A DNA stretch of 64,000 nucleotides from contig JAZTXX010000018.1 of assembly GCA_045636645.1 (NCBI GenBank), positions 2,896 to 66,895 of the forward strand. Reading direction: 5' to 3'. The notes under the pieces were generated by a model, which worked only from the letters and a program-made list of their open reading frames with translations, did not search any database and was not told the origin of the DNA. Every line of letters begins with the position of its first letter. Position 1 is the first letter of the stretch. Below are positions 1 through 64,000 of the stretch, piece after piece. The position numbers and the translations under genes were made by a program. This stretch comes from Candidatus Nanosyncoccus sp. Lineage in GTDB: Bacteria; Patescibacteriota; Saccharimonadia; Saccharimonadales; Saccharimonadaceae.

Positions 1-1209
1 AAGTACGCCGCGAAAGATCCTCTATCGGGCGAAATTGGCAAAACAATCATCTTTACAGTAAGCCAGAAGCATGCCGAAAAAATCGTCCAAATGCTCAATC
101 AGATAGCAATGGAGCAGTTCCCAGGCAAGTATAATTCCGATTTTGCGATTCAGATTACCAGTAACGTGCGCGACGCGCAACAGTTTTCAATTAATTTCTC
201 CGAAAATAATCTAAGAGGACATACTAGATGGTTGCCAGATTACGAAAGTAGTCGCGCAAGAGTTGCTGTCACCGTTGGCATGATGACAACTGGCTATGAC
301 TGCTCAGACCTACTTAACCTTGTGTTTATGAGGCCAGTATTTAGTCCTTCAGACTTTATTCAGATGAAAGGCCGAGGTACACGCCTTCATACCTTTAAAT
401 ACGTGGACTACGAAAATGGCGAAAAGGTTACCGAGATTAAGAAGGAAAACTTCAGGATTATCGACTTCTTTGCTGTATGTGAATATTTTGAAGAAAAATA
501 TGATTACGATGCTCCATTAGTAGTGCCGGCAAATAAATCCCAAAATATAACGATTACACCGCCAACTGCCGGTGTAGATACCTTCCCTCCAGAAGTGGTT
601 GTAGTAAGAGGAGTAGAGTTAGGTGAAGATGATGAGTTGCAGAACCTTGACCAAACGGTCGTAGGAAAAGAGGGGATGCGCGTAGATCGCGAAATGTTCC
701 GTAGCTTCCAGGATGAAGTCAAATCCAATGAAGAGTTTGTTAAACTCTACAACGATGGCAATATTGACGAAGCCCTTAGTTACCTTAAGACGGAAATACT
801 TGGCGAAGATAAGCCTAAATTCTATATGACTCCAGAGAAGATTCGCAAAATCTTTAACCTTGACCGCAGGCTAGATCTTCGCGAGATTCTTGATCTCATC
901 ATGAACAATAAGGAACCTTTAACAAAAGCCCAATACATCCAACAGAAATTCGATGAATTTGTCTCAGATAAGAATCTAAGCGAAGAGCTGGTTGGCGAGT
1001 CTTATAATGATGCGTTCGAATTATTTGACGCATATATCACCAATAGAAAAGTTGCTGAAGCGATAGATAATAAAGACTTTAGCCTTCTCGCTGGTTTTGG
1101 CTCTGTCACTATTGAACAGCTGAAGAGACTTGGAGTCGATAGAATGAATCAAATTGTCGGATATATCAGAGATTACATTAATGTAGAAAAACTAAGAGTA
1201 AAGGATTAA
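1..1209 (+). CDS. hsdR: Type I restriction enzyme R subunit, C-terminal part (5' end outside window)
   Basis: The frame is open from nt 1 (KYAAKDPLSGEIGKTIIFTVSQKHAEKIVQM..), so the Met at 91 is internal. Helicase C-terminal motifs are present (MTTGYDCSDL; QMKGRGTRL). hsdM/hsdS follow after 3 nt. Confidence 0.8.
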   Translation, partial: KYAAKDPLSGEIGKTIIFTVSQKHAEKIVQMLNQIAMEQFPGKYNSDFAIQITSNVRDAQQFSINFSENNLRGHTRWLPDYESSRARVAVTVGMMTTGYDCSDLLNLVFMRPVFSPSDFIQMKGRGTRLHTFKYVDYENGEKVTEIKKENFRIIDFFAVCEYFEEKYDYDAPLVVPANKSQNITITPPTAGVDTFPPEVVVVRGVELGEDDELQNLDQTVVGKEGMRVDREMFRSFQDEVKSNEEFVKLYNDGNIDEALSYLKTEILGEDKPKFYMTPEKIRKIFNLDRRLDLREILDLIMNNKEPLTKAQYIQQKFDEFVSDKNLSEELVGESYNDAFELFDAYITNRKVAEAIDNKDFSLLAGFGSVTIEQLKRLGVDRMNQIVGYIRDYINVEKLRVKD

Positions 1210-1212
1210 TAA

Positions 1213-2661
1213 ATGGACTACACCCACTTCAAACAAATCATAGATAACTCCCGGGATATCCTCATGGGCAAATTGCCTAGCCCAATCGCTCAGGTAGATG
1301 CAATCTCCTATGCTTTAATCTATAAGTTTATGTCTGATACGGACGATGACTCTGCGGCCCTAGGCGGTAAGCGCACTTACTTCTCTGGCGAATATGAAAA
1401 ATATAGCTGGCATAATTTAATGAGTCCAACTATCACCGGCGCAGATCGCGTAATTCTTTACCGCAACGCTCTTGAGAATATGAGCCGAAATCCAAACATC
1501 CCTCCTCTATTCCGTGAGATTTTTAATGGCGCAACGCTCGGCTTTACAGATTCAAATACGCTTAATCTATTCCTTCGCGAAATCGATAAGATTAAACAGA
1601 GCTCTGGCGACTCCATTGGTGATGCTTACGAATACCTGCTTTCCACTATGGGCTCTCAGGGTAAACTTGGCCAATTCCGTACGCCTCGCCACATCATTAA
1701 TATGATGGTCGAGCTTATTAATCCAGATAAATCTGATAAGATCCTGGATCCGGCTTGTGGTACTGCAGGCTTCCTAATTTCTGCCTACAACTGGATTAAG
1801 AAGAAACACATCGAAAAAGAACGTTTAAATAGTGAAGATATCGAAAAGATTCATCGTAACTTCTACGGCTTCGATATCGAGCCTAATATGACTCGCATTG
1901 CGCGTGTAAACTTGTTCTTGCACGGTTTTAAATCTCCTCACATTATTGAGCACGATACCCTTAGCTCAGAAGACTACTGGGATGATAGGTACGACGTTAT
2001 TATTGCCAATCCTCCATTCATGACTCCAAAAGGCGGTATTACTCCACATAAAAAGTTTGGCATTACATCTAACCGTGCTGAGCTTCTCTTCGTTGACTAT
2101 ATTGCCTCACATCTAAAGCCAAATGGTCGTGCAGCGGTTATTGTTCCGGATGGCGTCTTGTTTGGAAGTAGCACAGCGCATAAATCACTCCGAAAAGAGA
2201 TAGTCGAGAACAAGAAGCTTCAAGCTGTCATTTCGATGCCTTCAGGTGTATTTAAGCCATATGCTGGCGTCTCTACAGCGATTTTAGTATTCACTAACTC
2301 AAATAGCGAAAGAACTGACAAAGTTTGGTTCTACGACATGAAAACGGACGGGTACAGCCTGGACGATAAACGTTCAAAGCTTAAAACAAGTGACATTCCT
2401 GATATTCTTGCAAGATTCAGAAATCTAGATGGCGAAAAAGACCGCACGCGTAGCGAACAATCATTCTTTGTAGATAAAGAAGAGATCGTTAAAAACGGCT
2501 ACGATCTAACGATTAATAAATACAAGGAAGTAGAATGCGAAAAAGTCGAATATCCGCCAACTTCTGAAATCATTGCTGAGATTAAGAAGCTAGATAAAGA
2601 AGCTTCCGAAAGTCTGGCCGAACTCGAAAAATTATTAAACGAAACAAATCCGGATTTGTAG
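1213..2661 (+). CDS. hsdM: Type I R-M N6-adenine DNA methyltransferase subunit
   Basis: Carries FRTPRHI, motif I DPACGTAGFL and motif IV IIANPPFMTPKGG. The gene is tightly packed between hsdR and hsdS. Confidence 0.9.
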   Translation: MDYTHFKQIIDNSRDILMGKLPSPIAQVDAISYALIYKFMSDTDDDSAALGGKRTYFSGEYEKYSWHNLMSPTITGADRVILYRNALENMSRNPNIPPLFREIFNGATLGFTDSNTLNLFLREIDKIKQSSGDSIGDAYEYLLSTMGSQGKLGQFRTPRHIINMMVELINPDKSDKILDPACGTAGFLISAYNWIKKKHIEKERLNSEDIEKIHRNFYGFDIEPNMTRIARVNLFLHGFKSPHIIEHDTLSSEDYWDDRYDVIIANPPFMTPKGGITPHKKFGITSNRAELLFVDYIASHLKPNGRAAVIVPDGVLFGSSTAHKSLRKEIVENKKLQAVISMPSGVFKPYAGVSTAILVFTNSNSERTDKVWFYDMKTDGYSLDDKRSKLKTSDIPDILARFRNLDGEKDRTRSEQSFFVDKEEIVKNGYDLTINKYKEVECEKVEYPPTSEIIAEIKKLDKEASESLAELEKLLNETNPDL

Positions 2662-2662
2662 A
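2644..2662 (+). repeat. 5' shufflon repeat at the hsdM/hsdS junction
   Basis: acaaatccggatttgtaga contains a 16-bp perfect palindrome, acaaatccggatttgt. The same 19 bp occurs in both arms of the 5868-5897 palindrome. Confidence 0.85.
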
Positions 2663-2663
2663 T

Positions 2664-3776
2664 ATGATTACAAAATTAGAAGATTTCTTAGAAGAAGTTA
2701 CCGAAAAGACAACACAGAGTGACCAATACCCAGTTCTTACATCATCAAAAAACGGATTGTTTCTGCAGGATGATTATTTCAATAAACAAGTAGCAAGTAA
2801 GGATAATAAAGGTTACAAAATTATTCGACGCGGCGAATTTACTTATCGTGCAATGAGCGACACAGGAGAATTCTATCCAAACATGCTCGAATGTGCGGAA
2901 ATTGGCATCGTAAGCCCTGCTTATCCGGTATTTAGAATTTCAAATGATATTGTTCTGCCAGATTATTTGAAGTACTATTTTAGATCGAGCAATTTCCAAA
3001 AATCCATCACTTCTTTTGTGCAGGGTAGCACGCGCGCAAGTATGAAGTTTGCCAAAATGAAAACTATTAGCATTGATTTGCCTAGTATAGAAGAGCAGCA
3101 AAAAATAGTTCTAAAGTTAGACCTTGTTAAAAATCAGACAAAGCAAAAAACTGAAGAACTAATGCAGTTAGATAACCTCATCAAAGCCCGATTTGTCGAG
3201 ATGTTTAAAGGAAAATATGACACGTTTAAGGTCGGCGAAAAGCTAAAAACAACTTCTGGTGGTACACCAAAAAGTTCAGTAGGCGAATACTATGATGGCG
3301 GTAACATTCCGTGGCTAACGAGTGGCGAAGTTAATTATGGAGATATTACTAAACCGTCGAATTACATAACAGAAAAAGGATTAAACAATTCGTCAGCGAA
3401 ATGGGTTCCTGAGAATTCGATCGTAATCGCTATGTACGGTGCTACCGCAGGTAAAGTGGGGATTGTGAGATACAGAACAACTACTAACCAGGCAGTTTGT
3501 TCTGTCTTGCCAAATGATGATTTTGATCAGGAGTTTTTACGTTACGCTTTTCAGGATATCAGTGAGGAACTAACTTCTAAAGCGATTGGTGGCGGACAGC
3601 CGAATATCTCTCAGACAATCATAAAGAACAGCTGTATTGTTGATGTGCCGATTGAAGAGCAAAAACGTTTTGCTTCTTTTGCCAAGCAGGTCGACAAATC
3701 AAAATTTGCCGTACAAAAGTCGCTCGAAAAGACTCAACAATTATTCGATAGCTTGATGCAGGAGTATTTTGGCTAA
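2664..3776 (+). CDS. hsdS: Type I R-M specificity subunit (expressed copy)
   Basis: ATG lies 2 nt after the hsdM stop. Two variable halves are separated by the conserved LDNLIKARFVEMF, and the protein ends in the conserved FAKQVDKSKFAVQKSLEKTQQLFDSLMQEYF. Confidence 0.9.
   Translation: MITKLEDFLEEVTEKTTQSDQYPVLTSSKNGLFLQDDYFNKQVASKDNKGYKIIRRGEFTYRAMSDTGEFYPNMLECAEIGIVSPAYPVFRISNDIVLPDYLKYYFRSSNFQKSITSFVQGSTRASMKFAKMKTISIDLPSIEEQQKIVLKLDLVKNQTKQKTEELMQLDNLIKARFVEMFKGKYDTFKVGEKLKTTSGGTPKSSVGEYYDGGNIPWLTSGEVNYGDITKPSNYITEKGLNNSSAKWVPENSIVIAMYGATAGKVGIVRYRTTTNQAVCSVLPNDDFDQEFLRYAFQDISEELTSKAIGGGQPNISQTIIKNSCIVDVPIEEQKRFASFAKQVDKSKFAVQKSLEKTQQLFDSLMQEYFG
3171..3206 (+). repeat. Central shufflon repeat, copy A (hsdS)
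   Basis: gataacctcatcaaagcccgatttgtcgagatgttt. 33 bp are identical to the reverse complement of 5338-5370. Confidence 0.9.
3687..3709 (+). repeat. 3' shufflon repeat, copy A
   Basis: caggtcgacaaatcaaaatttgc is identical to 6937-6959. 20 bp are identical to the reverse complement of 4799-4818. Confidence 0.85.
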
Positions 3777-3782
3777 AAAGTT

Positions 3783-3823
3783 ATTCCTTTTGTTAGTGGA
3801 GGTTCTAATCTAACAAAAGGAGT
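3783..3823 (+). promoter_or_regulatory. Stem-loop whose 3' arm contains the recombinase Shine-Dalgarno
   Basis: ccttttgttag (3786-3796) pairs perfectly with ctaacaaaagg (3810-3820) around a 13-nt loop, and the stem extends to about 14 bp. The SD aaaggag (3816-3822) lies inside the arm, and the ATG is at 3829. Confidence 0.55.
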
Positions 3824-3828
3824 TATTA

Positions 3829-4797
3829 ATGGAAGATACCATTAAATACATTTTGGTGGATATGGATGAATATCTCACCGCAAATCAATCACAAAAACTA
3901 CAACGCGTGCTCGTTTCGCGCCTAACGAAAGAAACGAGATCAATAAATGGCATTTCAAACGACAATTATCTGTCAATGTTTTTGAATGCCAAGAAGATAG
4001 AAGGATGCTCCGAGCGGACTCTATCCTACTATAAAACCACCGTAGAAAAGCTACTAGATGAAATAGATGATCCAATACGCAAAGTGACCACCGATGATAT
4101 ACGTGATTACCTTGCAAACTATCAAGGTCTAAATGATTGTAGTAAAACAACGATCGACAATATTCGTCGCAACATCTCGAGCTTCTTTACCTGGCTCGAG
4201 GAAGAAGACTACATTATCAAAAGCCCAATGCGCAGAATCCATAAAATCAAAACTACAAAAACCGTAAAAGAAATTATCTCAGACGAAGAAATAGAAAAAA
4301 TGCGCGATAGATGTAGTAGTTTGCGCGATTTGGCGATTATTGACCTTCTCTACTCGACCGGAATTAGAATTGGCGAGCTCGTAAGGCTCAATATTGATGA
4401 CATAGACTTCGAGGAACGTGAATGTATCGTTTTCGGCAAAGGCGACAAAGAACGTCGCGTATATTTTGACGCTAAAACTAAAATACACCTGATGGGCTAC
4501 ATAAATAGCCGTTCTGACGCAAATCCTGCCCTTTTCGTGACGCTTGACGCGCCTTACGATAGATTGCAGATATCTGGCGTAGAAATCCGCCTGAGGCACT
4601 TAGGACGCGAATTAGGCATAAATAAAGTTCATCCTCATAAATTCCGCCGTACTATGGCGACTCGCGCAATCGACAAAGGAATGCCAATCGAGCAAGTTCA
4701 GAAATTACTAGGTCATTCACAAATCGATACTACCATGCATTATGCGATTGTGAATCAAACGAATGTAAAAGTTGCACACCGCAAGTTCATTGCTTAG
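3829..4797 (+). CDS. Tyrosine site-specific recombinase (XerC/D-like) embedded in the hsdS locus
   Basis: N-terminal SAM-like core-binding region. The catalytic signature reads YSTGIRIGEL (Arg), HPHKFRRTMAT (H-x-x-R) and LGHSQIDTTMHYA (His/Tyr). Confidence 0.85.
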   Translation: MEDTIKYILVDMDEYLTANQSQKLQRVLVSRLTKETRSINGISNDNYLSMFLNAKKIEGCSERTLSYYKTTVEKLLDEIDDPIRKVTTDDIRDYLANYQGLNDCSKTTIDNIRRNISSFFTWLEEEDYIIKSPMRRIHKIKTTKTVKEIISDEEIEKMRDRCSSLRDLAIIDLLYSTGIRIGELVRLNIDDIDFEERECIVFGKGDKERRVYFDAKTKIHLMGYINSRSDANPALFVTLDAPYDRLQISGVEIRLRHLGRELGINKVHPHKFRRTMATRAIDKGMPIEQVQKLLGHSQIDTTMHYAIVNQTNVKVAHRKFIA

Positions 4798-5865
4798 CGC
4801 AAATTTTGATTTGTCGACTTGTTTATAGAATGCCGAGAATTGTTCTTGTAGTGTGATTGGCGGCAAAGCAACTTTGTATCCATCAAGGAATGACACTGGC
4901 GTTCTTCTTTGCCCAGCACTACCAGTCATGTTTGCTTCGGCATCCTTTCTGAATGATTTAAATGATGTTAATACGTAAATCCAATATGGATTACTTATAC
5001 CATCAATCGGACGTAATACGTGGAACTCGGTTGAACCAAAACCTATCTCATTCTTTAAACCTTTTGCAACTGCGCCCTTGCCATTCTCCATGCAAGGTGT
5101 AATTTTCGCAAATAATACATCGTTTTCCGCGAAATACGTAAAGCCTTTTTTGACTTCTTCGTAAGGCCTAATATCTGTCGGATCGATATCGCCTTTCTCG
5201 GAGACTGACGGCATAGGAATAAAAGAAACCTCTATGTCTGGCTTCAACCTTTTGTCCTTTGCTTTTTTAGGATTCAACTCGCAACATTCACCCAATTCTT
5301 TTACTCCATAGCAAAACGGATCGGCTCCTGGCGTTCCAAACATCTCGACAAATCGGGCTTTGATGAGGTTGTCTAGCTTTGCTAACTCATCTTCTTTTTG
5401 ATGAATTAGTCGTTTAATAGTATTCAAACTCTGAACGATTGATTTTTGATCTTTTTCGTTATGAAGATCCAATTCGTCAGTAAGCCATCTTTTTAAATCA
5501 AGTGTTTTGCCTTGCCGGCTCCCCCTATTTGCATAGATAGAAAACATTCTTTCATTGTTAGCCGCCAATAGGTAATCCAAATAGTCATAGTTCGAAATCT
5601 TAATCTTGTACGTGTGATATGCGGGAGAAACTGAGTATGTTTCGTCATCTCGTAGTATTCCGATGTCGATCTGATTAGAGCCCATACCAACCGTTAAAGT
5701 TCCTTTATGGATTATTTTATTCTTAGAATAGTCCTTTGCTAGTTCTTTTGAGTAAATACTCTCGCGTGTTCTAATTCCATATTTGCCTACAGCTACCGGT
5801 TTGTATTTATTGTCGGTGTTTCTTTCCGAATATTCTTCGATCAAATCGCCCAATTTAACTTTCAT
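4717..5865 (-). CDS. Silent hsdS cassette 1 (inverted relative to hsdS)
   Basis: Full two-TRD HsdS layout with LDNLIKARFVEMFG and FYKQVDKSKFA. HsdS-like sequence stops at the 3' repeat (4799-4821). The ORF tail 4717-4798 is antisense read-through into the recombinase gene. No promoter-like box lies upstream. Confidence 0.75.
   Translation of the reverse strand: MKVKLGDLIEEYSERNTDNKYKPVAVGKYGIRTRESIYSKELAKDYSKNKIIHKGTLTVGMGSNQIDIGILRDDETYSVSPAYHTYKIKISNYDYLDYLLAANNERMFSIYANRGSRQGKTLDLKRWLTDELDLHNEKDQKSIVQSLNTIKRLIHQKEDELAKLDNLIKARFVEMFGTPGADPFCYGVKELGECCELNPKKAKDKRLKPDIEVSFIPMPSVSEKGDIDPTDIRPYEEVKKGFTYFAENDVLFAKITPCMENGKGAVAKGLKNEIGFGSTEFHVLRPIDGISNPYWIYVLTSFKSFRKDAEANMTGSAGQRRTPVSFLDGYKVALPPITLQEQFSAFYKQVDKSKFALSNELAVCNFYIRLIHNRIMHGSIDL
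4799..4821 (-). repeat. 3' shufflon repeat, copy B (inverted)
   Basis: The plus strand reads gcaaattttgatttgtcgacttg, starting 2 nt after the recombinase stop codon (4795-4797). Confidence 0.85.
5335..5373 (-). repeat. Central shufflon repeat, copy B (cassette 1, inverted)
   Basis: The reverse complement reads gacaacctcatcaaagcccgatttgtcgagatgtttgga. It shares a 33-bp perfect match with copy A and a 34-bp perfect match with copy C. Confidence 0.9.
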
Positions 5866-5867
5866 AC

Positions 5868-5897
5868 TACCTCTACAAATCCGGATTTGTAGAGGTA
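5868..5897. repeat. 30-bp perfect palindrome between the two silent hsdS cassettes (two head-to-head 5' repeats)
   Basis: tacctctacaaatcc|ggatttgtagaggta. It lies 2 nt from the cassette-1 start (5865) and 4 nt from the cassette-2 ATG (5902). Confidence 0.9.
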
Positions 5898-5901
5898 TTT
5901 G

Positions 5902-7005
5902 ATGAAGATTAATGAAGTAATAAAATCATTGCCAGCATCAAATGCTGCAGTAAAGAACACTGCTTCTTCTGAACCAAAAAACGGTTGGTTTCCTGCATAT
6001 AGCGCATCCGGACAAGATGTTTGGCTTCCTGAATATCGCTACGACAAGAAAGGGATTGTAGTTAGCGCGGTTGGAGCAAGGTGCGGAAAAGCATTTAAAG
6101 CCGACGGGAAATGGAATATATGCGCCAATACTCATCCATTAATCGTTGAAGAATCGAAAGCGCTTCGTGATTATTGTTGGTACATGATCAATGATGAAAA
6201 TTGGTGGATTAAGGGCGGTACAGCCCAACCGTTTGTAAAGGTTAAAGATTCTTTTAATCGCGAGCATCATTTTCCTACCTTGAAAGAACAAAAAGTAATA
6301 GTCGATCAACTAGACACAGCTCGTCTACTGATAGAGCAGAAAGAATTGCAATTGAAACAACTTGATAGCCTCATCAAAGCCCGATTTGTCGAGATGTTTG
6401 GAGCACCTGGTACCAACCCTAAAGGCTGGAACGAGATTAAGCTAGGCGAGGTCTGCGACCTCCAAAATGGTTATGCGTTCAAATCTAGCGACTATATTGA
6501 TAAATCTAGTGTCTTGAATTGTAGGATGAGTAACATTAGGCCAGACGGAGGTTTTAATGCGGAATACCATCCAAAATATCTTCCTGAAGAATATTGGAAT
6601 AAGTGCTCAGGGTATCGATTATTTGACGGTGACGTAATCATCGCAATGACAGATATGGCTAGCGACCCAAAAATTCTAGGAGTTCCGACAATAGTGTCTA
6701 CGAATGGGAAGAAGTTTCTTTTAAATCAACGTGTTGGAAAACTCTCATTTCTTCATGACGATCGAATAAATAGGGTTTACTTGATGCATTCACTTGGACA
6801 AAAATATGTCAGAAAAGAACTCGCAAAAAGTGCCGCAGGTAGTACACAAATAAATGTTGGGAAACCAGCAATTTTAAACATTGACATTTATGAGCCACCG
6901 AGATTTCTTCAAGACCAATTTGCAACCTTCGTCGCCCAGGTCGACAAATCAAAATTTGCTGTCTACTCCGCATTGAGCTACCTGAGAAAAATTATGAAAA
7001 TATGA
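5902..7005 (+). CDS. Silent hsdS cassette 2 (direct relative to hsdS, head-to-head with cassette 1)
   Basis: Two-TRD HsdS layout with LDSLIKARFVEMFG and VAQVDKSKFAV. It has a non-canonical short tail after the 3' repeat. ATG at 5902 (the track starts at TTG 5899). Confidence 0.75.
   Translation: MKINEVIKSLPASNAAVKNTASSEPKNGWFPAYSASGQDVWLPEYRYDKKGIVVSAVGARCGKAFKADGKWNICANTHPLIVEESKALRDYCWYMINDENWWIKGGTAQPFVKVKDSFNREHHFPTLKEQKVIVDQLDTARLLIEQKELQLKQLDSLIKARFVEMFGAPGTNPKGWNEIKLGEVCDLQNGYAFKSSDYIDKSSVLNCRMSNIRPDGGFNAEYHPKYLPEEYWNKCSGYRLFDGDVIIAMTDMASDPKILGVPTIVSTNGKKFLLNQRVGKLSFLHDDRINRVYLMHSLGQKYVRKELAKSAAGSTQINVGKPAILNIDIYEPPRFLQDQFATFVAQVDKSKFAVYSALSYLRKIMKI
6364..6402 (+). repeat. Central shufflon repeat, copy C (cassette 2)
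   Basis: gatagcctcatcaaagcccgatttgtcgagatgtttgga. Confidence 0.9.
6937..6959 (+). repeat. 3' shufflon repeat, copy C
   Basis: caggtcgacaaatcaaaatttgc. Confidence 0.85.
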
Positions 7006-7011
7006 TATAAT
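7003..7011 (+). promoter_or_regulatory. Extended -10 box (TGATATAAT) upstream of mrr
   Basis: Overlaps the cassette-2 stop codon. A ~57-nt leader with SD ggag lies before ATG 7069. Confidence 0.4.
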
Positions 7012-7068
7012 ATATCTAGTAATTGCGGCTAAATATATTTTTTGCCAGCCGTAGAAATGGAGTGATTT

Positions 7069-7989
7069 ATGGACATATCCAAGATGTCTGCGCAACAACA
7101 AGAAAAGTATTTAGTCGAAAAAATCTTCAAAATCCTTAAGGAGTACGGCCAGCCAATGACGCGTGCCGATCTAAAAGAAGTATTGTCTGATCGTGACGAC
7201 AGTATTGCGGACTACATAAAGTTTGAACGAACTAGCGAGAAAACACAAAATACATATCATCCATTTCTTTTTAAATTTAACTTCGCAATTAAAAATCTTG
7301 CTATCGCTGGCCTAATAACAAGTGAAGGCAAAATTGCTTTAACGGAAAAAGGCATTAATTTAAATGCAGCAGATTTCAATGTGGACAAAGATGTATACGA
7401 CATAAGTAAAACCTATTGGAAAGAAAAGCACAAAGAATATCTTGCAGAAAAAGAGCAGGAAGAAGCTGGAGACGATAGTAAATTAGAGAAGTCAGGCCCA
7501 CAAGAAGTCTATAATGAAAACCTTAAAGCCAAATTACTAGACGCTATTGCTAAGATGTCTCCTGGAAAATTCGAGGCATTCTCGCGCGCACTTCTAAAGA
7601 AAATGGGTGTAGATTTTACCGAAAAAGGCACGAATATTAGCAATGATGGCGGAATCGACGGTTTTGGCTATCATAGAGACTCTAACGATTTTAGAACCAC
7701 TCGCGTAGTCATCCAATGTAAGAGATATAATGCCGGCGATGTTTCTTCTCCGGAAATTGACCGTTTCTTGGGTGCTATGAACAAAAACCAGGCCGATTAC
7801 GGTATTTTTATTACTAATAGTAGATTTACGGTGTCGGCAAGAAAGGCGGCCGTTGAAGGCTCACCCGTAACGCTTATTGACGGTGACGAACTAGTCCGCC
7901 TAATCATCAAATACGAACTATTCCTTGTTCCAGTACAAACCTATGAGCTTACCGATTTTTACAAAAGTGAAGACGAACAGACTCAATAG
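7069..7989 (+). CDS. mrr: Mrr-family (Type IV) restriction endonuclease
   Basis: N-terminal winged-helix-like region. The C-terminal Mrr catalytic core reads SNDGGIDGFGY ... VVIQCKRY (D..(E/Q)xK) followed by ADYGIFITNSRFT. Confidence 0.75.
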   Translation: MDISKMSAQQQEKYLVEKIFKILKEYGQPMTRADLKEVLSDRDDSIADYIKFERTSEKTQNTYHPFLFKFNFAIKNLAIAGLITSEGKIALTEKGINLNAADFNVDKDVYDISKTYWKEKHKEYLAEKEQEEAGDDSKLEKSGPQEVYNENLKAKLLDAIAKMSPGKFEAFSRALLKKMGVDFTEKGTNISNDGGIDGFGYHRDSNDFRTTRVVIQCKRYNAGDVSSPEIDRFLGAMNKNQADYGIFITNSRFTVSARKAAVEGSPVTLIDGDELVRLIIKYELFLVPVQTYELTDFYKSEDEQTQ

Positions 7990-8116
7990 CCTCCTTCATT
8001 CCACATTTTGAGCAAATCTTAGTCTTATTATCCCTACGCGATAGCGCAGGATAGCCGATATAATGAGCATCGCATTTCGGGCATTTGCGACGCTTTTTGA
8101 CGTTCTTTTTATCCAT
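7949..8116 (-). CDS. Unlisted 55-aa zinc-ribbon protein (below the ORF-track cutoff)
   Basis: Hand translation gives MDKKNVKKRRKCPKCDAHYIGYPALSRRDNKTKICSKCGMKEAIESVRLHFCKNR*. It has CxxC-x19-CxxC and an SD (aaggag) 7 nt upstream of the ATG. Its 3' end overlaps the mrr 3' end by 41 nt (convergent). Confidence 0.55.
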   Translation of the reverse strand: MDKKNVKKRRKCPKCDAHYIGYPALSRRDNKTKICSKCGMKEAIESVRLHFCKNR

Positions 8117-8233
8117 ATTCAAATCTCCTTTTCCCCTGCGAGGAAGGATATAACGAGCAAGAGCAACTTACTCTCCCTCCAATCAATTGCGGCTCATCCT
8201 CGCAAGGTGTTTGTATTTAACCTTAATTTGCAA

Positions 8234-8242
8234 ATTATACAA
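8234..8242 (-). promoter_or_regulatory. -10 box (TTGTATAAT) for the zinc-ribbon ORF
   Basis: The plus strand reads attatacaa. It predicts a ~110-nt leader containing a long-range stem: tgcgagga at 8137-8144 pairs with tcctcgca at 8198-8205. Confidence 0.35.
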
Positions 8243-8283
8243 GTTCTTGTTGTATCCTAACACCTTACGACCCCAAGAAGATA

Positions 8284-8292
8284 TGGTATAAT
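8284..8292 (+). promoter_or_regulatory. Extended -10 box (TGGTATAAT) for the 8305 ORF
   Basis: Lies 12 nt before TTG 8305 and is divergent from the 8234-8242 box. Confidence 0.4.
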
Positions 8293-8304
8293 ATAGATAA
8301 CTAA

Positions 8305-9072
8305 TTGGAAGTTGTAGTGCCTGAAGATGTAGCAAAATTTATAGATCGACTTATCGCCCTTCACTTTGAGGGCGGATGTTTGATTAATGCTATCGACGAG
8401 GCAAAAAATGATCCTCAAGACGAAGAAACTTTCAATATAATCTGTCATCTCCTTTCCTGTGCTGATGAAGATATCGATAGGAGCAAAATCAAGAGTACTT
8501 ACGATCTTTTAGAATATAAAACGAATGAATGGATCGTATCGTGCATCGACATGCTTGCCAATATAAAACCTCAACGCTTTATCTTCAATTTCACTAATAA
8601 TAGCATTAGATATAACGAAGATGACGATAAATACTTACTGCTAAGAGAACAAACCGTATTAGATCTTAAATTACTCGAAGAGATAATTCCAGAAATCGAG
8701 CGCGAATACGAAGACGGTCACAAGCAGCTCTTCTATGATGACGATAAAGATCTCAAGGTAAGCTACGATCCAAAAACTCGCACAATCCACGTCGGTAACA
8801 AAGTAGTACGTTTCCGCGAGGACGCACCGTTCACTCCTGCTCTTTGCGAAATTATGTTTAAGGACCCAACAAAACTTTACGAATTACGCGATTTCCAGAC
8901 CGTCTGGGATGATTTGTATGATTACATAGGTAATGAACGCCCTTCGGACTGGCACCGCGTCTACGAGGTCTTAAAACGCCTTAACGAGCGCATTCGTAAT
9001 ATCGCCGGAATAGATGATCTATTTGAACTCAATACAAAATCAGTCAGAATCAATCCTAAATACTTAAAATAG
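8305..9072 (+). CDS. Hypothetical protein, possible C-terminal winged-helix DNA-binding domain
   Basis: The 255-aa ORF has a non-ATG start (TTG 8305 or GTG 8317). The C-terminus (..ELRDFQTVWDDLY..HRVYEVLKRLNERIRN..SVRINPKY) loosely resembles OmpR/PhoB-type wHTH. No firm motif was found. Confidence 0.4.
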   Translation: MEVVVPEDVAKFIDRLIALHFEGGCLINAIDEAKNDPQDEETFNIICHLLSCADEDIDRSKIKSTYDLLEYKTNEWIVSCIDMLANIKPQRFIFNFTNNSIRYNEDDDKYLLLREQTVLDLKLLEEIIPEIEREYEDGHKQLFYDDDKDLKVSYDPKTRTIHVGNKVVRFREDAPFTPALCEIMFKDPTKLYELRDFQTVWDDLYDYIGNERPSDWHRVYEVLKRLNERIRNIAGIDDLFELNTKSVRINPKYLK

Positions 9073-9227
9073 CTCAATATTATCGCAATAATAACGCTGA
9101 ACTCTCTTTTTGTATCCTTGCAATATGGAATGAAGAGGTAATATAACGTATCAGAAAGACAAGAAACTGGAGCAACAAGCGCTCGTAAAGTTTCTAGAAA
9201 TATTAATCGATATAGACAAGCGAGAGC

Positions 9228-9569
9228 ATGTCGTTAATAAGGATGACGACGATGAATAGCTTTATATCGGAAATTGAAATAATGCCAGTAAAGCCGCATG
9301 GCGGACTGGTAGCCTTCGCAAGCTTTGTGCTGTACGGAACGATCTACTGTAGTTCTGTCGGCATTATGACGCGACTAGATGGCTCATATAGACTCACCTT
9401 TCCAACCAAAAAGGTTGGACTGAATAGCTTCGGAATATTCTACCCGATAGACAGATATGTTGGGCAAGAAATAGAAGAGGCAGTGATTAGTAAATATGAA
9501 GATGTAATGAGAGCTAGCGATGATCGATACTGTGATTCTCCGAGTGAACTACCCCAATTTCAGGATTAG
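9228..9569 (+). CDS. SpoVG-like protein
   Basis: IEIMPVKPHGGLVAFASFVLYGTIYCSSVGIMTRLDGSYRLTFPTKK..GIFYPIDRYVGQEIEEAVISKYEDV follows the SpoVG pattern (kAfasv...v.dikv....G.f..mPs.k....d...Pi). The real start may be ATG 9252. Confidence 0.55.
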   Translation: MSLIRMTTMNSFISEIEIMPVKPHGGLVAFASFVLYGTIYCSSVGIMTRLDGSYRLTFPTKKVGLNSFGIFYPIDRYVGQEIEEAVISKYEDVMRASDDRYCDSPSELPQFQD

Positions 9570-10731
9570 CCCGAGCGTTTATCGTAAGTTCTCTCCTTCT
9601 GCTCATGGCATCTTTGGACCGCCATACTATTCTTTTGGATCCGGAAAAGTTATTAAATGCGTACTGCAGCTAAAGGCAAAAGATAAGAAGCTAGGCATAT
9701 ATCAGCCACGCGTAACACTTATGAAAGCAGTACGAGCCGGCGGTGTTTCTGTATTCTTACATATCGAGTTCTCAGCGCCAAAGATTCTTTATAACAACAA
9801 CTTCGACGAGCTTAACTCTGGCGACTTTAAGGGTGTCTGTCTGGAACTTTATCGCAAGCTATATAAGCTCGGAATTGAGATTAAAAGAAACCAGATAGAA
9901 AGGGCCGAAGTCAAGACGGTCCACTTTGGCAAGAATATAGTCTTTGATGATTACCGAACCGCGGCAAGCGTAATTGGCGATATAGCGAAAGCGAACGTGT
10001 CAACCAGAAAGCAAGCCGATATGCGCGTTTACCGAAACGATGGCGAGGCTTTGCACTTTTACAGCGCAAGTCAGGCCATAGCGATTTATGATAAACGAAG
10101 AGAATTGGCTAAGTCTCGCGTCAGCGAGCGCGGACTACTCGAGAAAGATAACTACTGCCAGCTCACGCTATTTGATAACGTTCGTTCGAAGAAGCCTTTT
10201 GAGGTGGTGCGTGTTGAAGCGAGATATAACACTAAACGTGCGTTCAATACAGCGCTGAAACACGCTCTCGAGAAGGCTAAAGCGAGCGACAGTGTCGCAA
10301 GACTAGCTACGAAGCAAAAGCTTGTATTTATAGATATCTTTAATGAAGAACTAGCCAAGACGCTGTTGGAATATGAGTTCGCGCAGATCGAAGCGAAGAA
10401 CCTAGATCTTAATGAAACGATTACGAATACAGCTACCAGCTTTCTTCATGAAATTAATACGTTAAATCCAAAAGCGACCTTGGCGCAACGGCTAGAGACT
10501 TTGGCGATATGGAGCCTAATGCGCGAAACCGGAAGCCGAGACGTGCGGAAGATGACTGGCGCCAATTCGGCGCAGTGGTCTAGACTTACAAAGAAAATAT
10601 CAAAGATCTACTTTAGAACGAGAAAGAGTAGCTCTACTAGCTACATAGAAGATAAACTGGCAGAGTTTAAACCAGTACGATTACTTGAATACTTTACAGA
10701 ATTAAACAAGGTGCGCGCTGGGCCAAACTAG
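9520..10731 (+). CDS. Putative phage/plasmid replication-initiation protein (gene II / CRI-like)
   Basis: The N-terminal MIDTVILRV.. and the ..LHIEFSAPKILYNNNFDELNSGDF.. block resemble filamentous-phage/plasmid Rep families as I remember them. Not verifiable here. Overlaps the SpoVG-like ORF by 50 nt. Confidence 0.35.
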   Translation: MIDTVILRVNYPNFRISPSVYRKFSPSAHGIFGPPYYSFGSGKVIKCVLQLKAKDKKLGIYQPRVTLMKAVRAGGVSVFLHIEFSAPKILYNNNFDELNSGDFKGVCLELYRKLYKLGIEIKRNQIERAEVKTVHFGKNIVFDDYRTAASVIGDIAKANVSTRKQADMRVYRNDGEALHFYSASQAIAIYDKRRELAKSRVSERGLLEKDNYCQLTLFDNVRSKKPFEVVRVEARYNTKRAFNTALKHALEKAKASDSVARLATKQKLVFIDIFNEELAKTLLEYEFAQIEAKNLDLNETITNTATSFLHEINTLNPKATLAQRLETLAIWSLMRETGSRDVRKMTGANSAQWSRLTKKISKIYFRTRKSSSTSYIEDKLAEFKPVRLLEYFTELNKVRAGPN

Positions 10732-10830
10732 CGCAAATGTAGGGTGGTTCTTTACGGCTATTTTAGTTGCGAATAGCCCAACTCCAAAAGGTCCATTTAT
10801 GATATGGACTTATGAAAGGTTTAGGGTATT

Positions 10831-12398
10831 ATGTTTGATAACATGGGAAACTCTACCCCTGTAAATACCGGCAAAACTAATGAGCCGCAACTAACCAGAA
10901 AAGCTGTTCTATTCGCTCGCGTATCAACAGCGCGACAAGAAAAAGAAGGCTTATCTCTCGATGAAATTCAGTTACCGCGAATGCGCGATTATGCAATCGA
11001 GCAAAATTTAAAGATCGTACGCGAATACGCCATTGGCGAAACTGGCGGTAGCTATAAAGAGCGCAAACGCTTCAACGAGATGATCCAGTTCTTAAAGGAT
11101 AATCCGGATGTAACGGACATTATCGCCTTCCGCGTAGATCGTATTACGAGGAATTTCCGCGACGCGGTAACGATTGAAGATTTGCGCATTAAATATGGCA
11201 AGCGCATCCACTGCGTTGACGAAAGGCTGATTCTCTCGGAGAATAGCCGCGCGACCGACCTCACATCTTGGAATGTGAAGGTTTTTGTGGGTCAGGAATA
11301 CCTGAACCGCATTAAGGAAGACGGCCTTAATACGAAGATTAACAAACTGTCGCGCGGCGAGCTACCATGGAGCGCGCCTTATGGCTATGAATTCAAAACT
11401 ATCAGCGTCAGGCCGAAGGTTAAAAACGTCGTTCCTGTAGAACCGGCCGCGTCGATTGTAAAAGAAGTATTCTTACTCTTCTCAACCGGAACTTATTCAT
11501 GTAGAACCTTAGCAAGACTAATGAACAAGAAATACGGCACTAGATTTTCGCAAGGGATCATCCACAAATTCCTAAGATGCGAGTTTTATGTCGGGTTTAT
11601 TATCGATAAAAAAGGCGGAAAGAAATATCCGCATAATTACGAGAAGATAATAGATCGAGAGTTGTTTGATATGGCTAATCAGATACTCGACAAGAGAAAC
11701 CTTAAGGGCGACGACCAAGTACCGAAATATGGTGGCATAGAATCGGCTTATCGTGGACTAATTCGCTGCGAAGAGTGTGGATGCACAATAACGCCAGAAT
11801 TTAAGAAGCGTAAGCTACGACATGGTGGTTATAATTACCACAAATACTACCACTGCACGAACCGACGAGGAGTCCATAAGAGCATGAAGAGCTACACCGA
11901 AGAATATCTTGATGATAAGGTAAAAGAATTCCTACGAGGATTAAGATTAACCGAAACGAAGCTAGACGAGATTAGAAAGGCGTTAGCCGAAGCGCACGCC
12001 GGAAAGATAGATTTCTATCGCGAGCAACGCCGAAGCTTGTCTCAAAAGCGTAAGAAACTAGAAGCGAGACAGCAAGAAGCTTACGATATGTTGATGGACA
12101 AGAGTATTACTCTGGAACTTTATAACCAAAATAACGAGCGATATCGCAACGAACTGGCCGAGATCCAAACGCAGGAAGCCGCGCTAGATCGAGCTGACGA
12201 CAACTTCTATACGAACGCCGGTTACATCTTAAAAGTCTTTAAATATGCCGATAAATTATTCGACGTTGCCACGACGGCCGAAAAAAGAGACCTCATTGGT
12301 CTCATCACGTGCTCGAACCGAACTTTAGGACCTAGCGGACTGATATTACAGGGGTCAGGACCGTTCGCTCGGAACTTTTCTGGTCTAAATTCTGAAAA
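10831..12398 (+). CDS. Large serine recombinase (3' end undefined: no in-frame stop before 13485)
   Basis: Resolvase catalytic region AVLFARVSTARQEKEG, a recombinase domain, a zinc ribbon (CEECGCTITPEF...YYHCTNRRG) and a long coiled coil. The reading frame continues antisense through the tRNA. Confidence 0.8.
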
Positions 12399-12473
12399 TG
12401 GCTGGAGCGGAGGGATTCGAACCCCCGAATGGCGGGACCAGAACCCGCTGCCTTACCACTTGGCGACGCTCCA
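12399..12473 (-). tRNA. tRNA-Gln (anticodon CUG), CCA encoded
   Basis: Reverse complement: TGGAGCG TC GCC AAGTGGTAA GGC A GCGGG TTCTGGT CCCGC CATTC GGGGG TTCGAAT CCCTC CGCTCCA G CCA. All four arms fold. It has the U1:A72 pair and G73 typical of bacterial tRNA-Gln. Confidence 0.9.
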
Positions 12474-12483
12474 AGCTTTAGCT

Positions 12484-12492
12484 ATTGTACCA
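12484..12492 (-). promoter_or_regulatory. Extended -10 box (TGGTACAAT) for tRNA-Gln
   Basis: The plus strand reads attgtacca. Only 10 nt separate the box from the mature tRNA 5' nucleotide (12473). Confidence 0.45.
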
Positions 12493-12507
12493 TATTTTCA
12501 TAAAAAA

Positions 12508-12516
12508 TGCTATAAT
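12508..12516 (+). promoter_or_regulatory. Extended -10 box (TGCTATAAT), 9 nt before ATG 12526
   Basis: Leaderless-type spacing, divergent from the tRNA promoter. Confidence 0.5.
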
Positions 12517-12525
12517 AAGCATACT

Positions 12526-13485
12526 ATGGCTAAGAAAAAAATTTTTACAAATAAACAACTAGCTGAACTTTCTGCCGAAGAAATCATCGACAAGCTGCAG
12601 CACGAGAACTATTCTCTCCTTAATTCGCTTGGTGCCGAGAAGCTCCGTAAAGAGATGGTACCAGTAGGTAAGGCCTGCAATACTGCTATTAATTATTTCT
12701 TTGGGACTACTGGACCGAAGTCTGATCCCGTCAAGCATAGCAAGGCTGCAAGGAAGAAACTGGTTAGAATTCTATCGAAGATTACGCCTGGTTCGTACAA
12801 AGGGATACCGCACGACCAGAAGAATGGCCTCGTCGTAGGATTCAATCATCCTTCACTCGGCGAAATTGCTAGAATCCTCATGATGAAAATCGATATCATG
12901 GGTGATAAGCCAATGTATTTTCCGGTGAATCTGCCTTGGTATGAAGCATTGGCGCCGAATTTCGATCGTATCAAGAAGCTTGGAATTATTATTACTCCAA
13001 CGATTACTCCTTCGACCTGGCAGAAGATGGCCCTTAAAGAGGGAACTAAATTATTCGAGGATGCATCAAGAATCAAGCGTGATTTTCGCGAGATTTATAC
13101 TTCTTTATCTCATGATGCTTTGAAAAATGGCGGCGTAGTATTCGTTGCACCGTCAGCTACTAGGCAAGCTACAGTATTTAAGTCTAAAAATGTCTATGAT
13201 AAGAAAGAAGATATTATTCCGACCATGTCCGTGCTGGCACTTAGTATTTATAAGGATCCTGAGATGCAGTGTGACTTTCTCCCGATAGCCGTGCTCCCAC
13301 CTAAAGGATACAAGCGTGGTTTAAACTTCCGAAAAAAATACAAATTGATTCCGTGTGAGGTCATGACTGCCGATGAGATTCGCAAGAAATACTTTAAGAC
13401 CAAAAATCCTAAACGTCTTGATGGGTTCGATTATGATTTTCACATGCGTATCGCCGAAAAACTCCCGAAAGATTTCTGGTATTAA
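12526..13485 (+). CDS. Hypothetical protein, weak acyltransferase-like features
   Basis: MAKKKIFTNKQLAELS.. is the distal part of the 884-aa track ORF and has its own promoter box. FNHPSLGE and VVFVAPSATRQ vaguely recall PlsC-type HX4D/E and PEGTR blocks. Confidence 0.5.
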   Translation: MAKKKIFTNKQLAELSAEEIIDKLQHENYSLLNSLGAEKLRKEMVPVGKACNTAINYFFGTTGPKSDPVKHSKAARKKLVRILSKITPGSYKGIPHDQKNGLVVGFNHPSLGEIARILMMKIDIMGDKPMYFPVNLPWYEALAPNFDRIKKLGIIITPTITPSTWQKMALKEGTKLFEDASRIKRDFREIYTSLSHDALKNGGVVFVAPSATRQATVFKSKNVYDKKEDIIPTMSVLALSIYKDPEMQCDFLPIAVLPPKGYKRGLNFRKKYKLIPCEVMTADEIRKKYFKTKNPKRLDGFDYDFHMRIAEKLPKDFWY

Positions 13486-13493
13486 TAGTCTTA

Positions 13494-13502
13494 TGGTATA
13501 AT
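13494..13502 (+). promoter_or_regulatory. Extended -10 box (TGGTATAAT), 7 nt before ATG 13510
   Basis: Leaderless-type spacing. Confidence 0.5.
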
Positions 13503-13509
13503 CATAAGC

Positions 13510-15255
13510 ATGATGGAAGAGGATAAGTACTATTACCATCCATTGGAAAATATTGAAGATGTCGATATTTTCTACGAAGCGGTGGAACGAAATCATTTAA
13601 CAAGAGCAGTGTCGCCAGAAAGGCCTTACACTTATTGGACGATCGAGCTTTATGATCAGAAAAACGGAATCCGTGGCGGTGGTGGTCTCGGAATTCTAGC
13701 GGCCGACACTAGGCGTGTCGCTGATAAAATGGGGATTCCTCTAGCTCTTATTACCCCATTCTATCCCTTCGAGGTACACCAAACAATTAAAGATGGCAAA
13801 GTTTATGATGAACACAAGCCGGTTGATTATCATAAGTTCGGATTCAAGTTTGTCGATACCGTTAATATCCGTTGCTGTGACACACTATGCAAGCTTGACG
13901 TGATTGAGAAGAGGTTTAATAGTACAAGGATTATTTCAGTCACTGAACCGAATTTCGGCGAATTGTATTCCGGAATGAGCGGATCCGATCATCGCCTTTA
14001 CCAGGAAGTTTCGCTCGGGTTCGGTGGATATGCCGCTTTGAAATTACTTGGATTGAAGCCAGCTATTATGCAGCTGAATGAAGTTGCGACTTTCTTCGCG
14101 GCGCTTGCACGTCTAGACGAGCTTGCAAGCAATGGGATGGATTTCTACGAGGCTGTCGTTTATACAAGAAAGCACACATTGTATACTAATCATACTTTAG
14201 TTCAGGCTGCCGAGGCTGAATTCGGTAGGGAACAGTTTGACAAATACGTCTTCCCAAATCTCAAGTCTTCAGCTGTGAAGAAGTGGCTGTCCGATAAGTT
14301 CACCAATGACCACATTAAGCTTTCTTCAGTTACAATCGAAATTGCGGAGCTTAGAAGCGGAGTCTCTAAACTCCATGCTAGGGTGGCGAATTACCGCGAC
14401 ATCGCTGGAAATAAGGTAAAATTTAAGGCGGTAACAAACGGTATCGACATGGATACTTGGGTGATGCCCGAGGTGATGACTTATTTCGAAGAGAAGGGGA
14501 TCATCGATAAATTCACTGCGCCGACTGCTGATTATATTGAGAAGCTCAGTGATATTTCTGCAGAAGATATTCATAAATTCAAGCATGAAGGACGAAAAAT
14601 CCTTAATAAGGCTCTTAAAACCAGGCCTGACCAGACCGGGAAGGTTCTTAATTTCAAGGATGGCGATTTTATTTTTGACTTCAAGCGTCGCTTCGTTGAT
14701 TATAAGAGGCCAGAGATGCCGTTCAGGGATCCATCGAGGCTTCGAGAGATTCTAGAGCCTCGTGGAGCTCACTACATTCTCGCTGGACGCGTCCATGCTG
14801 GTGACGAAGTGATGTCTGGTAAGCTCAGTAACTTGCTTGATCTTGTTGCTAAGGATGATTATCTACGTGATCATGTCCACTATATTGCTGACTATGATGA
14901 GGAACTCGCTTTCGCCCTTTCGTGTGGGTCGAATGTCGCCATTAATGTGCCAATTGTTGGCCTAGAGGCTTGTGGTACTTCCTGGATGAAGGATATCGCG
15001 AACTTCAACATCCTAATCTCAACGCATGATGGCGGCGTGGCCGACGGCCCGATGAGCGCCTACTTCAATGTGAGTGGCAATGATGAGAGCGAAGAACTTG
15101 ATATGCTATATCAGCAGATGGAGGACGCAATTGCGACTTGGGGTAATGATTTCGACCTTGAATTCGTCCTGAGACGTCAACTTGAGGCGTTCCTGCCAGT
15201 GATTTCCGGAGCTCGCATGATGACCGACTACCTTGATTATCTTTTCCCAAAATAA
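13510..15255 (+). CDS. Alpha-glucan (glycogen/maltodextrin) phosphorylase family protein
   Basis: Carries GGGGLGILAADTRR, YTNHTLVQAAEAEF and VTNGIDMDTW, plus the PLP-lysine block LEACGTSWMKDIAN (cf. EASGTSGMK). Confidence 0.75.
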   Translation: MMEEDKYYYHPLENIEDVDIFYEAVERNHLTRAVSPERPYTYWTIELYDQKNGIRGGGGLGILAADTRRVADKMGIPLALITPFYPFEVHQTIKDGKVYDEHKPVDYHKFGFKFVDTVNIRCCDTLCKLDVIEKRFNSTRIISVTEPNFGELYSGMSGSDHRLYQEVSLGFGGYAALKLLGLKPAIMQLNEVATFFAALARLDELASNGMDFYEAVVYTRKHTLYTNHTLVQAAEAEFGREQFDKYVFPNLKSSAVKKWLSDKFTNDHIKLSSVTIEIAELRSGVSKLHARVANYRDIAGNKVKFKAVTNGIDMDTWVMPEVMTYFEEKGIIDKFTAPTADYIEKLSDISAEDIHKFKHEGRKILNKALKTRPDQTGKVLNFKDGDFIFDFKRRFVDYKRPEMPFRDPSRLREILEPRGAHYILAGRVHAGDEVMSGKLSNLLDLVAKDDYLRDHVHYIADYDEELAFALSCGSNVAINVPIVGLEACGTSWMKDIANFNILISTHDGGVADGPMSAYFNVSGNDESEELDMLYQQMEDAIATWGNDFDLEFVLRRQLEAFLPVISGARMMTDYLDYLFPK

Positions 15256-15363
15256 TCCTTATGTATGAATTGACAAAACAGTAATCTCTGTTACTATTCT
15301 ATTAGGGTTAATTGCATAAGGACAATATAATAATCTAAAAACATTTATATATAGGAATTGCTT

Positions 15364-15876
15364 ATGGATAACGATTATATCATCAAAAAGACATCAGCTA
15401 ACAATAATAGCTCTTTATCGGATGGACAAATCAAGTCTTTAATGCAAACTAAAAAGTGGAGAAAAAAGTCTATAATACTTATCTCTATAGGTCCAGTCTC
15501 GGTTTTTATTAGCTCACTGATTGTCTCAATAATAGCCTTGAAAAATTTTAGCATTCATGATCCAATGCTCTGGATAGCCTTTTTTGCCTTTATCCCATTA
15601 TTTATCGGGTATGTCTTAACATTAATATGCCTTCCTATTGGAATTGTTAAATTAAAGAAATATTCACCTGCAGACTTCGGCATGATGGTTCGACAATTTC
15701 TTAAACTCCTCGCAATAGAGATTATTTGCACTGTTATTGTAATTATGTGCGCTGATAAAAGGCTTCTCGTCATAACCAATTTTTTGGTCGTTTCAGATAT
15801 TATTTGTCTCGTCACTCTAATCTTGCTTAAACTTGTACATAGAAAAATACTTAAACATGTCGACCGGTTGAGCTAA
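15364..15876 (+). CDS. Hypothetical membrane protein
   Basis: Four or five hydrophobic segments. ATG 15364 follows aggaa (the track starts at TTG 15358). Confidence 0.5.
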   Translation: MDNDYIIKKTSANNNSSLSDGQIKSLMQTKKWRKKSIILISIGPVSVFISSLIVSIIALKNFSIHDPMLWIAFFAFIPLFIGYVLTLICLPIGIVKLKKYSPADFGMMVRQFLKLLAIEIICTVIVIMCADKRLLVITNFLVVSDIICLVTLILLKLVHRKILKHVDRLS

Positions 15877-15921
15877 AAACACAACGTTTAACATACTGCT
15901 CGTCATTCAGAAATAAAAATC

Positions 15922-15950
15922 TTGACTATTCCTTCCTGGCGTAGTATACT
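15922..15950 (+). promoter_or_regulatory. Sigma70-like promoter (TTGACT-17 nt-TATACT) upstream of secE
   Basis: TTGACT at 15922-15927, a 17-nt spacer and TATACT at 15945-15950. Confidence 0.4.
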
Positions 15951-15956
15951 ATTGAC

Positions 15957-15979
15957 AAGTCTGGTATCAGACTTTTTTT
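15957..15979 (+). terminator. Terminator-like hairpin between the promoter-like element and the secE SD
   Basis: aagtctg-gtat-cagactt followed by T7. Confidence 0.45.
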
Positions 15980-15995
15980 AATATAAAGGAGTAAG

Positions 15996-16379
15996 ATGGC
16001 TAAAGTCACTAGAATCAAGGCAACCGATGATTCACCTAAGAAGGCTGAGTCTGAAGAGCCGACAATTACTCGAAAAAAAGTTGTTGTTAAAGACAAAAAG
16101 CAAGAGAAAACTAAACGAAAAGAAGCAAAAAAAGCTGAAAAGAAGATTACCGACGGGAAGAAGTCTAGGAAGAAGCCATTTATCTTGATTCGTCCATTCG
16201 TCTACCTTGGTAGATATCTTCGTGACTCTTGGCGTGAACTTCGTCAGGTTAGGTGGCCTAATCGTAAAGCCACCTGGAAGATGGTGCTCGCTGTCCTCGT
16301 CTACACGGCCCTCTTTATGGTGATTATTTCGCTTCTAGATTTATTCTTTACATGGCTATTTAGTTTAATATTAAAGTAA
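15996..16379 (+). CDS. secE: Preprotein translocase subunit SecE (Lys-rich N-terminal extension)
   Basis: ELRQVRWPNRKATWKMVLAVLVYTALFMVIISLLD. SD aaaggag. nusG lies downstream. Confidence 0.8.
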   Translation: MAKVTRIKATDDSPKKAESEEPTITRKKVVVKDKKQEKTKRKEAKKAEKKITDGKKSRKKPFILIRPFVYLGRYLRDSWRELRQVRWPNRKATWKMVLAVLVYTALFMVIISLLDLFFTWLFSLILK

Positions 16380-16396
16380 CTTAGAAAGGATTATAA

Positions 16397-16945
16397 ATGG
16401 CAGTAAATAGATATGATGATACAAGGGCATGGTACGCGATTTCTACCTACTCTGGTTACGAAGACAAAGTAGCCGATTCTATCAACCAGCGTACTAGCAC
16501 GGTCGAGATGGCCGATAAAATTTTCGAGGCAATAGTGCCGAAAGAGAAGCAGATCGAGATTAAGAACGGTAAGCGTAAGATCGTTGATCGTAAGATTCTT
16601 CAAGGTTATGTGCTTGTCGATATGAAACTATCTGACGAAACTTGGTATATTATCCGTAATACTCCTGGTGTAACTGGTTTTATTGGTACTGGTACTCAGC
16701 CTACTCCTGTTTCTGAGAAGGAAATTGCGAAGATTAAGAAGCGTATGGGCGTCGAGGATCCAAAATTCTCAGTGAAGTATGAGGTTGGCGAAGTTGTTTC
16801 CATCACCGATGGCCCATTCAAGGGCTTCGATGGTTCTATTTCGGAAATCGATGCTGCTAAGGGTAAGCTTAAGGTCATGGTTTCGATGTTCGGACGCGAG
16901 ACACCAGTCGAACTCGATGCCTTGCAGGTGAAGCAATTAAGCTAA
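16397..16945 (+). CDS. nusG: Transcription termination/antitermination factor NusG
   Basis: NGN motif WYAISTYSGYEDKV and KOW motif GEVVSITDGPFKGFDGSISEID. Confidence 0.9.
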   Translation: MAVNRYDDTRAWYAISTYSGYEDKVADSINQRTSTVEMADKIFEAIVPKEKQIEIKNGKRKIVDRKILQGYVLVDMKLSDETWYIIRNTPGVTGFIGTGTQPTPVSEKEIAKIKKRMGVEDPKFSVKYEVGEVVSITDGPFKGFDGSISEIDAAKGKLKVMVSMFGRETPVELDALQVKQLS

Positions 16946-16974
16946 TCGCTTTGCTTTACTTTTCGCATAAAAAT

Positions 16975-16983
16975 TGTTATAAT
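16975..16983 (+). promoter_or_regulatory. Extended -10 box (TGTTATAAT) upstream of rplK
   Basis: A ~30-nt leader with SD gaaagg lies before ATG 17014. Confidence 0.4.
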
Positions 16984-17013
16984 ATTAGAGTTACGCACTA
17001 GAAAGGTACTAAT

Positions 17014-17442
17014 ATGGCAGAAAAGAAAGTAATTGGGAATTTGAAATTACGTATCCCTGCAGGAAGGGCTACAGCTGGACCTCCGGTTGGTTCTACGCTC
17101 GGTCAGTGGGGTCTTAATATGATGGACTTCATCAACCCGTTCAATGAGGCCACTAAGGATCTCATGGGCAAGAACGTGATTGTCCACATTCGTGTATTTG
17201 AAGATCGAACTTTTGACTGGAAGTCTCTTGGGCAGCCTGTTGATGATTTAATCCGTGAAGCTATCAAGATCGACAAAGGCTCTGGAAAGCCGAACGTTGA
17301 TAAGGTCGGGAAGATCACCAAGGCTCAGCTTCAGGAAATCGCTGAGAAGAAGATGGATCAGCTTAATGCCATCGACATTGAGGGTGCTATCAAGATTATC
17401 GCTGGCACTGCTCGCTCGATGGGCGTTGAAGTGGTCGACTAA
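17014..17442 (+). CDS. rplK: 50S ribosomal protein L11
   Basis: KLRIPAGRATAGPPVGSTLGQWGLNMMDFINPFN. Confidence 0.9.
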   Translation: MAEKKVIGNLKLRIPAGRATAGPPVGSTLGQWGLNMMDFINPFNEATKDLMGKNVIVHIRVFEDRTFDWKSLGQPVDDLIREAIKIDKGSGKPNVDKVGKITKAQLQEIAEKKMDQLNAIDIEGAIKIIAGTARSMGVEVVD

Positions 17443-17454
17443 TTAATATTCGAA

Positions 17455-17488
17455 CAAAAAAGGTCAAGCGTAATGCTTGACTTTTTTT
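17455..17488. terminator. Bidirectional-looking intrinsic terminator after rplK
   Basis: An A-run, then gtcaagc-gtaat-gcttgac, then T7. Confidence 0.65.
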
Positions 17489-17540
17489 AACTTTAGTGTT
17501 ATTATCGAATGATACTTAATTATTCAAGGAGGGTAGCAAA

Positions 17541-17984
17541 ATGGCTAAATTTTTAAGTTGTAACTTTAGTAACATTGAAGAAGGGATGAAGAAACTGGAG
17601 GACCTCTGGACGGAATATAACAGTCTGGTCCCAACCTACAAAAAATTGATTTCGATTAAGAAAGAACTAAAACTTCCTTTAAACGGAATCAGAAAGAGTT
17701 TTTTGAAAGAGGAGTTTCCGGATATCGACTTCCTTAAGATCAAAACGCTTGATAAAGCGATTGATTTTATGTATGACCTGACCCCCAGGCAGATTAGTAG
17801 CCTAATCAATAGAATCGAATACGAGAAAGAGAATGGAGTCTTCTATAAGATGCTGAGGAGTTACATTCGAGATTTCAGATTCGAAATCCGGCGGGTTGGC
17901 AAGGGAGAAACCTTCTACCAGCAACTTGATGAAGAAAAGAACAATTACGCTCTTATGCTTCTTTCATCAATTGAGGAGTCCTAA
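17541..17984 (+). CDS. Hypothetical protein inserted between rplK and rplA
   Basis: 147-aa ORF with a strong SD (aaggaggg). No recognisable motif. Confidence 0.55.
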   Translation: MAKFLSCNFSNIEEGMKKLEDLWTEYNSLVPTYKKLISIKKELKLPLNGIRKSFLKEEFPDIDFLKIKTLDKAIDFMYDLTPRQISSLINRIEYEKENGVFYKMLRSYIRDFRFEIRRVGKGETFYQQLDEEKNNYALMLLSSIEES

Positions 17985-17996
17985 GGGCTCCTTTTT
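17974..17996 (+). terminator. Intrinsic terminator overlapping the stop codon of the orphan gene
   Basis: ggagtcc-taa-gggctcc (one G:U pair) followed by T5. Confidence 0.5.
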
Positions 17997-18018
17997 CCTT
18001 GATTTTTTAGAGGTTTTT

Positions 18019-18027
18019 TGGTATAAT
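18019..18027 (+). promoter_or_regulatory. Extended -10 box (TGGTATAAT) dedicated to rplA
   Basis: The ~55-nt leader contains the stem gtgg..ccac directly before SD ggaaagga. Confidence 0.45.
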
Positions 18028-18086
18028 TGTAGGAATAATTAATTAGTGGAAGAGGTCGACTCGTTATTACCACGGAAAGGATTAAT

Positions 18087-19034
18087 ATGGCCGAAGAAGA
18101 GGTCAAAAACTTAGAGAACACTGAGGCTACCCCTGAAGTAGCACCAGAAACAACCCCAGCTGAGGAAACTGCAATTCCAGAAGAAGCTGAGAATACCGAG
18201 ACTTATGCAAAGTCTGGGAAAAAATCGAAGAAACATATCGAGGAGGTGAAGGCTGAAGAGGCTCGCCAAGCTCGTAAAATTGAAAGAAAAGCCGAGGAAG
18301 CTATCGTTAAACCAAAGGGTGCAACACCTGTAACTCGCCCACGCATCGAGCGTCGTGGTAAGAAGTATCAGGAGGCTTTCAAGCAGATCGATAAGACTAA
18401 GAACTATAATTTAGCTGATGCGATTGAGCTCGCTATCAAGACTAATCCAGCTAAATTTGATGCAAGTGTTGAAGTCCACGCTCGTCTCGGCGTTGACCCA
18501 CGCCAGGCCGATCAGAATATCCGCACCACGATGGTTCTACCTCATGGTAACGGTAAGACTGTGCGTGTTGCCGTATTCGCGCCAATCGATGTCTGCAAGG
18601 TCGCTAAGACTGCAGGTGCCGACATTGCTGATGACGAAGAATTCATTCGCCAGCTCGAGAAAGGTACCATTGATTTCGATGTACTTATTTCGACGCCTCA
18701 GTACATGCCAAAGCTTGGTAAGTTTGCTCGTTTACTCGGGCCTAAGGGCTTGATGCCTAATCCTAAGGCCGGCACTGTTACGACTGATGTCGAGAAGGCT
18801 GTAAAGGACGCGAAGGCCGGTAAGGTTGAGTACCGTGTTGACAAGCAAGCAATCGTTCATATCGGTGTTGGCAAAGTTTCATTTGGCACTGATAAGCTAG
18901 TCCAGAATGCAAACGCATTCTTCGATTCGCTCAAGGCTCAGCGCCCTACTTCTCTAAAGGGTTCGTTCGTGAAGTCTGTCTTCATCACTACAACCATGGG
19001 TCCTTCAATCCAGATCGAGAACATCTACAACTAA
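18087..19034 (+). CDS. rplA: 50S ribosomal protein L1 with an ~86-aa N-terminal extension
   Basis: The L1 core starts near [14 protein letters not shown] (aa ~105; cf. E. coli KQYDINEAIALLKE at aa ~19). The N-terminus is an acidic E/A/P/T tract followed by a basic K/R tract. Confidence 0.85.
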
Positions 19035-19042
19035 GCCTATTT

Positions 19043-19069
19043 AAAAAGCCCTCGATAGAGGGCTTTTTT
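19043..19069 (+). terminator. Intrinsic terminator after rplA
   Basis: agccctc-gata-gagggct followed by T6. Confidence 0.7.
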
Positions 19070-19070
19070 G

Positions 19071-19079
19071 TGCTATAAT
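19071..19079 (+). promoter_or_regulatory. Extended -10 box (TGCTATAAT), 6 nt before ATG 19086
   Basis: Leaderless-type spacing. Confidence 0.5.
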
Positions 19080-19085
19080 TTGCTT

Positions 19086-19637
19086 ATGGAATTCATTCAA
19101 AATCTTAATACGTATGAAGTTGTAATCTTTATCATCCTTGGCGTCCTCGTTACCTTGTTTGGTTTCAGGCTAAAGAAGGTGGCTTTTTTCGTGCTATGGT
19201 TCCTGCTCGGTTACAATTTAGTTTTGAATTTTCTGCCAACGATTAATAATCTGGTCCCGCAGATTGTCGGCAACGAGCTCTGGCAGGCACTCCTGCCGTT
19301 CGCTGGCGGCCTTCTTCTTGGACTACTCGGATTCACTATTGAGAAGATCTGTCTCAGTCTTGTCTGTTTCGGTCTTGTCATGATGATTGGCACGAGGTTC
19401 TTCGGGACGGAGATTCCTACTCTACTCATCTCTGGTGCAATCGGCGTCGTCGTTGGTGGAGCATCTTCATTTATCATCAAGCCTGCAACTATTTTCGCGA
19501 CTTCTATCATGGGTGCATATGCGCTGACTCTTTCGATTCTGACCCTATCGACATTCTTCGGGCCAAGTACATTCTGGCCGTTCTTCATCGGCATCGCCGT
19601 GATCGGAAGTATCTTCCAGTTTTCAACTAATAAGTAG
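19086..19637 (+). CDS. Hypothetical multi-pass membrane protein inserted between rplA and rplJ
   Basis: MEFIQNLNTYEVVIFIILGVL.. with about six Gly-rich hydrophobic segments. The track's GTG 19068 start lies inside the promoter box. Confidence 0.55.
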   Translation: MEFIQNLNTYEVVIFIILGVLVTLFGFRLKKVAFFVLWFLLGYNLVLNFLPTINNLVPQIVGNELWQALLPFAGGLLLGLLGFTIEKICLSLVCFGLVMMIGTRFFGTEIPTLLISGAIGVVVGGASSFIIKPATIFATSIMGAYALTLSILTLSTFFGPSTFWPFFIGIAVIGSIFQFSTNK

Positions 19638-19658
19638 CTTGTATTTTTTGATGATCTG

Positions 19659-19667
19659 TGGTATAAT
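19659..19667 (+). promoter_or_regulatory. Extended -10 box (TGGTATAAT) for rplJ-rplL
   Basis: Predicts a ~128-nt 5' UTR. Confidence 0.45.
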
Positions 19668-19801
19668 TAGGGGAGTTACCAATGACAGCGACGGGAGAAA
19701 TCCTTAATCATGTCGCCAAGGAATTATCTTACAATTTAATTTGGTGACGATTTTTAACAATTAGTCAACAAAAATAATTTTAATAACCAAAGGAACTTTT
19801 T
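19668..19801 (+). ncRNA. Candidate structured rplJ leader (L10-leader-like autoregulatory element)
   Basis: A long-range stem pairs guuaccaa (19675-19682) with uuggugac (19741-19748), followed by U5 (19751-19755). Nested inside are gcgac/gucgc (19688-92/19712-16) and ggga-GAAA-uccu (19693-19704). Confidence 0.35.
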
Positions 19802-20323
19802 ATGGCAATTTCAAAGGATAAAAAGAACACATTGGTTGCTGATTTGACTGAGCTTCTATCAAACGCAAAAACCACTGTATACGCTAAGTATCAGGGGTTA
19901 ACTGTAGCTGAGCTCCAGGAACTTCGCAAAGATGCTAGAGAAGCTGGTGTTAAGATTAAGGTTGTTAAGAACCGCTTGGTTCGCGTGGCAATGGGGCAGA
20001 TTGCTGTCTACAAAGACACTGATACGACCAATCTTACAGGCCAACTGATTTATGCAGTTTCTAGTGAAGATGAGGTAGCTCCAGCTAAGGTTTTGGCTAA
20101 TTTTGCTAAAACCCACAAGGCTCTAAGTCTTGCCGGTGGTTTCAGTGATCTCGGTGTCGCTCTTTCCGAAGACGACGTCAAGTCACTCGCTGCAATGCCA
20201 AGCAAGAACGAGTTGATCGCTCAGGTGGTGGCACAACTTCTATCGCCAGTCACAGATACTGTTTCTGGACTTACTGGTGGTCTTTCCGGAATCGTTTCCG
20301 GACTCGAAGCACACGCTGCTTAA
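19802..20323 (+). CDS. rplJ: 50S ribosomal protein L10
   Basis: Position before rplL. Carries LTVAELQELRKDAREAGVKIKVVKNRL. Confidence 0.85.
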   Translation: MAISKDKKNTLVADLTELLSNAKTTVYAKYQGLTVAELQELRKDAREAGVKIKVVKNRLVRVAMGQIAVYKDTDTTNLTGQLIYAVSSEDEVAPAKVLANFAKTHKALSLAGGFSDLGVALSEDDVKSLAAMPSKNELIAQVVAQLLSPVTDTVSGLTGGLSGIVSGLEAHAA

Positions 20324-20405
20324 ACGCAACCAAATTTTTACAAATTAGGTTAGTCCTATTAAACTATAATCATCAAGATAGTTTCACTATCTAAAGGAGA
20401 AAACT

Positions 20406-20789
20406 ATGGCAACTGATATTAAGAAATTAGCTGAGGAATTGGTTAAGTTGACCGTCCTCGAAGTAAACGAACTCAAGAACGTCCTTAAGGACGAGTATGG
20501 TATTGAGCCAGCTGCTGCAGCTGTTGCAGTCGCTGCTGGTCCAGCTGCTGACGCTGGTGCCGCCGCTGATGAAGGTAAGTCTGAATACGACGTCGTCCTC
20601 AAGGATGCTGGCGCACAGAAAATTGCAGTCATCAAGGCTGTCAAGGAAGCTACCGGACTCGGTCTTGGCGAAGCTAAGGCTATCGTCGATGGTGCTCCTG
20701 CAACTGTGAAAGAGAAAGTTGCTAAGGCTGACGCTGAAGCAATGAAGAAGGCTCTCGAAGAAGCCGGTGCTACTGTTGAATTAGCTTAA
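20406..20789 (+). CDS. rplL: 50S ribosomal protein L7/L12
   Basis: An Ala-rich hinge followed by [30 protein letters not shown]. Confidence 0.9.
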
Positions 20790-20812
20790 GTATAAAATGT
20801 TGACTAATTGGC

Positions 20813-20838
20813 AAATTTGCCCCGTAGGGGGCATTTTT
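20813..20838 (+). terminator. Intrinsic terminator after rplL
   Basis: tgcccc-gtag-ggggca followed by T5. Confidence 0.65.
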
Positions 20839-20842
20839 GTTG

Positions 20843-20848
20843 TATAAT
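20843..20848 (+). promoter_or_regulatory. -10 box (TATAAT), 7 nt before ATG 20856
   Basis: Leaderless-type spacing. Confidence 0.45.
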
Positions 20849-20855
20849 TATTTGT

Positions 20856-22019
20856 ATGAATGATTTCGACTATTTAGGTGAGGGTGAAGTATATCTTGAT
20901 TCGGCTTGTCAGTCACTGAGGCCACGCCCGGTAATTTCTGCTATCAACGATTATTACACTGAACATAACTCTTGTGGCGAAAGAGTTAAATATAAGTGGG
21001 GCGTCACAACCGACGAGAAGGTCGAGGAGACTAGGAGTTTAGTGCTCAAATATCTTGGATTGAAACCTAAGAAGTACACCGTTTCTTTCACACTTAATAC
21101 TACCTATGGCATCAATTTGATACTGTCACAGCTTAGAGCTGAGAATTTTAATAAAGTTGTAACAACTGAGATCGAACATAATTCACCATTCCTCTCAACA
21201 ATGGCTTTCTCTGAGCGGACAGGACTACCTCGCGAAGTGATCAAGAGGGAAGAGGACGGTTCCGTCGATATCTCTAATTATGATTTCGATAAGGCTGTGG
21301 TCGTATTAAACTGTGCATCAAATTTCGATGGCAGAAAGCTTAGTAATCTCAAGGACCTAGTAAAGGTCGTTCAGAGAGACGGCGGGATAGTGATTGTTGA
21401 CGCTGCGCAATCGATGGCTCATTCTGTCGATGTTCTACACGGTATTGAAGCTGATGCGATTTGTTTCTCTGCACATAAACTATATGCACCGTCACTTGGT
21501 GTGATTGTCTGGAGAGATAATCTGATGGATAAGATGGATAATGGTTTCGTCGGCGGTGGAATGGTTGACGATGTCGACAAGGATTCGTATGTTCTTTCTG
21601 CCGAAGGGAAGGAGCATCGCTATACACGATTTGAATCAGGACTTCAGGCTTGGGGCGAAATCGTAGGACTCGGTGCAGCCATTAAGTGGCTAATGAAGCT
21701 GCCAAAATCCGACTGGAAGAATTTAACTGATAACTATACCGAGCTATATGAGTTCCTAAAGGGTTCAGATAAGGTTCATTTCGTGAATCATAAAGCGAAT
21801 CCGACAATGTCATTCTATGTTGATGGCCTGGATTCTCATCTTCTTGGTACTGCGCTTAGCCGTGAGAACATTATGGCCCGAACTGGCTATTTCTGTGCTC
21901 ACTACTACCTAGATCATGTACTCGGCATGCCGCCGCTCGTTCGATTCTCGCTCGGTATTCACAACCGGCCAGAAGATATTGAGAAGACTAAGAATATCCT
22001 TGAGAAAATTATCTACTAG
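20856..22019 (+). CDS. Class-V aminotransferase, SufS/CsdA-like cysteine desulfurase
   Basis: MNDFDYLGEGEVYLDSACQSL. PLP-Lys block FSAHKLYAPSLG. Catalytic-Cys block ARTGYFCAHY (cf. RAGHHCAQP). Confidence 0.6.
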   Translation: MNDFDYLGEGEVYLDSACQSLRPRPVISAINDYYTEHNSCGERVKYKWGVTTDEKVEETRSLVLKYLGLKPKKYTVSFTLNTTYGINLILSQLRAENFNKVVTTEIEHNSPFLSTMAFSERTGLPREVIKREEDGSVDISNYDFDKAVVVLNCASNFDGRKLSNLKDLVKVVQRDGGIVIVDAAQSMAHSVDVLHGIEADAICFSAHKLYAPSLGVIVWRDNLMDKMDNGFVGGGMVDDVDKDSYVLSAEGKEHRYTRFESGLQAWGEIVGLGAAIKWLMKLPKSDWKNLTDNYTELYEFLKGSDKVHFVNHKANPTMSFYVDGLDSHLLGTALSRENIMARTGYFCAHYYLDHVLGMPPLVRFSLGIHNRPEDIEKTKNILEKIIY

Positions 22020-22049
22020 CGCCGTTCGTTTGCCTATCTCTAATTATTG

Positions 22050-22058
22050 TGTTATAAT
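22050..22058 (+). promoter_or_regulatory. Extended -10 box (TGTTATAAT) upstream of 22101
   Basis: A leadered case: SD ggaggtg lies before ATG 22101. Confidence 0.4.
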
Positions 22059-22100
22059 TTGTTTAGCACATTAAAATACCGAGGGATTGGAGGTGATAGT

Positions 22101-22499
22101 ATGTTAACTATTGGTGGATGGTTTATGTTTGGTGCAATCGGGCTTCTCATCTTGTTTGTTGCTGTTGTTTTATTCCGTGTGGCAAATAGACCATACCAGA
22201 AGGCGCTGATTCCGATCGTGGCGGTGACAATAATCGCATTGGTTTTTATTATTGAGTTTTGGTACTTCAACTACACTGCTTCTGGAATCAGGAAGATGAC
22301 CGATCAGAAATCGAATCTTCAAAACGGCATTGAGAGGACTATTAACGTTTATACTGCGAACGGTGACCTGATGGCTTCTTATACTGGGAAGATCGATATC
22401 GAGGATTCGGAAGGGGGGTATGTCAAGTTTGACTATAAAGGTAAGCGTTATATATATTATAATTGCTTCGTTGAAACTATTGCCGAAATTGGACAATAA
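22101..22499 (+). CDS. Small membrane-anchored hypothetical protein
   Basis: MLTIGGWFMFGAIGLLILFVAVV.. with two TM segments and a strong SD. Confidence 0.55.
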   Translation: MLTIGGWFMFGAIGLLILFVAVVLFRVANRPYQKALIPIVAVTIIALVFIIEFWYFNYTASGIRKMTDQKSNLQNGIERTINVYTANGDLMASYTGKIDIEDSEGGYVKFDYKGKRYIYYNCFVETIAEIGQ

Positions 22500-22524
22500 C
22501 CCTTGGGTCCCCGAGGTCGGGGAA

Positions 22525-22550
22525 AGCCCCGGATCTCGGGGCTTTTTTTT
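22525..22550 (+). terminator. Intrinsic terminator
   Basis: agccccg-gatct-cggggct followed by T8. Confidence 0.75.
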
Positions 22551-22561
22551 CATTCGACTTG

Positions 22562-22570
22562 TGGTAAAAT
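22562..22570 (+). promoter_or_regulatory. Extended -10 box (TGGTAAAAT), 9 nt before ATG 22580
   Basis: Leaderless-type spacing. Confidence 0.45.
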
Positions 22571-22579
22571 AGTTACATT

Positions 22580-23626
22580 ATGGTGTGCATAGCAGCGTTT
22601 ATTATCTTAGCAATTATTGGTGTGTTTGTCGCGCTAATTTCAATTTTTAAACCTAAGGTCGGTAGAGCCTACCTTAAAGCCTTGAAGAAGGCTTGGGGTT
22701 GTCTCTGGAAGAAAGTCCGCCTGCAGAAGTGCGAGACTGGGTTCAAAGACGACGTGAAAAATACTCTCCTATCCCGTGTTATCGTGAAGCATCCAAAATG
22801 GGTTCGCCCTTTATCTATAGTTATTGAAGTTTTATCAGTAATAATTGTGATTGTTGCGATCTGGGCAATTCTTACTGCAATTAAATCGCTTCTCGCTCTC
22901 TGGGCGCTTGGTTCATGCAACGTGACGAAGCCTTCGGCTTGTACGCTCGGAGCAGAAGTCTGCTCGATTGACGAGTCTGAGCCGACCAACCCCCTTGAGG
23001 CTACCGGTCGCTGGTTTACGGAGTGGGGAGAGATATTCGAAGCTATCCCTGATAAATTTAGGAACTATGATGCGGGCGGTTATGATTTTAAATATATCGA
23101 TGCGTCTACTGGCGATAATCTACCGGTAGCAGTCGATATATTCGACCCTGGATGCACGGTCTGCATGTCATCCTATCGTAACCAGAAGAATTCTGGATTC
23201 TTCGATAAGTACACCGTGAGACTGGTTCCTTTCCCGATCCAGGATGCAGACGGAAAATATAAATTCAAGAATTCGGAAACTGTCGCGAGGTATATGTTTG
23301 CCGCTTCAGAATACGACTCAAAATATGCTCTTCTGATCCTTGACAACATCTTCACGAAATATAACAGCGAGGATATTTCTTACCTAAATAAATTCAATGA
23401 GGATTATTCTCGAGATGATGCTGAGAAAAAAATCGAATCATGGTTAATCGATGCTGGATTTGACAAGAAAAAGATCAAAGAGCTCCGCGAAGGTGCGGCT
23501 AGTCAAGGCGTTACAGATAAATTGAATTCAAATCGCTCTATTGTCGAGAATGAGCTCCGCGTTAAGGGGATTCCTACAATCATCTTTGACGGGAAGAAGC
23601 ATACTGGCCTATACAAGGCGGAATAG
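22580..23626 (+). CDS. Membrane-anchored thioredoxin-fold (DsbA-like) protein
   Basis: N-terminal TM segments with Cys pairs. The C-terminal domain has FDPGCTVC (CxxC) and the cis-Pro-type block KGIPTIIFDGK. Confidence 0.5.
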   Translation: MVCIAAFIILAIIGVFVALISIFKPKVGRAYLKALKKAWGCLWKKVRLQKCETGFKDDVKNTLLSRVIVKHPKWVRPLSIVIEVLSVIIVIVAIWAILTAIKSLLALWALGSCNVTKPSACTLGAEVCSIDESEPTNPLEATGRWFTEWGEIFEAIPDKFRNYDAGGYDFKYIDASTGDNLPVAVDIFDPGCTVCMSSYRNQKNSGFFDKYTVRLVPFPIQDADGKYKFKNSETVARYMFAASEYDSKYALLILDNIFTKYNSEDISYLNKFNEDYSRDDAEKKIESWLIDAGFDKKKIKELREGAASQGVTDKLNSNRSIVENELRVKGIPTIIFDGKKHTGLYKAE

Positions 23627-23783
23627 AACAATAATTTAGCTTATGTTTTATATTGTAAAATTTACAACATTTTGATGTTTACCACTGTTTTCTTAGTGGA
23701 AAACTATAATTTGAAACCCTTGACTTTACCTTTTATTAGGTATATTATAATAATAATATTATATTTAGACAGGATTGCGAGGT

Positions 23784-24302
23784 ATGTCTGAAATACCAGA
23801 AAAACAAATAAAGAGGTTACGTGGACTGCTGAGTGAGGCAGAAACTAATTTATCCGCAGCTAAGGAGTTACTCATCTCCATTCTCGGCGATGGGGAAACT
23901 ATTTCTACCCCAAGAGATACTGTTATCTCTAGCCCCGAAGGGAAGATTATTGAGGGCGTCTTCGATGGTCAGATTATGATTGGCCCAGATGGCAAGAACT
24001 ACCCAGTTCCTGCTAATTATGCTTCTAAGTCGAAGCTGGTTGAGGGCGACATTATGAAGTTGACTATTACAGAAGACGGTAAGTTCCTATATAAGCAGAT
24101 TGGTCCAGTCGAGCGAAAGACCGTCATCGGTACACTCACACATCACGATGATAAATATTTCGTTGAAGTCTCCGGAAGAGAATACCAGATTCTTTATGCA
24201 TCTGTGACTTATTTCCACCTCCGCGAAGGCTCTCAGGTCTCCGTTGTGATTCCGGCAGAGAACGAAGATGCTACCTGGGCCGCTGTTGAAGCAGCATTGT
24301 AA
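23784..24302 (+). CDS. Hypothetical protein
   Basis: MSEIPEKQIKRLRGLL.. with ATG at 23784 (the track starts at TTG 23775). No motif recognised. Confidence 0.5.
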   Translation: MSEIPEKQIKRLRGLLSEAETNLSAAKELLISILGDGETISTPRDTVISSPEGKIIEGVFDGQIMIGPDGKNYPVPANYASKSKLVEGDIMKLTITEDGKFLYKQIGPVERKTVIGTLTHHDDKYFVEVSGREYQILYASVTYFHLREGSQVSVVIPAENEDATWAAVEAAL

Positions 24303-24312
24303 TCGTAATCTT

Positions 24313-24337
24313 AACCGCCCCATGAGGGCGGTTTTTT
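24313..24337 (+). terminator. Intrinsic terminator
   Basis: accgccc-catga-gggcggt followed by T6. Confidence 0.75.
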
Positions 24338-24352
24338 GATACCGGTGATGTA

Positions 24353-24361
24353 TGCTATAAT
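24353..24361 (+). promoter_or_regulatory. Extended -10 box (TGCTATAAT), 7 nt before ATG 24369
   Basis: Leaderless-type spacing. Confidence 0.5.
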
Positions 24362-24368
24362 AATAGGA

Positions 24369-25790
24369 ATGAAGAGTTTGTATCGTAGATATCGACCAGT
24401 AAAACTTGAGGAGGTCGTAGGTCAGGATCAGGTTACCAAGCCTCTAATTTCTTCCCTAAAACAAGGCAAGATTAGTCATGCCTATCTATTCATTGGTCCA
24501 AGGGGCTGCGGAAAAACATCAGTTGCCAGAATCCTTGCTCATGAGGTAAATGGTTTCAAGTACGAGATTGAGGACGATTATGTCGATATTATTGAGATCG
24601 ATGGCGCTTCGAACCGCGGTATCGACAATATCAGGGAGCTACGTGAGAAGGTTGCAATTGCTCCTTCGAAGGGTAAATACAAAGTATATATTATAGACGA
24701 AGTTCATATGCTGACCAAGGAGGCCTTTAATGCCTTACTGAAGACTTTGGAGGAGCCTCCGGAACACGCGATTTTCATTATGGCAACGACCGATGCATAC
24801 AAAGTCCCGGTGACGATTACGTCACGGGCCCAGACTTATACTTTCAAGCTTGCCGACTATGATACGATGTTTAGGTTTCTGAAAGGTGTCACAGCAAGTG
24901 AGAAGCTTAAGATCGATGACGACGCTCTTTCAATTATCACGCGACGTGGTGGTGGATCGTTTCGAGACTCATTGTCGCTACTGGACCAGATTTCGACTCT
25001 ATCCGATAAAATAATCTCTAATGAGATGGTAATTAATGCCTTGGGGCTTCCTCAAGATGAGAAAGTTGAAGAATTAATCTCTTCATATCTCACTCAGGAC
25101 GTCTCTAATATTTCCAGCTGTATTACCGAACTTCTATCGTCTGGAGTCAAAGTTGAAACTTTAGTTGACGAGATGATTGGCAAGATTATCGCCGATCCTA
25201 ACCCTGCATACATGCCGCTTCTTGCAAGGCTACCAGACGTTAAGTCCCCTTATGCTGAGGCGAAGCTTCTTGTCGCATTGGTTAATCCTGGCGCTAGCGA
25301 TACGGCTAGAGCTGTTCCACAGTCAAGAGCCCAAGCTGGTCAATCAAACGAGAGGCCTGCAATAAGAGCTAAAGAGCCCTTGCCGAGACCCAGCGAGCCA
25401 TCACCGAAGAATGAGGAGTTAACTAGCGAGATTCAAGATTCTATGCCTCAAACCAGTGAAGATGTTGCTTCCCCCGAAGATTTTGACTGGGATAGTTTTC
25501 TCGCCAAAGTACAAGAGAAAAGTGATGCAATTTATTCGCAGCTCTCGAAAACGAAACATATCTATTCCAGTGGCATAATTCATATCTATCCGATGAAGAA
25601 TGTTATTAGGAATATCCTGATTAAGACCAATAACAAGAATATTCTAAGTGATGCTACGCCTACCGGCGTGAAGGTCGTCATCCACGAAGCTAACGAATCG
25701 CCCACGAACGAAAAGAAGGATGCAATTCTTAGTAAAATATCTGATATAATGGGAGGGGAGGTAAGCTATGGAGGAAGAAGTCCGTTCTAG
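24369..25790 (+). CDS. dnaX: DNA polymerase III subunit gamma/tau
   Basis: LYRRYRPVKLEEVVGQ, Walker A GPRGCGKTS, IIDEVHML and SRAQ. Confidence 0.9.
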   Translation: MKSLYRRYRPVKLEEVVGQDQVTKPLISSLKQGKISHAYLFIGPRGCGKTSVARILAHEVNGFKYEIEDDYVDIIEIDGASNRGIDNIRELREKVAIAPSKGKYKVYIIDEVHMLTKEAFNALLKTLEEPPEHAIFIMATTDAYKVPVTITSRAQTYTFKLADYDTMFRFLKGVTASEKLKIDDDALSIITRRGGGSFRDSLSLLDQISTLSDKIISNEMVINALGLPQDEKVEELISSYLTQDVSNISSCITELLSSGVKVETLVDEMIGKIIADPNPAYMPLLARLPDVKSPYAEAKLLVALVNPGASDTARAVPQSRAQAGQSNERPAIRAKEPLPRPSEPSPKNEELTSEIQDSMPQTSEDVASPEDFDWDSFLAKVQEKSDAIYSQLSKTKHIYSSGIIHIYPMKNVIRNILIKTNNKNILSDATPTGVKVVIHEANESPTNEKKDAILSKISDIMGGEVSYGGRSPF

Positions 25791-27129
25791 TAAAAACGGT
25801 GGTAAAGTTATTCCGCAAGACATTGTTGCAGAGAAGTCTCTACTTGGTGCGATCATCATCAATAATGATGTTCTGCCAGAAATTCTAACTATTTTAAAAC
25901 CGAAAGATTTCTACGAGCCTAAGCATCAGGTTATTTTTGAATCTATTTCTGATTTATACGACCAACATAAGCCTATCGACATTCTAACTTTGACTTCAAA
26001 TCTAAAGAGTAAGAAACAACTTAGCGAAGTCGGTAAGGCGTATCTTGCTGAACTGTCGAACTTTGTGCCAGCAGCCTCTCACGCGAAGGCTTACGCCGAC
26101 ATCGTCGAGAAGGCTTCGGTAAGACGAAGACTAATCAGCGCCGGGACAACTATCGTTAAGCGTGCCTACGACGACGACGCGAATACTGATGACCTGATTG
26201 GTGATGCGGAACGAGAATTATTTGAAGTTTCCGACAAGATTGTTAAGAGTGATTATGTTGCGATCGATCAGCTCCTTGCTGATGCGTTTGATCGAATTGA
26301 TGAACTGCATCGCAATAAAGGCGCTCTACGTGGGTTAAAAACTGGGTTTCGTGACCTTGATAAGATTACTGCTGGGTTCCAGAAAGGTGACCTCGTAATC
26401 GTCGGCGCACGTCCAGCAATGGGTAAAACTACTTTCGCGCAGAATCTCGCCTACAATATCGCGAGCATTAATAATAAGGGGGTTCTATTCTTTTCAATGG
26501 AAATGGCCGCCAACGAAATTGTCGACAGGCTAATCTCCGAAGTCTCTGGTGTAAAGAACTGGAATATTCGTACTGGTAACCTTTCTGACGAGGAATTCCA
26601 GAAAATCGGCGATGCAATGGATGAGATGGATAACCTCCCTATTTACATCGACGATACAAGCTCTATGACGATCGTGGAACTTCGTAATAAAGCGCGGCGT
26701 GCCATGCACGATCACGATATTGGCGTAATTGTTGTGGACTACCTGCAGCTCATCCAGGGTTCAGATAGGTACAAAGGTAACCGTGTCCAAGAGGTGACGG
26801 AAATTTCTCGTGGTCTGAAAATCCTAGCCAGGGAACTAGAGATTCCAGTGATTGCACTTGCGCAGTTATCACGTAATGTGACCGGCCGTGACAATCCTAG
26901 ACCAATTCTTTCAGACCTTCGCGAGTCTGGCTCAATCGAGCAGGATGCCGACCTTGTGATGTTTCTTCACCGTCCAGATTATTACAAGCAGAACGACGAT
27001 GATTATGTTGAAACACATGTCACTGAATTAATAATCGCTAAGCACCGTCATGGAGCGGTCGGTAAAGTTGAATTGTACTTCCACCCAGAACTCCTCATGT
27101 TCATGTCACTTGATACTACACGCGAGTAG
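25768..27129 (+). CDS. dnaB: Replicative DNA helicase DnaB
   Basis: IPQDIVAEKSLLGAII, Walker A GARPAMGKTTF, VVDYLQLI and LAQLSR. Confidence 0.9.
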   Translation: MEEEVRSSKNGGKVIPQDIVAEKSLLGAIIINNDVLPEILTILKPKDFYEPKHQVIFESISDLYDQHKPIDILTLTSNLKSKKQLSEVGKAYLAELSNFVPAASHAKAYADIVEKASVRRRLISAGTTIVKRAYDDDANTDDLIGDAERELFEVSDKIVKSDYVAIDQLLADAFDRIDELHRNKGALRGLKTGFRDLDKITAGFQKGDLVIVGARPAMGKTTFAQNLAYNIASINNKGVLFFSMEMAANEIVDRLISEVSGVKNWNIRTGNLSDEEFQKIGDAMDEMDNLPIYIDDTSSMTIVELRNKARRAMHDHDIGVIVVDYLQLIQGSDRYKGNRVQEVTEISRGLKILARELEIPVIALAQLSRNVTGRDNPRPILSDLRESGSIEQDADLVMFLHRPDYYKQNDDDYVETHVTELIIAKHRHGAVGKVELYFHPELLMFMSLDTTRE

Positions 27130-27138
27130 TGTTATAAT
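27130..27138 (+). promoter_or_regulatory. Extended -10 box (TGTTATAAT), 6 nt before GTG 27145
   Basis: Leaderless-type spacing with a GTG start. Confidence 0.4.
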
Positions 27139-27144
27139 GTTTAT

Positions 27145-28596
27145 GTGAAGAAAATTACTATTTCTAAACTTTTTTTATACCGATATCGGTTTATTATTGG
27201 CTACGTTATTTTAAGTTTAGCATTCATGGTGCTACTGTTTGTTTTGCCAATTTTTGCCCAGAAGGGCTTATCGCAAGACGAGATTAATTCTGCTACAAGT
27301 TCTTTCTATCTTGGTAAAAACGGCATACTAAACGGTGACCTTGTCGACCTTCCTTACAGAATCATTCAGAAATATTCTATCGTACTATTCGGGTTGACCG
27401 CTTTTTCAATCAAGCTTCCAAGCATCATAATTGGCTTACTGCTTGGCTTCCTAATCATTCTTCTACTTAACCGTTGGTTTAAGAATAATGTATCTCTACT
27501 CGCATCTTCACTTGTGGTTCTCTCAACTCCATTCCTATTCCTGGCAGGTTCCGGTACACCACTAATCATGCTCGTATTCTGGCCGACCCTCTTATTGTGG
27601 CTCGGGTCGAAGATTCAAGGAGAGAAACGTCCGAAGCCTTTCTATAGCTTCGCTTTCGCAATTACATTGCTTCTAGCGATTCTTACGCCATATTTAATAT
27701 ACTTCGCTATATTCTGCGTGATATTCGTTTTAGCTCAGCCGCATCTTCGTTTCATCGTTAAGAATTTGCCAAAGTTACCGCTTGCTATAGTCACTCTTAT
27801 CTTCCTTGCTGGCCTAGTTGTACTGGGTATTAACACATTTAATCATCCTGATACTTTAATGCAACTGTTCTTCACGAAGGATTTCAATGCGGGGAATTTC
27901 TTCAACAATATCTCCGAAGGCTTCTCTCCAGTGTTTTCTTGGCATAATAGTGTCGAGGGGGTATTCCTGTCACCACTCATTAGTCTTCCGACCTTCGTTT
28001 TGGCCCTAATTGGTCTATTCTCGACAACCAAGGGCTTCTTTGCTTCTAGGAACTCTATCGCGAGTATTCTCATCGTTTTCACAATCATCATAACTGGGTT
28101 CAACCCTCAGGCCGTAGTATTCTTCATCCTGCCATTTTCTATATTGATCGCTCATGGCGTGAAGTACTTGCTCGAGAAATGGTACGGTCTATTCCCGGAG
28201 AATCCTTACGCCAGAATTTCCGCGTTGATTCCTCTGACAATTCTGTTTTCCATCATGATTATCCCTGGCTTGTTCCAGTATATCTATGGATATAGATATA
28301 ATCCAAGTATCGCTGATTATTTTAGTGAAGATCTAACTGTGATTCATGAAAATCTCGATGAGGACACACTTCTTGTAAATGAGAATGTCGAATTCTACCG
28401 CATCCTAGAACATAAGACTAACATTAGGATTATTGATTCTATGGATAAATCGCTCGAGAAAGTCGCGATCTTAAACAATTCCGAGATTAAGCCCGATAAA
28501 TTTGAACTAGAGCGGATAATCACCTCGCCGAGAAAGGATAATTCTGATATAATATATCTATATACTGCAACTAACAAGAACAATCAAGGAGAATAG
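27145..28596 (+). CDS. Polytopic membrane protein, possibly GT-C (ArnT/PMT-like) glycosyltransferase
   Basis: More than 10 hydrophobic segments across 483 aa. General topology only, no firm motif. Confidence 0.35.
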   Translation: MKKITISKLFLYRYRFIIGYVILSLAFMVLLFVLPIFAQKGLSQDEINSATSSFYLGKNGILNGDLVDLPYRIIQKYSIVLFGLTAFSIKLPSIIIGLLLGFLIILLLNRWFKNNVSLLASSLVVLSTPFLFLAGSGTPLIMLVFWPTLLLWLGSKIQGEKRPKPFYSFAFAITLLLAILTPYLIYFAIFCVIFVLAQPHLRFIVKNLPKLPLAIVTLIFLAGLVVLGINTFNHPDTLMQLFFTKDFNAGNFFNNISEGFSPVFSWHNSVEGVFLSPLISLPTFVLALIGLFSTTKGFFASRNSIASILIVFTIIITGFNPQAVVFFILPFSILIAHGVKYLLEKWYGLFPENPYARISALIPLTILFSIMIIPGLFQYIYGYRYNPSIADYFSEDLTVIHENLDEDTLLVNENVEFYRILEHKTNIRIIDSMDKSLEKVAILNNSEIKPDKFELERIITSPRKDNSDIIYLYTATNKNNQGE

Positions 28597-28597
28597 T

Positions 28598-28900
28598 ATG
28601 GGTCAAAAGATGGACCAAATGAAATTATTAAATCAACTACGTAAGGCTCAGAAGGAGCTTAAGAATGAGATCGTTGAAGTTGAAGCCGGTGATGGGGCAG
28701 TAGTAGTTCAGATTAATGGTGAGCTGAAGGTTAAGAAAGTTAAAATCGATCCTGAGAAGATCGATCTTGATGATATTCACGAGCTTGAGCGCTGGATTGA
28801 GAACTGCATGCGCGACGGCTTTGCGAAAGCACAAGAAATCGCTACCGACAAGATGAAACCTCTCATGGGTGGTCTTGGCAATCTCGGTCTTGGGATGTAA
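28598..28900 (+). CDS. ybaB: Nucleoid-associated protein YbaB/EbfC
   Basis: 100 aa, with KLLNQLRKAQKELKNEIVEVEAGDGAVVVQINGELKVKKVKIDPE. recR lies downstream. Confidence 0.8.
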   Translation: MGQKMDQMKLLNQLRKAQKELKNEIVEVEAGDGAVVVQINGELKVKKVKIDPEKIDLDDIHELERWIENCMRDGFAKAQEIATDKMKPLMGGLGNLGLGM

Positions 28901-28901
28901 T

Positions 28902-29507
28902 ATGCTTCCTCAAGCACTTGTTAATACTATTGAGGCATTATCAAGGTTGCCTGGTGTTGGTTCACGCACCGCTGAGCGATACGCTTATTACCTGTTCAAG
29001 TCCGATGAGAAAATTTCGGAAGGGATAGCTGAGGCCCTGGAGTCACTCCACTCCGGCGTGAAGTCTTGCCCGGTAACTTTTGCACTGATTGACGCCGATG
29101 AGGAAGTTTCTCCGTTTTATTCCGATCCTGGACGCGATAAGACTACCGTATTAGTTGTAGAAGAGCCTCTAGACATATATGCGATCGAACAGACACATTC
29201 ATTCAAGGGGACGTATCACGTACTTGGTGGAGCTATTTCACCAATTGACGGGATTACTCCAGAACAGTTGCATATAGGTGAATTAATTAAGCGTGCGAAC
29301 GATGACAATGTAAAAGAAATTATTATTGCTACTAACCCGTCCGTCGAGGGTGAATCAACCGCCTTATTTTTAGAAAAACTCCTACATGAGCAGAATCCCA
29401 ACCTCAAGCTCACAAGACTTGCGCGAGGATTACCACTTGGCGTTGATTTATCATACGCTGACCAAGTTACATTAAGTGCCGCACTAGAGAATCGTACTGA
29501 TCTCTAG
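28902..29507 (+). CDS. recR: Recombination protein RecR (zinc-finger cysteines missing)
   Basis: HhH motif LSRLPGVGSRTAERYAYYL and Toprim motif VVEEPLDIYAIEQT..IIATNPSVEGESTA. The usual CxxC..CxxC region reads SCPVT..VSPFY. Confidence 0.85.
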   Translation: MLPQALVNTIEALSRLPGVGSRTAERYAYYLFKSDEKISEGIAEALESLHSGVKSCPVTFALIDADEEVSPFYSDPGRDKTTVLVVEEPLDIYAIEQTHSFKGTYHVLGGAISPIDGITPEQLHIGELIKRANDDNVKEIIIATNPSVEGESTALFLEKLLHEQNPNLKLTRLARGLPLGVDLSYADQVTLSAALENRTDL

Positions 29508-29526
29508 TCGGCGCATTGATTATTCT

Positions 29527-31260
29527 TTAGAGTTCTGCCAAGGCCTTGAAATCGACTTTGGAGAGCTTGGTTTTAGGGAGCTCTGGCAAGAATCTGATTT
29601 CTCGCGGAATCTCGTACTTAGCGAGATGTTTCTTGTAGATATTCGAAAGCTCCTTCTTCACAGCACGCTCAGAAACACCCTCCGGGACAACGACAAAGAC
29701 GACGATCTTCTCACCCCTCAGTTTATCTTCCTTGCCAATTGCAGCGCAAGCAGTAATATTCTTACACTTCAAGGTTACATCTTCAATATTAGCTGGGTAG
29801 ATATTGTAGCCGTTCGAGATAATCATCCGCTTAATGCGAGAACGGAAGTGTACGAGACCCTTCTCGTCAATATATCCGACATCACCAGTACGTAAATATT
29901 TCTTACCACCGACAGTAATAAAGGCTTCTTCGGTTTCTTTCGGTTTGCCGAGATACTCTTTCATGACGGCGAGACCTCTAACCAGAATTTCGCCATCCTC
30001 GCCAGTCTTTGCCTGCTTCTTGGTCTTCAGGTCCATGATGATGACCTCATTGTCTGGGAGAGGGAAACCGATAGCATCCGGATCATCTGCGACGTTTGGT
30101 GGTGAGAAGATGAATCCGCCAGACGCTTCAGTAAGACCGTAACCGTTCTCAATTACAGCCTTAGAGCCATGCTCACGCAGGAAATCATTAATCTTCTCCT
30201 TGCTACTCATACTAATCATATCTCCACCGGAGACTACGTATTTCACGGTCTTGAGTTCGCCCTTCTTGAACTTGATTTTGGTTAAGTATTCAAACACAGT
30301 AGGCACGCCACAGAGAATACTGACTTTGTATTTCGTGATATAGCTTTTTAGCTTCTTCGGATTGAACTGCGGGATGAGGAATGAACGGGCGCCGTTAAAT
30401 AGCGGCATATGGATACAACAGCCGAGTCCAAATGCGTGAAAATTCGGCAAGAACGCCATATAAGAATAGCTTGACTTAAATAGTTCTGGAACGAGGTATT
30501 TTGCGCCTAGAGCTTGAGCGTTGAAGTTCAAGTTCGTCAGAACTATGCCTTTCGGCTTTCCAGTTGTACCGCCAGAATACATGATGGCTGCGACGTCCTT
30601 CGCATTCACCCTCGCATGAGGATTGCCGATATAGCGATTCGCCTTCATGAGGAACTTATCCCAGGTAATGACGTGCTGGGAGTTCTTGATACGATTCTTA
30701 CGACCCTTCGTGACTTTGTAGAGAACCCTCATGAGGAAGTCCATTGAGCGGGTCGGCGACACTACGATCACTTGCTCAAGATTTGTATTCTTGATGATTG
30801 ATTCGACCTTGAAATACGAAATATCGATACAGAGCATGATTTTCGAATCAGCTTGTGTAACGTAGTCCTCGATTTCTTTTTCACTTGAGAGGGGATGAAT
30901 CATGTTAGCGACTGCACCGATCTCGTTCACCGCATAGAACATGTAAACTGCTTCTGGGGTGTTCGGCATACAGATCGAGATACGATCTCCCTTATTTGCG
31001 CCAAGCGCTTTAAGCGCTGCAGCAACTTTATTGATTTTCTTTATGAGATCCTTATATGTTATCTCATTATCGAAGTATTGCAGGGCGATATTATGAGGCC
31101 ATTTACAGGATGATTCGTAAACCACGTCATACATGCCGCCTTCTGGGTACTCGATGTCTTTTGGTAGCTTATCAATATAGCTATACTTCGCGCTCTCTAA
31201 TTTCATATCAATTCTGCGCAAAGTGTTCTTGATTTTTTTGTAAATATAGTCTATTGGCAT
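29527..31260 (-). CDS. Long-chain fatty-acid--CoA ligase / AMP-dependent synthetase
   Basis: AMP-binding motif MYSGGTTGKPKG, plus GYGLTE and TGDVGYIDEKG. A TGGTAAAAT box (31270-31278) lies 9 nt upstream of ATG 31260. Confidence 0.8.
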   Translation of the reverse strand: MPIDYIYKKIKNTLRRIDMKLESAKYSYIDKLPKDIEYPEGGMYDVVYESSCKWPHNIALQYFDNEITYKDLIKKINKVAAALKALGANKGDRISICMPNTPEAVYMFYAVNEIGAVANMIHPLSSEKEIEDYVTQADSKIMLCIDISYFKVESIIKNTNLEQVIVVSPTRSMDFLMRVLYKVTKGRKNRIKNSQHVITWDKFLMKANRYIGNPHARVNAKDVAAIMYSGGTTGKPKGIVLTNLNFNAQALGAKYLVPELFKSSYSYMAFLPNFHAFGLGCCIHMPLFNGARSFLIPQFNPKKLKSYITKYKVSILCGVPTVFEYLTKIKFKKGELKTVKYVVSGGDMISMSSKEKINDFLREHGSKAVIENGYGLTEASGGFIFSPPNVADDPDAIGFPLPDNEVIIMDLKTKKQAKTGEDGEILVRGLAVMKEYLGKPKETEEAFITVGGKKYLRTGDVGYIDEKGLVHFRSRIKRMIISNGYNIYPANIEDVTLKCKNITACAAIGKEDKLRGEKIVVFVVVPEGVSERAVKKELSNIYKKHLAKYEIPREIRFLPELPKTKLSKVDFKALAEL

Positions 31261-31269
31261 AGTAATACT

Positions 31270-31278
31270 ATTTTACCA
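31270..31278 (-). promoter_or_regulatory. Extended -10 box (TGGTAAAAT) for the acyl-CoA ligase gene
   Basis: The plus strand reads attttacca, with a 9-nt spacer to the start. Confidence 0.45.
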
Positions 31279-31286
31279 CAAAATCG

Positions 31287-31295
31287 TGTTATAAT
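31287..31295 (+). promoter_or_regulatory. Extended -10 box (TGTTATAAT), 7 nt before ATG 31303
   Basis: Sits 8 bp from the divergent box at 31270-31278. Confidence 0.45.
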
Positions 31296-31302
31296 GATGT
31301 GT

Positions 31303-31989
31303 ATGGATAAAAACTTTCGGGTTAGAGTGATTGTCGGTTTTAGCCTATTCGCTATTGCACTAATCGCGTTGTACTTGTTTGACGGGATTCCGTTTAAAAT
31401 AATCTTCGGAATATTCTCATTTATTTCGATGATTGAGCTCCTTAGTTTCTTTAAGAAGAAATATACCTTCTACAATGTATTCCTTGCGATTCTCGAAATC
31501 GTGTTTTTAGTCTGCGGGACGATATTTGTTGCCAGGATTAATACCGACTACTTCTGGTATATTATCCTTGGTGTGCCTGGATACGACGTTTTCGCCTATC
31601 TATCCGGGAAGCTGCTTGGTGGGAAGATTTTCAAAAAGTCTCGTCCATTCCCGAAAATTTCCAAGAATAAAACTTGGGAGGGCACAATTCTTGGTCTAGT
31701 ATTCGCAATTAGTCTTGTGGCAATCAAGATGGCGGCTGGGGGAAATTTCGAGACTGATTGGTTCTATCTACTATGCGGTCCACTCGCACTGGTTGGCGAC
31801 TTATTCGAGAGTCACCTGAAGCGTTGCTTCAAGGTGAAGGATTCCAATGAGATCCTAATTAAAAATAAGTTTTTCAGTAAGGTCGAAATGATGGTTGGCG
31901 GTTCGGAAGGGCATGGAGGATTCCTCGATCGAATCGATTCCTGTGCGTTCGCTTGTACTGTTCTGCTGATTATTTCGCTGGTTGTATAA
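31303..31989 (+). CDS. cdsA: Phosphatidate cytidylyltransferase
   Basis: SKNKTWEGTILG and GHGGFLDRIDS. Confidence 0.8.
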   Translation: MDKNFRVRVIVGFSLFAIALIALYLFDGIPFKIIFGIFSFISMIELLSFFKKKYTFYNVFLAILEIVFLVCGTIFVARINTDYFWYIILGVPGYDVFAYLSGKLLGGKIFKKSRPFPKISKNKTWEGTILGLVFAISLVAIKMAAGGNFETDWFYLLCGPLALVGDLFESHLKRCFKVKDSNEILIKNKFFSKVEMMVGGSEGHGGFLDRIDSCAFACTVLLIISLVV

Positions 31990-31992
31990 TAA

Positions 31993-32568
31993 TTATTTCT
32001 TGGGTTTTAGAATTTTCTTGTAACCCTTTATTAAATAATCGACTCCGGAGAATACCGTGAGGGCTAGGGCAGCATATAAAGCGATATTACCAATAACTTC
32101 GAAGAATTCGAGACTAACTATGGTATTGAAGAGGATAATAATTAGTGCGATCATTTGAAATGTCGTCTTCAGCTTACCGTAGAATGAAGCAGCAACAGTG
32201 ATACCATCTCGCGCGGCCATCATGCGCATCCCGTCAACCGCAAGGTCGCGCACGATTATTATTGCAAAAACCCAGATTGGAATGATTCCAAGTGTCGTGA
32301 GTGCGAGGAATGCGAGATTTACAAGCATCTTGTCGGCAAGCGGGTCAAGAAAAGCGCCAAAATCAGTCGTTAAGTCATGTTTCCTTGCCCAGATTCCGTC
32401 TATTTTATCCGTGATTGATGCTACAATGAACACGACTAGTGCTATAATCCTTGACCATGTATAGGGAAGTAGGACGAATACCAGAAAAACTACTGAAAGG
32501 AGCATTCTAGTAATCGTAAGGACTGTTGGCCCCGTTATAGCTTTCTTATTAGTATTCTTACTACTCAA
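31993..32568 (-). CDS. pgsA: CDP-diacylglycerol--glycerol-3-phosphate 3-phosphatidyltransferase
   Basis: CDP-alcohol motif DKIDGIWARK..TDFGAFLDPLADK. The likely TTG start at 32568 overlaps the TGA stop of the upstream HAD gene (TTGA), with SD aggagag upstream. The track's longer ORF is not supported. Confidence 0.75.
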   Translation of the reverse strand: MSSKNTNKKAITGPTVLTITRMLLSVVFLVFVLLPYTWSRIIALVVFIVASITDKIDGIWARKHDLTTDFGAFLDPLADKMLVNLAFLALTTLGIIPIWVFAIIIVRDLAVDGMRMMAARDGITVAASFYGKLKTTFQMIALIIILFNTIVSLEFFEVIGNIALYAALALTVFSGVDYLIKGYKKILKPKK

Positions 32569-32996
32569 ATTACGTCTCTCCTGTGGTCGACTTTCCAGGA
32601 GCGGACTTTGGCGAATTTTGCAGCAAGGACGTCTGTAGACCATTTATCGCCTAGCATGACGGTTTCTTCTGGCTTGAACTTATAGGTCTCCATCGCTTCG
32701 GTCAGCTTTGTGCTCATTGGCTTCTTAGCCCACCATATACAGTCAATCTTAATCGGCTCGCAGAATTTCTGCATCATTTTCTTACGGCCATTGTTTGATA
32801 TTATTACAATTTTGACTCCGGCTTTTTTGCATTCTTCTACCCATTCTTGCAACTCGTCGGCTGGTTCCTTCTCGGAGTGGAGCCGTAGGGTGTTATCGAG
32901 ATCGCATAATAAAAGCTTAACGCCTTCTTTTTTTAATACTTCAGGTGTGACGTCTTCGAAGCGCTCAAAATTTTTGTCTGCGCGAAAAATACTCAT
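32565..32996 (-). CDS. HAD-superfamily (YqeG-like, subfamily IIIA) phosphatase
   Basis: LLLCDLDNTL (DxDxT), VIISNN and MLGDKWSTDV. Confidence 0.65.
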   Translation of the reverse strand: MSIFRADKNFERFEDVTPEVLKKEGVKLLLCDLDNTLRLHSEKEPADELQEWVEECKKAGVKIVIISNNGRKKMMQKFCEPIKIDCIWWAKKPMSTKLTEAMETYKFKPEETVMLGDKWSTDVLAAKFAKVRSWKVDHRRDVI

Positions 32997-33002
32997 GTAT
33001 CT

Positions 33003-33011
33003 ATTTTATCA
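33003..33011 (-). promoter_or_regulatory. Extended -10 box (TGATAAAAT), 6 nt before ATG 32996
   Basis: The plus strand reads attttatca. Confidence 0.45.
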
Positions 33012-33020
33012 TGATATAAT
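33012..33020 (+). promoter_or_regulatory. Extended -10 box (TGATATAAT), 6 nt before ATG 33027
   Basis: Directly abuts the divergent box at 33003-33011. Confidence 0.45.
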
Positions 33021-33026
33021 GATTAT

Positions 33027-34007
33027 ATGTACGATAAATTCAGTGAATTTTTGCGGGACAAGGAGAAAATCTGCATAATCCAAGCCGAGAATCCTGATGG
33101 TGATTCGCTTGGCTCGGCTTTAGCACTTGATTATGTTCTAAATGGTAAAGAAGTCTCACTGTATTGCCCAGTTGATATACCGAAATACCTTCATTATTTC
33201 ACTGATTGGTCACGGATTACCAATGAATTTGATTATAAGGCCGATGGATACATTATCGTTGATACGGCTGCCGAGGTACTACTATCAAAACTTCTTGATG
33301 ACAATGCTATAGCCAATCGATTAAATAATGCTCCGGTCCTCGTGATTGACCATCATGAGACCCCAGATGACATTTCGTTTTCACATGAGAGCATTATTGA
33401 AATCTGTCCAGCCTGCGCGGAGCTGATTTATCGAATTTGTAAAGACCAGAATATTGAAATAACGAAGGATATCGCTGAGGTCATCTTCCAGGGCATCCTT
33501 TCCGACACGCTTGGGCTAACTAGCGCTTCAGTAACCGCTGAGACGTTCGAGATCGCGGCGGAATTATCTAAGGCTGGCGCAGTGATTTCTGAGCTTGAAG
33601 AGAGACGACGTGAATATATGAAGAAGTCTCCGAGGATTCTAGACTATAAGGCTGATTTAATTAAAAGGATCGAATATTCGCTTGATGGGGAGCTCGTGAC
33701 AGTACATATCCCATGGGAAGATATCCGTACATATTCGGACGAATATAATCCAAATGTTTTGATACTTGAAGAGATGAGACTTGTTGAAGGTGTGAAGGTT
33801 GCCGTAGCGGTCAAGACCTATCCCGACGGGAAGGTTACCGGTAAAATCCGTTGTTCCGCTGATGCGCCGATTGCCGAGAAGATCGCTGGATATTTTGGTG
33901 GCGGTGGACACCCGCTCGCCGCTGGATTTCGAACTTATGATATCACTTACGATGATGTTGTAAGGGATTTAATAAAAGTAATACCGGAGGTGTTAGATGA
34001 AGGATAA
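33027..34007 (+). CDS. DHH/DHHA1 phosphoesterase (NrnA-like oligoribonuclease/pAp phosphatase)
   Basis: NPDGDSLGSALAL, VIDHHETP and GGGGHPLAAG. Confidence 0.75.
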   Translation: MYDKFSEFLRDKEKICIIQAENPDGDSLGSALALDYVLNGKEVSLYCPVDIPKYLHYFTDWSRITNEFDYKADGYIIVDTAAEVLLSKLLDDNAIANRLNNAPVLVIDHHETPDDISFSHESIIEICPACAELIYRICKDQNIEITKDIAEVIFQGILSDTLGLTSASVTAETFEIAAELSKAGAVISELEERRREYMKKSPRILDYKADLIKRIEYSLDGELVTVHIPWEDIRTYSDEYNPNVLILEEMRLVEGVKVAVAVKTYPDGKVTGKIRCSADAPIAEKIAGYFGGGGHPLAAGFRTYDITYDDVVRDLIKVIPEVLDEG

Positions 34008-34728
34008 TAATCTCACTCTAGCCAAGACTCATGATTCGTGCGAGTCTGGCGACGAAAAATTAACTGTCGTATTGATTCACGGAATAGCTTCTGATTCGAA
34101 TACTTACAATAAGGCTCTAACTTATTTTGATTCTATAGAAGATCTAAAAGACGTTAGATTTGTGACTTTTGATCTTCTTGGCTCCGGAGAGTCCACAAAG
34201 GACGATTCTCTAAACTATGACTACGATGATCAGCTTGAGGCGCTCCATAATTCGATCACCGAGCTCGATGTTAAGTCACCATTAGTGCTTGTCGGTCATT
34301 CGCTCGGTACATTTATCGTCACAAGATATGCTTCCATTTATAAGGATGAGATCTCGAAGCTAGTTCTTGTATCTCCACCGATTTATTCTGCACAGGATTT
34401 CGCTCATCCTGATTTCCAGAAGGGGATTGATGGGTTCATTGATTCTGTTAGCGCCAAAAACCCGGATATCGTCGAGAAGAAATCTTTCAAGAATTCAATG
34501 TCTAATATTGTGCTCGATCAATCAAATTATGACGTACTTGCTTCGCTTGATTTACCAATTATTATCATTTATGGTGACGAAGATAAAATTATTTCGTCCT
34601 ATAATATCCCCGGGATGCTGAAGGCAAACAAGAATATTACCGCCATTAAGACCGTTGGTCGCCATAGCGTTTCAGAAGATAAATACACTGAGCTCGCTAA
34701 AGTATTATTGGAGAGCATTAATGCTTAA
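33997..34728 (+). CDS. Alpha/beta-fold hydrolase
   Basis: HGIASDS and the nucleophile elbow VGHSLGT. Confidence 0.6.
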   Translation: MKDNNLTLAKTHDSCESGDEKLTVVLIHGIASDSNTYNKALTYFDSIEDLKDVRFVTFDLLGSGESTKDDSLNYDYDDQLEALHNSITELDVKSPLVLVGHSLGTFIVTRYASIYKDEISKLVLVSPPIYSAQDFAHPDFQKGIDGFIDSVSAKNPDIVEKKSFKNSMSNIVLDQSNYDVLASLDLPIIIIYGDEDKIISSYNIPGMLKANKNITAIKTVGRHSVSEDKYTELAKVLLESINA

Positions 34729-36067
34729 AATCTACAATACGACATCGCGTAAACTTGAGGATTTTAAACCTCATAGTGATGTTGTGAAGATTTATACCTG
34801 TGGGCCGACGGTTTATAATTATGCCCACATTGGGAATTTGACTGCGTATATCTACTGGGATCTACTCGTTAGGGCCCTTAAAGCTAATAATTATAAAATT
34901 AAACGAGTTTTGAATCTTACCGACGTCGGGCATCTTGTCTCTGACGGCGATGAAGGTGAGGATAAACTTGAGAAGGGGGCCGAGCGTGAGGGGAAGAGCG
35001 TGTTCGAGATTGCTGATTATTATATCGGGCAATTTATGGATGATTATCGTTCACTTGAACTGACTGAGCCGGACGTATTAGCACGTGCAACTGACTACAT
35101 CAAAGAAGATACCGAAGCAGTTGATTTGATGACGAAAAACAGTTTTACTTATGAGACATCTGACGGGGTGTACTTCGATACGAGTAAGTTCGAAAAGTAT
35201 GCTGATTTCGCTAAGCTTGATCTTGCAGGGTTAAAGGCTGGTGCTAGAGTTGATTTTTCTAGCGAAAAAAAGAATGCTTCGGATTTTGCCGTTTGGAAGT
35301 TTATTAAGCCTGGCGAAAAACATGCGATGCGATGGGATTATTTAGGGCGCCCTGGATATCCTGGTTGGCACTTAGAATGCGCAACTATAATTCATAAGGA
35401 GTTAGGTGAGCCGATCGACATACATACGGGCGGGATTGACCATATTCCGGTACACCATACTAACGAAATTGCAGAGTGCTACGGTGCATATGGCACAAAT
35501 CTGTCAAAATACTGGATGCACTGTGATTTTATCACGATCGACAACGAGAAAATCTCAAAATCTCTCGGTAATGTTTATTCGCTTCGTGATCTAAATGAAC
35601 GTGATTTTTCTGCGATGGATTATAAAATGTGGGTATTGTCAGGCCACTACCAAGGCACTCGTAATTTTACTTTTGAATCACTAGAAGGTGCAAAAAACCG
35701 CAGGCTAAATTGGCGAAATAGGATTGCAGAGTGTTACCAGAATGATATCGTTGGTGAAAAAGATGCTTTTTCTGAGATTCTGGCCGCAGTTAATAATAAT
35801 ATGAATTCGTCGGAAGCTTTCGCGATAATTGATAACAAGAATCTGTCACTTGAAGATTGGAAAAATATAGATGAACTATTTGGTCTGCGCTTAATCGCCG
35901 ATACACCTGACATTTCGAAAGAAACCTACGCACAAATTCAGGAACGTGAGGAGGCTCGTGCAGAAAAAAACTATACTCGATCTGATGAAATCCGCGACCT
36001 ACTCGCAAAACAAAACATTACCGTAAAAGACACTGCGGATGGCGCAGTATGGCAGTATCTAAAATAG
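34721..36067 (+). CDS. cysS: Cysteine--tRNA ligase
   Basis: MLKIYNTTSRKLEDFKP, TCGPTVYNYAHIGN (HIGH) and KISKSLGN (KMSKS). ATG 34721 overlaps the upstream stop. Confidence 0.9.
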   Translation: MLKIYNTTSRKLEDFKPHSDVVKIYTCGPTVYNYAHIGNLTAYIYWDLLVRALKANNYKIKRVLNLTDVGHLVSDGDEGEDKLEKGAEREGKSVFEIADYYIGQFMDDYRSLELTEPDVLARATDYIKEDTEAVDLMTKNSFTYETSDGVYFDTSKFEKYADFAKLDLAGLKAGARVDFSSEKKNASDFAVWKFIKPGEKHAMRWDYLGRPGYPGWHLECATIIHKELGEPIDIHTGGIDHIPVHHTNEIAECYGAYGTNLSKYWMHCDFITIDNEKISKSLGNVYSLRDLNERDFSAMDYKMWVLSGHYQGTRNFTFESLEGAKNRRLNWRNRIAECYQNDIVGEKDAFSEILAAVNNNMNSSEAFAIIDNKNLSLEDWKNIDELFGLRLIADTPDISKETYAQIQEREEARAEKNYTRSDEIRDLLAKQNITVKDTADGAVWQYLK

Positions 36068-36105
36068 GCAAAACTCTTATGTAGTATTTTAGGTAAATTG
36101 GAGGG

Positions 36106-36133
36106 TTGAGAATTTTTCTTATATTGCTATAAA
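36106..36133 (+). promoter_or_regulatory. Sigma70-like promoter (TTGAGA-16 nt-TGcTATAAA) in the cysS-downstream gap
   Basis: TTGAGA at 36106-36111 and TATAAA at 36128-36133, preceded by tgc. Confidence 0.35.
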
Positions 36134-36260
36134 TGGCCCGGGTTGGCTTCGGAGTTTGGTGGGCCGAGTATTATTGTTATTATTTGATAATACACCATGT
36201 CAAAAACCAAGTTGCCAAACCAAAGTAAAATATCTGACCATCTCTCCATGAATCTAGCGA

Positions 36261-36290
36261 AATAGCCTCGTCATATTCGAGGCTATTTTA
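36261..36290. terminator. Bidirectional terminator hairpin
   Basis: aatagcctcg-tcatatt-cgaggctatt followed by tt. It sits between the plus-strand orphan unit and the minus-strand 64-aa gene. Confidence 0.6.
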
Positions 36291-36291
36291 A

Positions 36292-36486
36292 CTAAACTAG
36301 TGCGTGCTTGCTTTTTTGTAGCGAGGCTAAGACCTGATTGACCTCATTTTGTGCTATTTGGGGTTTCAACCTCTCGTTCATTCTAACTAATGATTCGGCT
36401 GTCGGTTGCTTGCTTGGTGGAACTTCCGTCACTTCAAGCTTTAAGCCATTATCTATGGCTTCTTTCTCAAATGCTCGCCAATCCAT
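36292..36486 (-). CDS. Small hypothetical protein (64 aa)
   Basis: Near-perfect SD (gaaggaggtgataaaATG). Its own TGTTATAAT box lies at 36552-36560, and a terminator follows immediately downstream. Confidence 0.6.
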   Translation of the reverse strand: MDWRAFEKEAIDNGLKLEVTEVPPSKQPTAESLVRMNERLKPQIAQNEVNQVLASLQKSKHALV

Positions 36487-36551
36487 TTTATCACCTCCTT
36501 CTAATAGCTTAGACTGTCTAGCTCTGTAAAGTGCGTACTGATTGTTATCCT

Positions 36552-36560
36552 ATTATAACA
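36552..36560 (-). promoter_or_regulatory. Extended -10 box (TGTTATAAT) for the 64-aa gene
   Basis: The plus strand reads attataaca. The ~55-nt leader contains the near-palindrome agcttagac-t-gtctagct (36507-36524 region). Confidence 0.4.
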
Positions 36561-36566
36561 TTTTTA

Positions 36567-38671
<2,105 letters not shown>

Positions 38672-38678
38672 TTACATA

Positions 38679-39251
38679 TTATAACATATTTTCGGGGTTC
38701 TTGGCTAGGTCGCGCTGGATTTGCTTCTTGTAACGCTCTTCTTCTGAAAAAATGCAGCCACAATACTTCTGCATGTATAGGCCAATCTCCCTTGCCCTGG
38801 CTTGCCCCTCACGGAATCCTACCCTAAAATCTCTATAAACAAACTCTACACCTGACAATTCCGCCAATTCTTCACAGACGGCTTTGAGCTCCCCGTGCTT
38901 CTGATACGGGGAGACTAGGAGTGTGGTCGTAAATGAGTCGTAGCCGTGCTTTGCGGCGTAGCGGACGGTCTCGGTTAATCTCTTCTTGTAGCAATAATTA
39001 ACACAGCGATTCGGGATATCCGAGATGACGTTCTTACAGAATTCGTCTAGTCCGTAGTCTTCTTTGATGACGAGGGCCACGTCGACTTCTTTCGCGTAGT
39101 CTTTCAGACAGTCACGCCTGGTCTTGTATTCTATGTATGGATGAATATTCGGGTTGTACCAAAATAGTGTCGGTTCGATTCCTTCCGACCTCAGTGAATC
39201 AATACAATAAACACTACATGGAGCACAGCAAGTGTGCATTAACATTTTCAT
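38679..39251 (-). CDS. queH: Epoxyqueuosine reductase QueH (DUF208)
   Basis: MHTCCAPCS at the N-terminus and a QKYCGC block later. Confidence 0.8.
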   Translation of the reverse strand: MKMLMHTCCAPCSVYCIDSLRSEGIEPTLFWYNPNIHPYIEYKTRRDCLKDYAKEVDVALVIKEDYGLDEFCKNVISDIPNRCVNYCYKKRLTETVRYAAKHGYDSFTTTLLVSPYQKHGELKAVCEELAELSGVEFVYRDFRVGFREGQARAREIGLYMQKYCGCIFSEEERYKKQIQRDLAKNPENML

Positions 39252-39258
39252 TTACACA

Positions 39259-39267
39259 ATTATAACA
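39259..39267 (-). promoter_or_regulatory. Extended -10 box (TGTTATAAT), 7 nt before ATG 39251 (queH-queA-tgt)
   Basis: The plus strand reads attataaca. Confidence 0.5.
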
Positions 39268-39271
39268 TTTA

Positions 39272-39280
39272 TGGTACAAT
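39272..39280 (+). promoter_or_regulatory. Extended -10 box (TGGTACAAT) for 39299
   Basis: Sits 4 bp from the divergent box. This is a leadered case, with SD ggagg. Confidence 0.45.
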
Positions 39281-39298
39281 TAATCTATAAGGAGGTCT

Positions 39299-40405
39299 AT
39301 GGCAAAAACAATTGAAACCGATTTAAAAACATTTATCAAGTTTTGGTTGGTGCCACTCGGAATTGTGGTTTCGATTTTTATAATTTTTAAGGCTTTGACT
39401 GGCCTAATTATTATTGGAATTTCGATTTTCCTTGCCCTAGCCCTGAAACCTTTAGTCCGTAAAGTTAACGGTTTATTTACGAGACAGATTAAGAGAGATA
39501 AGAACCATCAGAATATCTCTGCGATCCTGGCATATCTAATCGTCGTCTTGGTGATCGGGGCGATCGTGGCAATTGTCGGTCCGGTCGTAATTAATGAGAC
39601 CTCGAAATACATCTACCACTTCCCGGAGACGTTTGAGACGACGTTTGGTGGATGGGATGGGATTAATAACTTCGGGCGCTCCATTGGGGTTGAGAATCTT
39701 CAGGCGGAGATTATGAATGGCTTTTCGAATATTTCCGACAATCTGCTCGGATTTCTCGGGAACAATATTATGACTAGCGTGAGCAGTATTGCAGATATCG
39801 CTATGAAGATTATACTGGTGCTCGTTTTGACACTACTGTTTCTACTTGATGGCCCGGATATGCTTGAGTCGCTCTGGAAGGCTATCTCTTCGCATGACGG
39901 CGACAATAAGAATGTAACGGTTGCTAGAAGAGTTGTAATGAAGATGGCCAACGTTGTCTCGACCTATGTATCACGGCAGATTATTGTCGCGATGATTGAT
40001 GGCTGTGCGACCATGGTAATCGTACTTGCGCTCTCGCTAATTTTCAATCTTCCATCTGATCTGACTGTTCCGATGGGGATGATCACTATGGCGTTCTACT
40101 TGATTCCGATGTTCGGGCAGTTTATTGGTGGTACCCTCGTGACGATCTTACTATTCTTTACTAATCCGGTGATGGCTGCAACTTTCGCTGTTGTATATAT
40201 AATATATGCTCAGCTTGAGAACAACCTCATTTCTCCGAAGATTCAAGGCCAAGCGCTCAAGCTTAGTCCGCTAATTATCCTCTGTTCCGTAACTATCGGT
40301 ATGTATATGTTCGGTCTGCTTGGCGCAATTATCGCGATCCCAATCGCAGGCTGTATCCGTGTGTTAGTGGAGGAATATCCCAACATCAAGGCTCTCAGGA
40401 GTTAA
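39299..40405 (+). CDS. AI-2E family (PerM/UPF0118) transporter
   Basis: About 8 TM segments and the family-typical C-terminal block ..ENNLISPKIQGQALKLSPLIIL.. Confidence 0.6.
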   Translation: MAKTIETDLKTFIKFWLVPLGIVVSIFIIFKALTGLIIIGISIFLALALKPLVRKVNGLFTRQIKRDKNHQNISAILAYLIVVLVIGAIVAIVGPVVINETSKYIYHFPETFETTFGGWDGINNFGRSIGVENLQAEIMNGFSNISDNLLGFLGNNIMTSVSSIADIAMKIILVLVLTLLFLLDGPDMLESLWKAISSHDGDNKNVTVARRVVMKMANVVSTYVSRQIIVAMIDGCATMVIVLALSLIFNLPSDLTVPMGMITMAFYLIPMFGQFIGGTLVTILLFFTNPVMAATFAVVYIIYAQLENNLISPKIQGQALKLSPLIILCSVTIGMYMFGLLGAIIAIPIAGCIRVLVEEYPNIKALRS

Positions 40406-40406
40406 T

Positions 40407-41576
40407 ATGACCAAGACTAACTCTCGGGAAAAGTCGTTTCCCGCAAATGAACGACGTGCAGAGTTCATGAAGTCTCTTCGGAGACCAGCACTGATTATTG
40501 TTTTTATATTAATTAATATTGTTGTAATTGCAATTACCGCAATTAACGAATTCGGTAATTCTGAAAATGCTGCAGCACTTTCTGAAGTCAAAATCAGCTG
40601 GTGGTTCCTGATTCCAGCGCTTCTTTGCTTCGTGTTCGCATTGGTTTTCGAGGTATATAAATATGTCCTAATGATTCGCGAGATGTCGAAAGGGAAGGCA
40701 AAGTACGACCCGAAGCATGCTTGGAAGGTATCGAGGAGAACTGTGCTTCTTGGTAAATACTATGATAGCATCACTCCGGCCGCAATTGGTGGTCAACCAT
40801 TCCAGGTATACTATATGCGAAAAAACAGCGGGCTTTCCGACGGAGTGTCAACTTCAATTCCGGTCTTCGGGATGATTTCTGGACAGCTTGGTTTTATGAT
40901 TATCGCAGTGTTCTGTTTCTTGATTGGTAGCTGGACAATTAATAACGCTGCGCTGATCGGGACAGCTTGTTTTGGTTTGATTTTCTACGCGTTCTGGCCA
41001 GTTGTCGTAATGATTGGGACTTTTCTACCGAACACTACAACGGACTTGATCAACCTATTTGTAGGTATTCTCGCGAAGATTCGTATCGTGAAGAATAAAG
41101 AGAAGGCTAAGAAGAAGATTCGCTACGAAATCAATGAATATGCGAGATGTGTAAAGACTATCCTAAAAACGCCCGGGCTTTTCGCGAAAACAATCTTATG
41201 CTCGCTGTTATACAATGCTTTAATTGGCATGATACCTTTCTTCGTGCTCACAGCATTTGGTGGACAGATTGATTTCTTGCCTTGCTTCGTGACAACAATC
41301 GCTGTGACCAGTGCAGTCTACTTCGTGCCGACTCCAGGTAACTCTGGTGCTGCGGAAGGAACCTTCTATGCTGTATTCTCGGCCGTATCGAGTGGTTACG
41401 TATTCTGGGCGATGCTGGTCTGGCGCTTATTCTCTTACTATTCTTACATCATTATGGGGCCAATCATTTATTTCAGGATGCATCTCGAGAAGAAACGAAA
41501 TGAGCGAAATGAACTTGGGAGTAAAGATGGCAAAGAAGGCAAGCAAGAAGAGAAGGCGATCGAAGCTAAATCTTAG
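40407..41576 (+). CDS. Flippase-like / lysyl-PG-synthase TM-region (UPF0104) membrane protein
   Basis: Polytopic, with the YYDSITPAAIGGQPFQVYYM block. Confidence 0.5.
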   Translation: MTKTNSREKSFPANERRAEFMKSLRRPALIIVFILINIVVIAITAINEFGNSENAAALSEVKISWWFLIPALLCFVFALVFEVYKYVLMIREMSKGKAKYDPKHAWKVSRRTVLLGKYYDSITPAAIGGQPFQVYYMRKNSGLSDGVSTSIPVFGMISGQLGFMIIAVFCFLIGSWTINNAALIGTACFGLIFYAFWPVVVMIGTFLPNTTTDLINLFVGILAKIRIVKNKEKAKKKIRYEINEYARCVKTILKTPGLFAKTILCSLLYNALIGMIPFFVLTAFGGQIDFLPCFVTTIAVTSAVYFVPTPGNSGAAEGTFYAVFSAVSSGYVFWAMLVWRLFSYYSYIIMGPIIYFRMHLEKKRNERNELGSKDGKEGKQEEKAIEAKS

Positions 41577-43608
41577 CCGAAAAAACCTATTGGTTATCGG
41601 GGTCTTCGGTGTGCTTTTAGTCGGATTTTTGGTCTGGTTTTTCATATCTTTCTTATGTGAAGATTTAGAACTTCACCTTACGACCAGTTATGAATTCCCA
41701 GAGAGTTCTTCACTTAATGATTTGTACAGTATCCAAAATGGTAACTATGCGATAGCAATTGATGGGGAAATTGTGGCTGGGGGAAATTTCAAGACTAAGA
41801 CAGCTGAGGAGCCTGGGGATGATGAAGAAGCCGCAGAGCCTAAGAATTCTGGGGAGATTTATGAGACCGAAGAAGTTCGCCCGACCGCCAGTACTGCGAA
41901 GATGATCCTTGGACTTGCAGTGATGCGAGAGAAGCCGTTTAACCCAGGTGAGGATGGTGAGACTATTACGATCACTGATGAGATGTATTCGCATTACGTC
42001 TGGTATATCTCGAACAACGGCTCGAATACGAGAGTTAAGGTCGGAGAGGAGATTAGTGAATATGATGCTTTGGCTTCGATATTCCTTGCCTCTTCGAACA
42101 ATATGGCCGATTCTCTCGCAATCTGGGCCTTCGGATCAATTGACGCTTACAGAGAATATGCTACTTCGATGCTTCGTGAATGGGGGCTCATGAATACCCA
42201 GATTGGGAGCGACGCGAGTGGATATCATCCTGATACTGTAAGTACGGCTAGCGAGCTCGCAATAATTGGCGAGAAAGTCCTAGAGGACCCGGTACTTTCC
42301 GAGATTGTTAACACAAAAGAACACACTGTTCCGGTCGCCGGGACATTAACAAACAGTAATAAAATACTCGGGAATCTTGGGATCGCTGGGATTAAGACTG
42401 GTTATATCGGTGACGCTTCGGGATACTGTCTGGTCAGCGGGTACAGACTAAACGATCACGTTATCACAACATCGCTTCTTGGCGCTACGACTAGAGATGA
42501 GTCTTTCAACCAAAGCCTCGCAATTACTGAAGCCATTCAGAGAAAGACTAACCCTCTTAGACTAGTTAAGTCTGGTCAGACGGTAGGGTATTATGATAGT
42601 TGGTGGACTGGCAAGGTTAAGGTTTCGGCTGAAGAAGATTTTGACGAGATGATTTGGGCTGAAGCCGACACTAATTCGTCGCTTAATATGGATGGGGAGG
42701 ACGGAAAACTGGTTCTTAGCATCGCCAATAAAACCTACGAGCGAAACGTTCGAGCAGATCATTATGTCCCCCAGCCCTCATTCTGGGAAAGAGTGATGCA
42801 TGTTTTTGGTTGGAAGAACGAGGCTGAATTTGGAGAAGAGCGGGAGGATAATAATCCTGAAAATATAGAGGTAGAAGATAATGAAGGCGTGGACGAAAAC
42901 TCCGAAACAGAACCAGCGAAGCCGGATCAAGACCTCACCCCGATTACTAGAATTCCTTCAGATAATTATACGATCCAATTCGGCTATCTAATGCTAATTA
43001 ATCCAAATTTTCCCGTGACGACTAATTTCATTGATGCGAGGCGCTCAGAGCTTGTTAGTATTTCATCGCTATATGGAATCGTAGAAGGGAACCCGAATAA
43101 TGGAGATAATCTACTCGACCCGGAGGCTGCAAAGCACCTAAACGAAATGGTTAAGGCCTACGAGGCTGCCTACCCTGGACACACTTTCGAGACTCGCTCT
43201 TGCTACCGCGCGAGAGGGACTACTTGCGGTAGACTTTGTGCGGCGACTGGAACTTCTGACCATCATACGGGGCTGACCTGCGACCTACTTGATCCGGCTT
43301 ACGGGACTTCACTTGATACTGATACCTACGACCAGCACATTGATTGGCAGTGGTTGTATGAGAATTCCTACAAATATGGATTTATCGACCGTTTCCCATA
43401 CGAATGGGCTGGTGGACCGATGAGTCAACCAGCAAATATCGACGAGAATGGTTCAACTGGATTATTTGAAACCTGGCATTATCGCTTCGTCGGCGTTGGT
43501 CCTGCGACCGAAATTGCGACTGGTAAATACAATAATGGTAAATACGATTCTTTAGAGCATTATCTAAAAGCTAGAGGGCTAATTCAGGATCTTAAAAATG
43601 GGAATTGA
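41527..43608 (+). CDS. Fusion protein: S11 serine DD-carboxypeptidase + M15B (VanY-like) zinc DD-carboxypeptidase
   Basis: N-terminal anchor. S11 motifs are ASTAK (SxxK), SSNN (SxN) and IKTGYIG (KTG). The C-terminal VanY motifs are SCYRA, SDHHTGLTCDL and ETWHYRFVG. The start is ATG 41527 (alternatively 41500). Confidence 0.7.
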   Translation: MAKKASKKRRRSKLNLSRKNLLVIGVFGVLLVGFLVWFFISFLCEDLELHLTTSYEFPESSSLNDLYSIQNGNYAIAIDGEIVAGGNFKTKTAEEPGDDEEAAEPKNSGEIYETEEVRPTASTAKMILGLAVMREKPFNPGEDGETITITDEMYSHYVWYISNNGSNTRVKVGEEISEYDALASIFLASSNNMADSLAIWAFGSIDAYREYATSMLREWGLMNTQIGSDASGYHPDTVSTASELAIIGEKVLEDPVLSEIVNTKEHTVPVAGTLTNSNKILGNLGIAGIKTGYIGDASGYCLVSGYRLNDHVITTSLLGATTRDESFNQSLAITEAIQRKTNPLRLVKSGQTVGYYDSWWTGKVKVSAEEDFDEMIWAEADTNSSLNMDGEDGKLVLSIANKTYERNVRADHYVPQPSFWERVMHVFGWKNEAEFGEEREDNNPENIEVEDNEGVDENSETEPAKPDQDLTPITRIPSDNYTIQFGYLMLINPNFPVTTNFIDARRSELVSISSLYGIVEGNPNNGDNLLDPEAAKHLNEMVKAYEAAYPGHTFETRSCYRARGTTCGRLCAATGTSDHHTGLTCDLLDPAYGTSLDTDTYDQHIDWQWLYENSYKYGFIDRFPYEWAGGPMSQPANIDENGSTGLFETWHYRFVGVGPATEIATGKYNNGKYDSLEHYLKARGLIQDLKNGN

Positions 43609-43641
43609 CATTAAAAGTAAATGGGGTAGAATAGTATAGCA

Positions 43642-45459
43642 ATGTTTAAACTTTTTCGTTATCTGAAGCCTTATTGGTGGCAGGTCATTATCCTAATTCT
43701 TGCGACAGCGGTCCAAGTCTGGACTACTTTGCAACTACCCGCTTTGATGGCTGGAATAATTAATGATGGTATCATGCCCGGCAATACTGATTACATAATG
43801 CAAATCGGTATCCAGATGATTGGAATTGCGGTTGTTTCTGCGATCGCCGCGCTGGTATCTAGTTATTACTCGGCAAAGATTGGGACATCATTCTCGCGAG
43901 ATATTAGAACGGCTATTTTTACGAAGATTATTAATTTCAATATCTTAGATGTGAAGGATTTCAGCACGGCTTCGCTTCTAACAAGGACCACCAACGACGT
44001 CACACAGGTTCAAAATGTTACCGTGATGATATTATCCATGATGCTCCGTGCACCACTGTTCTGCATTATATCTATCGTGATGGCTATACAGACTGCGCCA
44101 GACATGAGCTGGATTATCCTGGTTGGGGCTATTGCGATTCTCTGCACGGTTGTGCTGATTATGGCGCTGGTGATTCCGAAGTTTAAGCTATTCCAGAAGC
44201 TTGTTGATAAGATTACTTTAATTACGCGCGAGAATCTCACTGGGCTTCGCGTAGTTAGGGCTTTTAATAATCAGAAGCTGGAGAAGAAAAAGTTCGTGAA
44301 GACCAATAACGAATTAACTCGAATCCTTATCTTTATTGATCGGATCCTCGAACTCCAGAACCCATTAATCAACATTATCTTCAATGGGATGACACTTCTT
44401 TGCTCGTGGGTTGGAATTTCGCTTCTGACTAAGGACTTCGCATATCTTGGTAATATGACTGCTTTCGCGCAGTATGTTACACACGTGATGTTGTCGTTTC
44501 TCATGATGTCGATTCTCTTCGTAATGCTTCCGCGTGCTAACGTCTCTGCCCAGCGTATCAATGAGGTCCTACGCAAGACTTCGAAGATTACCTGGCGCGA
44601 GAAGACAAACGGTACACCCGATAAGAAAGCTTCGGTTGAATTTCGCAATGTTGATTTTAATTATCCGGCCGCAACTGAGAAGGTGCTAGACAATATTTCA
44701 TTTAGAGCTGAAGCCGGTGAGACGATTGCCTTTATCGGTTCGACGGGTTCTGGCAAGTCTACACTCGTGAATCTTGTGCCTAGATTCTATGAGGCGACGA
44801 AGGGCGACGTCCTGATTAATGGTATATCTGTAAAAGAATACAGTAAGGATGATTTGATCTCGAAGATTGGCCTGGTTCCACAACGAGGGATGCTTTTCTC
44901 CGGCACAGTTAAGTCTAATATTAAGTTCGGCGCTCCGAATGCTTCGGATAAAGATGTTTATAAGGCTGCGAAGATTGCGCAGGCTGATGGATTTATCGAG
45001 AAGTTTCCGGATAAATACAATTCACATATCGCCCAAGGTGGGGCAAATGTCTCGGGTGGTCAGAAACAGAGGCTCTCGATTGCTCGGGCAATTTGCAAGA
45101 AACCGGATATTTTCGTGTTCGACGACGCTTTCTCGGCGCTTGATATGAAGACCGACGCAAAGCTTCGAGCCGCTCTAACTGAAGTGACCGAAGATTCAGT
45201 AGTATTGATCGTTGCGCAGAGGGTCAGCACCATTAAAGACGCAGACCAAATTGTCGTACTAAACAATGGTAAGATTGTCGGCAAGGGAAGACATCTGGAG
45301 CTCGTCGCGAACTGTGAAATCTATCGGGAGATCGTAAAATCGCAGCTTTCTGATAAGGAGTTCGACCGTGAGATTAAGCTTTCCGAGGAATACCTGAAGC
45401 CATCAAAGAAAAGTTCTCGTAAATCAGTGGCTCCCGCCAAGGAGGTAGATTATGCCTAA
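43642..45459 (+). CDS. ABC exporter, fused permease/ATPase (subunit 1)
   Basis: 6 TM segments plus an NBD with GSTGSGKST, LSGGQKQRLSIAR and IFVFDDA. A TAGAAT box lies 9 nt upstream of the ATG. Confidence 0.85.
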   Translation: MFKLFRYLKPYWWQVIILILATAVQVWTTLQLPALMAGIINDGIMPGNTDYIMQIGIQMIGIAVVSAIAALVSSYYSAKIGTSFSRDIRTAIFTKIINFNILDVKDFSTASLLTRTTNDVTQVQNVTVMILSMMLRAPLFCIISIVMAIQTAPDMSWIILVGAIAILCTVVLIMALVIPKFKLFQKLVDKITLITRENLTGLRVVRAFNNQKLEKKKFVKTNNELTRILIFIDRILELQNPLINIIFNGMTLLCSWVGISLLTKDFAYLGNMTAFAQYVTHVMLSFLMMSILFVMLPRANVSAQRINEVLRKTSKITWREKTNGTPDKKASVEFRNVDFNYPAATEKVLDNISFRAEAGETIAFIGSTGSGKSTLVNLVPRFYEATKGDVLINGISVKEYSKDDLISKIGLVPQRGMLFSGTVKSNIKFGAPNASDKDVYKAAKIAQADGFIEKFPDKYNSHIAQGGANVSGGQKQRLSIARAICKKPDIFVFDDAFSALDMKTDAKLRAALTEVTEDSVVLIVAQRVSTIKDADQIVVLNNGKIVGKGRHLELVANCEIYREIVKSQLSDKEFDREIKLSEEYLKPSKKSSRKSVAPAKEVDYA

Positions 45460-47230
45460 TGGACACGGTACAGCAACTGGTAAACCGAAGAATATGAGGG
45501 AATCATTTAAGATTTTCATGAGGTCCATCAAAGGCTATCGATGGCCGATATTGATCTCGGTACTACTCACGATTGGCTCGGCCGTCCTAATCTTATTTAT
45601 TCCGAAGATTCTAGGCGACATGACGACGGTCGCGGTTGATAGCTATCCCAATATTGATTGGGGGACGATTGGTGGCAAGGCCCTTCTCGTAATTGTCCTG
45701 TTCCTTATTTCCGCCGCGCTGGGTTACGGGCAGGCCTTCATTCTCGCCGTTGTTTCAGCAAAATATACTAAGGGACTGCGTGAGCAAATTCTCGATAAGA
45801 TCTCGAAGCTGCCGATTTCATACTTCGATAAGCATCAATTCGGCGACACTCTTTCTAGAATGTCTAACGACGTCGATATTCTTACTAACTCAATGTCGCA
45901 GGAAATTGCAGACGTGTCAATGAGCCTAACGACGCTCGTCGGCGTGATGATCGTGATGCTATTCCTTTCTGTGCCGCTGTCGCTTGTGGCCTTCGTAGTA
46001 GTCCCGGTCTCGGTTATAGTAGTTGGGCGCATTATGAAATTTGCTCAGAAGTATTTCCGCGAGCAACAAAGCACACTTGGCGTGCTCAATAGCAAGATCG
46101 AGGAGGATTATTCCGGCCAGGTCGTACTTAAGTCCAATTCGTACGAGAGGGCAGCTCTCGAGGATTTCACTGTAACGAACGAGAAGCTCACGAAAGTTGC
46201 AAGGCGCGCACAGATCTTCTCGTCACTCTCATTCCCAGTTACTCATATCTTCACGAATCTCGGCTACGTTGCAGTCTGTGTACTTGGTGGTACCTTCGTG
46301 GTTCAGGGACAAATCAATATCGGGAATATTCAGGCATTTATCCAATATATGTCACGGTTTAACCGTCCAATTACTGAGATTGCTTCGACTACTTCGACTC
46401 TGCAGGCATTACTTGCGGCGACTGAAAGGATTTTCGAATTCTTAAACGAGCCAGAGGAAGAGCCCGATATCGAACCTTCAAGGACTATTGAAAATGTTAA
46501 GGGCGAGGTCGAATTCCACGATATCCACTTCAGCTATGTACCGGATCGTCCGATTATTAAGAATTTCTCAGTGAAGGTTAAGCCCGGAATGAAAGTTGCG
46601 ATTGTTGGCCCGACTGGTGCAGGTAAAACCACCATTATTAATCTTTTGATGCGATTCTATGAACCAAATTCTGGTTATATCTCGATCGATGGTGTACCTA
46701 CGCGCGAGATGAAGCGTTCGGATGTCAGGAAATTGTTTGGAATGGTCCTGCAGGACACTTGGCTGTTCTCCGGCACGGTTGAAGAGAACCTGCGTTACGG
46801 CAATCAGAAAGCATCCCTAGATGATATTAAGAAAGCAGCGAAGGCTTCGAATGTGCATCACATTATTGAGGCTCTCCCTCGTGGTTACCGTTCGATGATT
46901 TCCGAAGACTCAGACAATATCTCCGCCGGTGAGAAGCAACTTATCACTATTGCGCGCGCGATGGTCGAGAATCCACCGATGATGATTCTAGACGAAGCGA
47001 CTTCGAATGTCGACACTAGGACCGAACAGCTCATCCAGGATTCGTTTGAGAAGCTCACGCGCGGGAGAACTTCGTTCGTGATTGCTCACCGTCTATCGAC
47101 TATCCGAAATTCTGATCTGATTCTTGTAATGCGTGACGGCAACATCGTCGAGCAAGGAACTCACGATGAGCTCCTCAAGATGAACGGTTTCTATGCGGAG
47201 CTTTATAATTCACAGTTCGCTGATAATTAA
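45452..47230 (+). CDS. ABC exporter, fused permease/ATPase (subunit 2)
   Basis: GPTGAGKTT, ISAGEKQLITIAR and MILDEATS. It overlaps subunit 1 by 8 nt. Confidence 0.85.
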   Translation: MPNGHGTATGKPKNMRESFKIFMRSIKGYRWPILISVLLTIGSAVLILFIPKILGDMTTVAVDSYPNIDWGTIGGKALLVIVLFLISAALGYGQAFILAVVSAKYTKGLREQILDKISKLPISYFDKHQFGDTLSRMSNDVDILTNSMSQEIADVSMSLTTLVGVMIVMLFLSVPLSLVAFVVVPVSVIVVGRIMKFAQKYFREQQSTLGVLNSKIEEDYSGQVVLKSNSYERAALEDFTVTNEKLTKVARRAQIFSSLSFPVTHIFTNLGYVAVCVLGGTFVVQGQINIGNIQAFIQYMSRFNRPITEIASTTSTLQALLAATERIFEFLNEPEEEPDIEPSRTIENVKGEVEFHDIHFSYVPDRPIIKNFSVKVKPGMKVAIVGPTGAGKTTIINLLMRFYEPNSGYISIDGVPTREMKRSDVRKLFGMVLQDTWLFSGTVEENLRYGNQKASLDDIKKAAKASNVHHIIEALPRGYRSMISEDSDNISAGEKQLITIARAMVENPPMMILDEATSNVDTRTEQLIQDSFEKLTRGRTSFVIAHRLSTIRNSDLILVMRDGNIVEQGTHDELLKMNGFYAELYNSQFADN

Positions 47231-47334
47231 TGATTATCTATGGATTCTATATAGGTGGTTTAGCGCGGGCTAGCTTGTTAGTCAGCGAGCTAATTAGTTA
47301 GGGGCTTGAAGCAGACTAAGAGCTCAGTTTTCTG

Positions 47335-47958
47335 CTAGACTAGTTTCTTTTTGATTGTCTCAAAAATCTCTTCAATGGAGCCGGAGGCGTCGATCGTTTC
47401 GACGTCGTAGTCTTCGGCGATCTTGAGGTATGCCTTGTTGATTTTGCGCTGAAATTCGTTGCCTTTGGATTTCCAGACCTCTTTCTTGCGATCCCAATTC
47501 TTGTCAGTCTGAGTACCGAGGCGCCTACCCTGCTCATCCTCATCGATAGTCAGGAGAAAGATTCTGTCTGGATGGAAATACCGCTCTGGCATGATGGTCT
47601 TATGGAGCCTGATGATTGTCGAGCGACTGACGCCTGCACCGTAACCTTCGTAGATTAAAGTCGAGAACCAGTTTCTTGTCGTAATAACAACTCCACCAGC
47701 CTTCAGGGTCGGCTCTGCGAGCTTTCGCCACTGCTCGTAGCGGTTCACGAGATAGAGCAATACGCGGGTTCGGTGATCGATGTCTTGATTCGAGCCATAG
47801 TTTAGTTTAGCGATAGTTGAGACGAATTCGTCCTCACTCGCAGTGCCAGACTCGGCGTAGGAAACTACTGTTTTGCCTTGGTTTTCGAAATATTCCTTGA
47901 GGAGTTTGGCCTGAGTGTCTTTACCTGTGCCGTCTTGGCCTTCAATAACTATATACAT
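47335..47958 (-). CDS. tmk: Thymidylate (dTMP) kinase
   Basis: MYIVIEGQDGTGKDTQ. It overlaps the tdk stop by 10 nt. Confidence 0.7.
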   Translation of the reverse strand: MYIVIEGQDGTGKDTQAKLLKEYFENQGKTVVSYAESGTASEDEFVSTIAKLNYGSNQDIDHRTRVLLYLVNRYEQWRKLAEPTLKAGGVVITTRNWFSTLIYEGYGAGVSRSTIIRLHKTIMPERYFHPDRIFLLTIDEDEQGRRLGTQTDKNWDRKKEVWKSKGNEFQRKINKAYLKIAEDYDVETIDASGSIEEIFETIKKKLV

Positions 47959-48533
47959 CTGAGATACCTTTCATAGCACGCTGGGCAGAGTGCGCGGTAT
48001 TCGATTTTGCTGGTTCCGTCGATTAGAATATCTGGGCCGTCTGCGACGAGTTTGCCGTCCAAGAACCTGGCGTTCAGGGTGGCTTTATGGCCACACTCGC
48101 AGATGGTTTTTAATTCTTCGATGTCGTGCGCAATCTGGAGAAGTCTGGTGGCACCCTCGAACCCGCCATCTTCGCGGCGGAAATTCAGGCGTAGACCATA
48201 GGCGACTACTGGAATATCAAGATTAATCGTGACGAGCATTAGCTGATCGGCCTGTTTCGGAGTCAGAAACTGGGCCTCGTCAACGAGGACGCACTGGACA
48301 TTACTGTATTTTTCTGAAATCATCTTGTAGAGATTCGCCCGCCTCGTGAAGCAGAAGTCGGTCTTGCGCTCTGGGCCAATCCTGGTCAGGAGCTTATCAC
48401 CGTTCTTCGTGTCAGTTGCTGGCTTGATGACGCATACTTTATGCCCGCGCTCCTCGTAGTTAAACGCAACCTGGAGAAGTTGCATCGTTTTACCACACCC
48501 CATTGCGCCGTAGCGAAAGTATAGTTTTGCCAT
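47949..48533 (-). CDS. tdk: Thymidine kinase
   Basis: YGAMGCGKT, VDEAQF and the zinc ribbon CECGHKA...CPACY. Confidence 0.85.
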   Translation of the reverse strand: MAKLYFRYGAMGCGKTMQLLQVAFNYEERGHKVCVIKPATDTKNGDKLLTRIGPERKTDFCFTRRANLYKMISEKYSNVQCVLVDEAQFLTPKQADQLMLVTINLDIPVVAYGLRLNFRREDGGFEGATRLLQIAHDIEELKTICECGHKATLNARFLDGKLVADGPDILIDGTSKIEYRALCPACYERYLRCI

Positions 48534-48541
48534 ATAGGATT

Positions 48542-48550
48542 ATTATACCA
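48542..48550 (-). promoter_or_regulatory. Extended -10 box (TGGTATAAT), 8 nt before ATG 48533
   Basis: The plus strand reads attatacca. Confidence 0.5.
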
Positions 48551-48588
48551 CGGTGAAAGATTGTTTTGCTAAGTCGAGTGGAAAAGAA

Positions 48589-48594
48589 TATAAT
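48589..48594 (+). promoter_or_regulatory. -10 box (TATAAT), 7 nt before ATG 48602
   Basis: Leaderless-type spacing. Confidence 0.4.
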
Positions 48595-48601
48595 AGGTAG
48601 T

Positions 48602-49249
48602 ATGCATGAAAGCTGGAAACCTTTTCTCGAATCTGAGTTTAATAAGCCATACTTCAAGGAGTTGTCCGAATTCCTGCACGACGAATACGAGAACAAGACG
48701 ATATTTCCTAGGAAGGAGCTGGTTTTTCGGGCTTTTTCGACTGATCTTGACGAAGTGAAGGTCGTAATTCTGGGTCAGGACCCATACCATACTCCTGGCG
48801 CGGCCGAGGGCCTGGCTTTTTCTGTACCGAATTCTCAGCCGATTCCACCATCGCTTATTAATATCTATAAGGAAATTGACAGTGATATTGGCGGGCACGT
48901 AAATCCACGCGGCAGCCTGGCAAATTGGCAGAAACAGGGGGTGATGTTGCTTAACACTGTTCTGACGGTTGAGGCACATAAGCCAAAATCTCATAGTGGT
49001 CGGGGTTGGGAAATCTTCACTACTGAGGTAATTAAATACCTGAATGAGCATCGCCCACACCTTGTGTTTATTCTGTGGGGTCGAGACGCACGGGGGAAGA
49101 AGACTCTAATCGACGCATCGAAGCACTTGGTGCTCGAGTCGGCGCACCCGTCACCACTGTCTGCCTATCATGGTTTTTTCGGGAGTAGACCTTTCTCGAA
49201 ATGCAATGAATTCCTAAAAAAGAACGGTCTTTCTGAGATTACCTGGTAG
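48602..49249 (+). CDS. ung: Uracil-DNA glycosylase
   Basis: VILGQDPYH, GVMLLN and AHPSPLS. Confidence 0.9.
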   Translation: MHESWKPFLESEFNKPYFKELSEFLHDEYENKTIFPRKELVFRAFSTDLDEVKVVILGQDPYHTPGAAEGLAFSVPNSQPIPPSLINIYKEIDSDIGGHVNPRGSLANWQKQGVMLLNTVLTVEAHKPKSHSGRGWEIFTTEVIKYLNEHRPHLVFILWGRDARGKKTLIDASKHLVLESAHPSPLSAYHGFFGSRPFSKCNEFLKKNGLSEITW

Positions 49250-49266
49250 GATTTTATTTATATGGA

Positions 49267-49815
49267 TTAAATCCAAGCCTTAAGACGCTGGTATTCTGCG
49301 GATTCTTCGTCGTACGAGTCGAGGATATCCTCGATGTAGGTCTTACCGTTAGTAACATTTAAAGTCTCGACTTCTGGCATTGATGCGAGAAGACGCACGA
49401 CCGCCTCGTCGGTATCAATATTAGTCATCGAACGCTTCGGGTCGGTTGAATAGGAAGGGACGCGAAGTTCTTCATAGACGAAACGTTTGATTCCGGCTTG
49501 AAGGCAATGCTTAAGGCAGTTATCACAGGTTGCAACTCGATTATATACTGTGCATCCGGCCAAGTTCTGGCGAGCAAACAAAATAGCGTTCATTTCGGAG
49601 TGAATCACGAAATGATACTTCATCGGGCGCTCAGACAATGTCAACTTGGATTCGTCCGCACCTTGCCCTAGGCCGTTATACCCCAGAGATACTACACGTT
49701 TATTCTGATCAACGATGACGCAGCCCATTTTGGACGAAGGGTCTTTCGACTTCTCTGCGACAGCGCTGGCAATATTTAAAAAGTATTTGTCCCATTCGAG
49801 CTGTTTCTTGTTCAT
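49267..49815 (-). CDS. dCMP deaminase (ComEB-type)
   Basis: Start MNKKQLEWDKYFL with SD aaaggagg. Carries HSEMNAI and ..CDNCLKHC.. (PCxxC-type zinc site). Confidence 0.75.
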   Translation of the reverse strand: MNKKQLEWDKYFLNIASAVAEKSKDPSSKMGCVIVDQNKRVVSLGYNGLGQGADESKLTLSERPMKYHFVIHSEMNAILFARQNLAGCTVYNRVATCDNCLKHCLQAGIKRFVYEELRVPSYSTDPKRSMTNIDTDEAVVRLLASMPEVETLNVTNGKTYIEDILDSYDEESAEYQRLKAWI

Positions 49816-49846
49816 AAAACCTCCTTTTATAGAATTATACCACAGA

Positions 49847-50047
49847 TTATTTTGAGCTGAGGTGCCAATGGTCACCGTATTCACACTTATAGACATCGAG
49901 TTCGATCGGGCCATGGTCGTATTCGGCTACTCTTGCGGCTAGCTCGGCTTCTTCTTTGGTATCGTAGGCGATCTTATGATTATCTCCGACCCAGCATCTT
50001 TTTGGTTCATATGCGCCGTGTTTAAGGTGTTTATTTCGATTTGCCAT
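49847..50047 (-). CDS. Small hypothetical protein with Cys/His cluster
   Basis: 66 aa with KRCW ... YKCEYGDHWH. A TGATATAAT box lies 8 nt upstream of the ATG. Confidence 0.5.
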   Translation of the reverse strand: MANRNKHLKHGAYEPKRCWVGDNHKIAYDTKEEAELAARVAEYDHGPIELDVYKCEYGDHWHLSSK

Positions 50048-50055
50048 ATTTGTAT

Positions 50056-50064
50056 ATTATATCA
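50056..50064 (-). promoter_or_regulatory. Extended -10 box (TGATATAAT), 8 nt before ATG 50047
   Basis: The plus strand reads attatatca. Confidence 0.45.
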
Positions 50065-50088
50065 CGGATTGTATTATTTGTCAATTTA

Positions 50089-50097
50089 TGGTAAAAT
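50089..50097 (+). promoter_or_regulatory. Extended -10 box (TGGTAAAAT), 7 nt before ATG 50105
   Basis: Leaderless-type spacing. Confidence 0.45.
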
Positions 50098-50104
50098 AAC
50101 CTTT

Positions 50105-51934
50105 ATGACTTTTGACAAAAATAAGATTAGAAACGTTGCGATTATTGCTCACGTCGACCACGGTAAAACTACGCTGGTTGACGGGCTCTTGAAGCAGTCG
50201 CATACTTTTCGTGATAACCAGGCCGAGATGAGCCAGACCTTGATTATGGATTCCGGTGATCAGGAACATGAGCGCGGGATTACTATTACTGCCAAGCAAA
50301 CTTGTGTTTATTATGATGGTTATAAGATTAATATCATTGATACTCCTGGCCACGCAGATTTCTCCGGCGAGGTTGAGCGTACGCTTAACATGGCTGACGG
50401 GGTGCTTCTGATTGTTGACGCACAGGAAGGCCCGATGCCTCAGACGAAATTTGTCCTCTCTAAGGCTTTGTCTCTTGGGCTGAAGCCGGTCGTCGTGATT
50501 AATAAGATTGATAAGCCTGCGTCTAGGATCGATGAGGTTCTTTCCGAGATTGAGAGTTTATTCCTCGAGCTCGCTACCGACGAGTCGCAGCTGTTCTACC
50601 CCGTCTACTATGCGATTGCACGCGAGGGTCGAGCAGGGAAAACTACTGAGCTTGACCAAGATCTTAAGGTGATTTTCGAGTCAATCATCAACGATATTCC
50701 AGCTCCGGATGTGGACCTTGATTCTGATTCGGCGCAGCTACTCGTGGCGGCGCTGGCCGGTGATAATTACCTCGGCAAGTATTGTATTGGTAAAATTTTC
50801 CGCGGCAAGCTGAAGAAGGGGCAGAGTGTTAGCCTGATGCAGCACTCACCATCCGGCACTACCGATATTAAGAAGTGTAAAATCGACCAGATTTTCTCTT
50901 ATCGTGGGCTTTCGAAAGAAGAGGTGCCCGAGGCTGGGGCGGGCGACATCGTCGCCGTGACCGGCATCGCCGAGGCGAATATCGGCGATACGATTGCGAC
51001 CGGGGATAATCCTGAGGCTTTACCAACAATCGAGCTTGAAGCCCCAACGCTTAGTATTTATATTGGGCCAAACACTTCACCGCTTAAGGGGCGTGAAGGC
51101 GAATTTACGACTTCACGGCAGATTGCTGAGAGGCTTGAGCGTGAGCTTGAGACTAATATCGCGCTCAAGATCCAACCCGACGGACTAGGCTACAAGGTAT
51201 CCGGTCGTGGCGAGCTACATCTCTCGGTCTTGATCGAGACGATGCGCCGAGAAGGTTATGAGCTTGAGGCAGGTCGCCCGGAAGTGGTTTATAAGGAAAT
51301 TGACGGAGTGAAGAGTGAGCCGATCGAGTCGCTGACTATCGAGGTTGAGCCTGAGTTTGTTGGCGCGGTATCGCAAGAACTCGGGGTTCGTAAGGCTGAG
51401 CTTAAGACCCAGGACCTTACTTCGAGTGGTTCGACTAGATTCGTCTACGAGATTTCAACTGCCGCCCTGATTGGACTCCGTAATAGTCTGCTTACCGCTA
51501 CTAAGGGGACAGTGATCATGTCTAGCATTCCTTCCGGTTATCGCCCGGTTGAGGGTCGCTACAAGCCGGAGAGGAACGGAGCTTTGATCTCATTTGAGAC
51601 TGGTGTTTCTACAGCCTATGCGCTCGACGCCGCACAGGCGCGTGGGACTCTCTATATCCCTCCGCAGGTGCCAGTTTATCAAGGTATGATTGTGGGGCTT
51701 TCAAACAAGAAGGATGATCTAGATATCAATGTCTGCCGCGAGAAACAATTAACTAATATGCGTACACACGCTTCGGATGGCGCAATCCAGCTAACCCCTT
51801 ACACTCAATTATCTCTTGAACAGTGTTTGGATTTCTTGCTTGACGACGAATTGCTTGAAGTCACACCGAAATCACTACGTCTTCGCAAGCGCCAACTTGA
51901 CCCGATTAAGCGAAAACGCGAGAATCGCCAGTAG
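50105..51934 (+). CDS. typA: Translational GTPase TypA/BipA
   Basis: [27 protein letters not shown] and NKID. Confidence 0.9.
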
Positions 51935-51966
51935 TAATCTAACGCCCTCTTAAGATACTGTCTTTA

Positions 51967-51975
51967 TGGTATAAT
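51967..51975 (+). promoter_or_regulatory. Extended -10 box (TGGTATAAT), 6 nt before ATG 51982
   Basis: Leaderless-type spacing. Confidence 0.5.
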
Positions 51976-51981
51976 TTCTGT

Positions 51982-52710
51982 ATGCTAATTGATTCACATT
52001 GCCATCTTCATGACAGGAAATTCTTCACCCCTGAACAAGCGGAGGAAATGATTGGTCGCGCCCACGAGGCCGGAATCACGAAAATCATCTGTATCGGGAC
52101 GTCTCACGAGGATTCGTTGGCAGCCAGTGACTTCGCCTGCTCGCATGAGGACGTTTACTGGACTTATGGGGTGCACCCAGAAGGAGCCTCTGGTGATAAT
52201 GAATATAAGATCCCAGAGACTAATAATCTGGTTGCGATTGGCGAGGTCGGCCTTGACTATCATTACGAGGGTTATGACCGCAAGGCCCAGATTCGCCTGT
52301 TTGAGGGGATGCTGCAACTCGCTAGGGATAGTGACCTGCCAATTTCTTTCCACGTGAGAGAGGCTTTCGAGGATTTCTTCCCGGTGGTCGGTAATTTTCC
52401 AGGGGTTCGCGGGGTTGTGCATTCTTTCACTGATAATAAGAAGATCTTGAAACGAATCTTGAATGAGACCGAGTTTTATGTGGGCGTAAACGGGCTCGCG
52501 ACTTATTCGACTTTGCCAACACCACCACTTGAGAGGATTTTGCTTGAAACAGATGCGCCATTCTTGACTCCTGTGCCATTTCGTGGTATAATTAATGAAC
52601 CGGCCTATGTGCGCGAGATAGCCACCTGGCTATCTACAAAACTAGGCGAAGAGTTCAAAATTATAGAGAAGGAGACCACGAATAATGCAAGAAAACTATT
52701 CGGAATTTAA
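51982..52710 (+). CDS. tatD: TatD-family metal-dependent hydrolase/DNase
   Basis: MLIDSHCHLH, GEVGLDYH, HSF and ETDAPFL. Confidence 0.85.
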   Translation: MLIDSHCHLHDRKFFTPEQAEEMIGRAHEAGITKIICIGTSHEDSLAASDFACSHEDVYWTYGVHPEGASGDNEYKIPETNNLVAIGEVGLDYHYEGYDRKAQIRLFEGMLQLARDSDLPISFHVREAFEDFFPVVGNFPGVRGVVHSFTDNKKILKRILNETEFYVGVNGLATYSTLPTPPLERILLETDAPFLTPVPFRGIINEPAYVREIATWLSTKLGEEFKIIEKETTNNARKLFGI

Positions 52711-52837
52711 AGTCCCATCCTTCGCTAGGCGCGAAGTCTATGATTTTGATGTTCCAACTGATGATACTTATGCGGTCTATCAGGAGTTAAGTCAAATAGC
52801 AGAGGAGCTTGAGGAATGTCGCTTAAGAAACTGTTAA
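52685..52837 (+). CDS. Possible unlisted 50-aa ORF bridging tatD and the next gene
   Basis: Hand translation gives MQENYSEFKVPSFARREVYDFDVPTDDTYAVYQELSQIAEELEECRLRNC*. A ggag lies ~10 nt upstream. The ORF overlaps both neighbours. Confidence 0.3.
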   Translation: MQENYSEFKVPSFARREVYDFDVPTDDTYAVYQELSQIAEELEECRLRNC

Positions 52838-53190
52838 CTGATGCTTTCGGGATCCTGAAGGACGAGAAACACTACACAAATAAGCTGACCTACGACGATT
52901 TGGTTAATGCTGAGAGTGCAATCGGTAGGACGATTTTCGGTCCGGTTCCGGAAGGGCGTCGTCGTGAGTTTTTTGAGGCGAAGAAGAATGTCTGGATCTG
53001 GCATGAGAGCTATCTGAACGCGGCTGGAGTAATGGAGGAAATGACGATCCGCTACGAGGTTAGGCCAGCAGGTGTTTACAAAAAAGCAGGAAAAAGCGGC
53101 TACCGGAAAATCGAGGGCGATGAGCTGAATAACTTCCGTAAAGCCGCTAAATCTTATCTTAAGCTTGTCAAAACAAAACTCTATTGCTAA
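52816..53190 (+). CDS. Hypothetical protein
   Basis: 124 aa, SD gaggag, co-oriented with its neighbours. No motif recognised. Confidence 0.5.
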   Translation: MSLKKLLTDAFGILKDEKHYTNKLTYDDLVNAESAIGRTIFGPVPEGRRREFFEAKKNVWIWHESYLNAAGVMEEMTIRYEVRPAGVYKKAGKSGYRKIEGDELNNFRKAAKSYLKLVKTKLYC

Positions 53191-53199
53191 AATAGAGGT

Positions 53200-53754
53200 A
53201 TGGGAAAAGACAAGAATCAAGATATCTCGGGGGAGCTTGCTAATGCATTTAAACCAGAAAAGAAATCCAAGCTGAAACCAGCCTCTATAGCTATTCTAGT
53301 GATTGGGGTCATTGTGCTCATTGTAGGGATTGTTGTACTGATATTGAATCTTTCGAAGGGCCCAGCACTCTCTGATGCCGAGAAACTAACCTCAGCCAAG
53401 GAATGGATACTAGATGCGAATTGTGGAAGTAGTTCTGATGCTGCCAGCAGTGTTGAAACAGGTGAAGCTTCTAATGATGAAGGTATCACTGGTGGCGAGG
53501 CGAACTGCTCTGGCGCCGTGGTTTGGAAATTTACAGAAGTCGGTAAGGGGAATCTTACGACAAATGGCCACAAGAATGATTATGATTTTAAATGGGCGAT
53601 CGAGGAAGATAAGTTAAGGATAGAAGTTGAGTGGTTGTATGACCTTGATAAGGACTATGGATATAAGTTTGAGGACAATGATTCAACCCTAGTTCTTACT
53701 GATAAGGATGATAAGGAATACCGCTTCGTTAAGACCGAAAAAACAGAAAAATAG
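53200..53754 (+). CDS. Membrane-anchored hypothetical protein
   Basis: A single N-terminal TM segment (ASIAILVIGVIVLIVGIVVLIL) followed by an extracytoplasmic domain. Confidence 0.5.
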   Translation: MGKDKNQDISGELANAFKPEKKSKLKPASIAILVIGVIVLIVGIVVLILNLSKGPALSDAEKLTSAKEWILDANCGSSSDAASSVETGEASNDEGITGGEANCSGAVVWKFTEVGKGNLTTNGHKNDYDFKWAIEEDKLRIEVEWLYDLDKDYGYKFEDNDSTLVLTDKDDKEYRFVKTEKTEK

Positions 53755-53762
53755 AATTCATG

Positions 53763-53791
53763 AAAATAGCCACCTCTTAGGTGGCTATTTT
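53763..53791. terminator. Bidirectional terminator between convergent genes
   Basis: aaatagccacc-tctta-ggtggctattt, with flanking A and T runs. Confidence 0.7.
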
Positions 53792-53796
53792 GAAGG

Positions 53797-54549
53797 TTAC
53801 ATAATGATCATCTTGTTTACTTTTCGCCATAAGGCCCTAACTGTCTCTTCTTTCGGGCTTCTGAGCTGATTGTCCGAGAGGAAATCCTCGATTACTTCCT
53901 TCGCCATCACTTGATGGTTCCTGACGAACGGCCGATCAGTGCACGGTGACAACAACCAATGATTGACCGTCGTATTGAAGCCGAAATTCCCGATCTCATT
54001 CTCAGAGTACAGCCCGTATGATGAGAGTTCATCGAATACATTTGACGACTCCGGGTTCTGCATGCACTCGTAGAGTTCTCTGGACCTGATTAAACCCCAG
54101 AACATCTCATAGTCGCAGACCCAGTGAACCTCCCGCTTCGGATATTCGATCACATATGTCCTCTTCGGCGAGATGCCGGGAATGGTCCATGACAAGTCGG
54201 AAACGAATTCCATCCCATCGATTTCGAACTCTACCCAGGCGTGCCTCAGACGCTCACCTCTTACCCAGCTTGCCCCTTGGATAATCTTTGCAGTTGGGCA
54301 ATCCTTCAAGAGTAACATGCTGAGAGCCGTACACTCGAAACAGAGTCCGTCTGATAAATAATACTGAACCTTGTCCATCAATTGGAGGTTTGTGTCCAGC
54401 CACTTGGTCAACTCTACGCCATAGAGGTACATCTCCTTCGCCTTCTCGAAAACTGGCTGAAGGGCTTTTTTCTCTTCATCAGAGAAGTAAACGTACCCGT
54501 AATAGTCGGGATGGTAAGTATCTCGACTGATTTCTTTAATTCTAGGCAA
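53797..54549 (-). CDS. Hypothetical protein, possible transglutaminase-like cysteine peptidase fold
   Basis: The order GLCFECTALSMLLL ... RLRHAWVEFEIDG..FVSDLSW matches a Cys-His-Asp core. TTG start with SD ggaaggtg. Confidence 0.4.
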   Translation of the reverse strand: MPRIKEISRDTYHPDYYGYVYFSDEEKKALQPVFEKAKEMYLYGVELTKWLDTNLQLMDKVQYYLSDGLCFECTALSMLLLKDCPTAKIIQGASWVRGERLRHAWVEFEIDGMEFVSDLSWTIPGISPKRTYVIEYPKREVHWVCDYEMFWGLIRSRELYECMQNPESSNVFDELSSYGLYSENEIGNFGFNTTVNHWLLSPCTDRPFVRNHQVMAKEVIEDFLSDNQLRSPKEETVRALWRKVNKMIIM

Positions 54550-54633
54550 TTATTTCACCTTCCTTTCGTAAGATTCTTGTAATCCTCGATTACACTAATA
54601 CTATTATAACATACTTGTATATTTTGTCAAATA

Positions 54634-54642
54634 TGGTATAAT
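54634..54642 (+). promoter_or_regulatory. Extended -10 box (TGGTATAAT), 6 nt before ATG 54649
   Basis: Leaderless-type spacing. Confidence 0.5.
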
Positions 54643-54648
54643 TCATCT

Positions 54649-55788
54649 ATGATATATCTTGATCACGCTTCTGCAACCCCTATTCATAAGGAAGTTCTCG
54701 ACGCTATGATGCCATATTTTCAGGATGAGTTTTTTAACCCATCCTCTCCATACCTTCCTGCGAAAAAAGTCTCCGCCGACTACGAATCAGCTAAGGCCAC
54801 AATTGCCCATGCGGTCGGAGCGAAATCCTCGGATCTCGTGATTACCGCCGGTGCTACCGAGGCGAACAACCTAGCCTTCACGGCTGCATCCGTAATTCCT
54901 GACTACGAGATCTTGTATCTCTCAATCGAGCATGACTCTGTCAGGGCTGTCGCTGAATCTCTTGATGGAAGGCCAATCAAGGTCCTACCAAACGGCCTAA
55001 TTGATCTTGAAGATCTCAAGAATAAGATAACCGATCAGACAACTTTTATATCTGTTGCGCTGGTTAACAATGAGCTTGGAGTAATTCAGCCTCTCTCTGA
55101 AGTCGCCGGAATCATCCGAGAGGTTAAGATTGACCGTATGAAGAGGGGCGTTAAGACACCGCTTCTTCTTCATTCTGATGCTTCACAAGCTCTTGGTCTT
55201 CTCGACATCAGCGTCGCTAGGCTTGGGGTCGATCTCCTTACTCTTAATAGCGGAAAAATCTACGGCCCGAAAGGAGTGGGTGCTCTATATGTCTCTCACG
55301 ATGCAAGGTTGAAGCCTCTCACAATGGGTGGCGGACAGGAAAACGGAGTCCGTTCTGGAACCGAGAATGTTCCTGGCGTGATCGGCTTCGCTCGAGCTAT
55401 CGAAGGCGCCAAGAAGCACTTGAATGGAAATAGAAAAAAATACGCTTCTATGAAAAAATCATTTCTTAGTGAACTTAAAGATTATGAGCTTATTAATAAG
55501 AAGCATTCACTTGATAGCTTTATCGTAGTATGCTTCAAGGAGTTAGACGCCGAGAGATTAATATTTCTCCTAGAGGAAAGGGGTGTGTATGTTGCGACTG
55601 GCGCTGCTTGTGCAGCTTCTAAGGGTATAAAGTCGCACGTCCTTAAGTCTATTGGCTTATCCGACGAGCAGATTAATGGTTCACTCCGTATTAGCCTCGG
55701 TGAAACCAACACAGAGGGACAGATTCACGAGGCTGCAAGAATCATCAATGAAGTCGTGAGAAAAGAATACGAGCGAATTCATAGCTAG
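54649..55788 (+). CDS. Cysteine desulfurase (IscS/NifS-like)
   Basis: MIYLDHASATP, LHSDASQ, SGKIYGPKGVGALYV and ATGAACAAS. Confidence 0.75.
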   Translation: MIYLDHASATPIHKEVLDAMMPYFQDEFFNPSSPYLPAKKVSADYESAKATIAHAVGAKSSDLVITAGATEANNLAFTAASVIPDYEILYLSIEHDSVRAVAESLDGRPIKVLPNGLIDLEDLKNKITDQTTFISVALVNNELGVIQPLSEVAGIIREVKIDRMKRGVKTPLLLHSDASQALGLLDISVARLGVDLLTLNSGKIYGPKGVGALYVSHDARLKPLTMGGGQENGVRSGTENVPGVIGFARAIEGAKKHLNGNRKKYASMKKSFLSELKDYELINKKHSLDSFIVVCFKELDAERLIFLLEERGVYVATGAACAASKGIKSHVLKSIGLSDEQINGSLRISLGETNTEGQIHEAARIINEVVRKEYERIHS

Positions 55789-55828
55789 CTGATTATCTAA
55801 CCTGTCGGTTGATCAGCTAGTCGGCTGG

Positions 55829-57724
55829 TTAGTTGGTCATACAGCGAACCGGGAAACCATATGGCTTGATATAGCTGTAGGATGGGGCGAGACTGCCTCC
55901 ATATAAATTGAGGTAATATGCGAAGTAATGCCTGACCGTTGACGACCAGTAACTTCCTTCGCTACCTCTAGCACTATTGTATTGGTTGTGTCTATTGCCT
56001 GCCAATATGAAATTATTAGGAAACCTCCGTAGTGCTTTATGCCCAGAATCACCATTATTATTAAGTAAGCTGGCACTGTATTCGCCTAGACCTGAATCTG
56101 GTGCAACATCTGGAGAATTATTATGCATGACTAGCCTTGTTAGTCTATTAAAGTCTGAGTTTGGTAAGGAATTCTGGTTACCACTTGTCGGTAATCGCCA
56201 GCCATTAGGACAAATTGAGGTGGTCGTAAATGAGTATCCATCATTCTCGTTATTCTCGGTACTCGCAACGGCCGCTGGGAAGGTATAGTAGTTGCCATAG
56301 CCGTAAACATCAGTACCCGCGACGGAAAGATAATTCGAGCTTTCTTGGAACATCGTAGTTCTATGTAGGCTATTAACGGAACTATAGCGCGGGAAGCGAT
56401 AGGTCGGTCTGCTATCTTCACCAATACTCTCTCTAGTGGACAAATATGACTGATCGGAGCCGCTATAGTACAGCGAGTTAAGAAGCGGGGCATCCTCTCG
56501 TAGGTTCGTCTCGGGCTCAGCCAGACCGATAAAATCACCGTGGCCAGTGGATGAGCTTGAAGCGTAGCCCTGCGCTTGGCCGATCTGGGTGGCGCTTCTT
56601 GTGTATTTGCCTTCTAGTCTTAGATTTTCTATCATCCAGCAATGTCCATCTGCAAGTCTCGCGATGGCGTAGGTCTGATTATCACGAAGGTCTGTGAGGG
56701 CGGAAACACTCGCCATGGTTGCTCTACCCGTGACTGGAGCTGGGGTTAGGCTATTGCAGACAGAGACGTAGTCATCCTGCATGCTACCAACTGATTTAAC
56801 CCAGACGGCATACACTGATAGGCCTTCGTCAGCATACTGATCGGCAGTAAATGTGATATCTTCATTAGGGCCATAGTAGGTACCTGAATAATCGTATTTA
56901 TCGTTCCAGCCGGCAAAACCGTAGCCTTCTCTGGAATAATTCGAAGCAACTAGGGTTGCTGAAGTTGCATATGGATCAATCTGATGAAACGCTTCGCCGT
57001 CACCTGCAACCATTGTACCCTCAACACGGTTCAATACTCCGGTATTATAGCAAATATGTCGCGATTCACAGGGAATAGGCGAGATCTGTGGTTCAAGCTT
57101 GGCGACAGCATAAAAATTGATGACATTCCTGTATTCTCCGGCCGGCTGATCGCCTGATGCGCGAGCAGCAATCTTGAATTGGATCGATCTGCTATCTGCG
57201 GCCCGGTTCGTATTAATGATGTTCGCAACGTTCTCGGTGTCAGAATACAGTGGTAGACCAGAATAGTTTGACCATGTAGTATTCGAGCCTGCTGGTCGGT
57301 ATGCGTAACCCCAGGTATTATCAGCGGTTAGACTTGCCAGACTTTCGTCAGTCTCGATGCCGTAGAATCTCGTATAAGAATTGTCTATCATGAGGTCGCG
57401 ACTATTATAGTCAGTTGCTTGCCCGACAGATGCTGACAAACTATATCCGTAAACCGTATTAGTATCGACCGAGACGGTAATCTCGTTACTATCCCTAGAG
57501 GTGCCTGGAACTAGATTATCGATCCTTAAACCTGATGATGACATAGTCATCCTTAATTCTTCATCAAAGGAGAATTCGACTTCTGCGTTTGAGGAGAAGG
57601 AAATTGCTTTAGTTTCTTGATTTGATAGTAAAACAAATGAGAACAGGGAAAATAAAACTAGTACTCCTAGACCTCCGTAAAGATTTTTACGCCTAAACAG
57701 CGGATTGCTCTTATTGCGAACCAT
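55829..57724 (-). CDS. Secreted/cell-surface protein with C-terminal Fibrobacter-type (TIGR02145-like) domain
   Basis: N-terminal signal/anchor. A GYGFAGWN Listeria-Bacteroides-repeat-like segment. The C-terminus carries CWMIENLRL, YGYGNYYTF, CPNGWRLPT and YWSST. Confidence 0.55.
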   Translation of the reverse strand: MVRNKSNPLFRRKNLYGGLGVLVLFSLFSFVLLSNQETKAISFSSNAEVEFSFDEELRMTMSSSGLRIDNLVPGTSRDSNEITVSVDTNTVYGYSLSASVGQATDYNSRDLMIDNSYTRFYGIETDESLASLTADNTWGYAYRPAGSNTTWSNYSGLPLYSDTENVANIINTNRAADSRSIQFKIAARASGDQPAGEYRNVINFYAVAKLEPQISPIPCESRHICYNTGVLNRVEGTMVAGDGEAFHQIDPYATSATLVASNYSREGYGFAGWNDKYDYSGTYYGPNEDITFTADQYADEGLSVYAVWVKSVGSMQDDYVSVCNSLTPAPVTGRATMASVSALTDLRDNQTYAIARLADGHCWMIENLRLEGKYTRSATQIGQAQGYASSSSTGHGDFIGLAEPETNLREDAPLLNSLYYSGSDQSYLSTRESIGEDSRPTYRFPRYSSVNSLHRTTMFQESSNYLSVAGTDVYGYGNYYTFPAAVASTENNENDGYSFTTTSICPNGWRLPTSGNQNSLPNSDFNRLTRLVMHNNSPDVAPDSGLGEYSASLLNNNGDSGHKALRRFPNNFILAGNRHNQYNSARGSEGSYWSSTVRHYFAYYLNLYGGSLAPSYSYIKPYGFPVRCMTN

Positions 57725-57798
57725 AATATGTTTTTAGTATAACCTTAATGCATTGTATTTTCAAGGGTTGATTTATTGATGATTTATTGTATAACTTG

Positions 57799-57807
57799 TG
57801 GTATAAT
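57799..57807 (+). promoter_or_regulatory. Extended -10 box (TGGTATAAT), 7 nt before ATG 57815
   Basis: Leaderless-type spacing. Confidence 0.5.
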
Positions 57808-57814
57808 ATGGGGT

Positions 57815-58858
57815 ATGAAAACTGTTTATGTCGGGATGAGTGGTGGCGTTGATTCGAGTGTTTCAGCTCTTCTTTTGAAAGAACAGGGCTTCAATGTTGT
57901 CGGTATTTATATGAAGAATTGGTCGCAAGACCTGCCAGGGATGAAGTGTCCTTGGGCGGAAGATCTTGCTGATGCGAAACGTGTCGCCGTGAAGCTTGGG
58001 ATTGATTTTCAGGTCTGGGATTTTGAGGATGCGTACCGAGAAAAGGTCGTCGAGTATATGTTGGATGAATTTCGTAAGGGCAACACACCTAACCCCGACG
58101 TGATGTGTAACCAGGAGATAAAATTCAAACTTTTCTACGAGAAGGCTATGGAGGCTGGCGCTGATTTTATTGCGACTGGACACTATGCTAGAGTTCATGA
58201 TTCGAGTTTACTAAGGGCGGTTGATGAGAATAAGGACCAGACATATTTCCTCTATCGTATTTCCGAGGAATCCTTGTCACACACTCTTTTCCCGATTGGA
58301 GAGATGAAGAAGCCCGATGTGAAAAAACTCGCCGAGAAACACGAGCTCCATAATGCCTACAAGAAGGAGTCTATGGGGGTCTGCTTCGTTGGTGAGGTCG
58401 GGATGAAGGATTTTCTGAAGGAATATATCGATTTTCAACCTGGAGAAATCCGCGAAATCGAGAGCGAGAAAGTCCTCGGCTACCATGAGGGGGCGATTTT
58501 CTATACAATCGGTCAGAGACATGGTTTATATCTTAGCGGCGAGAAGGGTGTGATAAATGACGGGATGCCGTATTACGTCGTGAAAAAAGATGTTAAGAAG
58601 AATGTCATATATGTCTCCAAGAATCTGAACGACCAGAACTTATGGTCCGATCAACTGGAGCTTCGAGACGTCTTCCTGCGTTCTGATAAAATAAATCAAG
58701 GTGTTATGGTTCGGCTAAGACACCGAGCCCCGTTAGTTCCGGCAAAGTTCGACGGGAAGATCCTGAGTTTCGAATCAGGCCTTCGACGACCAGCATCTGG
58801 CCAATCCGCCGTAATCTATGACGGAGAGGTCTGCCTCGGCGGAGGAATTATTGCATAG
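57815..58858 (+). CDS. mnmA: tRNA 2-thiouridine(34) synthase MnmA
   Basis: VYVGMSGGVDSSV (PP-loop), NPDVMCN and ATGHYA. Confidence 0.9.
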   Translation: MKTVYVGMSGGVDSSVSALLLKEQGFNVVGIYMKNWSQDLPGMKCPWAEDLADAKRVAVKLGIDFQVWDFEDAYREKVVEYMLDEFRKGNTPNPDVMCNQEIKFKLFYEKAMEAGADFIATGHYARVHDSSLLRAVDENKDQTYFLYRISEESLSHTLFPIGEMKKPDVKKLAEKHELHNAYKKESMGVCFVGEVGMKDFLKEYIDFQPGEIREIESEKVLGYHEGAIFYTIGQRHGLYLSGEKGVINDGMPYYVVKKDVKKNVIYVSKNLNDQNLWSDQLELRDVFLRSDKINQGVMVRLRHRAPLVPAKFDGKILSFESGLRRPASGQSAVIYDGEVCLGGGIIA

Positions 58859-58860
58859 AA

Positions 58861-58890
58861 AACACCCCTCGTTTCGCGAGGGGTGTTATT
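58861..58890. terminator. Bidirectional terminator between convergent genes
   Basis: aacacccctcg-tttcg-cgaggggtgtt. Confidence 0.65.
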
Positions 58891-58903
58891 CGCAAACTAC
58901 CGA

Positions 58904-59107
58904 TTATATTATCATCATTGTTGCGCTTGCGAGAAGAAGAACTCCAGCTACTACGCTCATACCGGTGATGAAGTAGATGTGCATCTTCTCGCGACTCGAG
59001 ACTGTCCTCTTAGCAGTCCTCGTGCAAGTCCTCTTGCGAGCCTGGGTTGATCTCGCAGTTGTTTTTTTGGCAGTTTTTGTCGCAGTTTTTTTCTTTGCTT
59101 GTGCCAT
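58904..59107 (-). CDS. Small basic tail-anchored protein
   Basis: 67 aa. The N-terminal half is K/R/T-rich, with a single C-terminal TM segment. SD aaaggag. Confidence 0.5.
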   Translation of the reverse strand: MAQAKKKTATKTAKKTTARSTQARKRTCTRTAKRTVSSREKMHIYFITGMSVVAGVLLLASATMMII

Positions 59108-59182
59108 TTTGGCTCCTTTTATTAAATTTAATAAAGCTTATTCTTATTTTATCATAATATTTTTGAAAATGCAAGTGATTTT

Positions 59183-59191
59183 TGCTATAAT
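59183..59191 (+). promoter_or_regulatory. Extended -10 box (TGCTATAAT), 7 nt before ATG 59199
   Basis: Leaderless-type spacing. Confidence 0.5.
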
Positions 59192-59198
59192 AATCTGT

Positions 59199-61085
59199 AT
59201 GGACGCAAATACTATTAGACAAAAATTCTTAGATTTTCAAACCTCAAGAGGTCATAAGATTATCCAGCCAGCACCGCTCGTGCTTGAAGGTGACCCGACG
59301 ACACTTTTCACTGGTTCTGGGATGCAGCCGCTCCTGCCGTATCTGCTTGGTAAGGAACACTCTGAGGGGACTAGGCTAACAGATTCACAACCATCAATGA
59401 GGTTGCAGGATATTGAAGATGTTGGTGACCCGAGGCACACGACCGTATTTGAAATGCTCGGGAACTGGTCGCTCGGAGATTATTTTAAAGAAGAGCAGAT
59501 TCGAGGATTTTTCGAGTTTCTGACCCATGAGGTCGGCCTCGATCCTTCACGGATTTACGTGACTTGCTTCATTGGTAATGAAAAGTATGGTATCCCGCGT
59601 GACACCGAAGCGGCTGAAATCTGGCAGAAGGTTTTCTCTGAAGCCGGAATTGAGGCGAAGGTTGCCGAAATTGGCTCTGCATCCGATGGGGACAAGCGTG
59701 GTATTAAGCCAGGTGAGAGGATTTTCTTCTACGATGATAAGGAAAACTGGTGGAGCCGTGGCGGTGGTTGCGATTCGACGCCGATCGGTGATCCGTGTGG
59801 GCCAGATTCAGAGGTGTTCTATGACTTCGGCGAGGATAAGCAGGACGAAGAGAAATACGGTAAGGCTCACCCAGCTTCGGATGGGGCTAGGTTTATGGAA
59901 ATCGGCAACCAAGTTTTCATGCAGTATCGCAGGCTCGAGGATGGAAGCTTCGAAGAACTCGAAAAGAAGAATGTGGACTTTGGTGGTGGACTCGAGAGAA
60001 TTGCGGCAGCTGCGATTGATTCGTTTGACGTGTTCAAGATTTCTTTGATGAAACCGATTATTGATAAGCTGGAGGAGATTTCCGGGAAATCCTACGAGAA
60101 CAATACACACGAAATGCGCGTAATCGCAGATCATATCCGCGGAGCATATCTGCTGGCCGCTCAAGGGCTAGTGCCGTCAAATAAGACTCAGGGCTACGCG
60201 ATGAGGAGGCTACTTCGTCGGGCCATCCTAAGAGCACTTGACCTTGGTATTTCCTCGAATTTCTTAGCCGAAATTGTGCCGATCGTGGCTTCAAACTATA
60301 CAGATTTGCCTGACGCGATCCTGACACACCGCAGCGAAGCACTTGATGTGATGCTAAAAGAAGAGAATGCATTCAGAAAGACTCTAAACCGTGGGTTAAG
60401 GGAGCTTCGAAAGATGTCCGACCAGTCAGAGACTAAGGTCTTAAGTGGATTTGACCTTTTTAAACTTCAGGACACTTATGGGTTTCCAATGGAGCTCTCG
60501 GTCGAGGAATGCTATCGGGAAGGAATTGATTTATCTCCCGATTATCTTAAGGAATTCGAGCAGGCCTTGTCCGAGCAGCGCGAGAGGTCCCAGACTGCAT
60601 CTAAGGGTATGTTCAAGGGTGGCCTCGAGGACCACGGTGAGCAGACCGTTAAGTATCACACAGCGACCCACCTACTATTGGCAGCTCTTCAGAAAATCGT
60701 CGCTCCGGATATTGCTCAGAGAGGGTCGAACATCACTGCAGACCGCGTGAGATTTGATTTTAACTGCGACCATAAGCTTACATCTGAGGAGAAAACCGCA
60801 GTCGAAAATCTAGTTAACGAATGGATCGAAGCTGATCTTCCGGTAGTATTCGATGAATACGATAAGGCTTATGCGCGCGATACTTTGAAGGCGCACGGGC
60901 AGTTCTGGGATAAATATCCCGAGAAGCTGAAGGTCTACACAATTGGTGATTTTGATGCTCCGATCTCGCGAGAAGTTTGCGGTGGCCCACACGTTGAACA
61001 TACTGGCGCAATTGGTCATTTTAAGATTAAGAAAGAAGAGTCCTCATCCGCTGGGGTAAGAAGAATCAAGGCCGTCATAGAATAA
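59199..61085 (+). CDS. alaS: Alanine--tRNA ligase, short form (no C-Ala domain)
   Basis: MDANTIRQKFLDFQTSRGHKIIQPAPLV..DPTTLFTGSGMQ. The editing-site motifs HTATHLL and CGGPHV are present. The protein ends ..SSSAGVRRIKAVIE, at the end of the editing domain (628 aa). Confidence 0.85.
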   Translation: MDANTIRQKFLDFQTSRGHKIIQPAPLVLEGDPTTLFTGSGMQPLLPYLLGKEHSEGTRLTDSQPSMRLQDIEDVGDPRHTTVFEMLGNWSLGDYFKEEQIRGFFEFLTHEVGLDPSRIYVTCFIGNEKYGIPRDTEAAEIWQKVFSEAGIEAKVAEIGSASDGDKRGIKPGERIFFYDDKENWWSRGGGCDSTPIGDPCGPDSEVFYDFGEDKQDEEKYGKAHPASDGARFMEIGNQVFMQYRRLEDGSFEELEKKNVDFGGGLERIAAAAIDSFDVFKISLMKPIIDKLEEISGKSYENNTHEMRVIADHIRGAYLLAAQGLVPSNKTQGYAMRRLLRRAILRALDLGISSNFLAEIVPIVASNYTDLPDAILTHRSEALDVMLKEENAFRKTLNRGLRELRKMSDQSETKVLSGFDLFKLQDTYGFPMELSVEECYREGIDLSPDYLKEFEQALSEQRERSQTASKGMFKGGLEDHGEQTVKYHTATHLLLAALQKIVAPDIAQRGSNITADRVRFDFNCDHKLTSEEKTAVENLVNEWIEADLPVVFDEYDKAYARDTLKAHGQFWDKYPEKLKVYTIGDFDAPISREVCGGPHVEHTGAIGHFKIKKEESSSAGVRRIKAVIE

Positions 61086-61117
61086 TGTTGTAAATTTTAC
61101 AACAATCTGTATTGTGA

Positions 61118-62341
61118 TTATTTCTGAAGGATTTTGGCGATTTTGGCTTTGATTTTGTTTTCTTCGGGTGCGCCTGCCAGAGTGTCGATACCGACCCTGA
61201 GAAGACCGAGAGCCGTAGCATAAGAATGGTCGAGGTTGAAATCTGCATCGTTCTTGAGATTTGGGAGTTCTGCGACATCGATTAGGTGGATGACTGGGCG
61301 GCGCGAAAATGGTAGATCCTTGTACCAGTCGGAAATCGCCAAGGTCTCTTGGATGAGCGAAAGACTAGCGCCACCACCACAGAGCAAAACGTTCCGCGGA
61401 AGGCTTCCGACATTATCGAAGTCTTCCAACGCGACCTCGATTCCGGTGAGCCACACGCTAAGGTTGCGAGAAAGGGCTGATTCTACTTTGGCCTTGACAC
61501 GATCGTCTAGTTTAGTGGTATCAAAATCAAGCTTGTATTGCTCGGCCGTATCAAAATCTACTCCGAGCGACTCGGCGACTTGATGAGTGAAGCTTCGTCC
61601 ACCAATAGAGAACATTTTTGTTCCTTCAACTCCACCATCTTCGACGACAGCGATATCGGTCGTACCGCCGCCGATATCCATAACAATGCCAGAAAAACTC
61701 GAATCAAGATCATCACCGAGGCAGGCTCGACATACTGCAAATGGTTCCACGGCTACCGTAAGAAGGTCGAGATTGAGCTCCGCGCAGACTTTCTCGATAG
61801 CTGCAACATGAATTAGTGGGGCGAAGGCTGTGTAGAATTGGATCACGACGTCGGAACCCTTAAACCCGATAGGATTACTAATCTTGTATCCATCAATAGT
61901 TAGGGACACTATCGCTGAATTAATAAGTCTCACTTCAACATTCTCATTGCCGGTTTCGAGGGCGACAGTCTTCTTCGCAACTTCGCCGGATTTCTGCTGG
62001 ACTTTCTTGATGATCTCTTGCATCTCATTATCGGTGATGGGTTTATTCGGATTCTTACGATTGTAATGCACCGTAGTGGTTGAGCCCTTGATTAATTCAC
62101 CGGCAACACCGACAACCGTAAGGTCGGCGCGCTCGCGGGCCTTCTCCTCGACCTGGACTAATGCTTCCTCGCAGACACTAACAACTGCCGGAATATCCGC
62201 AATTGCACCATTGTACATATTGCCCTCAGTCTGCTTCGCCTTACCGACACCCAGAATCTCCAGGTCACCTTTCTTAGTTGGCCTAGCTAGAACTGCTTTA
62301 ACGAATTCCGTTCCAATATCAAGTCCTAAAATAGTGCTCAT
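61118..62341 (-). CDS. ftsA: FtsA-like actin-family ATPase
   Basis: MSTILGLDIGTEFVKAV, DIGGGTTDIAV and a C-terminal amphipathic tail KIKAKIAKILQK. A TGTTATAAT box lies 6 nt upstream of ATG 62341. No ftsZ is adjacent. Confidence 0.55.
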   Translation of the reverse strand: MSTILGLDIGTEFVKAVLARPTKKGDLEILGVGKAKQTEGNMYNGAIADIPAVVSVCEEALVQVEEKARERADLTVVGVAGELIKGSTTTVHYNRKNPNKPITDNEMQEIIKKVQQKSGEVAKKTVALETGNENVEVRLINSAIVSLTIDGYKISNPIGFKGSDVVIQFYTAFAPLIHVAAIEKVCAELNLDLLTVAVEPFAVCRACLGDDLDSSFSGIVMDIGGGTTDIAVVEDGGVEGTKMFSIGGRSFTHQVAESLGVDFDTAEQYKLDFDTTKLDDRVKAKVESALSRNLSVWLTGIEVALEDFDNVGSLPRNVLLCGGGASLSLIQETLAISDWYKDLPFSRRPVIHLIDVAELPNLKNDADFNLDHSYATALGLLRVGIDTLAGAPEENKIKAKIAKILQK

Positions 62342-62347
62342 GGTTCC

Positions 62348-62356
62348 ATTATAACA
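62348..62356 (-). promoter_or_regulatory. Extended -10 box (TGTTATAAT), 6 nt before ATG 62341
   Basis: The plus strand reads attataaca. Confidence 0.5.
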
Positions 62357-62415
62357 CATCGGATTAAGTAGACCTTAAAATATAGGCCCTATCTTGAACT
62401 TATAAAAGATAGAAT

Positions 62416-63102
62416 CTATATTTCAAACTCTATATACTTAGATGGTTTCAGGCTTGAGAGCTCATACTTTCCAAATTTGGTGCGATGAAGTTTTTCTACT
62501 TTATAGCCAAGGGCTTGGAAGGTTCGGCGGATCTGGCGATTGCGACCCTCGGTTAAAATCACCGTAAACGATTTCTTTGGGTCGCCACTCGATTGGTTTC
62601 TGATAACAGTGAACTTGCTTGGACCGTCGTCAAGCACTACGCCAAAATCCGAGATCATTTGTTGGTGGATTGGTTCTAGGGCCTTATCCAGCTCGACCTC
62701 ATAGATCTTCTCTTTATGGAACTTCGGGTGAGTCATCTGGAAGGCGAAATCCCCGTCGTTTGTGAGAAGGATTAATCCAGAAGAGTCCTTATCGAGGCGC
62801 CCGACGGTTTTAAGCTTATGGTATTTCTCGGGTAGGAGCTCATATAGGGTTGGAGCGCTCCCCTGAGCCCTTCTCGAACAGACATACCCGACCGGTTTAT
62901 TGAAAGCAAGATAGACATATTCCGTTTCGAACGGAATTACCTTATTATTATAACATATTTTATCGGATTTGTCTAGTCTAGCACCGAGGATTGCCTTCTT
63001 CCCATCGATGGTTATTTTGCCGGCAGAAATAAGTTCGTCTGCTTCGCGACGAGATACGCCAAGTCTCTCGGCTAGGAATTTATTGAGCCGGAGCTCCGCC
63101 AT
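62416..63102 (-). CDS. Pseudouridine synthase, RsuA/RluB family
   Basis: S4 domain LNKFLAERLGVSRREADELI and catalytic block VGRLDKDSSGLILLTNDG. Confidence 0.8.
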   Translation of the reverse strand: MAELRLNKFLAERLGVSRREADELISAGKITIDGKKAILGARLDKSDKICYNNKVIPFETEYVYLAFNKPVGYVCSRRAQGSAPTLYELLPEKYHKLKTVGRLDKDSSGLILLTNDGDFAFQMTHPKFHKEKIYEVELDKALEPIHQQMISDFGVVLDDGPSKFTVIRNQSSGDPKKSFTVILTEGRNRQIRRTFQALGYKVEKLHRTKFGKYELSSLKPSKYIEFEI

Positions 63103-63913
63103 CGTTTTCCTGCGGGGCAGCGTCGGCTGGCGCTGCTGGTGTTGCTGGAGCTGATGCTAAACCGGAGAATGATGCTGTATTGTCAGCTACAGGGGCTTCC
63201 GCCGGTGCGGCTACTTCTGTCTGGGCTGGAGCTTCCGCGAATGCGGCTGCGATTGCTGGGTCTACTGCTTCAGTCGCGACTGCTGGGGTTTCGGTCGCAG
63301 GGGCTTCCGTAATCTCCGGCGCTGGGGCTGCTGGTGCTTCAGGCGCCACTGGGGCTGGAGCTTCGGTAGCGGGAACCTCGGCTGCCGGTGCTTCAGGCAT
63401 TGGTACAACAGGGGCTGCTGGCGCTTCAGGCGCAGCTGGGGCTACTGGAGTTTCTGCTGACGCAGCTGGGGCTACTGGAGTTTCTGTGGTAGTTGGAGCT
63501 CCCGGAGTAGCTGGAGCTTCTGCGCCGGCTGGAGCGGCTGGAGCTCTGTCACCAATTACTTCATGGATTGCTGCTACGACATCCTCGATACCAACCTGTG
63601 ATTTAACGAGATATCTATCTGCACCAAGGCGCTCGCCTCTCTGGCGTTGATCCTCTGCGGAAAGTGCGGTCATCATAATAACTTTGATGTTTGCTGTTTC
63701 TGGAGTTGAACGAAGAATATCAAGCATATCAAAACCGGAAATTTTAGGCATCATGACATCAGACAGAATTAGGTCTGGCTTCTCGCGTACAGCGACAGCT
63801 AGGGCCTCTTCACCGTCGCCTGCCGAAACCACTTCGTAGCCTTCGGCGGTGATGCGTATACTGTAGATTTCGCGAAGCGATGCATCGTCTTCGACTACCA
63901 TTACTTTACTCAT
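63080..63913 (-). CDS. Single receiver-domain response regulator with ~155-aa Pro/Ala/Glu/Thr-rich tail
   Basis: The REC domain has VMVVEDD, LILSDVMMPKISG and KVIMMTA..K. The tail is low complexity (APAAPAGAEAPATPG...). Confidence 0.75.
   Translation of the reverse strand: MSKVMVVEDDASLREIYSIRITAEGYEVVSAGDGEEALAVAVREKPDLILSDVMMPKISGFDMLDILRSTPETANIKVIMMTALSAEDQRQRGERLGADRYLVKSQVGIEDVVAAIHEVIGDRAPAAPAGAEAPATPGAPTTTETPVAPAASAETPVAPAAPEAPAAPVVPMPEAPAAEVPATEAPAPVAPEAPAAPAPEITEAPATETPAVATEAVDPAIAAAFAEAPAQTEVAAPAEAPVADNTASFSGLASAPATPAAPADAAPQENDGGAPAQ
63431..63486 (-). repeat. 30-bp-period tandem repeat inside the Pro/Ala-rich tail
   Basis: cgcagctggggctactggagtttctg occurs at 63431-63456 and again at 63461-63486 (26/26 identical). 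It encodes ETPVAPAA twice. Confidence 0.85.
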
Positions 63914-64000
63914 TTGTTTTCTCCGTTTAGGTTATTATTGATTGTATTTTGAACTGTTGAAATGGGTGGGGGAGAGACCGGAATAGGCTGCGGCGGTGGA

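Follow-up and report, generated by a model that had tools for sequence, protein, structure and literature searches.

A three-cassette hsdS locus in Candidatus Saccharibacteria with the anatomy of a recombinase-driven invertible shufflon

A 64,000-nucleotide stretch of DNA (the window) from a member of Candidatus Saccharibacteria near Ca. [quoted passage not shown] That proposal is supported by simulation of inversions, by the catalytic residues of the recombinase and by the breakpoints of relatives, which fall at the same sites. The analysis establishes the anatomy of the locus, the conservation of reading frame at its repeats, the reachability of its alternative states, selection on the DNA of its sites and natural polymorphism of state among relatives; the locus is real and, judged from these sequence comparisons, shuffling in the source strain is probable. 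The locus is a further member of a known hsdS-shuffling type, the principle being familiar from the pneumococcal ivr/cod locus, as originally remarked, and from the tvr locus, and the survey of Huang et al. 2020 already counts two Saccharibacteria loci of this kind (PMC7672463). New here are an arm shared by the sites, a simulation of 72 states, the flip at tail sites of a module comprising tail and recombinase, and a hairpin at the recombinase ribosome-binding site.

Positions 1–7005 of the window encode, in order, a partial hsdR, hsdM, hsdS-A, the tyrosine recombinase, hsdS-B (inverted) and hsdS-C (direct). The hsdR reading frame (1–1209, plus strand) is open from nucleotide 1, so the gene is cut by the left window edge; its 3' part matches the NCBIfam families for Type I endonuclease subunit R weakly and is 86–91% identical to the hsdM-adjacent hsdR of relatives. 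It is followed by hsdM (1213–2661, plus strand), the N6-adenine methyltransferase subunit (Pfam N6_Mtase, E = 5e-70), and by hsdS-A at the expression site (2664–3776, plus strand; Pfam Methylase_S, E = 2e-31), which comprises TRD1 (2664–3175), TRD2 (3207–3689) and a native tail (3710–3776). The AlphaFold2 model of hsdS-A (pLDDT 88) has the canonical two-TRD and coiled-coil fold, with 1YF2 as its Foldseek match (E = 1e-22). Cassette B (4717–5865, minus strand; TRD1 5865–5369, TRD2 5337–4819) runs from 5865 to the tail repeat at 4799, from where its ORF extends to 4717; its final 26 codons (4796–4717) are the recombinase 3' end read antisense, in register, and its AlphaFold2 model (pLDDT 53) is uninformative. 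Cassette C (5902–7005, plus strand) contains TRD1 (5902–6368), TRD2 (6400–6939) and its own tail.

Each cassette has its own Shine-Dalgarno sequence, ATG and two TRDs, but the description of the extra cassettes as full-length needs qualification, because both B and C lack the native 21-residue C-terminal tail of hsdS-A, that of C being an unrelated 14 residues. Likewise the TRD halves, held to be unrelated to each other, are highly divergent (19–32% identity), yet homology between A1 and B1 can be detected (30% identity, E = 3e-16). No promoter or terminator signals above chance were found at the locus; cassettes B and C are assumed to be silent, and hsdS-C, encoded on the operon strand and equipped with a Shine-Dalgarno sequence and ATG of its own, could be translated from read-through transcripts. 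The Mrr-family restriction endonuclease gene downstream (7069–7989, plus strand; Pfam Mrr_cat, E = 7e-30) is a neighbour within the same defence cluster, outside the switch.

The three repeat classes proposed at the module borders are exact, in frame and far beyond chance, with 3–4 matches per site class at ≤3 mismatches against 0.00–0.02 expected from shuffles. The head (H, or 5') site ACAAATCCGGATTTGTAGA (H1; 19 nt, 2644–2662), the inner 16 bp of which form a perfect palindrome, contains the last codons and TAG stop of hsdM, and sites of its type are kept at hsdM ends in relatives. The two copies noted within 5868–5897 (H2) lie on the two strands of a perfect 30-bp palindrome, TACCTCTACAAATCCGGATTTGTAGAGGTA, composed of two overlapping head sites for B and C, the divergent cassettes; both strands carry GAGG, a possible Shine-Dalgarno sequence, and the arrangement is repeated in three other loci (L004, L081 and L106). 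The midpoint (M, or central) site encodes LIKARFVEMF, the end of the central helix, and is repeated exactly at 3176–3206 (M_A, plus strand), 5338–5368 (M_B, minus strand) and 6369–6399 (M_C, plus strand); 31 nt are common to the three cassettes, and the predicted pairwise identities were recovered (33 nt for A/B, 34 nt for B/C). The tail (T, or 3') site encodes (Q)VDKSKFA within the C-terminal helix and lies at 3690–3709 (T_A, plus strand), at 4799–4818 (T_B, minus strand), 1 nt past the recombinase stop TAG at 4795–4797, and, as an exact repeat, at 6940–6959 (T_C, plus strand); 20 nt are found in all three cassettes, and A/C identity reaches 23 nt. Reading phase is constant across cassettes A, B and C, being 2 at the central site and 0 at the 3' site.

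A 10-bp arm, GATTTGTMGA, occurs nine times in the 64 kb, in every case at one of the nine sites (0.47 occurrences expected), and in T_A lies on the strand opposite to that used in the M site. The sites take the form CAAAK-NNN-GATTTGTMGA, with a conserved right arm, a weak and inverted left arm and a centre that differs by class (CCG, CCC or TTT); among ~400 sites, no cross-class hybrids were found. Codon usage indicates that the site DNA itself is under selection. In 97 M motifs that were defined by protein sequence in relatives outside the Saccharibacteria, synonymous positions are fixed, the Arg codon being CGA in 93/97 (background share 15%), the Ala codon GCC in 76/83 (14%) and the Val codon GTC in 70/90 (11%). 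The codons of conserved residues flanking the M site, by comparison, differ among the three cassettes.

The recombinase gene (3829–4797, plus strand) encodes a XerA-like protein of 322 residues with a Phage_integrase domain (Pfam, E = 8e-35) and a SAM-like N-terminal domain, scoring 259 bits against NCBIfam NF040815 (cut-off 220). Its catalytic RKHRHY residues are present (R180, K204/K207, H270, R273, H296 and Y305). Upstream of the gene, a hairpin (3786–3820, plus strand) with 11-bp perfect arms, CCTTTTGTTAG and CTAACAAAAGG, covers the recombinase Shine-Dalgarno sequence AAAGGAG with its 3' arm; its minimum free energy is −18.2 kcal/mol (z = −4.07), and 0/200 shuffles were equally stable. The hairpin is conserved in 8 Saccharibacteria loci, and 36 other relatives have a different hairpin, with covariation, that occludes the start codon. 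The predicted folds suggest that recombinase output is probably kept low through sequestration of the ribosome-binding site.

Inversions were performed in silico at the exact repeats of the window locus. This yielded 72 reachable arrangements, with hsdM intact (482 aa) in 72/72, and brought all nine TRD combinations into the expression site, as the conjectured 3 × 3 specificities require. Without the H sites TRD2 alone varied (3 variants); exchange of TRD1 requires the 5' site. The claim that inversion swaps modules thus holds for every combination, but not as a single step for cassette C: A and C have the same orientation, so modules of C enter the expression site only via intermediate inversions (2–4 steps). 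The 3' sites also invert the module comprising tail and recombinase, and the expressed HsdS has a non-native tail in half of the simulated states. A flipped recombinase gene is deprived of operon transcription. Excision between direct repeats is possible too.

Relatives were found in other states. Two loci from public metagenomes, L106 and L113, have the same sites, the three-cassette layout and recombinases 92–93% identical to that of the window; in L106 an Mrr gene again lies downstream of the cassettes. Every block that the two share is 98.6–100% identical and their flank is the same, but they carry different TRD2 blocks and oppositely oriented tail-recombinase modules, with breakpoints exactly at T (~20 bp) and M (~25 bp) sites, and three inversions interconvert them. 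Between L083 and L084 (99.4–99.7% identical), the whole hsdS-recombinase-hsdS segment is inverted at H-site repeats, and one and the same protein (P0136) occupies a silent position in one locus but immediately follows hsdM in the other. In these two-cassette loci an inverted repeat of the hsdM end spans ~173 bp, compared with 19 bp at the window H site, and such loci could flip by homologous recombination. The H-inverted state was also seen in L096, L112 and L005. TRD alleles of the window recur at 76–94% identity in other combinations, at expressed and silent positions, including B1+A2 (P0129, 365 aa) and C1+A2 (P0148, 355 aa), both of exactly the length predicted by the simulation.

The head-to-head silent pair, originally singled out as unusual, belongs to a three-cassette layout that is seen again in Saccharibacteria contigs L004, L081, L106 and L116; nor is the 5' site exceptional, since Firmicutes relatives have it and pneumococcal cod/ivr has three hsdS genes with three inverted-repeat classes (PMC4948785). 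The hsdM and recombinase proteins of the window have no record in the assembly index searched, which accordingly yielded no other state of this particular locus. Loci of this kind can decay: in the complete genome of Ca. Minimicrobia vallesae, the related locus L003 appears degraded, its hsdM interrupted and its hsdS fragmented.

Shuffling mainly by circle excision and reintegration between direct repeats, as at pneumococcal tvr, rather than by inversion, strikes us as improbable. In its favour, a core of ~11 bp is common to the tvr repeats too (PMC6265443), the TvrR clade is where Huang et al. assign Saccharibacteria loci (PMC7672463), cassettes A and C of the window form direct repeats at M and T, and most non-Saccharibacteria relatives of the recombinase (64–72% identity; at least 42 loci) show the direct order hsdS(+)-recombinase(+)-hsdS(+). 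However, the recombinase-adjacent cassette is inverted in the window and close relatives, the variants described above (L083/L084, L106/L113, L096 and L112) can be accounted for by inversions with no loss of DNA, and excision from the window state would take the recombinase gene off the chromosome. Excision is compatible with an invertible shufflon, and both reactions may occur.

General homologous recombination or gene conversion between repeats that does not involve the encoded recombinase is very unlikely to account for the locus, even though inversions at the 85- and 298-bp repeats of S. pneumoniae persist without PsrA (PMC4948785) and the ~173-bp repeat of two-cassette Saccharibacteria loci would suit such exchange. 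The window repeats are only 19–34 bp, the L106/L113 breakpoints lie in comparably short sites, a recombinase-type arm is common to all sites, and site DNA and recombinase co-occur across phyla. Repeats of 19–34 bp are short for RecA-dependent exchange. A locus of hsdS duplicates that stays static, with repeats that only reflect conserved HsdS motifs (LIKARFVEMF and QVDKSKFA) and a recombinase that is an unrelated or dead passenger, would fit the M and T repeats, which do encode such motifs, and the degraded L003 locus but is scarcely credible here, given M-site synonymous positions fixed far above codon bias beside flanking codons that differ, an H site outside hsdS (in the hsdM stop region and the intergenic palindrome), near-identical relatives rearranged at H, M and T sites, and an intact recombinase syntenic with cassettes in >100 loci.

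In layout the locus resembles S. pneumoniae SpnD39III/Spn556II (ivr, cod; PsrA/CreX), where hsdR-hsdM-hsdS-recombinase is followed by two hsdS genes of mixed orientation (PMC4190663, PMC4948785), with three inverted-repeat classes, frame-keeping nested inversions and the recombinase gene inside the invertible region; direct-repeat excisions, seen in pneumococcus, are conceivable here. Huang et al. put Saccharibacteria loci in a different clade (PMC7672463). The pneumococcal repeats (15, 85 and 298 bp) are mutually unrelated and the silent genes truncated, giving 6 alleles, whereas the window's repeats have one common arm and its two-TRD cassettes give 9 combinations. With S. pneumoniae tvr (SpnIV, TvrR) the locus shares a short core common to midpoint and tail repeats, which marks them as targets of one recombinase, and, ahead of the recombinase gene, a structured element, which at tvr limits expression (PMC6265443). 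The survey assigns its own two Saccharibacteria loci to the TvrR 'clade 2' invertases, whose phylum spread is matched here by relatives in Firmicutes, Actinobacteria and Verrucomicrobia and by an archaeal-like XerA signature (PMC7672463). In contrast to the window, with its inverted cassettes and natural variants that are inversions, tvr has only direct repeats and shuffles via circles; the window recombinase also lacks an adjoining TvrAT toxin-antitoxin pair, and the hsdM-adjacent TRD, fixed at tvr, is moved here by the head site.

Mycoplasma pulmonis hsd (HvsR), as cited in the survey (PMC7672463), likewise belongs to a reduced-genome, host-associated bacterium and has 5' (vip) and central (hrs) hsdS sites that make both TRDs exchangeable by inversion; according to the same source, the gene for HvsR, unlike that for the window recombinase, lies at a separate place in the genome, HvsR also inverts genes for surface lipoproteins, and the hsdS genes flank hsdR and hsdM. 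In the R64 shufflon (Rci, sfx), a single tyrosine recombinase serves many short sites, which have one conserved and one poorly conserved arm, and a cluster of multiple inversions exchanges the C-terminal modules of a protein; its target, however, is the pilV tip adhesin, with a single site class (PMC11852207), and the resemblance is one of logic only.

In the mechanism that we propose, hsdR-hsdM-hsdS-A would form the expression unit, with cassettes B (inverted) and C (direct) downstream, and the XerA-like recombinase encoded between A and B would act on the H, M and T sites, placed respectively at the hsdM stop and B/C palindrome, at the central helix end and inside the C-terminal helix. The recombinase would bind the shared arm, and the class-specific centre would limit strand exchange to sites of the same class, thereby keeping all products in frame and modular. 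Inversion between M sites would swap TRD2 blocks, inversion between T sites would flip the tail-recombinase module or whole cassette blocks, and inversion between H sites would place the head (TRD1) of another cassette after hsdM. A series of such inversions could pass through the 72 arrangements and nine TRD1/TRD2 specificities, and a clonal population would thereby come to contain cells that differ in m6A methylation and restriction targets.

The window opens inside hsdR (positions 1–1209, plus strand; the frame is open from nucleotide 1 and cut by the window edge), of which the C-terminal 403 codons are present. Its family matches are weak; the relatives L081 and L082 carry a full-length hsdR of ~850 aa with ResIII/DEAD domains at the same position. 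hsdM follows (1213–2661, plus strand; Pfam N6_Mtase, E = 5e-70; 113 bits against the NCBIfam hsdM model, under its equivalog cut-off of 243), and then hsdS-A (2664–3776, plus strand; Pfam Methylase_S). Gene calls and Pfam agree with the original prediction that this expressed hsdS is accompanied by a tyrosine recombinase gene (3829–4797, plus strand, 322 aa, with its catalytic residues present) and by two more hsdS cassettes, hsdS-B (minus strand, 5865 down to 4799, with the ORF running on to 4717) and hsdS-C (5902–7005, plus strand). Two Methylase_S stretches are found in each of A, B and C, and a gene for an Mrr-family endonuclease (7069–7989, plus strand) lies downstream. [quoted passage not shown] The locus likewise shows three features of an inverton according to Huang et al. 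(2020): two or more hsdS genes that point in opposite directions (A plus, B minus, C plus), a site-specific recombinase encoded at the locus (3829–4797), and repeats flanking the TRD segments with products that stay in frame, an intact hsdS ORF standing behind hsdM in 72/72 simulated states.

Two parts of the prediction needed adjustment. Cassettes B and C, described there as full-length, are near-complete but lack the native tail of hsdS-A. The TRD1 and TRD2 halves of the cassettes (A1/A2, B1/B2, C1/C2), held there to be unrelated, are strongly divergent (19–32% identity), but A1 and B1 are detectably homologous (E = 3e-16), and the halves are therefore better termed very divergent. A scan for promoters and terminators returned promoter-like sites below chance and no terminators at the relevant places, and has no bearing on whether B and C are silent.

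Maximal exact matches confirmed the three repeat classes at their predicted places. The 5' or head site (H, 19 nt) lies at 2644–2662 and is found again, on either strand, within 5868–5897, a perfect palindrome of 30 bp. The central or midpoint site (M) has 31 nt common to all three cassettes (3176–3206 plus, 5338–5368 minus, 6369–6399 plus), with pairwise exact identity of up to 33–34 nt in the A/B and B/C pairs, and the 3' or tail site (T) has 20 nt (3690–3709 plus, 4799–4818 minus, 6940–6959 plus), extending to 23 nt in A/C. At three or fewer mismatches, 3–4 matches per class were found, versus 0.00–0.02 expected from shuffles of the window. Every M site is in codon phase 2 and every T site in phase 0.

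A 10-mer, GATTTGTMGA, is common to H, M and T; it occurs nine times in the 64-kb window (0.47 expected), with 9/9 occurrences at repeat copies. Oriented by this shared arm, the sites read ACAAATCCG then GATTTGTAGA for H, TCAAAGCCC then GATTTGTCGA for M, and GCAAATTTT then GATTTGTCGA for T; in each of them the right arm is conserved, the left arm (CAAAK) is inverted and weak, and the centre differs by class. Relatives repeat this form in 22–26 copies per class, and it is what we take to be the usual core-site architecture of tyrosine recombinases. In any one gene the arm of M is on the strand opposite to that of T, and the inner 16 bp of the H site form a perfect palindrome. Hybrids between classes (M with T and the like), joining the left arm of one class to the right flank of another, numbered zero among ~400 sites, which fits an exchange restricted to sites of the same class.

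Such repeats might be no more than DNA encoding conserved protein motifs. Among 97 M motifs picked by protein pattern alone, the arginine codon is CGA in 93/97 (15% in the recombinase genes of the same loci), the alanine codon GCC in 76/83 (14%) and the valine codon GTC in 70/90 (11%). This fixation of synonymous positions rules out that explanation and indicates that the site DNA itself is under selection.

Starting from the real sequence, we simulated inversion between all oppositely oriented sites of one class, with the palindromic H site allowed to act in either orientation, and followed every product. The simulation reached 72 arrangements and brought all nine TRD1/TRD2 pairs to the expression site in 0–4 steps, bearing out the 3 × 3 specificities that had been thought conceivable. 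With the H sites omitted, TRD2 alone varied (3 variants, 24 states), and it is therefore the 5' site that makes TRD1 exchangeable. HsdM keeps a length of 482 aa in all 72 states because its TAG stop is part of the H arm, so that the palindrome restores it. The T sites flank a module made up of the native tail, the intergenic hairpin and the recombinase gene; this module consequently flips alone, and in half of the states the expressed HsdS has a tail encoded antisense to the recombinase. Since A and C carry direct repeats at M and T, an excised circle carrying the recombinase is also formally possible.

The AlphaFold2 model of HsdS-A (pLDDT 88) shows two TRDs split by two long coiled-coil helices (residues 142–181 and 330–369), as expected of an HsdS subunit, and Foldseek matched it to 1YF2 (E = 1e-22), the PacII S subunit (TM 0.76) and EcoR124I (TM 0.73). 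The M site maps to residues 172–181, at the C-terminal end of the central helix, and the T site to residues 342–349, one third of the way into the C-terminal helix, so that in the model the repeat borders coincide with natural borders of protein modules. After the T site the native hsdS-A tail reads VQKSLEKTQQLFDSLMQEYFG. The B tail comprises 26 residues encoded antisense to the end of the recombinase gene (its 3' part), its codons being in-register reverse complements of recombinase codons (4717 − 3829 = 888 = 3 × 296), and the C tail comprises 14 unrelated residues. All three tails place hydrophobic residues at positions 2, 6, 9 and 13 after KSKF, and both long tails also at 16 and 20 (native, V L T F L Y; antisense of the recombinase, L L C I I I; cassette C, V L L M at the first four positions). 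These kept positions suggest that the substitute tails may carry on the coiled coil. The AlphaFold2 model of cassette B (pLDDT 53, with the antisense tail below 50) is uninformative on the tail.

An exact look-up of the window's hsdM, recombinase and hsdS-A in an assembly index returned no contigs, and the evidence for rearrangement comes from relatives. Two sibling assemblies, L106 and L113, with recombinases 92–93% identical to that of the window, a three-cassette layout and an Mrr gene in their common flank, are 98.6–100% identical in all common blocks. They carry different TRD2 halves beside the fixed flank, the module of tail and recombinase is reversed between them, and the TRD1-side and TRD2-side flanks of two M sites are swapped. 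Breakpoints map precisely to GTCGACAAATCAAAATTTAC (T) and to the M core, and three inversions (M × M, T × T, M × M) convert one assembly into the other. A second pair of loci, L083 and L084, is 99.4–99.7% identical and differs by inversion of the whole hsdS-recombinase-hsdS segment; the junctions fall in the H site together with a ~173-bp stretch that repeats the end of hsdM in inverted orientation. The database protein P0136 (375 aa, with a tail of the antisense type) is a silent inverted cassette in L082, L083 and L085, and in L084 it stands directly behind hsdM with the recombinase reversed. A metagenome scan with a recombinase 20-mer yielded 32 further loci, ~13 of them in the standard state and two (L096 and L112) in the H-inverted state, which is also that of L005. 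In the last of these, hsdM (8784–10415, minus strand) has lost its stop at the H-inversion junction and runs 61 extra codons into the antisense of the recombinase (543 aa vs 482). The palindromic head site of the window would prevent a stop loss of this type. The assembly of near-identical relatives in different states lends indirect support to the idea that several arrangements, with several methylation motifs, may coexist in a clonal population.

The TRD halves themselves have also changed partners. In L081, whose hsdM is 98% identical to that of the window, a B1-like half joined to an A2-like half is expressed, C1-like and B2-like halves make up the third cassette, and homology breaks at the M repeat. 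Among database HsdS proteins, the A2-like TRD2 (92–94% identity) has at least four N-terminal partners (A1-like, B1-like, C1-like and an unrelated type ~31% identical to A1), with additional TRD1 partners that match none in the window. The proteins that join it to B1-like (P0129, 365 aa) and C1-like (P0148, 355 aa) halves have the lengths predicted by the simulation, and among the 120 matches listed this TRD2 bears the native tail in roughly 50 and the antisense-recombinase tail in ~34. By sequence comparison, the TRD alleles of the window are circulating in other combinations and positions. We consider it highly probable that recombinase-driven modular inversion takes place at this locus, which is a real, well-formed and very probably functional hsdS shufflon.

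Many public contigs that bear the recombinase are only 1.1–3.3 kb long and end in or beside M, T or H (among them L002, L008, L041 and L085); L002 has inverted M sites at both its ends, and L008 and L041 contain little beyond the recombinase. Contig ends of this kind would be the usual assembly symptom of polymorphic invertible DNA.

The recombinase aligns with Pyrococcus abyssi XerA (4A8E, E = 9e-29) and with E. coli XerD. It retains the catalytic residues R180, K204/K207, H270, R273, H296 and Y305 in the alignment to 4A8E, scores 259 bits (cut-off 220) against the XerA-type family NF040815 of NCBIfam, and has an N-terminal Pfam Phage_int_SAM_4 domain; catalytic residues and SAM-like domain together place it in the tyrosine recombinase superfamily. 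Two 696-aa predicted proteins from Logan contigs, P0002 and P0003, fuse HsdS to recombinase (Methylase_S, Phage_int_SAM_4 and Phage_integrase) and could be read-through gene calls or genuine fusions.

A scan of one genome per species identified at least 579 recombinase relatives. The closest (83–95% identity) are all from Candidatus Saccharibacteria, including one 94% identical in the complete 0.71-Mb genome of Ca. Minimicrobia vallesae. A second tier (64–72% identity) comes mainly from Lachnospiraceae and other Firmicutes, and also from Akkermansia, Alloscardovia and others. M and T site DNA is almost invariant throughout both tiers. The layouts differ: among the non-Saccharibacteria loci (L007–L080), which share the M and T sites, at least 42 have hsdS, recombinase and hsdS all in direct orientation, whereas the downstream cassette is inverted in the Saccharibacteria loci. 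From the order of genes and sites, the direct layout of most non-Saccharibacteria relatives would suit excision and reintegration, not inversion. Firmicutes relatives have the H site CAAATTCGGATTTGTAGGG too, where its copies are direct and do not form a palindrome. As in the window, three cassettes go together with a palindromic head site in L004, L081, L106/L113, L116 and others. The locus of Ca. Minimicrobia vallesae IHU2 (L003, NZ_CP076459, 5381–10228) looks degraded or error-ridden, with hsdM interrupted near its 3' end, both hsdS cassettes broken into ORFs of 127–149 aa, and a 165-bp inverted copy of the hsdM end after the silent cassette.

The 52-bp gap before the recombinase contains a hairpin with perfect 11-bp arms (3786–3796 and 3810–3820), the 3' arm of which covers the Shine-Dalgarno sequence AAAGGAG of the recombinase. 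Its minimum free energy is −18.2 kcal/mol (z = −4.07), and 0/200 shuffles were as stable; eight Saccharibacteria loci have kept it, and one of its pairs shows a compensatory change. A different hairpin, ATGTTGGTA with TACCAACAT, is present in 36 relatives of other phyla (L007–L075); here the start codon is buried, whereas the Shine-Dalgarno sequence stays in the loop. Covariation (UA/CG/AU) is seen at three of the 11 pairs of this second hairpin, and 93.6% of its cells are paired, a value reached by 0/500 shuffles (86.1% paired when shuffled); both-side changes occur in 36 cells (13.6 expected), and slid controls gave at most 52% of cells paired. We infer that the hairpin may throttle translation of the recombinase, by analogy to the attenuator before tvrR (PMC6265443).

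Shuffling of hsdS genes is as such a well-established principle, and two pneumococcal systems offer the closest comparison. In the cod/ivr locus a tyrosine recombinase is embedded among three hsdS genes, the inverted repeats are of three classes (15, 298 and 85 bp), and excisions between direct repeats take place as well (PMC4948785). In the tvr locus, TRD segments are shuffled through circles, midpoint (~18-bp) and tail (~70-bp) repeats have a common core of ~11 bp, and expression of tvrR is limited by an attenuator (PMC6265443). The window likewise has midpoint and tail repeats with a short common core, GATTTGTMGA, which is also in H. All tvr repeats are direct, a feature found in the L006-type and Firmicutes relatives, whereas in each hsdS gene of the window M and T have their arms on different strands, and B is inverted; the tvrAT toxin-antitoxin pair, upstream of the recombinase in tvr, has no counterpart in the 52 bp between hsdS-A and the recombinase. 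With neither the direct-only repeats nor the tvrAT pair, the locus is classed among phase-variable Type I systems of the inverton kind; its topology is ivr-like and its sites are tvr-like. The 5' site and the head-to-head silent cassettes, singled out as unusual in the original prediction, proved to be present in known systems or common among the relatives. A 2020 survey of 827 loci includes two Candidatus Saccharibacteria loci, assigns both to the TvrR clade ('clade 2'), and describes clade-2 loci as being of mixed orientation and possibly able both to invert and to excise (PMC7672463). The core, the hairpin, the spread over phyla and the survey table make it likely that the window recombinase belongs to the TvrR clade (PMC7672463). 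Our literature search found no paper that analyses a Saccharibacteria locus of this kind; such loci have been counted but not described in Saccharibacteria before.

Further downstream, an ORF for an 884-aa large serine recombinase (10831–13485, plus strand; Resolvase, Recombinase and Zn-ribbon domains) contains on its opposite strand a strong tRNA-Gln(CTG) (12399–12473, minus strand; ARAGORN, and 58 bits with Rfam), and core genes (nusG, ribosomal protein L1) begin at ~16.4 kb. The succession of integrase and tRNA, then core genes, suggests that the block of R-M, Mrr and SpoVG-like genes may be a genomic island that ends there. The SpoVG-like ORF (9228–9569) is small and weakly matched (25.9 bits, under the Pfam cut-off), and overlaps the start of a 403-aa ORF without family matches (9520–10731). 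In L081 (11983–12150) the T site of the third cassette is followed directly by the tail AISQSLL...SSRDNAG, a remnant of which lies at 7989–8051 in the window, just after Mrr; the C tail and Mrr gene (~1 kb, 6960–8051) therefore look like an insertion exactly 3' of the T site.

These observations can be joined in a tentative scheme, which as a whole we regard as rather doubtful: a three-word site code, two layouts, a palindromic head, a dual-coding recombinase end and a hairpin throttle. One widespread XerA-like family would act on H, M and T sites through one common binding arm, and class-specific centres would keep exchanges modular. The same pair of enzyme and site would serve excision and reintegration where the layout is direct, as in most Firmicutes, or a multi-inversion shufflon, as in Saccharibacteria. 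In the latter form the head site would have become a perfect palindrome, shared by two divergent cassettes and lacking a polarity of its own. The recombinase 3' end would be dual-coding, its opposite strand encoding, in register, an alternative C-terminal HsdS helix with heptad hydrophobics. Finally, a hairpin that sequesters the ribosome-binding site or the start codon, conserved by covariation across phyla, would throttle translation of the recombinase. Our literature search found no description of the site code, the dual layout, the palindromic head, the dual-coding end or the covarying hairpin, and as far as we checked the site code, the palindromic head, the dual-coding 3' end, the RBS hairpin and the use of one enzyme-site pair in two layouts appear to be new.

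If the site code is true, compact sites of 20–30 bp with their common arm and a single 322-aa recombinase would constitute a tidy multi-state DNA-inversion tool. Shufflon loci break short-read assemblies, several relatives stopping exactly at repeats, and render both motif calling and binning by methylation ambiguous; they are also a likely barrier to the genetic manipulation of Saccharibacteria that is now being attempted. These bacteria are ultrasmall epibionts with genomes of ~0.7 Mb. That a ~7-kb locus with nine potential restriction and methylation specificities is kept suggests strong pressure from phage or foreign DNA; alternatively, variable methylation may regulate genes in an organism that has few regulators.

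Follow-up and report, generated by a model that had tools for sequence, protein, structure and literature searches.

Serine integrases such as Bxb1, phiC31, A118, TP901-1, CcrB and XisF present the same order of catalytic domain, recombinase domain, zinc ribbon and long helical stretch as the large serine recombinase (LSR) described here, and in phages and mobile elements such integrases have only a very short sequence common to both junctions, as is the case here (about 3 nt). Unlike the phage serine integrases, however, the present LSR targets the 3' end of a tRNA gene, and its frame spans the junction and borrows a stop codon from the host. Targets of this kind are usually associated with tyrosine integrases. 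Tyrosine-integrase islands likewise choose tRNA 3' ends, carry the integrase gene beside the junction and pile up at the site, but their enzymes belong to a different family, they feature a common core of 20-76 bp as well as a duplicated tRNA 3' fragment, neither of which is found in the element of the window, and the tRNA is rebuilt from element DNA while that of the window was left whole. In archaeal integrases of the SSV1 type attP lies inside the integrase gene, as it would here, yet integration splits that gene mid-way and inactivates it, whereas in the present case no more than the final few codons are altered. According to one account, serine integrases usually integrate within open reading frames (PMC9303363). 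Mycobacteriophages of the BPs/Brujita type and the prophages MabB and MabK possess an open reading frame which crosses attP, so that integration exchanges its C-terminal codons together with the stop codon for bacterial sequence, in some instances at the 3' end of a tRNA gene (PMC8092301). The crossing gene of those mycobacteriophages is a repressor, the integrase is of the tyrosine type and the truncation has a demonstrated regulatory role, whereas here the LSR gene itself crosses the junction.

The window, by which we mean the whole analysed stretch of 64,000 nucleotides from Candidatus Nanosyncoccus sp., contains an open frame of 884 codons which is uninterrupted by any stop codon under table 11 (Table 1). 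In the preliminary description this frame was reported to fuse a recombinase, the antisense strand of tRNA-Gln and the next gene, and these observations hold: the list of open reading frames gives a single one of 884 aa, its translation contains both the quoted peptide ...GWSGGIRTPEWRDQNPLPYHLATLQ, read from the reverse complement of the tRNA, and the in-frame continuation MAKKKIF at 12526, the phase match of 565 codons follows from (12526-10831)/3 = 565, and the two promoter boxes said to be crossed can be read directly in the sequence. The annotation error which had been foreseen has indeed occurred, as the exact 884-aa chimera, treated as one protein by gene callers, is present in a public protein collection (NCBI source) from which the 319-aa protein is absent. 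TGA terminates four of the 45 long frames in the window and is therefore read as a stop codon here. The 884-codon frame is an accident and not a fusion protein, and the in-phase run of the LSR frame into the next gene looks like a chance event.

Within the LSR, matches to the Pfam families Resolvase, Recombinase and Zn_ribbon_recom extend across aa 25-369, with the resolvase-type catalytic domain PF00239 at aa 25-136 (2.5e-10), PF07508 at aa 206-289 and the zinc ribbon PF13408 at aa 307-369. Residues 22-139 match the PDB entries 3guv and 3bvp (TP901-1 integrase), and aa 14-489 match the phrog_95 integrase (5.3e-58). The translation includes the motif ...FARVSTARQ..., whose RVST serine we take to be the nucleophile, while aa 370-470 are, judged by eye, abundant in charged, heptad-like sequence. 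With catalytic, recombinase and zinc-ribbon domains all present, the protein is in all probability an integrase of the LSR type. Near-identical copies (96-99%) exist over residues 1-516 in eight of eleven loci compared; those from other species match only as far as residue 516, and in none of 39 other LSR matches does similarity go past this residue (521 in a repeat search). Comparison with the copy at locus L054 reveals 68 synonymous versus 8 non-synonymous changes in codons 1-515, which are under purifying selection, and a change in all seven of codons 516-522. The LSR comprises 526 aa and ends with ...NGWG-TGA in six of seven relatives readable in full, a length also found for 10 of 15 cluster members among those listed; the last codons and the stop of these copies are supplied by the antisense strand of the tRNA acceptor stem. 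At locus L058, where the acceptor reads GGGGTG without TGA, the frame passes through the tRNA to give 568 aa.

Homologues of the downstream 319-aa protein, 69-76% identical, occur in 11 of 40 relatives searched. All of them are encoded by stand-alone genes, with frames of 324-341 aa in nine cases and of 371 and 423 aa in two, and none of these eleven relatives has the gene fused to an LSR. No homologue of either half of the 884-aa product exhibits a conserved architecture of about 880 aa. The corresponding atlas clusters (319-324 aa, score 0.99) are named phospholipid/glycerol acyltransferase, and no Pfam match was obtained for the protein. The gene retains a conserved -10 box and an ATG of its own. 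This plus-strand box is conserved beside the homologous gene in empty loci, and both boxes of the divergent promoters, which occupy a spacer of 52 nt between the tRNA and the gene, are kept in relatives; a generic promoter scan called neither of them (12484-12492, 12508-12516).

Table 1. Features of the LSR/tRNA-Gln locus and of the adjoining element (positions refer to the window)
Feature	Position	Strand	Basis
884-codon frame: LSR, antisense tRNA-Gln, intergenic promoters and next host gene	10831..13485	+	ORF list; public protein record
LSR proper (codons 1-522), encoded by the element as far as the junction	10831..12398	+	Pfam, phrog_95, near-identical copies
Final 23 nt ahead of the tRNA (LSR codons 516-522), divergent solely in the genome of the window	12376..12398	+	alignment of 11 genomes
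tRNA-Gln(CTG), host gene, 3' CCA end = right element junction	12399..12473	-	tRNA scan; empty-locus identity
tRNA promoter, extended -10 box TGGTACAAT	12484..12492	-	read directly; TGnTAnAAT counterpart in relatives
Extended -10 box TGCTATAAT of the next gene, 9 nt before ATG, near-leaderless	12508..12516	+	read directly
Terminator-like hairpin and T-run within the LSR coding region, 96 nt past the tRNA 3' end	12287..12303	-	terminator scan
Stand-alone host gene, 319 aa, acyltransferase-like	12526..13485	+	homologues; atlas clusters
403-aa element gene, probably rolling-circle replication initiator (Phage_CRI-like)	9520..10731	+	atlas 0.96 to PF05144 clusters
113-aa SpoVG-like element gene	9228..9569	+	PF04026, 1.1e-5, under curated cut-off
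255-aa element gene, no family	8305..9072	+	no database matches
Small zinc-ribbon ORF (CPKC...PALSR.DN.T.IC..CG), left end of the conserved module	7949..8122	-	homologous ORF in other copies

The tRNA-Gln(ctg) gene is the only tRNA gene within the window, exists as a single copy in the genome and is identical in 75 of 75 positions to the tRNA at the empty loci of two other genomes (G150 and G044). The commonest host variant of this tRNA has the acceptor UGGGGAU/AUCCCCA, the antisense strand of which provides a TGA three codons in. In contrast, the acceptor of the window, UGGAGCG/CGCUCCA, is fully compensated and offers no stop in the LSR frame. The missing stop is thus due to the host tRNA variant and not to one odd base. 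The variants beside the LSR are those of the hosts' empty loci, with both stem strands changed together, and in the near-identical copies, whose frame halts at the TGA inside the antisense tRNA, the tRNA part is of the host type of the respective genome. Since the acceptor is of host type in each genome, the junction must lie left of acceptor position 8. The right junction (attR) maps to ‘aTG’ at the CCA end; as far as can be judged from the sequence, the LSR probably made it by a crossover in or beside this motif. A crossover in the T-loop was ruled out as the acceptor 3' strand is of host type in four tRNA variants and the genome contains no displaced tRNA fragment. The suggestion in the preliminary description that the C-terminus of the recombinase overlaps its attachment site is therefore correct in that the frame crosses the junction and the last codons are host tRNA, but the junction is located at the CCA end rather than in the interior of the tRNA. 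Similarly, the distal codons are of host origin, as had been proposed, but the host-supplied stop is the normal state and is not something lost on integration.

Of 369 genomes of the genus, 11 contain the same LSR (96-99% identical in the ten other than the window's), copies in related genomes being non-independent counts, and it always lies 23 nt from tRNA-Gln(ctg). These eleven occupied sites comprise four tRNA variants and unrelated 5' flanks. Empty sites, at which tRNA-Gln directly adjoins the 319-aa gene, are present in G002, G004, G021, G044 and others; hence occupied as well as empty versions of the same host site are seen, as expected of a site-specific integrative element. In G068 the LSR, the tRNA and the homologue of the 319-aa gene follow each other as in the window, but TGA is present. 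The frame ends inside an antisense tRNA in 12 of 19 LSR loci of relatives and in 13 of 30 PF07508 loci sampled across the phylum. LSR frames running into a tRNA are a systematic pattern and common here. When we simulated the extension of the frame on 30 distinct tRNA-Gln loci, it met a stop 1-3 codons on at 15 of them and 25-55 codons on at another 14, while the window alone continued, for 361 codons; at empty tRNA-Gln loci likewise devoid of an in-tRNA stop, the simulated frame ended within 25-55 codons in 13 of 13 cases.

The conserved module of the element consists of the zinc-ribbon ORF, two small genes, the Phage_CRI-like Rep and, at the right end, the LSR. PF05144 is carried by 12 of 58 homologues of the 403-aa protein, the recognition of which in the atlas stays below the usual level and for which neither a direct Pfam match (E 0.01) nor a PHROG match was found. 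The 255-aa gene shows mosaic identity, its first third not being alignable to other copies. The zinc-ribbon ORF overlaps the stop codon of Mrr, and a homologous ORF is also located at the left end of other element copies. The module recurs in other genomes of the genus at 76-82% identity (43 of 368 genomes matched some part of 7990-8700), and nine fetched copies of the module lie 1.2-5 kb from tRNA-Lys or tRNA-Glu. Between species with flanking genes that share 69-70% identity, the element reaches 93.7% in nucleotides. Where the zinc-ribbon ORF ends, the copies part into four different left contexts; three genomes remain about 90% identical for at least 2 kb further left, with restriction-modification genes beyond that are 73-91% alike. 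Because identity continues leftward, the element may be larger than the conserved module or one of a tandem pair, and attL may lie either where the zinc-ribbon ORF ends (about 7966-7981) or further left, past the restriction-modification genes. A search for the left junction from the Mrr side returned one weak homologue only, ending short of the C-terminus. No displaced tRNA fragment was detected at the left end of the element or elsewhere in the genome, and attP and attB as predicted from the small-element model have no dyad symmetry (6/28 and 5/28 mirrored positions, which is chance level).

The excised circle for which the preliminary description had suggested looking did not turn up, as neither circle nor attP nor bridging read was found in the collections and runs searched. 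Viral contigs searched by LSR and Rep alignment contained no excised circles, no match to the Rep was obtained from collections of phages and plasmids, and when metagenomes were scanned for an 18-mer of the LSR end, 21 matches resulted, all to unrelated GC-rich DNA. A joint of 8298 to 12531 was judged spurious, one of its sides measuring only 21 nt and both ends lying, as we read them, in tataat-rich promoter sequence. Of the sequencing runs, 20 of 24 listed contain no more than 26% of the words sampled from the sequence; all are gut, feces or manure metagenomes or unlabelled, and no RNA run with the sequence is among these 24. Four runs were examined, one of which (X8) yielded near-identical pieces at a depth of 3-5.

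We consider it highly probable that the frame crosses the junction in search of a stop which this host's tRNA does not offer, and that it meets the next gene in phase by chance. In a ruminant-gut Saccharibacteria genome, an integrative element adjoins tRNA-Gln(CTG), a single-copy gene, at its 3' (CCA) end, the LSR gene having no stop of its own before the junction. The frame enters host DNA and ends at the first stop offered by the antisense tRNA, which for the commonest variant results in 526 aa. Since the acceptor stem of the window is devoid of TGA, the frame crosses the tRNA and both -10 boxes; it traverses all 75 nt of the former and the entire spacer, accidentally in phase with the gene behind. 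The 884-aa product, if made, presumably has no selected function. What we demonstrate here is the anatomy, that the tRNA derives from the host, that each of the two genes stands alone in other genomes, and that LSR codons 1-515 are under purifying selection.

That the frame is open and in phase and is called as one protein might be taken to indicate a genuine, selected fusion, a recombinase-acyltransferase of about 880 aa. The chance of this is close to nil, as it is already contradicted by the separate existence of the distal gene with its own -10 box and ATG in 11 of 40 relatives, by the lengths of its atlas clusters and of the LSR in close relatives, by the end of similarity in all 39 other LSR matches no later than residue 516 (521 in the repeat search), and by the nature of this linker, which is an antisense tRNA plus two promoters. 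An artefact, i.e. a chimera assembled via a 75-nt tRNA shared by two strains or a base error or mis-assembly that removed the stop, is conceivable in a 22-contig metagenome assembly, the more so as the element-tRNA block of G011 and G017 is situated about 21 kb from the 319-aa gene and no SRA contig from the four runs crosses 12340-12398. Yet the perfect pairing of the acceptor strands, the complete identity of the tRNA to that of two other genomes, the repetition of the gene order in G068 and the adjacency of tRNA and gene as the ancestral state at many empty loci make such an error very improbable, and the absent stop follows from the tRNA variant anyway.

The stretch immediately ahead of the tRNA allows for a different placement of the crossover. 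The sequence cttttggactcaaaaacaaaaaa is present in 10 of 11 genomes (in two with 1-2 SNPs), the window being the only divergent one, and identity of the window to every other copy stops exactly at 12375. The crossover might thus have taken place about 23 nt further left, at 12370-12376 by a small GTTC...GAAC palindrome, in which case seven more codons would be host-derived and the flank ...ttttctggtctaaattctgaaaa next to the tRNA would be host DNA. A flank of partial similarity, ggtctaattt, occurs at the empty locus L106. However, in the other ten genomes the 23 nt stay the same whichever of four tRNA variants they adjoin and are therefore element-derived there (in an SRA contig, these 23 nt precede a further acceptor variant), those of the window resemble a diverged homologue in that their alignment to the other copies contains indels, and no flank resembling them was found at the empty tRNA-Gln sites examined, including all with the same tRNA type. 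Six empty loci were considered as their source, and the partial matches turned out to be mere AT-rich flanks. We hence regard the leftward crossover as unlikely. To a similarly small degree we credit the notion that the element is a grounded, decaying remnant whose missing stop is part of the decay. Remnants do exist beside the same tRNA (L061 and L062), and under one placement, that of the small-element model, the attL and attR cores of the window mismatch (AG versus TG). Conversely, the LSR is of full length with its RVST serine motif and all three domains, its codons display the excess of synonymous changes given above, and the stop is absent due to the host tRNA sequence and not to a mutation of the element. 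The reading that a host-supplied stop is lacking in this tRNA variant accordingly stays the preferred one.

The public 884-aa ‘recombinase’ is a chimera which hides the host gene flanking the tRNA and misstates the length of the integrase, and the tRNA-derived tail (…GWxGGIRTPEW…) marks this type of annotation error. About four in ten sampled serine recombinase genes of Patescibacteria enter the antisense strand of a tRNA 3' end; the serine integrases of these bacteria, whose genomes are tiny, thus seem to have tRNA 3' ends as a main target. Our literature search found no description of serine integrases mainly targeting tRNA 3' ends in Patescibacteria. If the sites are confirmed, compact recombinases together with tRNA sites would constitute natural tools for DNA insertion into hard-to-engineer Saccharibacteria.

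A further idea, which we put forward as speculative and rather doubtful, is that the crossover within the last LSR codons acts as a built-in sensor of the integration state, widespread in Patescibacteria. For the excised form, an LSR of 547-559 aa is predicted, along with a convergent zinc-ribbon protein of 104-168 aa, a candidate directionality factor. Integration would swap the tails of both proteins for host sequence and set the strong tRNA promoter head-on to the integrase gene, with an element-borne terminator 96 nt in; the evidence for this terminator is weak because the scan found 1 where 0.7 are expected, and the identical hairpin sequence is present in other copies. Together these changes would silence or alter the recombinase once integrated. 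If this were true, host tRNA variants that remove the stop would be costly mismatches limiting the host range of the element.

The frame of 884 codons runs without a stop (translation table 11, in the window) through a large serine recombinase (LSR) gene, the antisense strand of tRNA-Gln(ctg), which is the sole tRNA within the 64 kb, and a 319-codon gene whose ATG at 12526 lies exactly 565 codons past the first one. Residues 25 to 369 of the product match the three LSR domains of Pfam (Resolvase, Recombinase and Zn_ribbon_recom), and the recombinase is assigned to the phrog_95 integrase family of PHROG (5e-58). The distal 319 codons have no match in Pfam, PHROG or NCBIfam. Between the tRNA and the ATG at 12526 two extended -10 boxes point apart. 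Re-reading the window confirms this anatomy as the preliminary description had given it, i.e. the 884-codon frame, the antisense tRNA, the two promoter boxes and the 565-codon phase match. The window corresponds to positions 2896-66895 of contig C18 in a genome of 847 kb (22 contigs, 98.8% complete) with 47 tRNAs, among which the ctg and ttg forms of tRNA-Gln occur once each.

Features of the window considered in this analysis
Feature	Position	Strand	Remark
hsdM	1213-2661		type I locus
hsdS	2664-3776	+	type I locus
Tyrosine recombinase	3829-4797		type I locus
hsdS	4717-5865	-	type I locus
hsdS	5899-7005	+	type I locus
Helicase-C fragment	within 1-7005		type I locus
Mrr-family restriction endonuclease	7069-7989		
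Zinc-ribbon ORF	7949-8122	-	overlaps Mrr gene stop
884-codon frame	10831-13485	+	
Hairpin and T-run	12287-12303	-	inside LSR coding region
tRNA-Gln(ctg)	12399-12473	-	
Extended -10 box TGGTACAAT	12484-12492	-	between tRNA and 12526 ATG
Extended -10 box TGCTATAAT	12508-12516	+	between tRNA and 12526 ATG

The reading that the recombinase frame crosses its attachment junction into host sequence is supported, with corrections. Both halves are separate genes in relatives, where the recombinase stop lies within the tRNA gene. Homologues of the 319-aa protein (69-76% identity) are present in 11 of the 40 relatives searched, their open frames comprising 324-341 aa in nine cases and 371 and 423 aa in the remaining two, and none of them is fused. 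In the ESM Atlas the protein groups with Saccharimonadota clusters of 319-324 aa (score 0.99), automatically named phospholipid/glycerol acyltransferase. At the empty sites of three related genomes (G002, G004, G021) tRNA-Gln is found directly upstream of the homologous gene without any recombinase, and many further empty sites, that of genome G044 among them, were found in the 200 genomes of the genus searched. The empty locus of genome G150 carries a tRNA identical to that of the window (75/75) next to a different 5' flank.

The LSR likewise stands alone. Its residues 1-516 recur at 96-99% identity in 8 of 11 loci of the genome collection, the other three being fragments which reach residue 516, two of them remnants. 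In two related genomes, G011 and G017, the LSR is 98% identical to that of the window, and 11 out of the 369 congeneric genomes contain an exact 18-mer from its 3' end. A length of 526 aa is shared by six of the seven full-length relatives and by 10 of the 15 LSR cluster members listed. Records with near-identical recombinase genes bear the titles Candidatus Saccharibacteria or Ca. Nanosyncoccus and stem from assemblies of goat, sheep and buffalo gut. The 884-aa product is an annotation chimera. As predicted, it has already entered a public protein collection, from which the 319-aa protein is absent. Two deleted remnants of the element (JAFRMK010000009.1 and CALIXF010000009.1) are still joined to tRNA-Gln, one reduced to the final ~240 nt of the recombinase gene, the other being devoid of the N-terminal two thirds.

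Comparison of LSR codons 1-515 between the window and L054, another occupied locus, reveals 76 differing codons of which 68 are synonymous; against three other copies the synonymous/non-synonymous counts are 85/8, 86/6 and 119/18. All seven codons from 516 to 522 differ. Judged from these substitutions, the LSR gene appears to be alive and, as the mostly synonymous changes give way to complete divergence at codon 516, the functional protein ends near ...PFARN with a tail free to vary. Such a tail fits a gene whose final codons depend on its landing site.

In relatives, the LSR frame ends with ...AAT GGC TGG GGA TGA. From the T of AAT onward these bases are the reverse complement of the CCA end, the discriminator base and the acceptor stem of the tRNA, so that the stop codon is part of the tRNA gene. 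In the window the acceptor stem reads 5'-UGGAGCG/CGCUCCA-3' compared to UGGGGAU/AUCCCCA in relatives; pairing is kept because both strands have changed, and the frame continues with ...GGC TGG AGC GGA..., finding no stop within the tRNA. The TGA is also missing in L058, the locus of genome G047 (acceptor UGGGGUG), where the frame spans the entire tRNA and yields 568 aa. We projected the LSR frame onto 30 distinct tRNA-Gln loci, collapsing those with identical tRNA and 60-nt flank. At 15 of them (8 occupied, 7 empty) a stop is reached after 1-3 codons and at 14 (1 occupied, 13 empty) after 25-55; solely in the window does the frame run on for 361 codons. Hence, a long fusion needs a stop-less tRNA variant as well as an open, in-phase spacer of 52 nt, and the latter looks like chance. 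Taken singly, the 884-codon locus is ordinary.

The element of the window shares 93.7% identity over 3,788 nt with that of G011 while the neighbouring host genes share 69-70%, and on this difference it has moved between species recently. Ten of the 11 genomes share the 23 nt from ...cggaac to the tRNA, two of them with 1-2 SNPs. Beside this stretch stand four tRNA variants, and the DNA past the tRNA 5' end is unrelated in nearly all cases. Each variant beside an LSR matches one at empty sites (G002, G021, G044 and G192, another related genome), and the far strand, certainly host DNA, carries the compensating stem changes. A public gut metagenome contig presents the constant 23 nt, then TGGCTGG, then a fifth acceptor sequence. 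From this constancy and the host-type variants, the ten other copies seem to change from element to host DNA within or just before TGGCTGG, i.e. at the CCA end; in the window's copy, with its different 23 nt, this position is taken by homology. The earlier placement of the junction in the tRNA holds insofar as the LSR frame crosses it, but the junction maps to the CCA end and not deep inside. A crossover in the T-loop was rejected, as the 3' strand of the acceptor would then be derived from the element, contrary to the host-type variants, and as a displaced tRNA fragment is absent at the left end and elsewhere in the genome.

An otherwise empty site in G192 harbours a 21-nt direct copy of the tRNA 3' end (TGGCTGGGGTGAAGGGATTCG) 47 nt downstream of tRNA-Gln; this copy resembles the relic of a different type of element, one crossing over in the T-loop. 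The hairpin and T-run on the tRNA strand of the window are located 96 nt past the tRNA 3' end. At empty sites such a structure follows the tRNA immediately, and the hairpin could replace the host terminator displaced by integration.

At the left end, four unrelated contexts split within 3 nt at the 3' end of the small zinc-ribbon ORF, and this common point of divergence suggests a mobile unit of 4.4-4.7 kb. In three occupied loci (L054, L056, L058), however, ~90% identity continues for at least 2 kb further left, and on that side the window and G011 share pieces of type I restriction-modification genes at 73-91% identity. Perhaps, then, the unit is larger, or two elements stand in tandem. In L054 and L055, whose left contexts are independent, the sequence is ...a-TG-cttc; with ...aaaa-TG-gctgg at the right junction, 'aTG' would be common to both. 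Dyad symmetry was absent from attP and attB built according to the small-unit model (6/28 and 5/28 mirrored positions; the best value at any centre was reached by 351 of 500 shuffles). The window's 23 nt (12376-12398) resemble other copies solely if indels are allowed and have no match among empty-site flanks. The left ~700 nt are the most diverged part of the window's element. Since both stretches would be contiguous in an excised circle, a single mosaic tract across attP could, as an idea, explain them together. The collections and sequencing runs searched yielded neither an excised circle nor attP.

The Mrr gene and the convergent zinc-ribbon ORF share 41 nt, the former with its last codons and stop, the latter with its 3' end; the Mrr stop, too, may be supplied across a junction. 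Positions 1-7005 hold a type I restriction-modification locus with a probable specificity shufflon and several inverted repeats, of 93 nt (73%), 26 nt (92%) and 19 nt (perfect). In G011 (C2, ~228.4-251.5 kb) and G017 (C2, ~8.6-32.8 kb) restriction genes, element and tRNA-Gln form one block that is inverted with respect to the 319-aa gene and to the former 3' flank of the tRNA. One of its endpoints lies ~25-30 nt from the tRNA 5' end, between the two divergent promoters.

Among 19 LSR homologue loci from 40 relatives, 12 frames end in the antisense 3' part of a tRNA (Gln and Arg three times each, Asn twice, Leu, Ser, Met and Tyr), overlapping it by 13-174 nt. At four further loci a tRNA on the opposite strand follows 9-347 nt downstream (the largest distance, at L033, by subtraction of coordinates), and at three there is none in the vicinity or the contig edge is reached. 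PF07508 occurs in 86 of 151 genomes (150 drawn across the phylum plus that of the window). When each ORF is defined as the longest frame covering the Pfam match, 13 of the 30 loci with the best scores terminate within an antisense tRNA (overlap 11-127 nt, four spanning it entirely), one stops 4 nt short and one overlaps a same-strand tRNA; at 15 there is no opposite-strand tRNA within 400 nt. The sampled genomes are related to one another, rendering these fractions descriptive only. As we calculate from 47 genes of ~76 nt in 847 kb, tRNA genes occupy ~0.4% of a genome of this kind.

At 76-82% identity the zinc-ribbon module is also present in other genomes of the genus; 43 of 368 genomes match some part of the 711-nt query (E <= 1e-8), a count which covers any part of it and not the zinc-ribbon stretch separately. 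Nine fetched copies (L137-L145, from nine genomes of the genus) each lie 1.2-5 kb from tRNA-Lys(ctt) or tRNA-Glu(ttc), and one of them has a different LSR (22% identity) ending 58 nt inside tRNA-Lys. In these small elements of 1.2-5 kb, which carry a homologous zinc-ribbon ORF and terminate at the tRNA, an LSR was detectable in two only with the query used; most may use another recombinase. Order-wide, 38 of 301 genomes carry the Rep-like gene (a tally including the unpublished genome G791), in one case (G040) directly upstream of an LSR adjoining tRNA-Asn. Many homologues of the 403-aa Rep-like protein (P0003-P0058) reside on contigs with a longest length of 3.8-4.5 kb, a possible sign of free small replicons as large as the conserved module.

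According to a methods paper, attB sites of tyrosine integrases commonly overlap tRNA genes, which cores of 20-45 bp rebuild. According to a Mycobacterium abscessus study, prophage repressor genes cross attP and receive their stop, or up to seven residues, from bacterial sequence, some at tRNA 3' ends (PMC8092301). The present element combines both, having a serine recombinase, a tRNA 3'-end target with the tRNA left whole, and its own frame over the core. Candidate Phyla Radiation genomes contain inovirus sequences according to an inovirus survey, whose gene-content figure places serine and tyrosine recombinases among integration genes, there not linked to those genomes (PMC6813254). Our element has a Phage_CRI-like Rep, but no morphogenesis gene is seen among its five ORFs. 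In the openly accessible full texts searched we found no description of such a combination for Saccharibacteria or Patescibacteria. Serine recombinase genes which take their stop codon from the adjoining tRNA gene are a wider pattern, and one that merits a proper survey and a recombination assay.
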